Shown: one piece after another, positions 1-64,000 of the stretch
Numbering within the stretch: the first letter of the stretch is position 1
Layout: the number at the start of each line of letters is the position of its first letter
Made by a program: the position numbers and the translations under genes
The notes under the pieces: generated by a model
What the model saw: the letters and a program-made list of their open reading frames with translations, nothing else
Told to the model about the DNA's origin: nothing
Database searches by the model: none
Assembly: GCA_000934665.2 (NCBI GenBank)
Contig: JYFJ02001264.1
Coordinates: 1-64,000 of the forward strand
DNA from: Catajapyx aquilonaris
Taxonomy: Eukaryota
DNA length: 64,000 nt
Direction of reading: 5' to 3'

Positions 1-3000
1 ACCTTTTTCCTTTTCCCCTCACACACTCACCTTGACGAAGAATAAACTGTACTTGATTGTCTACCCACTGGCTTTTATGTTCACCCAACCGGTGACACAA
101 TGATGCCCTCTGGATGATAATAGGGTCATTCGCACACTCTAGCGGCCAACACTAGGTACTAAACCCCGCTGAGGAGCGTTGAAAGCTTGGTGACGTCATT
201 CGTATTCTGAATTTTTCATTCCCTCTAGCTGCGCGATCAGTAATCTGTTTTTGGCAATGGTAGGCTCATCGGCGATTGATATATGTCTGGCAGGATCGTT
301 CCCAAATTGTAGTAGGATGCGTGATTAGCTGGGTGTGCTAAATGTTTATGGCGGCCGATAATATTTGGAGAGGGCCGGGCGAGGGCGTCAGGGTCAGAAT
401 GTAATCAAATGCACATCATTAATCGTCACAAAGCAGAGCTGGGGCTCCCGTGACTCTATTTTTTTAAAAACCCCGAAACTGATTGTTTTGCAAACATAAC
501 AACCTTATAATACAGAGAGAGGGAAGAGAGTGTAGATAAAAAGGGTTTTTAGTACATCCACCGCACCCCTCCCCACGGGGGTTGGACCCCCCTCCCCCCC
601 CTGATGCCACTCTATGGCAACCAGATTTGACTTTTCCTTCCGGGAAGCGTATGTAAAGGGTGCATGCCCGGTAGACACCACAGCGATTATGTATTCAGCA
701 GAATCGGAACAAAAGTTGCTCCCCGAGTTACCCAAGGGCACAGAAAAAAAAAATTGTAATGAAAAAGTTAACTGGCATGGGCTGGACACTAATTTTTGGG
801 CATGCTAATTTTAAAGCGAACCAACCAGCGATCCTCTCCATATCGGTTCAGAACCGCTGTTAGTAAATTTTATTTTCGGCGCAATATAACAATATTAAAT
901 TCATTAGTCCACCAGGCCCGCCGGTTTAATGAGGTACGGGAATGGTGTTACCGTTTTTCACGTGTAATTAAAGCAGCAAGTGGGCGCAATTAGTAAAATT
1001 GCTTAATTTAAACGCCAACAAAGTTCTATTTACTTCTTATTAGCCCAGTTCTTCTTGGGTGCGACGCCTGCTGGTAGTTTGGCTTGGAAAAAACCGGAAT
1101 AAGATGGGTAACATGCGCATTCTCCCATAGACTAGTGCAGTACTAGTACATGCAATTGAAAAACTTGTGCACTGTAGACATGCAACGGGTACGCTCCTTA
1201 AAAAGTGCCGAATATTTATTAGAGCGTGATGTTTTAATTTGCCTAAAGTGATCTCGTCTGTCAGGAAGATAGCGGCACTTTACATGATTTTGCCCCTGCA
1301 GGTAGCTGTAGTGAAACAATTTACTCTCTGAGCAGTAGTTCAAAGGTACTGCGAACATGCTCTCTGTTGGATTCCATATTCAGCTCTTAGCTGCATCTCT
1401 CGAGGGGACTCAGAAGAGCGGGAATTAATTACGCGCCGGCAGTTTCAAGGGAGGTGAGAAACGTGTCGTGAAAACCCGATCATGTTGATTAACAAATATA
1501 ACGAATTTATAATAAGAAATATAGTCGACGCCAGCTGATACATGTTGCATGAATCAGTTTTTTTGGTGCAAAAGTCTGCAGTTGACAGCTCTGTGCCTAA
1601 ACTGCATATTATGATGAATCTCATCGTATTACCGGAATACTCACTCAAAAATGGGAACTTGTTTTATGCCGTACGACCTGGTTTTCTCGACGTTATTTAC
1701 AATTTGTGTCAGTTGAAAGCCTGTTTTTTTTCGCCCTCTCTCTCTCTTTCGCTGCATTACTGCGCTGGCTGCAAAGAAGTATAAACCCAGCTTAACTCTG
1801 AAGGAAAGTGTGTGTTTGGCGCGAAATAATGTTGTCGAGTTGGGAGTTGGGCACCTTGGCGTCAGGTTGTATCCAACGATTACCCGGCGGGTTGGGCAGC
1901 AGCACCCACATATCCTCTTTTTTATTTTTTGTTATTTTTTTATTTTAACACTATGAGGCTCGAGGGGCCTTCCCCAAAGTTCACCATTTTGTGCCTGGCC
2001 CAAGCCTAAAACTTTGGATATTAAAACATTCTCCGCGAAAACGTGCAATTCTGCGGTGCCGGCGTATTGGGAAATGGCTCCCGTTTCATCACACTTGGCT
2101 CTAAATAGGCCCTTTGCAGTCCTCAGCCCTAGCTTTACTGACTTAGCGCCAAAAGCTTTATTTCTCCGCTGTAATATTATTATTAGAGTGCTGGGCTGCG
2201 GGACAGCGAGATGACGACGACAGTCTTTTCCACCCCCTTTTTCTTTGGCAATATAGCCCCTAAGCTTGCCCAGGCAACAAGCTCGGTCCGTGATTACTTT
2301 TGGGAGGACCAGTCACAAAAAAACGGAGGGAAAACCATTTTTGGGAAGAAAATAGATTCGATCAAGCCCTGGACGTAATCAGCAAATAGTATGTTGTGAT
2401 GGCAACAAAATAATGTACTGCCGATGGAAAATAGTTGGCGTTCCAGATATTTATAGGAGGGTTGGGGAGGGGGGCAAAATCGATATTCAATTTGGGCATT
2501 GACCGAGTTCCAAGGTAATTAGCTAGTATAGCATGTGCTGCATGCTTTTCACATGGCTGACGGTCTAATGTCTCTCAAAAAGAGTGCGACCTGACAACTT
2601 GGCCGTCACCGAGCGCGCTTATGTCTAATTTCTCGTCCATTAGGTTTATTTTGTTGCTATTGACGTGTGTCTGCGTTAACGCTCAGGATGCCAATCACGC
2701 TCCTATACACATGATCCTGGCATATGCAAGATTCTTCAACACTATTTTAGGTTAAAAATGGTACGCATTTTACACATAAAAAATCTGAGCCTTTTTTCCA
2801 GATTAGTATTCGGAAAAGGATGTGGGTGCCTCATTAAGCATTCTTGCCTTTTCGTGATAAATTTCACCCCCCTTTCCCAGAAAGCGATTTTTATAATTCA
2901 AAGTGAAGAGTTTGGCTCCTTTAATCGGGTTAAATTCGTTAAAACCCAAGTCATAGCCTCAAGGGCAGTTTAATCGATTCCGACGACTTTGAGAGCTTGA

Positions 3001-3079
3001 ATTAACCTCACCGGAGGCTCCATTTCACAAACTTGCTCCCTGATAGTGCGGTTTGCATCCAGTGTTGCCACGGCCAATG

Positions 3080-3165
3080 TTTAACCACCCTCTTTTTTTC
3101 TCTCCTTTGCAGGTAAATCGCTCAGTTAAGAAAACACACCACGGAGCCCTCCCTTCTCAGTAAGT
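3080..3165 (+). other. Candidate recursive splice site (AG|GT at 3112/3113) with a 47-nt cryptic exon 3113-3159
   Basis: Branch-like TTTAAC (3080-3085), pyrimidine tract ccctctttttttctctcctttgcag, then directly GTAAAT. A second donor TCA|GTAAGT starts at 3160. Confidence 0.5.
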
Positions 3166-6100
3166 AGCTATAGCAACTTGTGGACTCGCAAACCGGATGC
3201 TTTTCATTCTCAATATGGCGACCCAAAATGGCCCCTGAGAGAAGAGAGAGAGAGAGAAAAAAAGGTGATGCGGAGGAGGATCGAACGGACGTAAATTGTG
3301 GGCTTTCAGAGCCCCATTTCTCTGGCCAACACGGGCAAAGTTCAGGGCTGGAGAGACGAATGGTTGTCCGGCATATTGAGGCTGGGAGCCATCTGTGCAG
3401 GCGCCCCAATCCCGGAGGAAATATCACTGGAGAGGACGAAAAGGGCGCACCCAAAAAAAAGTTATAATCGGCCGTTAGTGAACCCAGGGAAAATAGTCGG
3501 AGGGTAAAGTGCGAGTAAGAAGAATGACTGTAAGAATTGGAAAGGAATTCCTTTTATAGTCCTCCCACCCCCCTTTTTTTGCGTTAAAGGGATATCACAA
3601 AAGGGGGCTCTGAGGGGTCATACTAGCGGTGCATTGTGCGTTTGATGGCTTGAGTGCATATTTCCCCGGGTGAAATACCTTTTCCGGGCGAGACAAGTTC
3701 CCGGAACAATGCAAGGAATATTCCGGGGCCATCAGATTCATGGCCCACTAGTGCGCGACCAGGCCGCGGATTATTTATAGGCAATGCTGCTTGCTGCTTG
3801 CTGCATAAACCCCCCAGTAGCGTGAGAGAGACCCCCAGGATGACCGTGTGTGCATGCAAAAACTTTTGCCAGAGTGTGCTCCGACACGCCACAGCATCGA
3901 ACGGGCGTTACTTTCTCCTGTTATTATAATAATAGTTGGTATAGCAAGATTCTCTCCGTTTTTTTATATAGCTAACTTGCACCCTGAGACGACCTCCACT
4001 CCTAAACATTCCCATTCATCTTCTCCAGGCAGAGATTACGTCCGAGTCTATTGAGCCAGAAATCAAAGCCCCCGCCAAGATAGTCTCTGCGCCTCTCCTG
4101 ACACTTTATGCACTCGGGAGCCTCTGATAAAACCTACCCGCCATTTTGATGCATAATATCGAGGAGTCGCATTATAAAGGCCTCCTGAATTGATTTTTTT
4201 TTTCGCAGCTCTTTGTAAGAAATATTGCAACGGAAGGTCTTGGTGCTATGGGGGGGACAAGGTGTGGAGATCAAGTGGGCGTGTTTCCTGTGTGTCGTTT
4301 CTAAAGAATCGTGAGCGTGTCGGTCACTGAAAGGAGACTTTCACAGTTGGGTGGCTCCCCGCACCTTTTCCTGGAGAGACAAAGCTGGTATCTCGTTTTC
4401 GGTAATGGAAGGAGAAAATATGCTCGAGTGCCAAGAATACATTTTGGGAGAGTGCACAGCTCGCTTTGTCCTGTCCAGAACTCGGGACGGGGATATACAC
4501 CGGAGAGAGACCCTGACAAATCAATGTAGTTTCGCACAGCCAAAGCTGGGAGCGTGCGTTTCCACCCTACCCCCCTCATCCTATATATCAGCGATTGTTC
4601 AACCCTGGCCCAATAAAACATCGGTAATTGTTCCCCTTAGGTTGGACCTCGTCCCTTTCCTGCCGTAGGAATCTTCCCCCAGGGCGGCCCCGAATGGCAG
4701 CCACCGCCATTCTACCAAGTGGGCATTTGTCTTCCCCGCCCCTCCATCCCCACAGGATGCCCTCTGTTTCCACACTATATCTGGCCATCATTTCCATTCG
4801 GGGGACGTACAGTATCAAAAATTGCAGGAGAAGGGGCGGAGGGGGGGGTAATGCACCGAACCGGCAGGCAGGGGAGACACCCTTTACACCGGAACGATTA
4901 CAAAGCGACGGTGTTCTTGCCATTTGTGTGACTGATGTTGGCATAAGATACACCAATTTTTAACTGTGGAGCATCTGGCTATACGATAAATATTGAGCTG
5001 AAATGTGTGATTGCAGACAAATTAATTTGTCGGTATAAAAAAGGCCGTTTTCCCATTTGAAAAAATTAATATTCAATTGTGCGCAGGGTATGACACATGT
5101 TGTGAGTAATACAAAATGTTTGTGGAAACAGATCCACGTACATTCAGAGCAGATAATCGTACTGTTTGAAGACAGCTGTCATTGGCTGACATGTGATCAA
5201 CAAGATGTCCTGTCGTAGCATGAATTAAGTGACATTAAAGAGGAGACTGTTTAAATGCGCGTTTATACGGTACTCAGTGACGGTGTGATCATAAAATGTC
5301 CAAAATTGGCCCGTTTATTTGTGTGCACTGAGCAGTGATGGATTGAAACGTGCCATTTAGTAGGCACCCTGTACTTTAAATGGAACGAAAGTGGATGTTT
5401 CGCAGCATTTAAACGCTGAGATAGAATCAGTCCAAATAATTACGCTCGCAGTTTAAAAAATTTAACGTCCCCCCTGTTTGATTTATCGGCAGTCACAACA
5501 CCGGTCCATCCATCCGGAAAGGTAACATAACTGGGCAATCTGACGCTGAATCGGAGTTGCATTATTGACATCATAATTTTTGTTTTGTGCTCCGTCATTT
5601 GGCAGCCGCAGCCAGATAGCATGATATTGGCTTACTAATTTCCACCCCCATAAAATAATTCATATATGGCAAAACTGCTTTGCACAATATGTAGGTGGTG
5701 TGCAGCAGGGCCCCCAGCTTGCGCACAATGGGAGCTCGGACTATACCGAATTGGGATTGAACCCCCACATGTTTGGTTTGCATGTTGCATACAATGTGCT
5801 GGGCCGACAGCCAACGAGCAAGCCTGAGATGATCTAGCCAGTACGTGACGTAAAAGTGTAATAAACTACATAAAAAGGAACATGCGGGCGGTATGTTGGA
5901 TGGGTACAGGGAGAGGGGGGGAGGGTCAAAGCATGGACCATAATTGGATTGGTTTGTAAAGCCGGAATAGATAATTACACAGACTTGTTCCCAGTTCGTT
6001 TGAAAATAGAACAAATTACACGGGACTGTTTGTCCGACAAATAGCGGCCTAATGCGCTTTGCGCAAGTTGTCGGCGTTGCGATCTGCATCCTGAAATTAG

Positions 6101-6658
6101 GGCTTATTCACTTAAAGTTTGCTGATGGCCCCCACGTAATGATAGCCTATGTTTTTAGTCAATACCCCACCCCTATAATTTAGGCCCACGTTAGAATGCG
6201 TGGAGCTTTTGTGCCGGTAATTAGTTCGATTTTGTTCTCTGCTCTAGACCCCTCCCTTTTGTTTCTCACTGGAACTAGGCCCGAAGTCTATCACTGGGTA
6301 ATCCCCATCTGCCTTTGTCTTGCGCGCACCCACTGAATCAACCCACCACCGCCTCCCCCCATTTCTTTATCTCTGGAAATATATAAATATGCATGTTGCT
6401 GCCGTTGACTGAACCCCCTGATTAATTTATCTGGGAACTCGTTTCGAGGCTCGAGAAAATTGCAGGGGGGGGGGGGGNGTCTGGAGAAGTGTGTTTTTTT
6501 GTGCGTCCCCTTTTGGCAAACCCAAAGTCAGCAGATGAAGGTGTGAATTAGGCATGCAGCAAGATTGGAGTGATGGTTGGGTGTGCTGGTTGGACCACTT
6601 TGTTACCCTGCACTTATACTCATTGAACCCAGGGAGAAACGGAAGGGTGCTTGACGGC

Positions 6659-6702
6659 GGGCTGGGTTGGGGTCTGGGTGAGGTGGGTAGTGGGGGTGGG
6701 GG
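6659..6702 (+). other. G-quadruplex-forming motif (seven G-tracts of 3 or more)
   Basis: GGGCTGGGTTGGGGTCTGGGTGAGGTGGGTAGTGGGGGTGGGGG matches the G3+N1-7 x4 pattern with spare tracts. Folding in vivo is not shown. Confidence 0.6.
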
Positions 6703-9700
6703 ATGAGTAATTGCAGGAGCAAGAACTGAGAGTGGCAAGGACTAATTATGAGGGATGCTGTCTCTAGTTGCAGCAGCTCCTGTGCAAAAAGATCGATGCC
6801 AAGGAAAGTCATGCGATATGTTAAGAGCTCTGGAGCTACACTCCCCAGACGGTGCAGATAATCCTACGTGCGCAGGCAGAGCATCTTTAACTAGCAGATT
6901 TGGCCTGGGAAAGTTTTGCAAAAGTTGCGATCATTTGCATGTCGAATTGAAGGGGGCAACGATCCTAAGATTAGCAGGGGGGAGGAGGGAAAAAAGGATA
7001 GAAGAAGAAGAACAAAAAAATTTGCCTCTTGTATTCGGGCTTATTGCCAAGAAAGTTTTGCAGTTGCGTGTTCGATTTAATTATTCTGTTGTACAACTGC
7101 TCTATCCCTAATTATTATTATTAGCTTTTGTTTTTGTGCATCGGTGCGCAATTTGGAATGAGATGGGGCTTACTGGATTGTATGGCTTTGTTGGCATATA
7201 TACAGCAGGAGTAGCTACTTAAGGATATGAAAATATTGATTGTACGTTTTAATTGCTAATATTCATACTCGCAAACTTATTTTGCGAGGTAATGTGGGGA
7301 ATTCTTCTGAACTGTTGCATTATTTTGAAACCGTTACAGGTATAACATTATGAATGATTAATGGGAGCTCCTTCGTAGCATCTTGTATTAATGTACAGAT
7401 TATGCCCCAAAAAGTTTTAAGGATGAAAATTACATACCGGTATTCTACTCCTGAAGAACTACTGTATAACAAGAAAAAACCCTAGATTTCTGCTCGTTTC
7501 ATAGCGTAAGGATGTGTCTGGCTCAAACTCTTTTTTGCAGATGAGCATATTATATTATGCATCACCACACCAGAGATAATTTTTGCAAATTAATCCTGCC
7601 ATTATTTTTCCTGACCTAAATGGCATTGCGTTGTTAAAAAACCTATCCCTCATGAATTAGCTTCATTGAGCTACTTTAAAACCTATCTATGGTAATTATA
7701 GGGTGTAGATATAGGTCGCTTTAGTAATGATACTGACAAAGTGCCACGGATCATTTGTGGTCACTATAGAAGTGTAGAGGGTCACTTCATGCATTCAGGT
7801 ATCACGCATTTGGTGATGCTTCGTTACTGAGATAATTATGTTTAATTGAAAAATACATTATACCTGTACATCATTTCCCTTTGTGCTGCGACTGACACTG
7901 CATGTTGCGGGACCACAATTTAAACAGAATGGGAGCACTTCGTGGATTTTAATGACAGGCTTCTGATAACGGTTCCATACCTGCCGTTATGCATTGTAGC
8001 GAATTTTTAAAACTCAACACGAGCAGATTTTCAGAATAAAGCGAGTGAAAATCACCTCATAAGAGGACTATTCACCTCAACTCTTATTATGAACTGCACT
8101 CGAGTGAATGGTTCAAAAAAGCAAAGTCCAATAATTGTAAGAAGCTTGAAAAATCACTTCAACTAAGAGCTGAAAACCACTCGAAATATCTGAGAGTGTA
8201 CCGAACACATTATGTTCAACCACCCCATTTTTTCGAGTCTTTTCTACACGTGCTTTTGCAACTGCGGAAAAAAAGAGTTTCATGTCCAACTCCAACGAAC
8301 AATTGAAAAAAAAACCGCACAAAGTGCTATGGCAAGTGCTCCGAACCTGTCCGTGTCCTTTTCCCGAAGAGAGACCATAGCTGGGATAGTCTACCTGAAA
8401 TGTGAATGGGCAGCCGCTAATTCGGTTTCGGCCGTCTAATCTCATCTGCACAGAGCCTAATGAATAGCATTGGCCTGCTGGATTTGAGTTTGAGTGGGGT
8501 TGAAGAGTCGTCCGAGTGCATCCAGTGATTGCATTTCTGCTGCAGAATCACTATAGGAGAGCGGGAAAAAAATGGACAAGATGACTACCGTGACATGTAG
8601 ATCGAAAAGTCCTGCACAACAACAAGCGTCCTGCCCTGAAAATTTCCAATTAATTAATTTTCAATAGCGTGCATCTCATCAAGCACCACTCCCCCAAAAA
8701 CTCCCCGCAATCAATACTATGGGGGGACTAGAATTATTGATTTTCGATTTATCCTCCCATCCTCTTTAATCTTCATTAATTGCATGAAATTTTCAGCCAA
8801 TTAGGGGGGCATACGCAGGAAAATTTCCCTACACGTTTTGAGGTCGGGAGGTCGGTCCCTGTATATACGGTGGGCTTTAATGGCATGCCCCTGCACCCTT
8901 CTCTCTTTCTATATATCCCTCTGACTGGATCTGCAGAATTTTTATGGCGCTTCCTACGGATTAATATGGCGCAGGCCCCCGGATTTATGACAGATAAAAA
9001 TCGTTCACGTGATTAGCATGATGAAGGCAGTTCGCGCGCGTCTTTTTTTCCCTCCTTCTTCAGAAGAGGGCCGGACTCATCCTTATCATTCCTCTCAGAA
9101 CCCATTTGATTCCCCGAATTATATCCGGAAATGATGGCGTCGAAATTCAATTGCCCATCTTTTGGGAAATGTGGTCGTATTCAATCGGCTGGAATTTAAT
9201 CTACCTTAATTTATGGGGCATTGCTTACTGCTGGACGCTTCCTGCATAAAGTTCTGTCAAATAAAGTATCCTGCCACTATGCAACCGCCAATACGATGGG
9301 TATAGCGATTGTTGCGTGATTTGTGATGAGCTATTGTCACTCGTTATTTGCGACCAATTGATTCGATGATTTTAGAGTGTACAGCATCAGGTTGGGTGAA
9401 CTGTTTTTTAGCCCTTTCGCCTTTTTGGGGGTTAAAAAAAGCTGGAGCTGCAAGTAGTTATTGGAGATCGAATTATGTCACTTCAGCAACAAACAAGCAT
9501 TCAGGGAGAATCAATAACCGGATCGATTTTAGCATTTTGAAAGGCGGTACTTGGCAGGTGGGCTCAAACTGCAACCCTGCGATTAAGGGTCGTGATGCAT
9601 ACCGTGAAGGCACAATAAAGTCTGTTGTCATGGGCATGTCCTATGATTATCTGAACTGCAGGGAAAGGTTAAAAAAAAATCGCAATGGGCACTTCCTGCT

Positions 9701-12367
9701 ATGGTGTGCCTGGGGGGACCTAAAATCGAATTTGCAAGCATGCAGGAGTATAGGTAGAACCGGTTGGATGTGACCGAGCCGCAAGGGGTTACAAAGTTGT
9801 TTGTCATGGTCTCGGGGATGTTGATGAGGAAAGGTGCTAATACACTTGAGGCGGGTAATTACGATTTAAATGGGGGGAAGGAAACGGATCCTATGCAATT
9901 TTTCCGGTCGGCCAAGCGGAAAACGCTGGGGCCTCGCCTCCACGTGTTAAATCCCCATGTAGTAGTAGAGAGGGGTGGGGTGAGAGGGGGGGGGGTTCGA
10001 TTTGTCTGTGACCTCCAAGTAGTATGAGTGCATGCCCAGCTTGGCGCCCCCGCTAGTGTCACTCGAATCCAATTCAATTTGCATCACTTCGGCTCCATTA
10101 CCCCTCCCAGCTTCCTCTCTCCTGGGAAAACTGGCTGCGGCCATATAATGAGGGTTGAAAATGGCGCCCTAGAAGCTCTATAGACACATGGGAACAATGT
10201 CACTGCACCTTCGATAATACAGAAATTTGCGGGGGAGAAAAAAAAGTTTGGTGCATGGGCCATTCATCGACTGCGAGAAACGTCGTTTGGTCGTGCAAGT
10301 AGGCCTTTAATTTTTGGGGAGGGATCAGCGTGTAATTTCCTATTCGGTCTGTTAGGAGCGTAAATTATGCGAGATTAGCTAGGCGTAAGTCGTTTTCCCA
10401 TTGAAAAAGTGCGGTGCTTCCCATTCCCCGGCAGCGCCGTGCTGCCAAATTGTCTCAAGGCCGTCTTTCCACCTCTCTCTGCCAGAATCCATTTGCAGAG
10501 CAACTCAAGTGCAGCTATTTTGCTAAAAGAGCAAATTGAGCCCGAAGTAACGCTGTAAAGCTGCATCTCCGCAAAGTAGTTTTATTAGTGACCCGGGCGG
10601 TGTTGCCAGGTATGGTCTTGGCCTTGCCATTGATCCGTTGGCTTGCTTCTGCTGGAGAGTTGAGCGGAGGAATACTTGCCAAATGAACAGATTCTAAATT
10701 ATCCACACGTTGCTTCTCCCTGGCAAAAGGGGAGAGAGAGAGAGCTGCCTCGTGTAAAGTCCAGGACTTTAAATGACGCTTGTATTCTACCACAGTCGCC
10801 ACCACGTGAATTACTTAACATCTATAGGGGTACAGGGAGAAACTAATTGAACCTGGTGATCTCGCCTAGTTGGGTGCAGGATTTACAAGGCTGCTGCTTA
10901 CTGAGTCCGACGACATTCTTTGTCCCCGCGAGTTGAGGCGGGAAACGACCCCGAGTGCATGACAGCCGTACAACAAGGTACTTTGTGGTGCTCCAGAGAG
11001 GTAGAGTTTCTGGTTCATTTTTAAAACAAGTTTAAAACCAGGCGCTGGGCGCGCCTGTAAGTTAGCCTTCCTGCAAAGCAAGAGCGCTTCTTGGGTTGCT
11101 CTGCATATTCAGGATAAATATATTGAATTGGAAATCTGTTGACATGTGCCTAGTGACAAACACGTTGGTCTAATGATGATCAAGTATTTTCCGCCCAACT
11201 TGGCTTGTGGCCCCCTGAATGTCGATGGCGTCGATTGAAGTAATGGTGCACAGTGTGTCAAGAGGGCATTCATGTGGTCGACGTTTGCTTCTCTGCATAA
11301 AAGTGCGACGGGGACCCCTATGTTTATGTCAATAATGAATCACATGTTCCCACAGAGAGGTTGAAAGCCATAGAGAACAATGTGCACTACGCTTGTCACA
11401 TAAACGTTTCCGCATTGTGCTAAAATTCGGATGAGGGAAATAAAAATCTGTGATGGCGGCGCAAGTCTTTAGTGCACAATCACGTGAACGCCATTCATCT
11501 TTTATACTGGCGCAGACCCACCCTTTTTTTCTGTTGTGTTTGTCACAGTGATGTCCCCCCCTAGTCAAACCTCGTTTGTATCTCTTCACTCCGGATAGTC
11601 GGATGCACTTTGCACTCAAACGACCTCGTTTACATAATTTAATTGGGCCACTATTATATATTTGAAAAAGCGGTGCCAAAATAGATCTAGCCCCCCTGTA
11701 GTTGCATTAGCCAATAATAAAGTGGGGCTTATGTCACTCTCAATGCAGTTAAATGATGTGGTACACTCCCATCGGAAAGTATTCAGTACCGGGATTCTAA
11801 TGGGTTGTTACCATTCTCATAAACAGAGTTTAGCGGCGATTATGCGAAGCTGCACGGATATGCATCTGCATCAATGCTAGGCCTAAAACCGGTCCTGGAG
11901 AAGCCTGCAACCTGGAAATCCATGTATACATATGAGTTTTGTGGCCACATGACATCTGCTTTCATATTCTCAGCTCTCAAAAAAAACCCGCACCGAAAAA
12001 AGTTGAATCGTCAGTTTTTTTTATATTATTATTCCATGCAACGCTATCTGCTGGGTAATGCATCCAGCATCGTTGACTTTGTAATGCAGGGCACGTGCCG
12101 ACACACACAGCACGGGTTCTAAGACACAGCCCGAAATTAGTGCCAGTACACGTGCACTTTGTGGAGGGCACCATATTTAATTCAAGAATCAGGCACAGGG
12201 GTTTAATTTGCACTCCGGAATTGCAAATGAGAGGATGAAAGTGCATGCGAATGTGGATGCGGGAAACAATAATTACAATTTTTTGTACAAGGTAACATAA
12301 GTCGACACCTTCGACTGCTGGGATGGGTCAAAATGGCGGATTAATCAGCAGTTGCGCATGCGTCTGG

Positions 12368-12427
12368 TGGCAGATCCTGATGTGTACGCATGCGTATACT
12401 TCCTGGCAGATCCTGATGTGCGCATGC
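12368..12427 (+). repeat. Short direct duplication, 2 x TGGCAGATCCTGATGTG (period 36), each followed by CGCATGC
   Basis: Copies at 12368-12384 and 12404-12420. The 12-bp palindrome TACGCATGCGTA lies between them at 12385-12396. Confidence 0.85.
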
Positions 12428-15400
12428 TCAGTCGGAGGTACCGACTTATGCGTGTGTCACTTTTTTTTGACACCAGCAACTTACCCAGTGTGTGTTCCTC
12501 CTCTAGAGAGCCCACTTCCTTGGAAGGATGATTATGTAAATGACATAATGTTGTCTGCCGTGTGTTAATGACGCGGCGTTTAGAAGGGAGCGGAGTTAGT
12601 GAGGCAAAAGAAGGAGAGTGAGTGAGTGCATGGGCTGGCTGGCAGATGAGATGAGCAAAAGAAGGCAAGAGCGAGAGGAAGCTTTGGGAAGTGGCTAAAC
12701 GAAGTTGCGCTGCAGACTCAATTTTGCGACGACCCCAGGGGTAATTTGGTAGTCATAAGTCGTTATGGGGGAGTTGCCGGGTGAGGAACGGGGTATAGCG
12801 AGGGGCATCCGGCGGAATTTGACAAAGGTTTGACTCGCTTATGCAAAATGCATCGGGAGCTTTGGATGGTGGGGGAATGACGAATCCCAAGCCGGGTATT
12901 GGGTGTTCTCTCTCTAGGGCGCTGGGCTGACCCGCAGTTTTTTCTCGCACAGTGATGCATTGCTTTTCTGCCTAGGAATGCTCCTCTGCCTGCTCCCTCA
13001 TAAAGCTTGACCAACACATAACCAATGGCATGGCGATCCATCATGGCAGACCCTTTTTCTGTGGTGGCGGCAACAGCAACGCCCTCTTTTTTTTCCGTCG
13101 AATAATATTCCAGGGGTTAAGTTTACGCGAGATAAATCTGCTCGGCTTCCAACCGAGGATTCTTGCGGTTCCAGGTGATTTCCCCTCAGCCAGGCTCGAT
13201 TAACCGAGCGGATGCGGCTAGGTAGGTTTTCTTTGTCGCAATGTCTCTGCAACCGCGAAGCTTGTTTGCATACGGCAAAAAATTGCGGTTTGTCGCAATG
13301 GGCTTAATTTTCCATTTATGGTAGGGTTTAACAGGTTTACGACGTATGGCAAATTTTGCTAATCAGGGTTGCCGTGACGCGGATTAATGACTAAGGCGGA
13401 TTGCTACCTGGGAACTCACGCAGGCACAAATATTGCGATTCCGGTTCGAGGAGGAAGTGGCGATAACTCTGGTTTCCCGGGGCCGCTTTTGGCGACGAAT
13501 TATGCTCAAAGTTTGGTGGGAGGAAATGTACAAACTAGTGTTTTGTGCACGACCTGTCGATGCTTGTGACTCTGAATTGGTTGGCTCGTTTGCCAAAATT
13601 TTCATGGGCCCGTTTCTTGTTAAAAACTCGTATATTTTTGCAAACATGCTGTTTCGGGCTGGGGTGTGTCAGCAATTTAAAATAATGCGATTTGTCATGC
13701 GAAACGGTTGCAGTCTCCTGCTTTTTTTGTTTTATCGCCAACGCCAATATTAAAACCTGTCCATGTATTCCCTACGTGTCTCTCATCGTGGGTATTAGTT
13801 GCAGTTCCTCCGCTACAAAATAATGTTCGCATTGTCTCCGCTTTTTGTCCATAAAACACTACACTGGCCAAATGGGTCCGGTCCTTTACAGGCGGTGAAT
13901 GCCAAATTGGCAGATTGTTCCCCATAAAAATGGGCAAGCCAGTGCACATACCGTGTACAGTTGGGAACAGATGTTCAATGCAGCGATTTCCTATATGGGT
14001 CCACCTTGGACAGTTTTGTCCATGCACACGTGAAGCCAAGGGGTACAATGACTAGGCCGCATCCAGGAGGAAAGAGGCCGTCATGTGACTGCAACGACGT
14101 CGTTGTCCGAGTTACTAGTATCGGGGAATCGGTTTTACGGACCGTTAATTCGGGGCTGGTCCTCCCCTGGATTTTTTTTTGGGAGGGTAGAGGTTGCTGG
14201 AAAATAATAACAGGACAGGTCCCGGATTCTGGAGTGGACAGTCAGACAACGGGGTGGGATTATATATAGAAGGTGTGGGGGCGGCAGTTTTCATCCTGCG
14301 CGACCCATTTACATATGAATCTGATTATTACTTGCCATGTTGTTGCAGAGGGTTGGTGGGTTTTGCAAGTTTGCGGATCTTCCCCTCCCACACCCATCGG
14401 GGGGGATTGCAATTTGGGATTTTTTTTTTAATCCGCGGATACAAACAAACGAACAAATCAGCCGGGCTTGGAAATTTGCGTCGGACTCCCACGATGGCTC
14501 ACGGGACACTAGCTGAACTGCACGTTTTCAAAGATAATGTTTGGTCGGATTAGCAGCATGAAACATACTGCTGTTAGTCATAAGCAAAAATGCAGTTTGC
14601 GGAAATTAATCTGTTGCGGAGTTGAATGGGATGCATTTTCGGGGTCTGAGAGGTTTCGTCACGTCCAGATGAAGATAGATTTCTGTTTTGGGTGCCTGTT
14701 GGGATAATGGTCGATTGGGATGGGAAGAATGGGGATTGCTGCTGTTGGAAGGGGACACATCTCTCTTCTCATCAAAACTCAATCGTGCTTTCCATTTGAG
14801 GCTTGATTCTTCCGAGGCGTTCGGTTCGGCTCACTCATTCCCGAGTTTGTCACTGTCAGATTTACAGATTTACGTGTCGAGCTCTCTCGAGAGGACCTGG
14901 CTTGAGGGGTCATTACTGGTGGGTCGTGCCATTTTTTTCCGATAAGGCTTGTGTTTGTTTGAAATTCTGCGGTGATGAGGTGAGAATGCGGCTTATTATT
15001 AATTATAGCGCTATTAAACCGTGGTAATAATCGATACAAGTGGCTTTGAATGTGGACATTTCACGGTTCCGCGGAAATTGTGAAAAGATGCGGGGAGTTG
15101 GAAAAAAATGGGTTACGACCCCCATGTGACGGCTATATGGATGCAAAACTCGGTTTACTTTCAGGGGTGTGCCCGAAGGCAAAAAAAAATCATACAACTT
15201 ACGGTGAATGCATACTTGTTGATGCTCAGTGAAGCGCCAAAAAAGCGAAGATGCTACAGTTGCGACGAGAGGCTTTCAGTTCGCGTAATGTGTTTATCGT
15301 GTTGGGGCAGACAAGGGAAAAGAGGCACGTAGAGAGTATATAACGAAATAGGGTATATTCCCAGGCCCTTTTCTAATGGACAAATATTTCCTTTCTGGCG

Positions 15401-15567
15401 GAATAATTCGATTACTTTTGCGACGTGCTCCGCCCTGAATCTCCCAGACTACCCATACCTTCCGCTTCCTCTTTGATTCCATTTCCACATAATTCTGTTT
15501 TTTGACGGGATCTGATATGAATAGACCAGAATAACATTTTCTGCAAACTGAAGACTCCGCTTGCACT

Positions 15568-15572
<5 letters not shown>

Positions 15573-15618
<46 letters not shown>
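15573..15618 (+). repeat. (TC)23 microsatellite
   Basis: Perfect dinucleotide run read directly from the sequence. Confidence 0.95.
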
Positions 15619-15625
<7 letters not shown>

Positions 15626-18600
15626 CAGGCCCGGAAAATACCTTTCGATTTTTTTTAAACTTCCAGTTTTGATTTAAATGACGACTTCTGGTGCGGGAGA
15701 AAACACCGTTATTGCCCCCTTTACCGTTCCTCAGAAGTTAGAACTTTTTTTTACACCGGTGTGCGCAGTGTGATGCACATAGCGTCGCTTCGCATCACAT
15801 CTGACGTACTACTTTATTCAGGCAAGCCCTCCTCCTCCTCCTCGAGCATCCAGAAGCAATTAATCATGCTACTCCGTATGGAGAAGAAGGCAAGCGCATT
15901 AGCTAGTCGGGGTGTAACAGCACGCCGGCACCAAAAATAATGACCGCACCAAAATAAAGTATGATAATAGGGCCTATTACCCTCCTCAAATTTTTCTCGC
16001 CATCTCAGACGAAAAAACTAGGCACTGCTCCGATTCGCATAAACGCTCTGGAATAAATCTGCATCAGCTAAATCCACAGAAAAAGAGGGGTTCACGATAG
16101 TTTCTTACTGCGGAGATGTTTTATTAGCCCAATGTCTAGTGGCCTATTATACAGTATATAGGAATGTGTTCTTCATTTTGTTCATTACAAATTGGTACAA
16201 AATGAAGCTAAAAATCAATTCCGGAATATCTGAAGTTGCGTTCATTTGAATTTTTTTGAAGTGAAAATCGGCCTTATTGTAGGAGATTCGTGTCAGTGTG
16301 CGAGATTCCGTTTCTGGCAGGCTGTTCGAGAGAAGAGAGGGAAAAATGGCCGTTATTCTAGAAGGACAGTTGGAAAAAAGCAGGGAGTTTGGGGAGGGAG
16401 GGTGTAATCTGGTAGCATGGGCTGGTGCACAGGGAGTTTTATCGCCGGGAAGAGCGGAAAACCAACTGGCCATTCTTCACCGGCAGCTCATTTCTCATCA
16501 GCTGTCATTAGGGAGAAGCTTCGATCCATCGGGAGGGGGGGGGGGAGTGCCCCTCTTATCCTCCGGTTCCTCCCCACGTCTTTTTCTCTCCTGCAATTTC
16601 GGCAAGTCCGCGACACTGATGTACGTCCAGGTTGAGCACAGCTTCACCACCATCTCCACCACCCCCCTCACCCAATCAGACCTATGCAAATCCCAGGGCA
16701 TGTTGGCCTTTTCTATACGCACAGGTTATTGACAGCCAATTCCACGTGGGAGCCATGAAGGAAGAGGACAAGTGACATTGATGACACTCCGGAGGGAACG
16801 GATCATTAGCCTCCAGGGATGAGGGGTGGTGTATAGGGAAAAAAACGGGGGGCCTTAATGTCATTCAGTAGCAATGTAATCCTCTCTTTTTTGCTATGCA
16901 TGCAATCCTTCGAGTCGATAAAGTAATTATAATAGTCGTTCGGAAGGCCCATTAAAGATTTGTTGGCACCTATCTTTAAACGACCTTGCCGAAAAGTTTT
17001 TTTTTTTCCTTCGGTGGGTTAGAATAAGGCAAAAGCTTTTTCTTTGTCGCCACCTGGAGTTTTGCTGCATCGGCTCGAGGCCCCCAGGTCGTTGGAAAAG
17101 CACTGATATTAAGCGCCGTCCTGGAGATGGAGATCTCTACTTAATTAAGTCGTTCCATAGCGCGTCACGTGAGGCTCCTAATATTCCCCCCAACGAGATG
17201 GAAGATTGCTGCAGAGTCCATCAGGGTTAGTCCACGATCACTTCCAAAACTTGATGTCTGCGCGTCCCTTGCACGCCAACCAAGCTGGTTATGGCCTGGG
17301 TCACACATCTACTATACTATATAGCTCTGGGGTTTGTGTGGTCGTCAGATGGGGGTGGGGGAGGCCTGCGGTTTGTAGTTGGGAGTCTTTGGTCATCGGT
17401 CATTGCCTCGGCCGGAGGAAATGGGGCTCAATGGCCGTCAACAGTTCCTCCATCGCTTTCTATATATCCCTCTCAACAGCCATTCGAGCCCCAACCATGG
17501 CCGCTTTCAGACCTTTTATCGTCACATTAGCGTCACGTATAACGCGACTATAATCTGCCGAACCTTTTTTTACGTGCTCTTCCTCGTTTTGAAATCTGAC
17601 TGTTCATTTTGATGCGTTCGAAGTCAGATGATTTTTTAAAAATTGTCTGCGTCCACAATATTTTCTCGAACTCCTTACCTGACGGAGTTAAGAAATGTCT
17701 TGCGTGTCTTGGAACGTTAGAGTATTTACTTTATTGAATCAGTTCCGTTTAAAGCTCTCCAAGGCATGTACTGTGCCAACCTGTTGAGATAGCATCTGTG
17801 AAACATTGTCTTGGAGGCAACCTGATCGTTTGATCACGTGAATGAAATTATTAGGGAAATGTATAGCTATGTCCTATAACGTTGTATGGCACTGTTTTGA
17901 GGAAGAAGGACCTTCCTACTTGTTTCATAATGGCATTTAAATAATGCCAATATCGCGCAGAAAAATAAACGACTATGACATTTTTGTGGATTGCATGTTC
18001 TGCTACGAGCTGTTAGGATACATTTCATAGTTTCAGCAACCAGACGCGAAATGCACCGTCTGATGGATGGTTGATAGATGACTATACTTGGCATACGTGT
18101 CCTCAACCCCTGCATTGTTCAGCCTCGATAGTCGCTTTTGGGAGCACATCGGTCAATGTATAGTAAAGAGGTAGAAAACACGAGCGCTCGTGATAAAGCG
18201 ACAGGAGCGTCACGGCCATTTACCATGAAAGCGAGCTCTTTGCAACAGCGCGTAGTCATGTCGGTGGCCAAGCTGGAAAAAAAGTTCAAAAAAAATAAAA
18301 AAGCGCTAGTAGGGTGGGCTTGAGAGCAGTAGGAAAACGTAAATAAATGATAGACCTTCGGGTCTTGCTCGAAATTGGCGTAATAGGGTGGCACACGGGA
18401 GAGCACCTCATTTCCAGGCGAGTTTGAAGAGGGGGGATTTTTCTTCATCTCCGCCAAGGACTCTCCGCTTAAGTGCGACTCCATCACTGTCAAGACTACT
18501 CGGAATGGGCCTTTTCCCTCCCGACAATATTTACCTCTCACAAAATTCTAATGCAGAGTTTTAGCATCGTTATGTTGTGGAAAAAAGGAGGGAGGCTGCT

Positions 18601-21600
18601 ACTGTCATGGTGAACCGCTCTGGTGTATATTGCAGATGCTAGGTGACCCCGGAGTGTGTATATATTCGGCTCAGAAAAGTAACCCGTGTGTTTTCCACTT
18701 GCCGCTTCTGTGACAACCCGCTCCTGGCTTGAAATATGCATTTTCTCGCCAAGCGAGAGAGAAAGAGCAGAGGGAAAAGCTGAAGCTCAAGAGGATTACC
18801 TGTTTCTAGGAATTGCTTCCGCTTTGATTTCCAGGCGGATGTTACTGTAAGGCTCTCCTCTGTGTGTTTTGCGGAGGGGGAGATTAGTAAATGTGCGGCC
18901 TGTCTGAAAACTATCATTCAACGGCGTAGCGCTGGAAAAGGGTTTCTGGCCTTCCAGCCATGTTTAAATATTGAAAAACAATATTGAAGTCTCGTTGCTC
19001 AACCCCATTTACTTTTCGTACCCGGGGAAAAACAGGAATTAATTTACCGTGTTTGCGGGGCCCTCCCAATCCAATATGTCGCTGTGTTTGTCATATTTGA
19101 TATGCAACCAGCCATTTCATCTGTGCGGGTTTCAGGCTATGTATGCGTAAAATGGCATGTCAAGGTACGATAGCATCTTGTACTGGCGAGGCTCTCTGAA
19201 TTATATTTCGAGTGTTTTTTTCGACTTGAAACTTTACATGTTATTCAAATTGACGATAAAAATTGGTTGGTGTCAGTTTTGATACAATCTTCACTCAAGC
19301 GCATTCCCTGTTGAGGTAAACTTTGCAGCAGTGTATCTCACAAGACATCAACAGCAAATTGTGTACCTAAAGGGACTGCACAACCCCTCGTTTCAATAAC
19401 ACTGCTGCTTATCTATCCTTGAATCTCGCTACTCCAACAAGCCCTCGGATTATACAGCCGACTAGAGAGAAGTTGGGAGAAGTCGGCCCCAAGCAATGCT
19501 TGCATTGGACGTTGAGTAGATCCGGGTCAAAGGGTAGCCAACCAGTTAAGAAATCACAAGCTCAGTTGCAGAGAAACCTCACCTTTTAAAAAACCAGCAG
19601 TCTCAGCATCAAGGATGACACTCCTTCCTGCTGGCAAAGCAAGCTTTAGCCTCATTTGACCCCTCGGGGGTCGGTAAATCCAGTCAGGCGAGATATCGAA
19701 TGAAATGAGCCATTTTACCGAGAGCTTCCTGGACACTTCCCACGCGTTAGCACACTTTGCGCCAAAACCGCGGGTTTTAGGAGGAGGCCCAGCAGTCCAT
19801 TCCCTCCACACCCCCCTTTTCCACATACTAACAGAGAGTATATATCGTACTGTATATATAGAGAGGGAGCCATCATCTCCTCCTCTGCGTCCAACCAATG
19901 CTTTCGTATTCACAGCGTTATTTGTTAAACAAACGTGTAGCTGTTGAATTATTCAGGAACAATGGAGTTGGACATAATGAAGCTCTTTTGTGCGGGATTA
20001 GCCTGTTTCGGGGAGGGTTAGAAGCCCAGTCAGGAGGAACCTCTCTATTCGTCTCTTGTGGCTTGCGTGTGCGATGCCGGCTATGCACTGCGCGTTTTGT
20101 GTGTGTTGAATCCTTGGCCCGGGCACGTGTGGAGGACCCCAACATGCTCTCTGTGCCGTGCCATAATGGTCTCTGAGAGGTGCTTTGTTAATTTAGCGCT
20201 TAAAAACATCGTGATTGCAGCCGCGGACCTTAAAACTTCATTTCAAAGCTGCTGTTGTCAGCCTCGACTTTTGCCCCGGTTGTTGCATAATAGAAAAGGC
20301 GAGAGGGGTCGACCTCTCTGGTGCTGTGTCGCCGAAATGTCGTTTTTTTTCTGCCATTGCCGCAATCCCCTCATGACGTCAACCTCCTCCATAAAAATGT
20401 TAATACGTTTTCAAAATTCAGTTTGGCACTCCCCCTGTAATTCTGCCCCCGGATCGCAGTAACTGTGACTGCGCACTAAATCACTCATTCGGAACCACTT
20501 TGCACCATATTGTCGACTTGATTTACACAAGTGGAAAGCGAGGCATTAGAGTCCAATGGAGGGGACCGAAAAGATGAGCCTTCCGATATTGTGGGTATGA
20601 ATATGAGGGTTGGGTATATACGGGTAAAAAAAGGGATGGTAGGTTCTTAATTTAATGAAGAGGGGTGCCGAGGCGTTATAATAGAGTGGAGTAAGTAATC
20701 CTCCCCTCTTTTTTACCCCAATGGAGAGCCACTCTGCTTGATGGCGGATGACTCACTTGAATGCCCGATCCTATTAAACCGTTTCTGCCCGAAGCGTCTC
20801 TGAAAGATCCGCAATACCCACGCACAGCTACAGGGGGAAAAAAAACGGGACTGAAAATCCCGATATATTTGCGAGCTTTTCCAATACCCGGACTTACTTC
20901 GGGGAAACGCACTCTTTTTTAAACCACCCTAGAGTCAGATTAGTTAAAGGCTAGGCGAGTGAGGAGAATCCCGAAGGAGGATGAGAGAGAAAAAAAACGG
21001 AAAAGAAAATCCGCTTCCGTATAGGATTAAAGTTCTTTTCTTTCTTACGGACTTGCGACACCTGCGGACAAAGTTTTTTCCACAGTTTGACCATGAATCC
21101 AAGCCGCAATCCGACTTTCTCGGGGAGCTACATTTTCCTCACTTTCCTAGAAAAAAAAGACATTTTATGGCCAAGACTTATAAGGTTAGAAATTACGGTT
21201 GTCGTTGCAAACTTTTTTTGGGGGGGTTCCTTTGCTTGTTTTGCCCCCGTTTCCTGCTCGCCTTCGGATCTCATTCGTTTTCGGTAGCGACTCGCGGCTT
21301 AATGCGCGGGGAAATGAGGCTTCCCTATCCTAGAAAAAGCAGCTGCGAAAAAATAAGACTGGCCATTAGTAGCCAGTAGTGTTATTCCCTCAGGCAGAGG
21401 CCATACCGGGGTTATGTACAAAAAATGCATGGGAAATTGACCGCTTGCCCAATTCTTTGTCTGGGGGGAAGCGGATTATTCATATGGATTTTCCTTTCCT
21501 ATGTGTTGTTTTTTAGGTGGAAGAAGGTTCCACTCACAGTCAGCTCAAGTGCTGATTTTTCCTAACTTTTTTGGCACGTTTCTCACGCCTCGACAGGGGG

Positions 21601-21883
21601 GAGAACATGACATAACTGCGCATTGGAATTTTTCATTATGGGCTTTTTGCTTATGGACTCCTCGTACTCACTCTAAATGTTTTGCATAGCCCTTTTATGA
21701 TGGAGGTTTAGTGAGATGCTCGGTGTTCGTGTTAACGTATGCAGTTGCGCCTGTGCTGCATAATAGTTTAACGGGGTTTTGATTGCCTACATTTCCCAGT
21801 CTTGTATTAATTTCTAAAACCGGAAGATATTTCCTGGCAAGTTTGGATGGGGAAAGCCTGCTTATCATATAATGCAAGAGAAG

Positions 21884-21941
21884 GCAGCAGCAGGAGAAGG
21901 TGTGTATATATGAAGGAAGCAGCAGCAGCAGCAGGAGAAGG
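21884..21941 (+). repeat. Short direct duplication, 2 x GCAGCAGCAGGAGAAGG with (GCA)n expansion
   Basis: Copies at 21884-21900 and 21925-21941. Confidence 0.8.
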
Positions 21942-23015
21942 AATGCTTCTCCCACAGCTTATTAGTGCACTGAGTGGCACTGAGGAAATCACTTGCGCAT
22001 TCCATGCAATGCCTATGGGTCCAAAAGTCTCTCATCCAGGAAGGACTCTGTCAAAAAGGGATGCCTCATTCAGAATTAATTGCGCCGGGAATTAAGATTG
22101 AGCTTGCTGCACTGCTACTGTAACCTCAAGGGCCAAGTGCCCGCAACGGAAGGACAGCTCGAATAATATTGCAACCTTGTGATGTGTCTGGATCAATGTT
22201 TTATTTCATGCTTTTCATGGGACATCAATAATAATAAAATCCTTCGTTGTAGGACCGATTGGCCCCCGTTCTGCGCATGCGCAATGGAAAGAGGCAGCGC
22301 CTCTGGTGGGTGGGAGGAGGAACTATAGTTATCTGATAAAAATGGCAATGTGCGCCTACTGTAATTGGCGCTTTACGCCGGGTCTGGGCACGTAATTATG
22401 ATTAGATTCAAGGTAAAACTAGAGGGCATTATTTTCCGGTCCGGCGATTTCCCCGGGACGGACAGAAGACGGCGCCTGCAGTTAACCGGACTGTATGCGG
22501 CGCAACGTGATGATTCCGAAACGACGCTCGTAATGAAATGAAAAGGCGGCCCCGTGTAGTTGGGCCACTACATAAGCTCACTTGGCTGCTTTTATTTTAT
22601 TGCGCCAGGCAAACAAGGTTTTGTCCGGACAATTTCCGCCGGCACGAAATTGCTTTCGGCTGCTCGGTATTTAAGGACGGTTTTGTGACTGCCAGATTAG
22701 ATTGTTATTAAGTTAGCGGCGAATCTCCTCGGGCCAGCTTGGATTGGAGTCTGGGATAATTTCTTCTATCCTCCCGTGTCATTAGATTGGGAAATTCAGC
22801 ATCGTATGATACAAACAGCATGCGTCGTCGATCATGGATAAATATCCGATTACCACTCTGCACCATCAACTTCTGCAGGGTAGGAAATTACTCCCCGAGA
22901 GGAAGGGGAACTAACCACCATTCTTCTAGTGGTGATTTATCCTTCCAGCTCGTCAAGCAACTGTTAATTACATGTAACTGCACCCAAACTTAATTGACTC
23001 GCAGGCATGACCCTA

Positions 23016-23147
23016 TCTCTATTAGAAAGTTTGTACGTATGTTTGTATGTCCGGGCTACCTAACCCACTGTCAAACTACTGAGAGCACTGAAACTTGGCA
23101 CACCGATGTCTTACATGATTAAGGAAGCAGTCCGAAGACTGCACTAT
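23016..23147 (+). mobile_element. Possible short non-autonomous Helitron-like remnant
   Basis: Starts A|TC, has a GTWY-type microsatellite (GTTTGTACGTATGTTTGTATGTCC) and GAAACTTGGCAC. Ends with a perfect hairpin GCAGTC-CGAA-GACTGC (23127-23142) followed by ACTAT, one mismatch from the Helitron CTRR end. Confidence 0.4.
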
Positions 23148-26100
23148 TAATGTTAAGTCTAAACTATTGGAACATGTACAATATTTGTACTAGTTTATCC
23201 ATATTGCTGATGACATTCAGCACATATAGCACATTGCAAAGTGTGAATAAATAAAGTGAAAAAGAGATAATCCTGTACTCTTGAGTGCGAAATGAAATAT
23301 TCATAAGGGCCTCTTTCGCGCTGTTGATCGCCCTATTGAACCGCACTTGTTTTGCGATGGAGGGTCCTGTTGGAGTGTTAATTATGGATCTCGGGATCGG
23401 TAAACATTTACAATTTACGGGTTGATTGACTAACAACGCGCATCACTTATACAAGGGGATTGGTGGAAATCCTTTCAAAGTGCGGGCATGCCATTCCCCA
23501 GCGGTTATTTTTATCGATAGTCTTGTGAAAATTGCAGCCGGATGCTAGATTATGAAAATGGTCGTACCGCATAATTAATATGTTGTGCCAATTTCTGCAG
23601 GGAATTGTTGTTGCTGACATTTTGACTTGTTTATTTTTGTGAAAAACTACTTTAAACTGCAGTCTATTCAACTCATATGGCTGGTTATTCATCCCTATTC
23701 CCAGTAATTCTGAGGTACGGCCCTGTTTTGGGAATATCTCTCGCCTTATCTGATTTTCCGATAAAATGTTCTGAAAATCAAGCCTCCCTAGTGCCATGTA
23801 AACGTCCTGCCCGATTGTGAAATGCAATGCACATGATAATATTAAATCACAGTTTCAGTGTACCGCCACCCCTCGTCGAAATTTAAAGCTGCTCTGTCCC
23901 CCGAAATTGAGCCGTGGATAAACGGATGATATCCCCCGCCATTATCTGCGGCCATATCGGAAGTCTCCCTTTTCTGGCGCAAAAGCGAAGAATTGAGGCA
24001 CGTTGGCGCTTTTTTTTTTTTTTAGATCCATCGTAACATGGCTGTGAAAATCCCCCTTGGCGGCCCACCTACTAGCTCGGATAGGCCTTTTTTCTACCCA
24101 CACCCTACCCTCTACCCCCCTCTTTTTTTCTTTTTTCTCTCTCTCACGACTTGCCATGGCTTGTTCGGCCATGGCTTGCAGAGTCATCAAATTTCAACGT
24201 CCCTTCCTTATCCCAGAATAATAAAACCTTCGCCGTATATAATTTATATTTCGGGTCGTAAAAATTTGCCTCCTTTCATTAAAATGGGGGGCATGGGCCA
24301 TTTTTATCAGGGCGGGAGGCTTTGCAAGGCTTAGATTCCCCCGACCTGGAGGCTGGAAGAGGAGAAAAAGGGGAGGCTCCCCAAAAATTCAGAGGGGCCA
24401 TATTAGTAGCCCGTCATGTGCAAGGTAGTACTGTAAGACTTCTTTTGTATCTATTTTATAATAGGCCAATATGAAATTACTTGTAGCAATTTAATTGCTA
24501 TTGTCTGCTCCAGGCTTAGAGCACATTAACCTAGTTTAGGATTATGTAATAATAAAATACATTGACATTGTAAATCCATACGTTAGGCACACTGTATATG
24601 GTTGGTGTTCTACTATAGTTGAACAGTCAATCTGCAGGCTACCCTGCTTCGGTTATGCAGCGTGTGAAAATTCCACGGATGCGTAAGTGTTGTGTATATC
24701 CCCGATTCTTGTTTATGCACGGCCGGTGAGCACACAAGCAAAGTTTACCATTGGCCCCAGTCTTGGTATATATCCTGACTCTGTTTGCATGTCGGCATGC
24801 TGGGCCGTTTAATTTTCATGAAGTCACATGCCATAATTTAACTTTTAGCGTTGGAGTTGCTCAAGGGAGGAAGAGTTTGGTCCGGTAATTTCCCTCAAGG
24901 TGAAATTAGCCCTCCCAAGTGCACCATAATGTAGCTACTGTAAACACATGCGCCTATGGCACCACTTTCCAAAGCGCACTCTGGAGGAGAAAAGCCCCCT
25001 TTGTTTTATGCCCTGTTGCAAGAAGCGGGGCGAAATTTTGCCAGCGGAAATGAATCGCCGTGGTTGTATGGTTCACTTTGGAACGAATTGACTGCTTAAA
25101 GGGGGTTGAAAAATTTATAAGCAGGCAGAGCCTCATGTAATCCCCAGGTGTGCTTGCACGCTGAACTAATTACAGTGCAACTTTGAACTGTTAACAGCTA
25201 GTGGTTCGGGATGAATTGCAGTAAAGGGAATCCTGATCAAACCAGCAGGCGTGAATGCTTCCCTTATTCATTATGAAAGGTATCGGGGGTCTATATATAC
25301 ACGGACCTGGGTTTAAGTCGCCTTGGTTGCGCACCACTCGGGAGATATATTGCACCTGTTAATAACCCACGGAATTCTTTTTTCCATGCCAGGGGGCTTT
25401 TCTTTCCAGAATTCAATTTTATATTGAGTGCCTACGACCCCGTTTGTTTTCGTCGGTCCCTCGGTCCCAGTTGGTAATACATGCCCCCAATTTGCATGTC
25501 GTAAAATTGTCCCTGCCCATTCGTTTTCTCTTATGGCTATTATAAATAACTTTTTTCATGTCGCCTTTTTTGTATGATTTTAAACCAGCCAGTATTTACG
25601 ATCTTGGATTTGTATAAGGTATCTTGCAGCGCATAGTTGGCAAGAATCTGGGCTCGGTGTACAGTATAACCGTGTTTAGGTCCAAGTTGTCGGCGAGCAA
25701 GGGAGTGTTCATCATCGTGAGAACGTAGCGACCTAATACTACCTGTGTTAAAATTAAGCCTCTTGGAAAAGGATGATGCTCATAATACTCTGCACACACA
25801 CTCCTTGAAGGTCTACTTCAATTAGTGGAAGGGTAATGGGTTTTGGAGGGAGGCGTCCTTGCCAGCACCACCGTGTAAATAATTACCCAGCATGCTTAAT
25901 TCACTTTCTGGACAAGGTAATGTCTTTGCATTTAAAGTTTGCAAGGGGAGGCTTGAGGTAAATATGTAGGAAGTTTTAGCAACCGCGGAGTTATGGAGCA
26001 AGCGCGCTAAGCAGGGGTAACCTCCAGGCTGGAGGGCCTTGAAATTTAACACGTTATTAGGTTTTCCTTCAGGCCGGTAATAAAATTCCGTCTCGAGGAA

Positions 26101-29100
26101 GAGAGAAAATAATTTTCGAGAGAGAAAGAGAGAAAAAAAAAGATAGGGGCTGACAAGGCACTTGGCCATTTGTTTGGCTCGGCTTTTCTGTGCCTTCATC
26201 CCCGACAAGCTGCACTGCTCCTTAGCGGTATTGTTCCCCGTGCATTTCAGACGACAGCGCGAATGGCAACCTAATTTAGCTCATTTCCCCCCACGACATG
26301 AAGGAGAGTGCAGCACTTGGCCAGATAGCTATAGCTCCCAGCAGCTCTCGGCACAAGACGGATCATTATGCAGGCAAGGCAAGGGGGCTTCTCTTCTCCA
26401 CACCCCCTACCCCCCCCCCCACAACCCCTGCATTCTACCCTGACACTTGCAGGGATAGGCTAAATGTCGCAGGCGCCGCGCCTTGCTCTTTTCCGAAAGC
26501 GGGGCGCCGTCATCTGCAAAAGGTTACGCCTCCCACCTCATTCACAAACTAACTGCGCCTGATAAGCCAGACGGGGTCTGAATCCAACTTCCTTTCGCAG
26601 ATTCCTCGTCTCTCGGAATTACAATAGCTGGCCTCCCATTCCGCGCCAGCTATTTGTTCATAGAAGGCCTCCTAATTTCTGGCCCCCTGTGTTTACACTG
26701 CCCGGTAGTACAGGGGGTGCCAAAAAAAGGGGGAGGAAATCAATGAAGAGTCTATCCAAGTGAACTTGTGGCGACTAATCCCCTTTTCGGCGGGACGGAC
26801 TTGCCTTGTTCGGAATTCGGAGAAGGATTTGGGGGGGCCTGTGCTGCTGCTACGAAAGAGAAAAGAGGAAGGGAAGGCCCAAGGCCCAAATGGCAATCCA
26901 ACACTACATTCTGCCGCAGTGCCAGCTGATTGGTCCCCGAAGAGTTTCGTTCCGGAAGGCAAGCAACTCTCCGGACGTGACGTGCCATTTTCTCCTAGGC
27001 CCGGGCCCCCTTGGCGGACTTCATTCACAGTGTTGCCACGCCCAACAGGGCCTCGGGACCGCTCCGAATTTGCTCGGCACCCGACCCAAACTGACTTTAC
27101 TCTTCCTTTTTTGTTTCGACCCAACAATTTCATGCGATTTACCTGACTTTCAGTTGTATCCGCTGAAAGACCGCGACTTCGTTGACGAAATTGCAACGAA
27201 AATTTGTATGTAAGGGGGTATACAGGTGTGTACATAATCCCGGAGCGATTTTCCTCTTCGAAGAAACCATTAGGCTATTTGGAGAACATCCGCTCGAGCA
27301 GACACCCCAGAGCGGTAATGCAAATGCGATTTCTTTGCTACACGATTAAAGTTGCAGAGTGGTCGTGGCGTTCTGCAAGATTCGAATCCGTGATGTTGGG
27401 GGAGCTTGGCAAGTCTCTCGTTTTAATCCCAGGTTTTAGTTCGAAGAGATTTTGGGCCCCGTAGACTTTGGGCTTTACCGGGGAGTTGGGAAAATAATGT
27501 GCAGTCAAAATGATGGCTCGTGCGGAATTACATAAGGGGAGGCTGATAGCAAAGGCCCATTTTTTCTCCATGCCCCCGTGCAGAAGACACTGCGGAGGTC
27601 TGCGCCCCCGCCCCCCTCCTTCTTGGCCCCCCCTGAGGCATTAAAATTCAGCATTCAGAAGCGCCCCCCCTTAGCTGCACCACCTGCGGAGGAAGACACC
27701 CAAGCTCCGCTCCTCTTCTTTCAGAGTTTGGGGGGTGGGGGGGCCTCTCTCCCCCGAAATGCAACGCAGCACAAGTGCACATGGAATAATAATAGCCCGC
27801 AGATGAAAAGTTAAAGCAGAGCGGAAGAAGGAAGAGCAGAGCAGAATGGCTGTGGAGACGTCTCTTCTCTGCCGATATGGAACCCGCCAACGGCCTGCCA
27901 TAGAACCAGATAACAAGCTCTGCGCGACTATAGAAAAGACGCTGGCATCCAGCTCACGCCCTCAGGAAATCATTCCCCCTCTGCTCAGCAGGCTTGGAAA
28001 TTTAGCGCCCCACCCCCTCCCACCCACCATCCCATCACCTCATTTGTCGAGTTTTAAAACGTCGCTTCTTACACAAGTGATTCGAATGGTCAATTTTTCC
28101 CATCTTTTTTTTCAATCTATATAGCACCCTCCTGCTGACTCTCATATCTCAGCAGTTGGAAGCATCTTCTTCGTCTGCCATTCTTTCTGGAGGCGTGGGT
28201 TGGCACCCCCTAGATTTCATCCACTTCTCTTATCGGTCCGGCCCCCCCTTCCTTTTTATGCAAGCAGAAACTTTGCTACGGGCGAGCTTCGATTTGCGGC
28301 TAGAGGGGTGGGGAAGAACTTGCTCTTCAAAATGCAAAGATTTCTTTGTCCCGCCGAGTCGAACCAATATTGAGGTCAGAAGGGCGGCAAGAGCTGGTCC
28401 CTGCAGCTGCATTTTCCAATCCTAATCAAAAATGGGTGTCCGACTGCTGGCCTGCTCAGGTTCAGAGTGCAAATTACGGATTGTTTGCTCCAGCAATTAG
28501 TGTGGGTGGCTTCATTATAGCCTGTTTATTCATGCGAAAACCACTGTAATGGTTCTTTTTTTATATAAAAAATAACCCATAGGCCCAACACTGCCTGATT
28601 ACCAGCTACCAAATCCCCAGCTCTGACTCACCAGTCCCTGGGCCCCAGTTCCCGCGGGAAATATTACTGGCTTTTACAATGCTAACTTGCTCTTACCAGT
28701 TTACCCAGTTTAAGAAATCTCCCCCACTCTTTATCAGCGGCCGTATCCGTAATGGCCTGTCCTAATGCACACTCTTGGGCAAGAGAAGAATTTAATGTAT
28801 TCAGCCTTAGGCCAGGGTGAGCGATCGATGGTAAATGCAGAACAATGGCTGGTAATACAACTCTCGCGGGGGGTTTTTTTTTTGGGGGGGGGGGTCGATA
28901 TCAGTGCAATCGCGAATATTCCTTGTTAGGCCTAATTAATCTACAAGTGCACCTCTTGCCAAAACTTGGCAAACATTCTCAGAGTGTCCACCTAGTAGCA
29001 TACGCCTCTCATAGATGGCGCACCTTCATTTGCACACTCCTGCCACTCACAGTCGTGCGAGGGGCAGTGGTACTATCAGCTCGGACAAACAACAGACTGA

Positions 29101-32100
29101 AAGACATAGTCAATTAGTATGATGCAGCAAACAATCCGTATAATCTTCCCCTTTTGAACTGGGGACTTGAGCTGTGCACCACCTCGTACGTGTGTGTGCA
29201 GAGTAGACCCAGGCACCGACACGGGGAGTGTTTAACGGGGAATCTATTCCTATTTGTAAGGCAATTTCTAGGACAGTGTTGCCAGTAGTGAATATTAATA
29301 GGAGGGGAGGGCAGTTGCGGTGGAAAGGCCGGCGCTTCCCCCGCAGTTTAGCGCCGGCGCCCCCCTTCATTTTCCCCCTTGATTAGGGAATAATTACCTT
29401 AGCATGGGTTGCGAAAGGCCATTAAGAACTATTAGAGCCTGGCGCCAAGGCCAGCGGCTAATGAGTTTGGATTGGGAGGGAAGAGTAGCTCAAGTGTCCG
29501 CAGTCTGAGAAGCGACTACTCTGGGAAGGGGCTGCCTGCCACTGAAACCCGCTCAACTCGAAGCTGCTTTACTGCCCTGGCCGTAATCCTCCGACTGCCA
29601 ACATGGCCCCCTCCAGACGACGGATTTTCTGCGATTGACGAGTTTCCTTCGCCAGATTGGGCCGCCAACCCACCCCTTTTCCTCCTCTTCTTTCCTCTTC
29701 CAGATTCCCCGAATTGGATGACCCCCCCTGTACTTCACTCACCCCCTAATTCCGGTGCTTCCTGCGGACGTACGACCGCGTCTCTTCCCACCGTGTTATT
29801 CCCCCGGCCGCCAAGAACCCGCCCTGCTTTATGATAACAAGCCTTCACGAGGCTCATCCCCCTTCAGAATTACAACCCTGCACTTCTCTTGCGCTCCCCT
29901 GCTTTTTATTGGCCCGGCTCTTCAATCCCTTCAAGTGCTCCGCCTTGTTTGACTCGAAATGATTGATTTCTTGGAAGGGGTACGTACGACTCTATTATCA
30001 GTTTAATCAGTTTCACAACTGCAATTGTTGATCATTGACATATGTTTCCGTTCATTGCGCAAGTTCGCGGTTCTATCGAATGAGAAGTCCTAGAGTAGGA
30101 ATTAGGAGAGGTGAAAAATGGATATGATATCAGCGAGCCCCAGGAGAGCCCACCTCAGCTCCTGGAGTGGAATAGAATGAGCCATCATTTGGGTTTTTAT
30201 GCCTGCGAGTCCGTCTGTAAAAAGGCTTCGTCAGCTTATTGCCTTGCATTTCTCGCCTCCTTTCGCAGGTTATGTCACGCTCATTAACGTCAAACCTCCT
30301 CTGGCTGTTCCCGAATGAACGGTTTGCTTCTTCGGCAGAAAAACAAATTGAAAGTCTCCATCATAATTTGCACTATTTTTTTTGGGACAGCTAGTTACAT
30401 CTAATACTTTTTTTTTGCTCCTCTGGATATAATACCTGGCGGACAAAAGGCGCTCCCAAGAGTGTGCCAGAAAACTAATTGCTGCATGCTGGCAGCCCTT
30501 TTATTCGCAGGCTGCTGAGCTCACAATACAATTTCGAATCGCGGCAGGATTCTTGTAATCCCTTCGTTGATTCGATTTGGAAATTCCACCTTGATTTTGG
30601 GGAAGCAAGGCTAGGACTCTAAATCAACCGGAGGATATCAACCTGGGCCGAGGTAATTGGGTTGCTACATGAAGTATTCCATTTCACCGCAGTCTGGCCG
30701 CCCTCATGTTTAACCAACCGCTTGCAGGACCAACCACAAAAAAGTGCTAACAATTCTTCGCTGGGAATTACCTGGCGGTGTTGCCATTTTTCGAACAAAC
30801 AGTTGATGCCAAAATTCTGTTGGAATTTCGTATTGTTAGGTTGCGGCTAAAAAGGATGCTCGTCTTTGCTATGAAATGGGCTGGTGCTGATTCTGGATTA
30901 GACCAGAAGGGTTCGCCCATTAGTGTAACTCCAACAGACACTGCTCTGCTTCTGCCATTCTTAGGAGATTGCTGCTGCAGTGGCCCGGATGACATGGCGG
31001 GCCTGAATTATGCAACGAAATAAGCTCAAAGTTTGCGAACGGTGAGGCACAAAAGGGGGTTTCCCCTCCCCTCAAAACCTTCCCTCCCAGTTCCCCCGCC
31101 AGAGGGAACCGAGAGAGAATGTTTCGGATAATCGGGCTAAAGAGCATAGATCCAGGGATGAATTATTATTATGACAGGTTTACAACCGGAATACGCATAT
31201 TTTCCACCGCAGATAGTTGTGTCACGCGGGGCGCTTGAGCCTCCCTTTCTCCTTCCTCCCTTGTGATTTTCAAAGTTATGTGCACTTCCTGTGATCATTC
31301 CTCGGCTGTTTGTAAGGCCTGTCTGGGGCTTCCCGTGGTCGGGTAGGATGTTTCAACAAGCGTCACTCATTAAATAAATAGTGTTTACGCCAATTTATGT
31401 GTATACCGCCAGTTCAAGGGAGTCGAGGAAGTTATGGACTGTTTACACTGCAATAAGTGTGGTCCTGATAATCGCTTCTCTAGAGTGGTTCCTGGAATAA
31501 ACAATCGGGCTGTGGTGTCATCTTGTATTTAATGGATTTAATGGGTATTCATTTTTAAATGTTTTGTTCTAGCGTGATTTGGTGTGGTTTTGCTTGTTAT
31601 TAATTCGTTTGTTGTGCTGAAACACCTGGCATATTCACGCTTTGCTCTTTGCCCCTGTTCATGAAATCATAATTGCGAAAGCATATTGAGTTATTTCATG
31701 CATGCGGGGTGGGCAGCCCTGTATTGCTCCTGTAATGCGATGGCATTAAATTCTCAAACGCCACTACATGTTAATTGCATTTTGCACTCTGAGCGTATTA
31801 GTTCAAGTAGTGATTTCATGCCACAGCGTTGTTGTTGTCGCCATTTTTATTGGCGCCTGCAATATTCGGGACACCCACGCATTAACTTGTTTTAATTGTC
31901 TTTTGTGTTTTTGGCGAGTTACACCTGGCAGGCTGTGACCAACTGCGAACCAAGCTCTATGTCGACCAAGCCTTATGTAATAATAAACTCCATGTGATTA
32001 ATCTAGTCGGTGTCGGCTGGGATTGACCAGGTGGCTGCACCCAGGGTGAAAAGGTGAGGCTGCGAGCCCAGGCCCCCTCCAGAGTTATTACGTTATGACA

Positions 32101-34350
32101 CCTGATGGTTTACGCCTGCTTGCCCCATACCATTAATCAATGTCCTAATAGCCCTGCCTATCATTTTCTAATAGCTTCAACCACAATTTTAGCTCCCTAT
32201 ACTCTTTAAAAGCGACCGGCTCCTTTTGGAACAATATTTTGAGTTATTTGTTTATTTATTTATTTGACTCCCAGTAAGCGATTTTTTTTGCTATGCTCAT
32301 ACAGTGTCCATAGGGTCAGAGGACAAGTGCACCATATTGTGTGCATAGATAGAGATGTTTGTAAGGGGGTCGGTGGAAGAGAATCGAAAAATCGATGATC
32401 GAGCTCAGGTGTGGCGGGATTCCAGGCATGATGGCGGGATATTGGAGAGGAAGTGGAAGCAGATGAGCGGCAAGTCGGAAGTGTACAGCATCAGATGTTC
32501 TTTCCTGATGCATTCTTTATCGTTGGAAAGCCTAGCCTCCCCACCCTTTTAGACTCCAATTTGCCAGCGAGTGCAACCTTGGCACGTCCGAGCAACGGTC
32601 AATTATTTACCAGTGCGCTATTCCTGCCTGTATACTGTTGTATTCTGGCTCCCAGGAATTACATTAGCCAGGAGAAAGGAAAGGCCTATATACGATGAAC
32701 GAATTGTTGTGATTCTTGGCACAGCATCAGAGGCTCGTATACTCGGGCTGATTTTGTTGAGGCGGGACCTGAAACGACAGCGCCTTGTAAGTCAAGTCGT
32801 GCTGGGTCCCATGCTACATTGCCGTAATTCCACTCGGGCATTATTTCCGGAAGAGGACTATGTTGCAATGTCCCGTTCGGCCCGATCGAATATTTTCATT
32901 GGTAGCAAACTTAACATGAAGGGAATCGTGTAACACAAATTGTTAGTGCAAACGGGATTGAACCGGTTTGTTGGGCGAAATGCTCTGTTTTCTCCTATAG
33001 AGTTGCTGCAACTGATGTCGTGAACCTTTTAATTGTTAGTTACAATATTGGCACTGTGTCGATTCGAAGCAGAAATACAACAATCATATTTAAATTCACC
33101 TTAGCATCAAGCTTTTATGACATTACTGCTGATCGTTACAGGTAACGACGCGTAACTAACAGTGCAAGTGTGCTAATCTCATTGTCCTAATGGCACTGTT
33201 GTTATGAAAACATACCTGTAGTAAATGTAAATATTTTCACTGGCTAGATTTTCGGAGTCCGTCAGATTTTTTGCACGTTTGTGATGGGTTTGCAGGAACC
33301 ACATGTTTATTTTGTGGTTTCTCTAAAAAGTGTGTTTGCCCGCTTGTTGTCCCTTTGCCACGATATACCGTATGTATACATTTTAACAAGAGAAGCTAAA
33401 TATATCACGAAGGTGTTTAGGATGGCGTTACGACCTGTAGCCAGGTATTAAAAATGAATTAGGACGAGTCGTACAAACAATGGTTTAGCATAAGCCCTGG
33501 TTTGACCTAGTTATTAAATGTTGGCAACAGTGAGCTGAACCATTAACAACGAGGACATACACCGGGATTACTGAAGGTGACATCGTCAGAGTTTCAATCG
33601 AGCTTGTGCGCTGTTTCTTTCATTTGATTAGTTAATTAATTAGTTGGTTTGTTTATTTGCGTTCATCATACCTGACCCAATCAGCATCCTTTACCTACAT
33701 ATTTATTTTCAAAGATTCAGGTTCTGCGACATCCTTTCACGTCGCAGTCAATGAGAATTGCAGCGCAACAGCCTGTTATTGACGCGGGGAGCTACAATAT
33801 CTAGGCCATGTAACAGGTGCCATTATACTGTTGCAACGTGCAACATTAATGTCCGGAGAACATCGGAAACGACATTGATGTATGAATGATGTTTCCTGTA
33901 ACACTGTGATTTTAGTACTTTCAAGCGGCGGAGACCCTGTTAACGCTTAGTGTAACTGCCTGCCTCTTTGCACAGCACGCGAAGAACCAGACCCAACTGC
34001 TTACACGACACTCTTGAAATAGCCTGCACGCAGCAAATACCACGCGTGAAATAATTCTCCAACTTGGAAGCTATTACAATGCAGATAAACTCATTAAAGG
34101 CATGCTTCCACCTGCTCAAGATGCCGACGGTGGCAGCTAAAATGGTCAGTTGTGTAGACAAAATAGCAAGAAGATAAAGTAACAACACGGAGCTGTTGCA
34201 ATGGATCTTATTAGAGTCTTTGTCAATCAACTCCGTGATGACATGTCCGTCTTGATGGGATGACAATACATCGCAGAATCTTTCCGGTGTTCCGGTGTTG
34301 GTGACGTTGACATACTTTTACCACCATCAGCACCTCTCTAGTAATTGGCC

Positions 34351-34946
34351 TTATGTGTTTGAGCTGAATGATCTTCTGCACCCGCGTGTCGCACGATTCA
34401 TCCCATTTCGAGTCATTCTCTCGTGCAACCATCTCCGTACCGAACCAGCAGGACTGGAATCATCTCCGTCCTCCTCTTCTGCGTCTACCGCCACATCTCC
34501 CAGCAACATGTCCGGATCCATCACAACAGTATCGTCATCGTCGGTGACGTCGTAATAGAAATAATCATCTTCTGTTCCCGAGGCTCGTACGCTCCTCAGG
34601 ACAGGACTGCTCGATCTGGTCCGAAAGAGGCTTCCTAGCAGTGAACTCGAGGGGCTGCTGGTGCTTGATGACGCGTACATGGTGATTGCGTGGTCTTCCA
34701 ACTGTTCGTATTGGTCTACCTCCTGGTTCTGCCATAGTTCTGGCTCGTTCACAGCCATGCTGGTGGAGGAGGATGGCGACGAGGGCCGCGGTCTTCTGCA
34801 CTTGAACAGGTTCTTTAATTTACCTAATTTGGAGTGTCTCTTTTTCTGCCGGTTTTGGCCGTGGCGACGTTCTCCGACGTGGCTCACTTCGTCGTCTCCT
34901 TCATAGCCAGCGTCGCCGGACGGCACGTCGCTCCGGCTTTGAATAC
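34351..34946 (-). CDS. Nested antisense gene, second coding exon (596 nt); with exon 1 gives a 222-aa Ser-rich/acidic, probably disordered hypothetical protein
   Basis: Longest ORF in the supplied track (191 aa from GTG 34926), extendable to the acceptor aattccag|GT ATT CAA. Protein-like compositional blocks: basic RQKKRHSKLGKLKNLFKCRRPRP, Ser runs and acidic EDDYFYYDVTDDDD / DAEEEDGDD. It lacks the homopolymer runs typical of the surrounding intron. The acceptor pyrimidine tract is weak and the 3' end is uncertain. Confidence 0.68.
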
Positions 34947-35332
34947 CTGGAATTGTCTGCTTGTGTCAAATTCATAACAGGGGTGAAGCACATGAGCGAA
35001 ACACAGTTGGTGTTTGGTATGCACCTCAAGAAGGAACAAAAATACGCACATTGTCGTTTGAAGTTTGAGCTACCACTTATGAGACACAATATGTGCAAAT
35101 ACTGTGGTATTTTTCTTGCAAGTTACTGACTTGACAGAAAGTGTACACTTGATTTCGACCAAAATGTGACTGTTCAGAAGTTCATATGTTTCTTTGAAGC
35201 ACATAAGCAGCAGGAGCTTTAATAAGTACGTATAAGGGAAAATGTTCATGCATGACATTCATAATGACTAACCAACAGTGTCGTTTAGCTCGTATGCGAC
35301 TGCAATTGAATAGCACGACCCAGGAAACTTAC

Positions 35333-35405
35333 TGCGTAAACTCCTTACAGAACGTGTTGATTTTGTACTGCCGAGATCACGTTTGTCCGGAGGATTGTCG
35401 TCCAT
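35333..35405 (-). CDS. Nested antisense gene, first coding exon (73 nt, MDDNPPDKRDLGSTKSTRSVRSLR plus 1 nt), hypothetical protein
   Basis: Minus strand gcgATGG start in good context with an in-frame TAA 13 codons upstream. Ends at the consensus donor CGCA|gtaagt in phase 1, which matches the acceptor at 34947-34948 and gives a continuous Ser/Arg-patterned junction STRSVRSLR-S-IQSRSD. Confidence 0.6.
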
Positions 35406-35633
35406 CGCCACAGATTTTGACAAAAATACAACATTCTTCTGTTACACATCGTAATGCGCATATCCGAGCAACGGACTCGACTTGTCATTGTCGTCTTGTG
35501 TTTTCTCCGAGTTTGATCTAAAATTTTGTGCGGGATGCTGAAGGAAGGAATAGTTTTCCGAAAAAATAAAAGTGGGTTAGAGAGTGGGATGTCAATGCGA
35601 TTCCGTGGTCGAGGATTATCGGCTTGGTCCGTC

Positions 35634-35686
35634 TGGCGGGGGAGGTTGCGGCTGCACAAGGGCGAGGTTCCGACCTCCCCCCGCCA
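35634..35686. repeat. GC-rich inverted repeat / hairpin
   Basis: TGGCGGGGGAGGT (35634-35646) pairs with ACCTCCCCCCGCCA (35673-35686): 13 bp with one bulged C, extendable by wobble pairs. Confidence 0.75.
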
Positions 35687-38192
35687 TTAGAGTAATGGCT
35701 TAATGGGATTATGTCACAGATTGTGGCAGGAACGAGTGGTGACAAGGAGCGAGGCAGAGCAGGTCGGGGATTATCCCGAGCGGCGGTAATGGAGGTAATT
35801 GGGCATCCGGGTGACTTTCCGGACCCACTTGGCATTCCGGCCGCCTTCTGTACCCGGGATGCGTGTGTGTTGGAGAACGGGCCTTGATGGCAAATGTCAC
35901 GGCCTGCACTAATCCTGACTGCCGGCCAGCCACGACCCGCATCCAATTGCATTGGAATGCGGGCGACACCTAGGACACTTCAACCCCCTCTTTCTCCGGA
36001 TGTTCCGGACCCTACCCAACTCCAGGGCTCAGGATCTTTCCAATCAGGAAATAAATTTTGAGTCCAACGGATGATACATGCAGGCCGCTATTACTCGTGA
36101 TTGCCTTATTTGGAAATGTGTGAACCTGTCATGCGGAAAATGGGGATACCCAATCCTGCGGTACAAAATTACTTAACGCTCTCGCAATCCTTCAGTTTCA
36201 TTATGGCTGCTGATATTAAAATCCGCATGTTGGCTATAATCGGGGAATTATTTCAGTTGCTGGAATCCAAATGTTTGTTTAAATTTGAACCAGATAGTCA
36301 TGCTTTATGGTGTTGTATACCGTACTGTGAATGCTCTCTATACGGATATGCCAATATTTTTTTGTTGAATTCAGTAGGTTTCTCCAGTTTTGTTTACTTA
36401 CGAGCTAGTCCCTCTTTATGAGGTGACAAATTGTGCAAGTGGCGACAGTGTTTAATAAACATATTTTTTCAAAGAATGGGATAATTTGGCAAACACGCAG
36501 CCGAACGGGTGGCGATAAAAGAAAAATTAGCAGGCTGGAAAAAAACTTGGATTACCTACTGGCTCGAGGAGAGACGGCGGCGTGTCAGAAAAGAAAATTA
36601 TTAATGACGCGAAAATCCTGGTGCGAATTGAAGTGCCAAAAGGGTAAAGGGCTGGAGGGTTGGGTGATTCAAATGTGGGCCACGGGGCACCCCTAAAATC
36701 GGCGTTGGAGCCATTCATCAACGTCAGCCAAAATGGCGGCTGGTGCCCTTGCTCCTTGGGCTAAGCAGGTCAATAATTTAATCACCACTGTAGTTTCCGC
36801 GGAAGAGAGGTTGTGTGTCCATATTTCAGCATCGTCCCGTGGACACTGCCACTGCCGCAAGCAGATAATAAACTGTCGGCCACGCTCGCGACTTTGGCTT
36901 GACTAAGCTGCACTGTTAACATTGTTGACTGGCGGCCCTTTTATGCGTGAGAGGCGCCCGGGGGGGGGGGGGGGGGNTGATTCAAAGTTTTATCGCCAAC
37001 CGTTTTAATGGCTGCCCTGGAGTGAACGGCCTTCAGTTTTATCCTGACTATCGAGGCCAACCCATGCGCCTCTCATGCCTGTCGGGTGGGCTACTTTACA
37101 GGCGCTTCATGGCTGTAAGACTACTCGTAAACGCTCGTGAATAATATTCATCTGGGTTGACACATTATTGCACAACCCCGTCCATTTAGGCTTGGGTGTA
37201 CCGCTCAAACTTTAACCGTGAAACATTTACTATAGCCCACGAAATTAATTGTTAGCAATGCCTTGTGCACAGCACTACAGGCTGTAATATACGGTTCGGT
37301 TCAAGCGTTATTAACGCATTTGATGTCTTTACGCAACCTGCAGTGGTCAAATTACAGCCGAGGGGCAGCCACCTACATCTGAGTCGGTTTTGTAAGGGAA
37401 AACTTTCCATTTGCAGGAACCCCCGAGGGATTCCGGTGTCTTTAAAAATGCGTCAAAGCGAGCGTCACCATCTAGTTGTGAAAATAGCATCCCCCCCCCT
37501 CCCCCCATCCCCGCATTTGACGGCCAGGAAGAGCCGGCTTTACGAATGGATCCTGGGCGCTGAGGGATGAAAAAGCGAGGAATGTGTCGCGGGGAAAAGC
37601 GAGGCAGACTAGTCGCTGGATTTGGGTCTGATGGCAGCAGCTTTGTGCCAGCGGGGAACCACAATCCACTTCTGGGCTCAACTTGACCCCATCCACCACT
37701 CGACGCATATATATGCGGGCATATCACAAGGGTGTGTGTGTGTGTAGAAGGGAGAGGGTGTGTGGGGGGTAGGTTTCATTTCCGTTCCATCCGCGAAATT
37801 CCCAGCTAATTTCCGGCCGCCGCTCCTCACCTTCTTTGCGTGTCCAGGCGATGACCAACAATCCCTTTCCTTCTTCTTGAATGGCCTTCCCCCCCTATGC
37901 CCCGTGTAAATTATCCGGGCGACAGCCTCCCCATCTCTGTTGTACTGTGCGGCACACTGTGGGGACCATTGATTGCGCCGGAAATTGCCCAATGCCGGCG
38001 CCCGTGTTTACCAGGCGATAACACGACTTTAAAAATTCACGTGCTGCAGCACTGTTAAAACATCACCAGGAACGGTGCAGTAAACTGAGGAGTGTCACTG
38101 CCCCCCAGCTCTAGTCGGAATGGTTCCCACACAATGGGAACCGCCGCGGACCTAGATATGAATTGGGAGATAATTTTGTCAGCCCCCCCCTT

Positions 38193-38233
38193 TGCCCCCC
38201 CTCTTTTTTTATTCAACAAAAAAGAGGGGGGCA
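38193..38233. repeat. Inverted repeat / hairpin, 16-bp stem with one bulged C
   Basis: TG-C7-TC-T7 ... A6-GA-G6-CA around a short ATTCAAC-containing loop. Confidence 0.8.
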
Positions 38234-39091
38234 GGTGAGTGAATATTAGTCAGAAGCGTTGGCCATCTGCGGGGCAAGAGCAATGATTCGGTTCCCACAG
38301 CCCACATGCCACTTTGCATGCGAGGCATTTGCGATCTATTGACAGTCTGCCTCTACAAAGCCACGGATAATGAAATTAACCCCCCCTCCCCACCCCTTGC
38401 CACCCCTACCCCCCCTGCACTCTCCGGCCTGCGACCAAGCCCACCTCGCCAACTGAGCACTTGCATCACGGTTGCACTTGCATGAAATTGAACACTGGAA
38501 ATGGCGCGGAAGAGAACTGCGCTCAAATTGAGCGTCTCGCCATATACCCTCCCGCCCCCATAACTAATCAAATACGGTCGCTTTTTTGTTGCTCTGGTAA
38601 GCATAACTGCCACTTATCCATTCACCTGTAGGATTGGGTTAATTTCGGCACAAAATTACGGCCTTCCATATCTCTGCACTTTTTGATATTAACACCAGCA
38701 CGCATACAGACGTTGTAGCCTATATGTGCCCAGGAAGATGAAATGTTTTAAATATTAAGGGAGAGTTACTGTACATTTTTTGTAAGTTAGACAATTCAGC
38801 ATTCAGAGCTTCCCTGTATTTTGAAGCCCCTTCCGCTGACAGAGTCCCAGCAAGCTTGTGCGTGCTGCGGCCAAAAGGAGGCACTTATTGTCACTCTGGC
38901 TGAAAACGAACGAAGCGCATATTGCACCGCACCTCCCACATTAGAAGTTTGATGGGAGAGTGTGGGCACGTAGTCAAAGTGCAGGCGCAGTCAACTCTGT
39001 CGGTCCATGGCTTTTAGACCGAGCGACGGCGCTAGAAGGATGAATAGAGCAGCCAGCAACCTATACATCGTTGGGCTGGTGCAGCACTTTC

Positions 39092-39110
39092 AGAGAGAGA
39101 GAGAGAGAGA
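39092..39110 (+). repeat. (AG)9 microsatellite
   Basis: Perfect dinucleotide run read directly from the sequence. Confidence 0.9.
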
Positions 39111-41275
39111 ATAAGAGAGGCTGGTGCAGTTCGGATGTCTTTGGCCAGGGTGCCAAAACAGCAATGGATTGGAGGCGGCGCTTTTGTGGGCGCAGCACTG
39201 GCTGGTCCCCATTAAAATGACAAAGTTGGGAATGCGGAGAGCCCAGTTGAGGAATGGCCAAACACGATTCCTAATCCCTGGGCAGGGCCACATGCATGAC
39301 TGCCCTCGACCTCCATTATCTCCTCTTTGCACCCGTTCGTGGGACCATTCAGCCGGCCTAACCCCTGGCGCTTCTATATAGCTACCCAAATCTTGGCTCG
39401 CCCACATCTCATTTGCACGATGGACTTGTGTTCTAGCTTACTCTCCAGAAGTCTCAACCCCCGGCGTCTCATATCGCTCCTTACCGGCCTGCCTCTGCTC
39501 CTTTTGTGAACAGACAACTCCCCATTTATACTAATGCCTTTCCCCAAGTTGCGGGGTCTTTGTCTGTCCGAAACTTGCAACTGTGCGATAATGCACATAA
39601 CGCATCCGGCGTCTTGGCACTCTGGGGGCATTATTAATGCCGGGAACGTATGTCAAACCGGTTGTACCGGGTGTAGGCGATACGATGAAAGCGTATGGGT
39701 GCAATTAACTTGTACAGGACACGCAGGAGATATGTCCAAGTTGTCGGGAACATGTTGAGAAAGTGGTGCGGGAGGATGAGGAATTAAGCTGTGCTGCCTT
39801 CGTTTTGTGTACGGAAGTTGCATTTCTGGGCTAATAAAGGAAGCCTTGAATTGAGGAATAATCAGACTCAGGCAGCGTTTGAAGCGGAAATGAACTCTTA
39901 TTAATTGCAGCCTTTAATAGAAGTTAATGAGCGAACATGGACCGCTTCGTGTAATTTCACCAGGTTGGCCTAAATTCACCCGTTTTATGGTATTTAAATG
40001 TCGACATTATGATAACTCTTATTTAACTACCTATATTTCAAGCACTTATCTACAGGACTGTAATTGTTCTGGCAGACAAATGACTCGGCCGTCAGGTGTA
40101 ATACCCGACCAGATTACTTTCCTAACTCAATTTAGACCAAACTGTGACTGATCATTCTGCATTTCAGCACATCAGTCTAGCGTTGAAATTCTGTAGAGTA
40201 TTTTGTAATAGTATGTATCCTAACATATTATGTACTGTACGTCCACATGATGTGTTTTTTTGAAAACCCCAGTTAGCAACAAGCAGGTCAACCTCGACAG
40301 TGCAAATCGCTGTCATGCATGCTCAGCCATATGGGGCCCATACTCAGAAGCGGAAGTGCATTAGTTCTCAGCATGCAATGCACTATACTTGCGCACGTAC
40401 TGACTGTCACTCGGCAGACATGCGGTATTTGTGCACTTCGGTTGTGTCCGCTGATTAATTTAGTTTTCACTTGTGCCGGTACAAAAATATCTCGCTTGCA
40501 ACTGAACAAGTGGAAACCGGGGTCATGAACCATTTTTATTGTCTAGTTATTGTGGAATCACGGCAGCACGTTCCGTGTAACTATAGTCGAGATGCGACAT
40601 TACAGGATATTAAGCTGTGTTGTAAATGCAAACCCGTCCTTCATCACCGGTACTGTTTTGCAAGGGCGTGTTTGTGTAATGTTTCTCCTAGGGGTCTGCG
40701 ACCCATCTGAGGAATTTGCGCGAACCGCCAGCTGAAATTACCTTCGGAAATGTCGCCAACTGGAAACTTGCGATATGAGAGTGAAGTTGGGAGACAGGGC
40801 ATTAGCTAAGTACATATACCCTTGTGCCGGAATGGTATTGGCACTCCATGGAGTAAGCCTACCTTATAGTAATTGAGACAGGAGTTGGGGAGGTGATATC
40901 CCCCAGCAACACTTTGTGCCCCTCGCCCAATGGGGGAAATGGTACCGGGAGCGAGGAAAGCGAAGAACTTTCCGCCCGCCCGTACGTTATGTCTGACTCG
41001 GAGTCATTTCCGAGGCGTCTTCGTCTTACCTGGCTGCAAGGAAATGAGAGGTGTGCTTTGAAAGGCCCCGTCTGGAAACAAGCCACGTTGCATGCAGGCA
41101 GCCCCCCAGAGCTCTTTGATTCCGCAAACAGACAAGCCCAGCCCCAGACTTCGCAGTCACACGCCTTCCTCCAACTGCCATCATCAAAGAGTTACCAGAA
41201 CGAGGGTGCAATGCATCGCGAATGAACGCTCGTGATTGGAAACGAGTCACTGATTTTGTCTATCTTTTTTCACAG

Positions 41276-41448
41276 GTGATCGTGGTTCCGCATTCCCATA
41301 ACGATCCGGGATGGCTCAAGACCTACGAGGGGTATTTCCACGCTCAGACCAGGCAGATACTGAACAACATGGTGGAAAAACTGCAGCAGTATCCCAACAT
41401 GACGTTCATATGGACGGAGATCTCGTTCTTCTCCAAGTGGTGGGAAAG
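41276..41448 (+). CDS. alpha-Man-IIb: Golgi class II alpha-mannosidase (GH38), internal exon A (173 nt, phase 0 to 2)
   Basis: Acceptor tatcttttttcacag|GTG and donor GAAAG|gtaagt. Encodes [57 protein letters not shown], with the GH38 metal-binding HxHxDxGW motif. The family call is firm; the IIb/ManIII subfamily call rests on recalled similarity. Confidence 0.96.
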
Positions 41449-44400
41449 GTAAGTGTCAAAAAAATGAGGACAAGGTCGCCGGTTAATTTTAAACCGGACA
41501 TCGATTGACATTTCTATATAAACATCCGAGAGGGATACAGTGCAGAGGTTCAGATCTGGAGCATCCAATTGTAGGCCGGCCGCTACAGAGTCGAGATAAG
41601 AGGCATAAAATCTGCTTATCTAATTGGTTATATTTCTAATTAATGTTCCAAGGGGGGAGATGGGCATCGCCGGCAATAGCGAGAAAGTGTTATTTGGTTT
41701 CGCACGAACGTAATGCCCCTCTAAAATAACCCTAGATGGTGCGATAGAGCCGAGGAAATAACACGCAGGGGAACGCTCCGAGCCTTCAGGGAATTTTTCT
41801 TATGCACCCTGTAATCATACACCACCCAAATGCACCGTCTCGACTATTAATGGAATTTAACTAGTGCACCCTGCTGCTTGCGGCTCTTTTTGCGCATTTT
41901 TTTTTCTTCTTCAAATATATAGTGAGGGAGTGTTTACATAGATTGATCGGGGTCCACTTATTACTGCGCATTTTTCTGCACAACCATGGGTGAAAAGCAG
42001 AGAGATATCCCTCGGGGGAATCGGGTCGCGGGGGGAATGCAACGAAATACCCGGGTCAAAGGGGTGTGGACTAAATTTATTATCTAGGAGATAAAGGCCT
42101 GCGGGAGAAGCACCTCTTGGGAACCAAAAAGCCAATGTTATCCGCGAGTGCATTTAATGCACAAACTTAACAGCGTGTTTAATCAGCGCAGTTGGGAATC
42201 GAATTTTCGGGAAAAATAAAATTTTGGGGGGATCCATATATGCATGACTGGCGGTGACATGCCCAGGTGAGGAGTGTGAGAAACATGTGCTGAACACGTT
42301 CCTTGCGTTCTGCTCGTTCCCCCACCGAGAGTTAATTAAGCTTCAACAGTTTGCCTTTTAATCTCTGGTTTTGGGTTCTGGGTCGTCGTTGGCAGGTCTC
42401 CCAGGTCTCTCCCCTCCAGCCTTTGCATCAAGACAGACCAATGTTCCAATTTATGCCTGGAAGCCGGAATAATGACCCATAAAATTTAATCTGTGAATAA
42501 AGCGTCCGAATAAGGCTACTTTATGGCTTGGTTAGACAGGCTATACCGATATAAATAAGGGCAACGCATGCGAAGTGGGCATGACCACCTTCTAATCCCC
42601 AACCGTGTGGCAAATCTGCTAATGAGACGGGAGTGCCAAATAACTCCATTTTAAATCAAAAATGGAGATATTATCTCTATAGGAGGGGGAAATGGCCAGC
42701 AGACTCTGTAAACACGTTATTTTCTGGGAGGATCCGCGGCTTTTGAGGCGAGAATTTACTTGGTGCTATGTTCTTTTTCACTAATGAATGAGGCTGTGTG
42801 TTTTTGGTCCCTTGAGGCTGATTTCTCTTTTCTGGAAGGTGGGATCGATAACAGTTATTTCCTGACCAACTTGCCCCCAAAACAATGTTTAGGCTGTCAA
42901 TATGGATGGTGGAAGGGGAGTGGTTTGTGGGGCGAAAACAAAGCAACAAGGTTTCCGCCTGATTTTACTCTCCCTGGAGGACCCCGTGGCAAAAGGGTTT
43001 ACCTGAACACCGCCTGATTTTTTTTTTCTTGGGCGCGGATACAGGGGAGGTGCCACAGTCGGAACAATGGAGCTGGCTCATTACTTGGTAATTGCAGTGG
43101 CGGCAATCAGTAGGTTAATGAGCAGGTGGTGAAAATGGGCAGGGTTGAAGCTTTCAAGTGGTTCGCCACATTGTTATATTAGCAAAAATTTTGCTGCGGT
43201 TCTTAACCAGTTGCAAACCATGCTATTATTTGGGACATTACATGGTACCGTGTGTTTAATAATAATTTAGCTCACATGTCTGAAAGGGCAGTATTTTTAT
43301 TCGCTATGAACATTCAGCATTGTAATAATTTCGAGCTGGCATCCTGTACACGTACTAAATATGACGGCCTGCACACAGTTTTGGTGACTGCTTCGTTTTT
43401 CATAATTGAGGAGGGTTCCTCATGGGTGCAACTTACGTCAACTCCTGGTTTCCTAAGATCGAGATCTACGTCGGCTGTGGGACCCAGCAACCCCTAGAAT
43501 TCCGCCTTCCAACAGAGCAATTACGCCTCTCTTAAACTTTAAGAAGAAAGTAGTTTTATTTAAATTGAAATACGGGAGGCCCTGCCTCCTTTTCTCCCCC
43601 CTTTAACTCCCGCGGGTCATTAAATTCACTTAGCCGCGACGTGGTAACCTCTTTAGAAAAAAAAAACTTTGCTCCATTTCCCTCCCCGAAAGAAAATCTG
43701 GAAGGATAAAACGAAGCTACACTATATAGTACGCGTGCTTGCACAGCAAACGTTGCGTGTAATAGCAAAAGTGCATTTTTTTCTGTCCTTGCATGGAGGA
43801 TATTCTCAGGGACATTCTCTCAGCTTGGCAACAGCGTGGAGGGCATCCGATGGATCAACAACAGCAGAAAACCTTGTTCCGAGATTTCGTGACTTGAATT
43901 TCAGGTCCTTTTCGCTTATGGGGGAGGTGAGGGTTCGGAGTAATGTAAGCCAAACAGACTTTGGCGAACCTAAAATCAACGCACCTCCGAACGTGTTTCA
44001 AACCTGCAGATGACGCTGAATCATCGCCGTTGGCAGAGGGGGGGCAGTGCTCGTAAATTATTAAAATGCATATTTCAACGCGTGTGTCTCGTCACCCACC
44101 ACCACCCACTTGCGGAAAAACAGTGGAAATTGACCGCGTTTGGCATCGGCGTGCAATTGTGTGCATGAGGAGAGAGGATTTTATGGTCACTTTCCGAATG
44201 TAATGGCTCGAAATAATAAATGACGACGAGTTACAAATTATTCCCGATTGGTCGGGTCAAGGCCGGGTGAAGTGGCCCATTCCCCAGTATTTTCGGGCGG
44301 GTATACGGATGTAAATTATTGCGAACTGGATGACCTCGGACACCCAGGAGGAACTTTGAATGCGGCAGTGCCCGAGGAGTTTACAAATCCAATTTCAATT

Positions 44401-47400
44401 CCGGGCACGAATGACACTTTTCATTGCAATGACACGATCAATTACTTTTACGGCCCGCCGAAATTAAACGTCCGCTTCTCTCTAAGCGGAATAGGCAAAA
44501 AAAAGAACCGGGGGTATAATTAACCTTAGTATGTTTTTAATTTATGCCATTAAAGACTATGATGGATCTATGAATCATTGATGGCTTTTGTGTAGTAAAC
44601 GGGTAACTTGATTGCATTTTCAAGTCGATTATATATAAAAAAGAAGGATGGGAAAACTTCTTTCGTCCTTTCCTTTTATTTATTTTTCCTGGGGAAAAGT
44701 AAACGCTGATTATTTTACGGTGTTGGTCTTAGCTGTCTGGATCCGGGGAAAAGCGAGCCCTGGAGCTGATTTGGCCTCAAAGAGAAGATCGTCATATATA
44801 CGCGTAATTGGCTGCAGGTTCTTTCACGCTGCCAGGAAAAGCTGCGGTTATATTGGACAACAAGACGAGTCAGCCGGATATATACTTCAGGAGATCACAC
44901 GATGCCGTGTCAAAAAAAAGTGTATATTGCAACCCTCGAGCCCAATTTACTCCCAAGTAAATTGAATCCAAACAAAAAAAAAAACGTTTTGGCTGACTAC
45001 TTTCGTGGTTATTAACAGGTGACGTCAGCTGTATAGCAAAATCCGGGGAACAGATAGTGTGTTTGGAGCCTTGGGGTGGCAAGTGCTTGTACAGCACAGG
45101 CTGAAGGAGGCTTTTGGGATGGAATCAGCTCTGTGGAGCCTGTAGATGTGTCCTCACAAGAGACGCACTTCGGCGCTGTTTCGCTCGGGGGCCATCGCTA
45201 TCTGGGATTAGAGCCGAATTCTATTTTGGCAAGAGGAGAAGGGGGGTGGAGGAAAAGTGCGCAAGTTCGACTTAGAGTGGAGGGGGGGGGGGGGGGAGGA
45301 ACTGCTTTTCCCTCCTCTGAGCTTTTCTATCCGCCTGTTTCCTCTCATCCCATTCGATATGCCGAGTCAGCCATTTGCCGCTGGCCGATTTTGCAAGGCC
45401 CCCTGTGCGAACAAGTCACCGGGGCGCCAAAAAGGGCTCTTGCCAACTCCTTCTATCGCTGCTCAGCTTCCTCTTTCACTCGGAAAAGGAATAGGTTCTT
45501 CCACAAAGAGATTTCCGTTCTTTATGTCCTGAATGTTTTTTTTTTCCTTGCAGAGAAGGGGGCTGTCCTTGCTGTAAGCCCAACATGTAGTACATGAAGG
45601 TTTAATCTGGCTTTTACTGAATGGGCGGACATGCTTTTTTTTCAGGACTGGCTTTCACGCGTCAGACTTGGTAAAAGATTACACGAAGATTTTCTGACAT
45701 TAGAGATGCAGAGCTGCTTTCCCCGATGTTTTGTGTATAAGCGGAATAATAGGTTTATGGAGTTTGTGTGTATCGAGAAAAAGCAGACGAAAATTTTCTC
45801 ACAGCTCCGGTTTGGGATGATACCAGTTTTTCCCCCCTCGAGATTGAAGTAGCGGAGCTTTCTGAATAATGTTTATATAATGGTGCCGGTTCAAGATTTT
45901 GCAAAGTAGAATGTTATCGCGGTGCATGAGTGATGCCAATGCACACGAGGTTGTCTCCTGCTGATATTGAGCTTAGTGCTTGCCCTGGCCCTTGCTGCGA
46001 ACACCGTGCTTTTCCTTTCCAAAATTGACACGGACAACTGATGGATTACATCTAGGATGTGCGGTACATGGCCCTGTTTCAGAATGCAAACATGAAGCTC
46101 ATAAACTTGTTCCAATATAGCCCTCACGCGAGGCCTCGCAGAAAAGGTCAACACAAGTTTCAGACACGTTCTGTAAATCGGGGTGACGTCACAGTTTATT
46201 CGTTGTTCTGTATAGTGCGATACTGAACTGCAATAATTCGCGGGGTAACTGGCTGGCAGGACAGTAAAATTAAATAGCGCGGCAGCTGAATCTGACAGCT
46301 AGGTTATTTTTTTTCTCGAAAGCGATTAACAACCCTGCGGGTGTGTTTGGTGGTTTAGACCGCAAACCTCCCATTGGTTGCCTCCTTTTGCGAATTGTCA
46401 ATTTTTTTTAGCATGCAGATACCCTTTTTGCCGTTTCATACGCTGCAGGCACACAATTTTGGGTGGAGGTTAGAATGAGCCGAAGTTTATTTTTCCGGGA
46501 GAATAATTTTCTCTTTCGCATATTTTTTTATATTCTTCGGCAGATATCCGGTGATCCAAAAGGCCGCGATCCTTTTCCCGTTCGAAATTCACGAAACAAT
46601 CAGAGAGAGTTTTGAGGAGGGGTTCGTTGGTTGAATGGTTTTATTGGGGCGGCATCCGGTATCGATCCGTGGTGCAAGATTTCTGCAAAAGGAAGGACTG
46701 CCGCAGAGCCGAAATACTGTACGTCTAACTTGGGCACAATATCTTCAAACGGGCGAGTTTTTAATCGCATTCAGGGAAACTTACGGTGCTGGTACATCAA
46801 ACGGAACAGAAGACGCTGCTTTTGAGTTATAGACGAGTTTCGGGAAATTCCAACCTTATATATAAGACGGTTGCCGATATTGGGCAACTTTCAAACACAA
46901 ACCCGGCTTTGTTTCTTTTTTTTAATGCGGATTGTAAGCATTGGTTTAGTATACTGTACAATAATAATGAGGATAATCCTGTGGTATACCTTCGCTGGCC
47001 CAGATTCAAGCTCCTTAATGGCAAGTTTCCCAAGAGAGCAGGTGTTGATCCTCGAAATGATCTGGTTTTCCTAACCTACGTTGACCGGAAACAAGCAAAT
47101 GCAGGTAATGTGGGAGTTCTGAGTGTTGTTGTATCGATCTAGTGCTGGAGAGAGTCAGGTAGAGCTTGCAGAGAGAGAGAGAGAAGCAAGCAGTATATTC
47201 GTTCCCTTCCATATCCTTGGCTCGGTTCCGAATGGCAAATTCAAAGAGTAAATTTTGCACCGGGGGAGGGGATGGGGGGGATGGAGCTGCCGGAATTCGG
47301 CTTACTCTTTTTCTTTTCTGGCAGAGATTTCCGAACATTTGGTGGAAACCGCCAAAACCATCTACTCTTGGCGACCGTTGCCAGAATACCACATGCGCGG

Positions 47401-50400
47401 ACACACGCACACTCACACAGTAAATGACGTTACTCCGCTGATGGAGAGGCTATTAGCCCCAGAGATGGATTGAATTTTCATCTATGCTGGCCCCCGCCAA
47501 TGGTCTCCCGCTCTGGCAATTTGAATAATTTCCGATAACGTTAATAAATTATGATACACGCCAAAGCATACATGCGTTGTGTTTAGCGTGAGCAGCATAA
47601 ATGACCCGAATGCTGTGAAAGGCTGGAGCTAATTTTTGGTGGAAAGAGGTAAAAAAAAAAAAAACTCGGGGCTGGTGTGAGTTCATTACTGGACCTGTGA
47701 ATTTGGTTTAAAACTGCTGTGATGTGCTTTATGTTGAAAGAGATTAATGGACGCAGCAACTAGACAAAAACGCAGGTGTGACTGATGACTTTTGTACCGG
47801 CCGCTGGCATTTAACTCGGCTCGTTCTGCAGTTCTTTTCAACAACGCTGAAGTTCATAGAGCAAAAAAAATATATTTTTCACAAATATTTCCACGCTGAT
47901 TATGGTGAACCTTGTAGTGAACATCAAACGTACTGAGTCGCATGGGAAACGGCCAGTGCTACGGATCTGCCCTCGATTAATACTTCAGATGGGGAGGGCC
48001 AGGTCACCATATTCTTGGAAGTTGCAAACTGCCAAAATTAACTGAATAACGTGGAAGCCGAACTTGGCTGCTGCCAGAGGGGAAGTAATCTCTCGAGGAA
48101 TTTAGTATATACTTGGGAGAGCGGAATTTGGAGAGAATCCAGAGGGAATGCAGGTGTAGCCCCATTGAAATGCACATCAGCCCTCATTGCTTCCCAATGA
48201 ATTCGGCGGATGTGCCCCTCCCCCTTTTCTACGAAATCATAGAATAAACCCAAACCGCCAGTTGTTTGTTCATGACGGTAGGAATCTACTGTCACGCAAA
48301 CCGCCCGGGTAATGCTGCTGGTATAGCAAATACATTATTGAACAAAGGGATAGGGCTGCTGGCGTGTTGCGGAAATGTACCGCGCAGCAAGCTTCCAAGT
48401 CCGAAAGCTTCGTTTTGTTCAGCACAATGGCCGCGGAGTAGCGCAGCGCCTGTTTCCGAATGTCGTTGCAGAAATTGGCTTTCCTCGCTAACAGGAGGGC
48501 CCCCCAAAAGCTGTAGTGAATGAATCATGCGCCACATTTCCAGTAGCACATTCAAAGAATCCGAAATGAGTGGGTTTAACCCCCCCCCCCCNCCCCCCCC
48601 CGACCAGCACCAGTACACCGGAGCAATCTAAATGGCAAAAGTAGCATCCTTCAGGAGTTGGGATCCAGGGCAAGCTAGCTAGCTTTTCAGATAGACTGGG
48701 AGCCATTGAAAATCTAGTTTTCTGCTCCGCATGTTTACATGTATCAGCACTTGCACATACAGCCAAGAAAATGAGGGCGGATTCGCATTGAAGCGACCGT
48801 GCATGCATGTTACATAAAAGCAGGCAGTCGAATTTGAAAAGGTTATTGAAACTGGGCGCTGGTTCCAGCCCTTTTAGAGAGGTATATATATAGATCCCTG
48901 GAGCTAAACTTACTCGGAAGTAAGTAATTGACTCTCACTCATATACACTCCCGGGAGCTTAAGCCGAGACTCTAATGAGCCAGGCTAATCCCACTTCTCT
49001 GACCGTTGAGAGGGGGTCATCTTGATCTCTGCTTGGACACGTCAGACATGCAGAATGATGTCACTTTGTAAGGACCGTGTTTACAGAATCGCTTGGATCA
49101 TACTACAAAAAAGAAGAGAGCGGAGGGGGAGATTGTGACTATATGGAGAGGGTGGGCACAATTTGTACTCACATTCCGAGGGGCCGTAATGGCATTGGGG
49201 AAGAAAATGCGGCGGGGCATCATTTGGACGCTATCTGCCCATATTCTCGAGCAATAACTCGGGTCCGCAGAGTTGCAGTGGAAAAGCGAGGGTGCGTTTA
49301 TCAAGACGATGCATTTCAGCGAAGGGGGCTTATCTACTGGCGTTTGCTTTCCACCCACCCCCCCATTTTATTGCTTGCCAGGAAGGAAAAAAATATAGAA
49401 AAAAGAAGAGCAGTGGTGGTGGTGGGTTGAATTCCGGTATGCTCGGAAAGGCCTGGTATAGTAGCTGGCCAGCCATTCGCATCTGGGAGACTGCTGTTGT
49501 TCCGCTTATCGTGTCATGCTCCAGTGAGGCGGAGTCTGGGACTGACTGCTGAGACCCCCACGAGAAACAAAAGGGAATTGTCCGCGGGGCAAAGACAAAA
49601 GCATGTCCCACTCGACCGCAGCAAAGAAAGATGGTGGCTCGCTGTCCACTGGTGCAGACCTCAAGGAAATGGCCACCTTGTAAGTGTATAGGAAAAAAAA
49701 AACCCTGAGAGAGGAGGGGGGGAACTGTATATCACCACCTTTTTCCTATCTAACCCAGCGTGCTTTGATTCTACCCCCCTAGCCCATGCCAACCAGATCA
49801 AATATTGTGTTGTCAGAGAAGCGTGATGGTTGCCAGATCGTGACAGCAGGAACAGGGGGGTTGGATCAGATTGCAACCGGGGGTTTGTTGTCAGCCATTT
49901 TAATGAGCATTTCACCTATTCGGCGGTAATGGGGACGACCCCTCACAGCGTGAAGGCACGTGGCAGTTCATGCCCGGACCGCACTTTTCAACTTTGAATA
50001 AAAAAGGTTTGAAACAGGCGCCTGGATGAAACCGATCGATGTGTGTTGCAAAAAGATTTCTGAGTACATGTTATTCATGCTAGACAGGCCTTGTGTAGGA
50101 GAAGTGGAATGGAGGGAAAAGAGGAAGAAGAAGAAAAAACTAGGTGCAACTTTGGGACAAACGCAGAATTTGAATGACACTATACACGATAGGATGGTTT
50201 GGGCACCGGAGAAGTCCCAATGTGACAATTTTCTTTGGGAGAAGAGGACCTTCTTTCGTCCTCACTTTTTTTTCGGCACGTTTTTTTTTAGCTCCTGGTA
50301 TTCAAATGGCGCGCGGTGGCAGACAGCTTTCGCGTCCACCGGACGACAGGTAATTTAAATTGTAATTTTAAGATTTCCAGTGGGGTGCAAACGGCACGTT

Positions 50401-53400
50401 GAATTATGCATCACTTCTTTTTCATTCTTTCTCGGCTCGGTTGTAGGAAAAACCCGGAATAAATTACAATCATGTATGATGAACACTGCCGGTGCCTCAT
50501 CACCGAAGCAGTTCGTTTCAATACCTGCGGCATACCTCAAGTCAAGGCCTGGCTATACAGTATTCAAACGAATCCCGAACTCTATTAGGCCGCTGATTAT
50601 TGTAAGCCGTTTAGAATTGCAAAAGGGGAAAGGTCGCAAACCCTATATTCGGTAGTTTTTTTTTCAAGTTTCTTTTAGAAGCAATCGTTTTACCACACGA
50701 TGGCGTCCAAGCAAAAGGAGCCAGTCCAAACTTGAATAGAGTCGGTCGGATGGAAAGGGCGGGTAATAGTAATAGTTCAGCATTAAGGGGGTGCTGTCCA
50801 TTTGGGTCTAGGGAAGAAGGGAGGTTGGGAGGAGAGAGGCAGGAAAGCGTGTCGGTGCCAAGGGCAATTGGCATTGAATTGCGGTTTTGCACCGGCGTAA
50901 CCGTTACCGCGACGGGGGGACAGGCTATATACCGGACGTAAAGTAGCGGCTGGAGGCGGCCTGCCCACAAAGCGCCCATCAAGCCCAAACACCACTGCTC
51001 GGATACGCCTTTGCCTCCCACCCCCACCACCCAAAGGAAGAAAACCACCCCCTTGCTTCTCTCTCTCTATATATAGGCTCGAAAACCCATGCAAGAGACG
51101 CCTTCTGCTGCTGCTCTCTCGCCTTTAATCGACTTCCCACTAGCTGGATCTTTTCTGGCGAATTGGGGTAAAAGGGGATGGAGACCCCGTGTCGCCCTGA
51201 TATGCAACACATGCAACCCTCGGTGATCGATCCTCGCACTCGGCCCTCGGGGGATTTCCAGAGTCAATCGAGTAGAAGGGGGTTCTTATGTGAGGAGACC
51301 TGGTTCTCTCACAATACACTCAGCTCAGGCAAAAGGGTGGCGTCGAGAGTTTGCGAAATTTGGTAGCAGTTATGTTGGAGTAGTTATAAAAATTATTAGC
51401 TGATAAAATGCAAAAAAAAAGAGTTTAGAGATGGGTAGTGATTAACAGCTACAAACCGCAAAAGCTTCTGAGCACAAAAAATGTTTTTGGCACAAATTCG
51501 TCTGCGCGAATACACCTTAATGAGCTTTTTGCCCAGAGTAGTTTGGTGGGGAAGCACATGTTTCCATGGCAGAAACTCGTTCTCTCTGCAGCTTAAAAAC
51601 TCGGTGCAACAACAAAAAAACGGGTTCGTCATTCAGGAAACAATAATAGCACCACCGCTTATTTGTTGGGGGCTGTCGTTTCTGGGTCGAGTAAATCCCT
51701 CTGAAACTGTGTAACGATATTAGTGAGAGCCCTCCCGCAATCTCCGCTGAAATAATCGAAGGTGGCTTTGAGCAGAAGGATTTCTCGGGAAGACTTTTTG
51801 CCCATCAGTCGACCGGGGGAGGGGGGGAGGGGGCTATTACACCCATCCCGCATAAAATAAGTAGTAGGTCCGAGGGATGGTGGAGGGGGTGTCTTTGGGG
51901 AGTGGCGTGTGCTAGTTGGGGACCCACCCAGAGCCTTCTGCAATCCCTTTTTGATGCCTGGATTTCCGGGGACTGAGCCTGTCAGTCGTCCGGATTTCAA
52001 GCCCATCTCAGGCAGTTCCCCAGGGTGCTGTACTTTGTCTAGGTCTCTAGAAGTTGTCAGCTGCTCACCCGTGTGCGACTCCGCGATTTTTTTTAAGACA
52101 ACTCATGTCGATGATACGAAATAATGTCAGCCCATTGAGGAATATTCGTGTAAGCAACCGTTTGACTTAATGAAATGCTCAGGCCTGAGATGGATGCTTG
52201 GCAGAGGTCAGCTTGATCCAATTTGACCTGGGGGTGCAAAACAGCTTACCCGCCGGGCTGCATGCTAATAAATTGCTGCCTGGTTAACTGCCCCGCCCTA
52301 GAACGGACCACCTCCCATTCTGCTGCCCTGCTCCCAAGGCATTAAACTTGACAACGGTCGCCACTGCATCACTTGTTAATGCTTTCCGACAGCAGCTCTG
52401 CCCCGTTTCATGATATTGGACTGGATGCAGCACATGCGCGAATTTTGAAGAGATTGCAAGAAAAACGTTTTTTGGGGGGTTCAATCTGCGTAATACCCCT
52501 ATAGATCGAGGACAGAGAGGCGGGTGTCGTTACCCGTGGGGGGAACTCCATTCTTGCAGACACTATAAAGTAGAGAGCAGGCATAGTTCGATGGAATAGA
52601 CACAATAGTGGGGGATGCAGGCGGCCTGTCTCCATTAAAGTAGGTTGCGGCCTGGTTAGGCGAGTTTAATGGATAGTTTATAATGGTATCAAATTCAGTG
52701 GTGGGTCGTAAAGTATGGCAAGTTGGGCAATGGAACAGGAAGCAAAGGTTGATGGAGCCCTAAAGTTCTCACCAGTGGCAGAGGGCACAAATTCGGGAGG
52801 GGATATTGAATGCGGGCTCGGGGAATGGACATTGGCGCCAAGGCCCCCCTGGTTTCCACTCAATATTACTACTGCAAGGAGAGAACTAGGACTGGAAACT
52901 AGGGGCCGGCGTTTGCCTAGTCTTTTACTGCCCTCTTTTTATTACGGGGACTAGTGTTGGACGCAAATGGAAGTACATAACATTTCACTTTTCTTCCGGT
53001 AAACCATGCCCGAAGGCCATCGAATTCGGCGCCTCCTCCCAAAGGAGTCGCAAAGACCTGGTATGAAATACAAGGATGTTGGTTTTTTGTGGGCCCATCG
53101 GGAGAGGCTGGCCACGATGCTTCTTAACATTTTAGGGAGGGCCTGCTTGCTTTTGGCCCGACGTCTTATTTTCTTCTTTACACTCCTTCCGCTCTCTGTC
53201 CTATACGGGAGGGAAGGGGTCGTGGTGGGCGGTTTATGGCCCGGGAAAAGATTTTTGGCCAGAAGAGGCGTTTCCGTCCTTGTTACCGGGGGATGCCTTT
53301 CAATCTGGCAGATTCCGCCAGACGGAATATCAGTAGAGTTTGAGCTCGAGGAAAAAAGAAAAAAAAACGGGCCGGCGCGGACGTGCTACGCAGGCCATAT

Positions 53401-56400
53401 AAGATATTCGCGTAAACCCGGACCAAAGTGAGATTTAGGAGAGTAGATGCTGGGGGGTTGGTCGTCGGAGCGTGTATTGCAGGGCGAATGTTCTTACAAG
53501 CACGTTGAGTACATTAGGGATGGGAGGAAGAACACGGGGAGGTTTGAGATAGGCTTTATCTCGGGGCCTCCCTCAGCAGATGAGATGGTTTTTCCTCTTC
53601 CTATAACGGAAAAAGCCTGCCTGGAGGGAGTTGACAACGTGTCCTGGTGTCGCAACACTGCTCTGGTTGAAAGGCCAACTCACGTGCTGGTGGTCATGTG
53701 GCCATGGGGCTGTCAGTCCAAGCCTGTGATGGGACATGCCGATCAATCCCCGGCCAAACCAAATGTTTGGTCACCTGAAGCGCTGTTTGTACAGTTCATA
53801 TTAATTGAGTGAGCGCCATGATGAATGCGGTTATAGCAATTTAATTAGGGGAGAGTTTTTCAGATTGTGAGCCACCGGAATGTAATGGAATTTAGTGGAC
53901 TAATAATGTTTAGCGCACTATTGGAGGATTTTTTTTGTGTGTTTGGTGCCTGGCCGCTGTGTTAGTTGATGTTAAGTACTGTCGGTGGCGGGGAGTGGAA
54001 GATCATTTATTTAGTAGTTGAAGTCGATATTGTCCCTTTCTGTGGCGAGCAAGTAGTGGGGTGATGGGGACGGTTTTTGGTTTCCCCCCTCACCATTTTC
54101 CAGAGCAAAGATTAAGCTGGGTGGAAGGTTGGGAAAGTAATGAAGAGAGTGTTTTCCCATCCCGAAATTAGGTCTTTTATGGTCCTCGTTTTACTCGCAA
54201 GGAGAGGGAAAAGGCCTCTGTCAATATTTGACATTGGCTTGCGTTTGCGCTATTCTTTCGGCGCACTGATCAAAATTTCATTTCGGGCAAGTCCGGAAAA
54301 GGTGAAACGAATGAAACGAGATGTCTGGCGCGGAAATTTACATCCTTGAGCAGGGGGAAAGAGAGGGTGATGTCGCGACTAAGTAAACGAATGTGTAATT
54401 CCCCATCCGGCGCCTCCAGTCGTCAGGTGATCCATTCTACCATAACATCATGTTTTTTAAACGAGTTGGTGGGGGAGACTCCTTTTTTCAAACTCATGCA
54501 AATAGCAAGGGCCACCAACATGTTATTTAATCCGGCATACAAAGACCCCCAGCTTGTTTTTCCTGCGCATTGTTACCGCCATTATTGAATGCGAACCAAA
54601 TTAGTTTCCGCTTTTCTGCAGACAAACTCTTTTTTTTCTGAAACCTGTCCCTCGTGGGGTTCCGTTTGCAATTTAGATAATGGTGCACGTGGAAGCGTTA
54701 ACGAAGACTACGGAATCCCTCACACATGCCCGGCAGGAAGCATCGCCTTGAGCAGTACGGGGCTTCCCCGTTAATTACTTGGTTAGGACAAAGGCTCGGA
54801 GACTGCATATAAAGGGAATTAAGACCCCATTTCCATCAGGGATGTGGGCAAAAGGAAAGGCTTGAAAAATTCGAGTCTCCTCTCTCCTTTTCCTACTAGG
54901 TCTCACGTACATGCAGTAAAGACCCGGTTTTTGCTCCCCAATTTTTTTTCTCCGGAGAATTGTGACGTATGACTGGCATCCGCGGGTCCCCGGCTGTCAA
55001 AACAGCGTACAAGTGAGTCCTTGCAGCTCCAGCCATAGAAACCTTGCTATCATGACTATCCTTTCACCTGCAGTATAAATCATCCGCACCATATCCGCGA
55101 CACTGCAGCTGAAATCAGTAGCGGCAAGAAGGCTCTAAGAAACTCGTTTCTCTTGTGTGTGTATATAGCCATGATGCAGCAGAAAAGTGATGGATGTGTC
55201 CTTAGATTGGGAAATCGACGTCTTGTAACCTTAACGTTCGTGGTAGGGGAAAGAAGCCGGACGTGACAAGGGGCCACGACTGCTCATTAATGGCGACGTT
55301 GGATATAAACTTTTTCCGGTTTCGGGCTGGGAAATTTCCGCTGGCAATTCAATTTAGGACTCGTAATGATTTTTACTCCGAGATGATTACATGTTTGGTG
55401 TACATTTATGCCGCGGTTTTGAGATATATCCGTCAATCTTTTTGTCAGTGTGGCTTACTGCCGATGTAAATTATTTTAAGTCGATATTCTGCTAGAATTG
55501 AGAGTCATATTTTCTGTGCCACTTTGATTATTTTGTTGGAATCATAATGTTAAGGGGCCAGCTCTCCAAAATTGAAGCCACTTCTCATACGTGAAGGTTC
55601 AGTGTATGGGAACATTGACCCTGCTCCAGGCGCCTGTGCTATTGTTTATTTATTTACCGAAGTGAATATTGAAGGTAATTTCCCTACGGCAAGCCCCTAC
55701 TATAAAATACGCCAAAAAATACAGCTCATGGATGAAACAATCGGGAATTTTCCCAAGCAGATTTAAGGTGCATACGTACAAAAATTATTCCCACCTGAAC
55801 ATGCACAATTTCATATTTTTTCTGTACCTGCACATGTAAGTATTTCAGATGGGCTAACTAGCTGAAAGGATCACAGTTTTCTCTGGGAGGCAGCCCGACA
55901 TCAAAGTCTGACTGCAATTGCGTCTCCCTTTGTTACTTTCATTAAGTGTGCATGACGCCGTTCCGGAAAGTGCTTTAACATACCGTAGTAGTTTATGCAG
56001 ATGAGGCAAAGACGCATCTCCGTTGCTCCGCTGTCCTACAGGCTTTTCACTCCAGCTTGTAACCAGGCCTCCCCCCCCCAAAAAAAAAATCGTCTGAATT
56101 ACGCCCTCACGTCCAGAACTTGACATTGTACCGTCAGTTACACTCTACTTGAGCAAATGTGTACCTGAAGCAAACATGCAGATTGTTGCCAACTCTCTGT
56201 TGAATGCATTCGCAGCCGCGCCGCTAATGTGCACATGCACTGTACAGTTCAGCCTTCTAAGGATCCCTAGTGATATAGTTGCATCCACTTTGATGGCCAC
56301 ATTTGCATCATTTGGATAGGCTGAATATGTACAGAGCAGTTCGCTAACTGTTTTTTTTTAGATGAAAAGGCAGGCTAGAAGGCAAAAGTTCAGGACCGTA

Positions 56401-57097
56401 TGTGTGTGAGTTGCAAGGGACATTGAATAGGAGGTGGACTCGGCTCATTTGGCGGGGACATGATGCGTAGACACGCCCAGGAGCCAGTTGCCCTCATTAC
56501 CCGTAATTGAAAGTCTATACAGGGGTGGGATGTGAGGATTAATTAGGCACTGTCACATTTCATGCTCTTCCTCACTGTGGAGGCTTTTTCGGGGGAGGGA
56601 TGCGTGCTGGGGACTTTACAAGTCGGCTTCCTTTCCGGACAGTTGGCGGAATGTCGTAATGAATGACGCCCATAAACTGGGAGGGGCTTTCAAACTGACG
56701 AGGAAAGAAGGACTAAGAACCCCCCGAGAGGAATTCCCTACCGCGGAATCCACGTCAATTGGAGGGACCAACAGGGCTGTTCCACGCCTCGTCACTTGCT
56801 CTCTATACTATCCGACCCTCCTACTCCTTTTCCCTAGCTATACCATCTGATGAAGGGGCTTAAGCACTCTGCTGCACTTGTGCACTTTTCTTCCCAACTC
56901 ATCAACTGGATTCCACCGCTGCAAGGACCCACTCGACCAATGAGCCCCATCAAAAGACATCTTACAAACTGCACAGCTTCGCAGCACTTTGCTGGAAAAC
57001 CACCTCGTATAATATACGCTCTTTTTAGCTCAACAGGAATTTCACAATTTAGCAACAGACGTGTCATTAATTAGTGTTTTTTTTTCCTATTGTACAG

Positions 57098-57231
57098 TGC
57101 ACATCCGACCAAGAGACGTGTGGTGAGAGAGCTGCTGGATGCTGGAAGGCTGGAGATTGCTACCGGAGGATGGGTGATGACCGACGAGGCCATTGTCCAT
57201 CTCTACGCCATGCTGGACCAGCTCATAGAAG
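57098..57231 (+). CDS. alpha-Man-IIb: Golgi class II alpha-mannosidase (GH38), internal exon B (134 nt, phase 2 to 1)
   Basis: Acceptor ttttttttcctattgtacag|T and donor GAAG|gttaga. AG from exon A plus T gives Ser, then [44 protein letters not shown], with the GH38 GGWVMxDEA motif. This frame is not in the ORF track. Phases match both neighbouring exons. Confidence 0.95.
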
Positions 57232-57400
57232 GTTAGAAAAACAATGTTGGCAAATAACAGCGAGCGTGATTCGAGTAGACCTTTTCTCATTGGGCAGTGT
57301 AAAATGAGGAGCTTGACAAGTCCGTTGAAATTGTCAGATTTGTGACCGATGCGACACAATGCGATTCTAATTAGACAACAATGACATAGAAGGTTGAGAG

Positions 57401-57670
57401 TTTGATTTCCCTTTGCCAAGAAACCCAAGGAAACTAATTTATAAATGGTGTAGACTCGACCTTGGCGGATATATTAAACCCGGAAAACCGGAAGTTGTTC
57501 ATGAAACTTATTTTGGTCACGCTGAAACCTAATCTGAAAACAGTTTGTCGCTATCTCATGCGGTTTAGGCCCTAATACCTGTCCACAGACAGACGGACGG
57601 ACAGACGGACGGACTACAGACGGAAATAACCGTTCTGTAAGACTTTTTTCGATGAGAAAAAGTCTAAAAA
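57401..57670 (-). mobile_element. Short non-autonomous Helentron-associated (HINE / DINE-1-like) element remnant
   Basis: Minus strand: TTTTT, inverted repeat AGACTTTTT..AAAAAGTCT (57640-57665), (GTCY)n microsatellite (57586-57614 on + reads CAGACAGACGGACGGACAGACGGACGGAC), and an imperfect stem-loop at the far end (57401-57438). This is the order of parts known for DINE-1/HINE elements. Confidence 0.55.
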
Positions 57671-60600
57671 ACTGTTGCCACTATTCTAATCCAAAATTTT
57701 GAGGAGTCTTTGGCCGCAACTGCTCGTATCAAGTGGACCCCAGTTCATCCCGGGATCCATTTCATTACGTTGCAGCTTGCTTTCAGAGCATCTTATCTGC
57801 TGCTGGCCTGCTTTCATGAACCCTCTTCCGATGAAATATGAATGGCAGGCAGTAGGGAACATTGCGCCAGGCGGAACAACAGCCTCTCCCCCTCCCCTAT
57901 ATCCCCCCGCCATCCCCTACTTCCAAATTAGCTACCCCAGAGTATCGGAGGGAGAGGGCCGTTGCTCCAGATGGAAACTACTGTAGCCTGTACCAGCAGT
58001 GTAGAATGATGCTGCCTTTCCCCCCCAAGAGTTTTCATCTAGCTCCCCAATTGGATCTCCCCAAACTGGTCCAGTGACGTCATCTACCTTCCAATTAGCT
58101 TTCTTGATTACGCCTGATTGCATATGAATACGTGGGGAGAACAATAAGTGCGTAAGTCTACCTGGGGACTAGGGGAGGGGAAAAAACGGAGGCCATAAAA
58201 GCTGTAAATTAAGGCTGAAAAGGCGAGTGCATATCTTTATAGGTTATAGCCATAGAAATGATAACGCCATGAAGGGACTCGTGATGGTGTACTTTATGGT
58301 CAAACTGCTTGGCGGAGACAATAGTGTTCTGCGCACTACCGGATTTTTTTTTTTCCTTCATATTCTCTGGAACAGCGTCGTGAAAGAGACAATCTCGAGA
58401 TGGGTTGACGAATTACGCCTCGGAGTTAGAGTCGATTATAAAATCCGGGCCGGATAGTTTTGACTCGGAATCACCCTAGTTGTTCAGTACGACTTTGATG
58501 TGCTTAAGGAGATACCGTAAAACTATAAAAGTGTAATTTCACCGCTGCAAATATAGATCCCGAGAGGGGTGGAAGGTGGTTTGGGTCAATTTTAATACTT
58601 CTTCCCCAAGTTCATTAGAGTTTCGACGTGTACAGGGCAGGGGGTAAAGGGGACGTCCGCAAATGTGGTGCTGAGCGGACATGCGCTTTCCAATTTGGAA
58701 CCTGCGGTCTCTTTGGCATATTTAATGTGCGGCTGTAGTTCGGCGCGATTAATTATTAAGAAGGCTGAGGAAAAGCGCCAAAAGTTAATATTGCGGGTCT
58801 CTCCGAGACCATTCCAGTTCTTCTGTCCCGCGCGCCGGAGCATGAAAAATTCAGAATTCTGTTCTGGGTAGCCCTGAAGGTACATGCAGTAATTAGCTGG
58901 GAGGAGAAAATATAGGACTTGATTCATGGTACAGAGGGATTATGCAGCCTGGACTGGACATATCCTGGGCCGCCCGCCACTAATCAAATTGCTTGTTTTA
59001 TCGGCTATATTATTAACGAGGTGACATGAGCTGTAAAATTATGCAGGGGGTGTGCTTAGCGAATTGTTATGTTTTCGTAACGGGCGTAATTGCATGCCAG
59101 TATCATTTTGCACGCAAGATTTCTCGCTTTAATGTTGAGTGCGTTTAATAGAGAGAGACGTCTAAGGGGGGGTCGATGGAGCGGAAAAGAAAAGGAGATA
59201 ATGTTTTGACGAGTAAACCTCGGTCGAGAAATGTTCGTTTCTGAACCGGCTGCTATTTGTGCAGGCAATTAAGTTGGGTCGCTGTAATGAATATAGTTGT
59301 TGGAGGCTTGTGCCGGGGGATCCCAGGGCAACAGGACCAATTAGTGGCCATTTACCGTCTTTTCCGATCAGACTTTACAATAGCTTGCCATTATTGTCTA
59401 GGGAGGATCTGGCACTCGGCTGTTACTAAGCAGTCAGGGTATTACATTGCAATGCAGCGGATGTTCTCCCTTGCAACGATAAGCGTTAGAAGCATTGAAG
59501 GTGTGTTGTTTCTGTTGTTAAACAACCAGCAAGGTCCACGTAACTCGGTATGGTCAATTAAAATGTTATTTAAGATTAGTTGGCCAAGGAAAACATTTGG
59601 GACTTGTGTATGATTTTTAACTGGGATATTTCACATTGTTTGGATTTCTGCATATTAGTTACACTTCAGGTTACTTCGGATAGACAATGTAGCGATGTGT
59701 TTTTTTCTGCGAAGAGAATAAAACGGCAGCCTACATAATTATGCTACATTTTGGCATAACAAGCCAGATGCTTGCAGCAGCATTCGAGAACAAGGGATCC
59801 TTCTACTCCCGGCCATTTTAAATATTTTCCTTCGACTGTTTTGTGCAAATATTTTTTCTCCATTTAGAATTTGCAGGTCCTAATGTTAAATAAAATGTAG
59901 GCGTATTTCAGCGAGAGTTAATGCTCTCTATTATGCATGTTACAAGCACAAACCGTTTTCACAAATGCAAATGATGCCTGGAAGCAACCGGCTCACTTTT
60001 GAGATAGCTTGTTACATATTTACTTCGGCTCGTGTTTGGCGAAGAGAGGCATATACAAAGCCCGTTTGAATCATCCGAGTGTTTTTTTTTTCTACTTGTG
60101 ATACCGGATAGGCTAGATTATTGTATCGAATTCAGGTGGGAATACTACACCAGCGATGCTATTGAAATAGTGTTCGGGCATGTTTGAACGTAAACATAGC
60201 AGCTGAGTTTATATGATGTCCGTTACGAACTTACTCGAATCCAAAGCTGGGGCAGCGCTTGAGGAACACGTGTCAAATATGGCCTCTTTTCCTCTGCAAC
60301 TTCCTGCTGGCTTCCTTGTAGTCCTCCCCCGCAAAACGAAAGTCGCCCGCAGCCACTGCAAAGCTTACAACAGAATGCACTTCTGAGGACACCCCCCAAT
60401 AAAACAGTCGTCAGCGCCAGATGCTGCAAAAAGAATAGATTTGTGATTGGGGGAATTGCGGGCACTTCCCCCACCGTGTAACTCGGGTTGTCCTATATAC
60501 TTTATAGGAGTGGGAATGGGGGGGATTTCTTAGCCTCAGGGCGTGAATTTTTTTGGGGGAGGACTAAGGAGCCACATTTCCTCTAGGGGCGCCAAGTGAT

Positions 60601-62691
60601 GTGGTAATACGAAATCTGGGGGGGTCTGATGAGGCGAGCCTTGGGAAGCCAGCAGCTGCCTAATGGGCTTTGTCATCCGGAAGAAGGAAAATTTTGAGCC
60701 ATAAACCTGCAGTATTTCCCGACCTATGTTGACCCAGAAGGCGAAAGGTGGCTCCGACACCTCTGTACCTAACCCTTGAACCTGATTTGAAGCAAGGGCA
60801 GCAAAGTGGATGAAACCTGTCCTCCGCCTTTTCCTCCGGTCCTTCTCCTTTCCCTCGGGAACATCCGTCAGCAGCTCTCCTTTCCCTTTGATCTGCACTA
60901 AGAGGAAACGGGATTCCGGAATATTTTGTCGCCGGACATGCGGTGCGTTACAACGTTTGCCAAGCAAGCCTTGCAAGGGAAAAGCAAGTCGCCGGTATGG
61001 AGAGTGTCAGGTGGATTGATGAGCGGAAGGATGTTTGTGCAAAGAGCAAGGCTGTACGCTCGTGTTGCTGTGTATATCTGAGAGAAGTGCCATTAGATCC
61101 CTCGGGAGCTACCTCTAGGGGGGGCATCCCTTGACTCAATACCTTCCTTGCTGGTTGAATTTCCGGGAGATGCTGTGTTTCTCGCAGCAGGTTGTTTTGT
61201 GAAAATCACCATCTGATCGATCTTCAACACTGCAAACTTGTTCGTGAAGTCACCCTCCTACTGATACATTAGAATTGAGGGAACATCCTGTATTTGTGGG
61301 CAAGAAAACTGGTCTCCCCTTTTTTCCAGCCCTGGAGCATCGTGAACAAATGGCTGTCACTTTAGCTACAACCTCTCTGTCTCCCTCCCCCAATAGTACA
61401 TTTATTTTAATACTGGTTCGGTGCCCAGGAGGATGCAGATTAACGAAGATTTACAGCCCATTAATTGGAGCGTCACACCGGTTGTATAGATATGGCGCCC
61501 TGGTTTTAGGGGGGGAGAGAGGAAGAAGGTTGAAAATCGAAGGGCATCCTGTACAAATCAGCCAAGTTTCATCTGAGCTTCTGGTTACGGACCATGTTCG
61601 GAATGAAGCGTTGAACCTAATTCCAGGCTAGAAAGAGGCAATCTGAGCGCAACAATAACCAGGAGACGACGACGTCCCCCTCTCCACACACATCCTTCTG
61701 CCACCCCCTCCCCTTCAGTTGGCTTTATTGGGCCAGGTGAAAGGGGAGCCTAGTGTCCACGGGGGTGAGAGGTTTACTCAGATGAAAGACATTTTCGATG
61801 AAGACCGACGGCCCCCTCTTTTGCCGTCGGATTGGAGTTATCAAAGTTTGCCTTTGTGGTTCCCAGTTTACTATTTCCTTCAGACCGAGGCGTTGACCTG
61901 TTGAGGCCTGGGGTTGCCTCGTTCGTGTTTGGGGAGGCCGGCTTTGTTGGAGCTCACAATTGGAGGCAGGCTTTGTGTGAAATACCGATAAGGGCGGAAA
62001 TCCAAATTGCATTAATTTTAAAGAGGTTGTGGGGAGCATGTTTACGCACAACGTTGTCAAGTAGGTCTTTATAAGACAACAATATTGTTGAGAGTTGGGA
62101 GATAACTTTTTTTCTCGTTCTCTCCACTTGAATGGCACCCGCGTGACCAATAATGTACCGTTTCCTAATGGACCTCCGTCACGCGTTGTCTGCTTAATTC
62201 CTCTAATACTCCGAAAGTGAATCCTAGCTCTAAGAAAAAAAAATCGCGCGGAACTTGAAGAACTTGTTAATTCTTTTCCTCAAGACTCATTATTAAATTT
62301 CTCGTGGACCGCCCCTTCAATCCTTTTCATTTTTTTCGCTTCGTTATACCCAAGACAAATGTAATTTTTCTTATAAAAGCAGCTTAAAAGAACTTCAAAA
62401 GTTCCCCATTTCCAGTCTACAGAACGTCCATCCATTAGAACTCTCCAAGAGCCAGGCGGCATAAAGCCTTCTTGAGAGCTATGCTAATTACTGCGCACTT
62501 TTTTTTTAACCCCACCCCAGTGCAGAAGCACATTTCCCAAACGACTCGTCTTCTACAGACAGTGATTTCTAGCAAGGTTTTTTTTTCCCCCCTCCCTATT
62601 TTTCCGGCAATCTAAGTCCGGCAAAAGCCTGGACCCAATGCGGTGAGATGTTGATGGAGTTCATTTTCTTTCCTCTTTTTTTGTACCTCAG

Positions 62692-62978
62692 GGCACCAGT
62701 GGGTGAAATCGAACTTGGGAGTGACTCCCAAGTCGAGCTGGTCGGTCGATCCCTTCGGACACGGTGCCACGGTCCCTTATCTGCTACAAGAAGCCGGCAT
62801 GGAGAACATGGTGATCCAGAGGATTCACTATGCCTGGAAGCAGTGGCTGGCCGAGAAGCAATTGGGCGACTTTATGTGGCGGCAGAGGTGGGACACATCG
62901 GGGAAACACGACATCCTATGCCACAACGCTCCGTACGACATCTACTCCATCAAACATTCATGCGGGCCACATCCACAG
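62692..62978 (+). CDS. alpha-Man-IIb: Golgi class II alpha-mannosidase (GH38), internal exon C (287 nt, phase 1 to 0), with catalytic nucleophile
   Basis: Acceptor ctttttttgtacctcag|GG and donor CAG|gtatgt. Encodes (G)HQWVKSNLGVTPKSSWSVDPFGHGATVPYLL...QRIHYAWKQW...[12 protein letters not shown]. The DPFGH Asp is the GH38 nucleophile. Confidence 0.97.
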
Positions 62979-63033
62979 GTATGTCCTAGGTACCTCAATA
63001 CGTAACATGTAATAATTCTGTTGTACGTCGCAG

Positions 63034-63570
63034 GTGTGCTTGGCATTTGACTTCAGGAAGATACCGGGCGAGTACACTGAGTACACCCTGGAAGCGGTGC
63101 CTATAACCAGCCGTAACGTAAAGGCAAAAGCTGAGCTTCTCCTGGAGCAGTACGGCCGTACCGCCTCGTTATTCCCACACAACGTGGCTCTGGTGCCAAT
63201 AGGCGACGATTTCCGTTACACCCACGATGTCGAATGGGACCAGCAGTACCGCAACTACAAGATGCTCTTCGACTACGTCAATGCCAACTCGGAGCTGTAC
63301 AATGCGGAGATACAGTTCGGAACGCTGGATGACTACTTCCGGACGGTTCGAGAGCGGACGAAGGCCTTCCCTAGTCTTCAGGGCGACTTCTTCGTGTACA
63401 GCGACATCTTTTCCGAGGGAAGGCCCGCGTACTGGAGCGGATACTTCACCACCAGGCCTTACTGGAAGCTGCTGGACCGGGAGCTGGAGGCTGCACTCAG
63501 ATCCGCAGAGATCCTGTACGCCGTCTCTTTGAACCGAGCCAGGCAGCAGGGGCTTAACCGTACTGTACAG
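63034..63570 (+). CDS. alpha-Man-IIb: Golgi class II alpha-mannosidase (GH38), internal exon D (537 nt, phase 0 to 0), with acid/base catalyst
   Basis: Acceptor ctgttgtacgtcgcag|GTG after a 55-nt intron, donor CAG|gtgagt. Encodes [14 protein letters not shown]...VPIGDDFRY...QFGTLDDYF...GDFFVYSDIFSEGRPAYWSGYFTTRP...RSAEILY. GDDFR carries the acid/base Asp. The gene continues beyond the window. Confidence 0.97.
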
Positions 63571-64000
63571 GTGAGTTACATGGTCGGTCTTTTCCGACGC
63601 CAGTAATCCTCCCTTAGTTCAATGGGGATATATAGAGAGAGAAAAAGTAGAAGAAGGGGGAGAAGGGAAGCTTAATTCCTGTTCGTGGACTCTGAGGGAG
63701 TAAGGGGCTGTCAAAGCCACTTGTTTGCCCAAACGAAGCAAAGTGGAAAGGTGGGGAGGATCACCTTGAATCATCCACCACTTTCTTTGTGTTTCTTTCA
63801 ATCCCGGAGTTTGCCAAGCTTTTGGGCCGACCCTTCAAAGATATGGACCGGGGGGGTTCTGCGACGTTTCCACTCGCCGGAGATTCTGTGTGTGCGAATC
63901 TAATGCGCGAAACACTCGGCACATGATGGTATGAGGGTGTTTTCTGGCCGGTTATAGACCACAGAATTTGTGCCGGAAAGTCTCGGATAAATGATGTTTT

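Follow-up and report, generated by a model that had tools for sequence, protein, structure and literature searches.

Does the minus strand of this 64,000-nucleotide stretch of the Catajapyx aquilonaris genome (contig JYFJ02001264.1, positions 1 to 64,000; hereafter, the window) carry a protein-coding gene nested antisense in an intron of a mannosidase gene, or has a long reading frame merely opened there by chance? A first-pass annotation of the window had proposed the gene, with two coding exons, perhaps a further exon upstream, and no recognisable family. We find that every coordinate of this model holds, whereas comparison with shuffled sequence and with control ORFs does not confirm that it is more than chance. 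On balance, we consider it moderately probable that there is no functional protein-coding gene at this place and that the frame is a chance opening in non-coding, probably intronic DNA.

The candidate model lies on the minus strand and consists of 73 + 596 = 669 nt, that is, 222 codons and a stop. Its parts and the features next to it are as follows.

34351..34965, minus strand: longest stop-to-stop frame in the window, 204 codons, coordinates including the TAA; proposed exon 2 lies within it
34351..34946, minus strand: coding part of proposed exon 2, 596 nt including the TAA at 34353-34351; GC 0.54, CpG observed/expected 1.09
34947..35332, minus strand: proposed intron, 386 nt; GC 0.39, CpG observed/expected 0.61; donor GTAAGT from 35332
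35333..35405, minus strand: coding part of proposed exon 1, from the ATG at 35405-35403 to the A at 35333; 73 nt, that is, 24 codons and 1 nt
35345..35488, minus strand: upstream ORF in another frame, 47 codons; runs across the proposed start codon to its own TAA at 35347-35345
35538..35580, minus strand: acceptor-like site with CTAAC at 35580-35576, 12 of 14 pyrimidines and a final cag; the first exonic base would be 35537
33702..33707, minus strand: nearest AATAAA 3' of the candidate's TAA, ~645 nt past the stop

The ATG, donor, 386-nt intron, acceptor, TAA, total length (669 nt, 222 aa) and in-phase join are all exactly as had been described. Exon 1 would encode MDDNPPDKRDLGSTKSTRSVRSLR, and after the splice the frame reads S-IQSRSDVPSGD...; the start codon has G at both -3 and +4, the donor matches GTAAGT perfectly, and the proposed acceptor is ccag/GT, with its AG at 34948-34947 and G 34946 as the first exonic base. 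Two nearby alternative AGs, said to end in stops, both enter a frame that stops after 14 codons. The CTAAC at 35580-35576 and the pyrimidine-rich acceptor (12/14 pyrimidines) reported before 35537 are likewise present, the site reading ...ttccttccttcag up to the would-be exon. An exon begun at 35537 would, however, place four out-of-frame ATGs (35488, 35461, 35449, and 35434, all in the 47-codon upstream ORF) ahead of the proposed start at 35405. On the 3' side, the AATAAA listed above is one of the 42 that this strand of the window contains.

The length of the candidate frame is no more than chance provides. When the whole window was shuffled 100 times with its dinucleotides preserved, 34 sequences had a longest frame of at least 204 codons, and the mean longest frame was 194.7 codons. 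When the local 901 nt were shuffled instead, 16 of 2,000 sequences reached at least 204 codons, from which ~0.6 such frames are expected over the ~71 stretches of this size. The window has other long frames without a family match (193, 184, 179, and 170 codons), and the GC-rich patch that holds the candidate is also open in other frames on both strands, over 113, 99, 88, and 84 codons.

The splice model was set against chance in the same way. With any GT accepted as donor, the real sequence allows 248 two-exon open models; with a consensus donor it allows a single one, the model of the first-pass annotation. An in-phase ATG exon followed by a GTRAGT donor arose in 17.4% of 1,000 shuffled versions of the upstream kilobase, and one with GTAAGT in 9.6%; the corresponding counts upstream of 41 real control ORFs of at least 120 codons were 4 and 1. 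The perfect GTAAGT donor is paired with a weak acceptor, which has 6 pyrimidines in 14 positions against 12, 12, 12, and 9 of 14 at four acceptors of the host gene. A joinable combination of ATG, GTAAGT, and CAG turns up by chance in about one in ten tries of a motivated search. As for the upstream acceptor-like site, the whole window has 33 sites as strong as the one at 35538 on its minus strand and 41 on its plus strand; from 35538 to 41270, the minus strand offers a single consensus donor, at 36401. Promoter words were scanned on the minus strand from 35400 to 37500 with Drosophila consensus words, a scan that is uninformative either way: no TATA, DRE, or Ohler motif 1 word was present, and one Inr-like word lies at 36607.

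Codon usage and phase patterns were compared with those of the host exons and of the other ORFs of the window. In total codon score, from a model trained on 382 host (mannosidase) codons, the candidate ranked 5th of 92 ORFs and was the best outside the mannosidase, a point against a chance origin; this advantage is due to its amino-acid composition and GC. Scored on synonymous choice only, it obtained 0.000 bit per codon (rank 13 of 206), and three overlapping frames of the same patch scored higher. Held-out host exons reached 0.278, 0.185, 0.03, and 0.205 in leave-one-out scoring, and the candidate obtained -0.03 to 0.024 in its own frame and -0.07 to 0.04 in the other five. There is no frame signal in its synonymous codon choice, although codon bias is not required of a young or weakly expressed gene. 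The chi-square of nucleotide by codon position was 6.8 per 100 codons, against 22.5 to 51.3 for the host exons (rank 40 of 91), and the three-base periodicity was 2.3, against 2.3 to 8.8 (rank 12 of 91).

Dinucleotides were less evenly spread over the three phases. Over 197 codons of the candidate, the dinucleotide-by-phase chi-square was 60.1 (df 30, p 9e-4), higher than in any of the 9 control ORFs of at least 149 codons: GA stands 33 times at the start of a codon, against 16 and 19 times in the other phases, CG lies 24 times across a codon boundary, against 11 and 12 (phase counts GA 33/16/19, AC 10/25/9, CG 11/12/24). Over the full frame, p was 0.0054 and the rank 8 of 91, and four unrelated frames scored higher. 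Under a null conditioned on an open frame, consisting of those 661 of 12,000 local shuffles that hold an ORF of at least 160 codons, the candidate's chi-square was reached by 3.5% and its length-normalised excess by 6.1%. Aspartate makes up 10.2% of the exon-2 product against 2.4% in control ORFs, and serine makes up 15.7%; the aspartate is specific to the frame, with 20 residues against 4 to 7 in each of the other five. GC falls from 0.539 in exon 2 to 0.394 in the proposed intron, a step that only 1.3% of 1,261 pairs of adjacent segments equal; it is not independent of ORF selection, because long open frames stop where AT-rich DNA starts. Among the non-mannosidase frames, the top dinucleotide-phase periodicity belongs to a 125-codon frame at 46765-47139 (plus strand), in the 15.6-kb mannosidase intron (chi-square 84.8, p 3.9e-7; three-base periodicity 3.84); it has no Pfam family and no PDB match.

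The statement that no family can be assigned to the product was confirmed at each level of search. No Pfam family matched the candidate at E<=1, the protein search returned zero matches among 8,000 scored candidates, and an exhaustive read of 1,835,955,588 representative proteins (1.84 billion) gave none at E<=0.001. In metagenome contigs, none of 312 pattern matches was confirmed by tblastn, and an exact 28-base word from exon 2 had no match. The PDB sequence search gave nothing significant (best E 0.56), the ESM Atlas gave no usable match (recognition 1210, a value that says nothing on the reality of the gene), and Rfam had no match in the whole window. A transposon or viral match, which would have told against an orphan gene, was likewise absent from the searches made, namely, Pfam on the frame and its neighbours and repeats within the window. 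These blank searches rule out, at the level of sequence comparison, wide conservation of the gene and origin from a known mobile element and leave a lineage-restricted gene compatible with the data. The absence of a homologue outside a narrow lineage, as expected of an orphan gene, is weak evidence here: the closest library protein shares only 77% identity with the host enzyme over a conserved segment, and with no close relative in the libraries a missing homologue weighs little against a lineage-restricted gene.

If the candidate frame is translated, its composition and hydropathy point to a disordered product. The hydropathy of 0.386 lies below the boundary between order and disorder (0.426), and basic and acidic blocks alternate along the chain. 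AlphaFold2, run without an alignment on exon 2 alone, gave a mean pLDDT of 51.5 and a pTM of 0.18, with one helix at residues 165-187; this prediction fits disorder and would fit a non-protein equally well. A peptide SVRSLRS, common to the exon 1/2 junction of the candidate and to a frame at 29436-29834 (plus strand), was dismissed as chance, the codons being different and the two regions unrelated by blastn and tblastx. The candidate frame has no tandem repeat.

What lies around the candidate depends on the host gene, a GH38 Golgi alpha-mannosidase II of which four exons are seen in the window, on the plus strand between 41.3 and 63.6 kb.

41276..41448, plus strand: first host exon in the window, with a strong acceptor ahead of it
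57098..57231, plus strand: host exon
62692..62978, plus strand: host exon, translated GHQWVKSNLG...
63034..63570, plus strand: host exon, translated VCLAFDFRKIPGEY..., reaching into the Alpha-mann_mid domain

Pfam matches to PF01074 (E 2.4e-18, 7.3e-25, and 1.8e-12) and PF09261 (4.6e-08), all above the curated cut-offs, place the enzyme in GH38: Glyco_hydro_38N, with its HSHND metal-site motif in the exon from 41276 onward, is followed by Alpha-mann_mid. A homologue search returned 453 proteins at E<=1e-10 among 1,899 candidates, the closest being alpha-mannosidase 2 of Orthoptera and Blattodea (77% identity), from which the organism would be an insect of hemimetabolous type or something near to one. 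Diaphorina citri had the top E-value and was rejected as nearest kin, as an internal duplication in the record inflates its score. In that record (P0003, alpha-mannosidase 2x, LOW QUALITY PROTEIN), residues ~199-312 are repeated at ~297-410, a duplication of ~100 residues that is likely an assembly or model artefact of the record. The host introns within the window measure 15.6 kb, 5.5 kb, and 55 nt (62979-63033). The candidate is on the other strand from this gene and has no sequence relation to it.

The candidate lies 5.7 kb upstream of, and antisense to, the first host exon in the window, and its nesting hinges on where the preceding host exon is. The strong acceptor at 41276 implies that host exons exist upstream. 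Of 38 homologues whose sequence ahead of HSHND is 100 residues or longer, 37 have one or more of three stem motifs there (QPxW in 34, an EYWDxxF-like motif in 37, and FExR in 36), the exception being a Timema protein with an aberrant N-terminus. In six frames of the whole window, these motifs gave two matches, both on the plus strand upstream of 41250 and neither in a mannosidase-like context, and tblastn of homologue N-termini against the plus strand upstream of 41250 gave nothing significant (best E 0.025). With the stem exon missing from 1-41 kb, the upstream host exon is probably 5' of the window, and the host gene probably also has an intron of more than 41 kb. We infer that the candidate likely sits in a host intron of at least 41 kb. 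The earlier description of the gene as nested in a mannosidase intron is accordingly likely. In this region, a stretch at 2710-2811 (plus strand) resembles the exon that carries HSHNDPGW, with 10 of 36 residues identical and a tblastn E of 0.025 with several homologues; we take the likeness to be probably due to chance rather than a pseudo-exon. If real, it would mark a decayed copy of the mannosidase HSHND exon, 38 kb upstream.

Taken together, little in the candidate clearly exceeds chance, and the evidence that can be tested gives the gene no positive support. What can be demonstrated for a chance origin are the chance rates themselves, the acceptor's weakness, and the fact that the frame has neither codon bias nor relatives; counted against a gene are a chance-level ORF length, the weak acceptor, the upstream ATGs, the absence of a synonymous-codon signal, and the absence of a relative. 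Mild positives for a gene are the dinucleotide-phase periodicity (p ~0.04), the GC step, and the frame-specific richness in Asp and Ser, to which the in-phase consensus donor may be added, with a chance rate of ~0.1. In the explanation that we favour, the 204-codon frame would be a chance opening in non-coding DNA, in a patch richer in GC (0.54) that most likely belongs to the large upstream intron of the Golgi alpha-mannosidase II gene, at least 41 kb long, and the frame would yield no functional translated product. A 64-kb window of such composition is expected to offer a frame of 200 codons together with a joinable ATG exon roughly every other time. Like known chance frames, the candidate has a length within the range of the shuffled and the real non-coding frames of the window; unlike typical control frames, it is somewhat elevated in dinucleotide-phase periodicity and in Asp. 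If it is such a frame, its value is cautionary, in that models of this kind should enter an annotation only once RNA or comparative data back them.

The strongest competing explanation, which we regard as possible but doubtful, is that of a real, young, lineage-restricted gene with two or three exons, lying antisense within the host intron and possibly born de novo from intronic DNA. Its product is predicted to be an intrinsically disordered protein of 222 residues with alternating basic and acidic blocks, laid out as a basic, NLS-like block (exon-2 residues ~25-55), two acidic blocks (~121-162), and a basic C-terminal helix, and such a layout would suggest a protein that works in the nucleus and binds basic proteins or nucleic acid through its charge; transcription of the candidate might interfere with its host. 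The ATG/GTAAGT/CAG model, which is exactly in phase, argues for this gene, as do the periodicity (p ~0.035-0.06 under the conditioned null), the frame-specific Asp/Ser richness, the exon-like GC beside an AT-rich proposed intron, and the hydropathy below the disorder boundary, and the strong acceptor at 35538 with the sole consensus donor at 36401 would permit a 5' non-coding exon. On the other side stands all the evidence for a chance ORF, as well as a structure prediction whose low scores are compatible with a non-protein too.

Known nested genes bear on the same gene from both sides. In D. melanogaster, according to PMC3814207, nearly 10% of genes take part in nested structures, and of the nested genes, 71.27% lie on the opposite strand and 43.91% have their highest expression in testis, in keeping with the background given in the first-pass annotation, that nested genes are often antisense and often testis-restricted. 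However, conservation across 12 Drosophila species holds for 88.13% of those nested genes, against no relative here. The candidate resembles the nested genes of that survey in lying antisense to a conserved housekeeping gene, probably within a long intron of it, and in being short, with few exons and without wide conservation; it differs in that theirs are annotated and expressed, whereas the candidate has no relative and no clear coding signature and the upstream exons of its host were not seen in the window. With de novo and orphan genes that arise from non-coding DNA (reviewed in PMC6542195), it shares the lack of a homologue and of codon bias, a disordered, low-complexity product, and an intronic or non-genic site; a de novo call, however, rests on transcription or translation and on an alignable non-coding orthologue in an outgroup. 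If true, this gene would add another orphan to those that lie antisense within long insect introns, a common arrangement, and be of local interest for the annotation of the species and for the study of de novo gene birth.

An improbable third explanation is that of a decayed remnant, now without function, of a once longer gene, a retrocopy, or a mobile-element ORF: the next frame 3' (33943-34317, minus strand, 125 codons) takes up the reading frame of the candidate again after three stops within 34 nt and has a coding-like periodicity (p 0.0028) and a GC3 minus GC of 0.10, and the CpG observed/expected of 1.09 in the candidate ORF is above the window mean of 0.79, but neighbouring frames agree in phase by chance in one case out of three, neither frame has a homologue, Pfam on the 150 ORFs of at least 88 aa in the window found no family above cut-off except in three mannosidase exon frames, and the region has no repeat or second copy within the window by repeat search, blastn, and tblastx. 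The frame at 33943-34317 has no Pfam family and no significant PDB match either (best E 0.27), and contains a hydrophobic stretch.

Some further features of the window were recorded along the way. The only tandem repeat scoring at least 60 is a (CT)26 microsatellite at 15569-15619, translated as an (ER)n run in a frame at 15297-15737 (minus strand), where Pfam matches to Atrophin-1 and DUF3915 are sub-threshold. Single Ns stand at 6478, 36977, and 48592; those at 36977 and 48592 fall within G/C homopolymer-like runs (translated GGGGGGX and PPPPPP) and probably reflect uncertain homopolymer lengths in the assembly.
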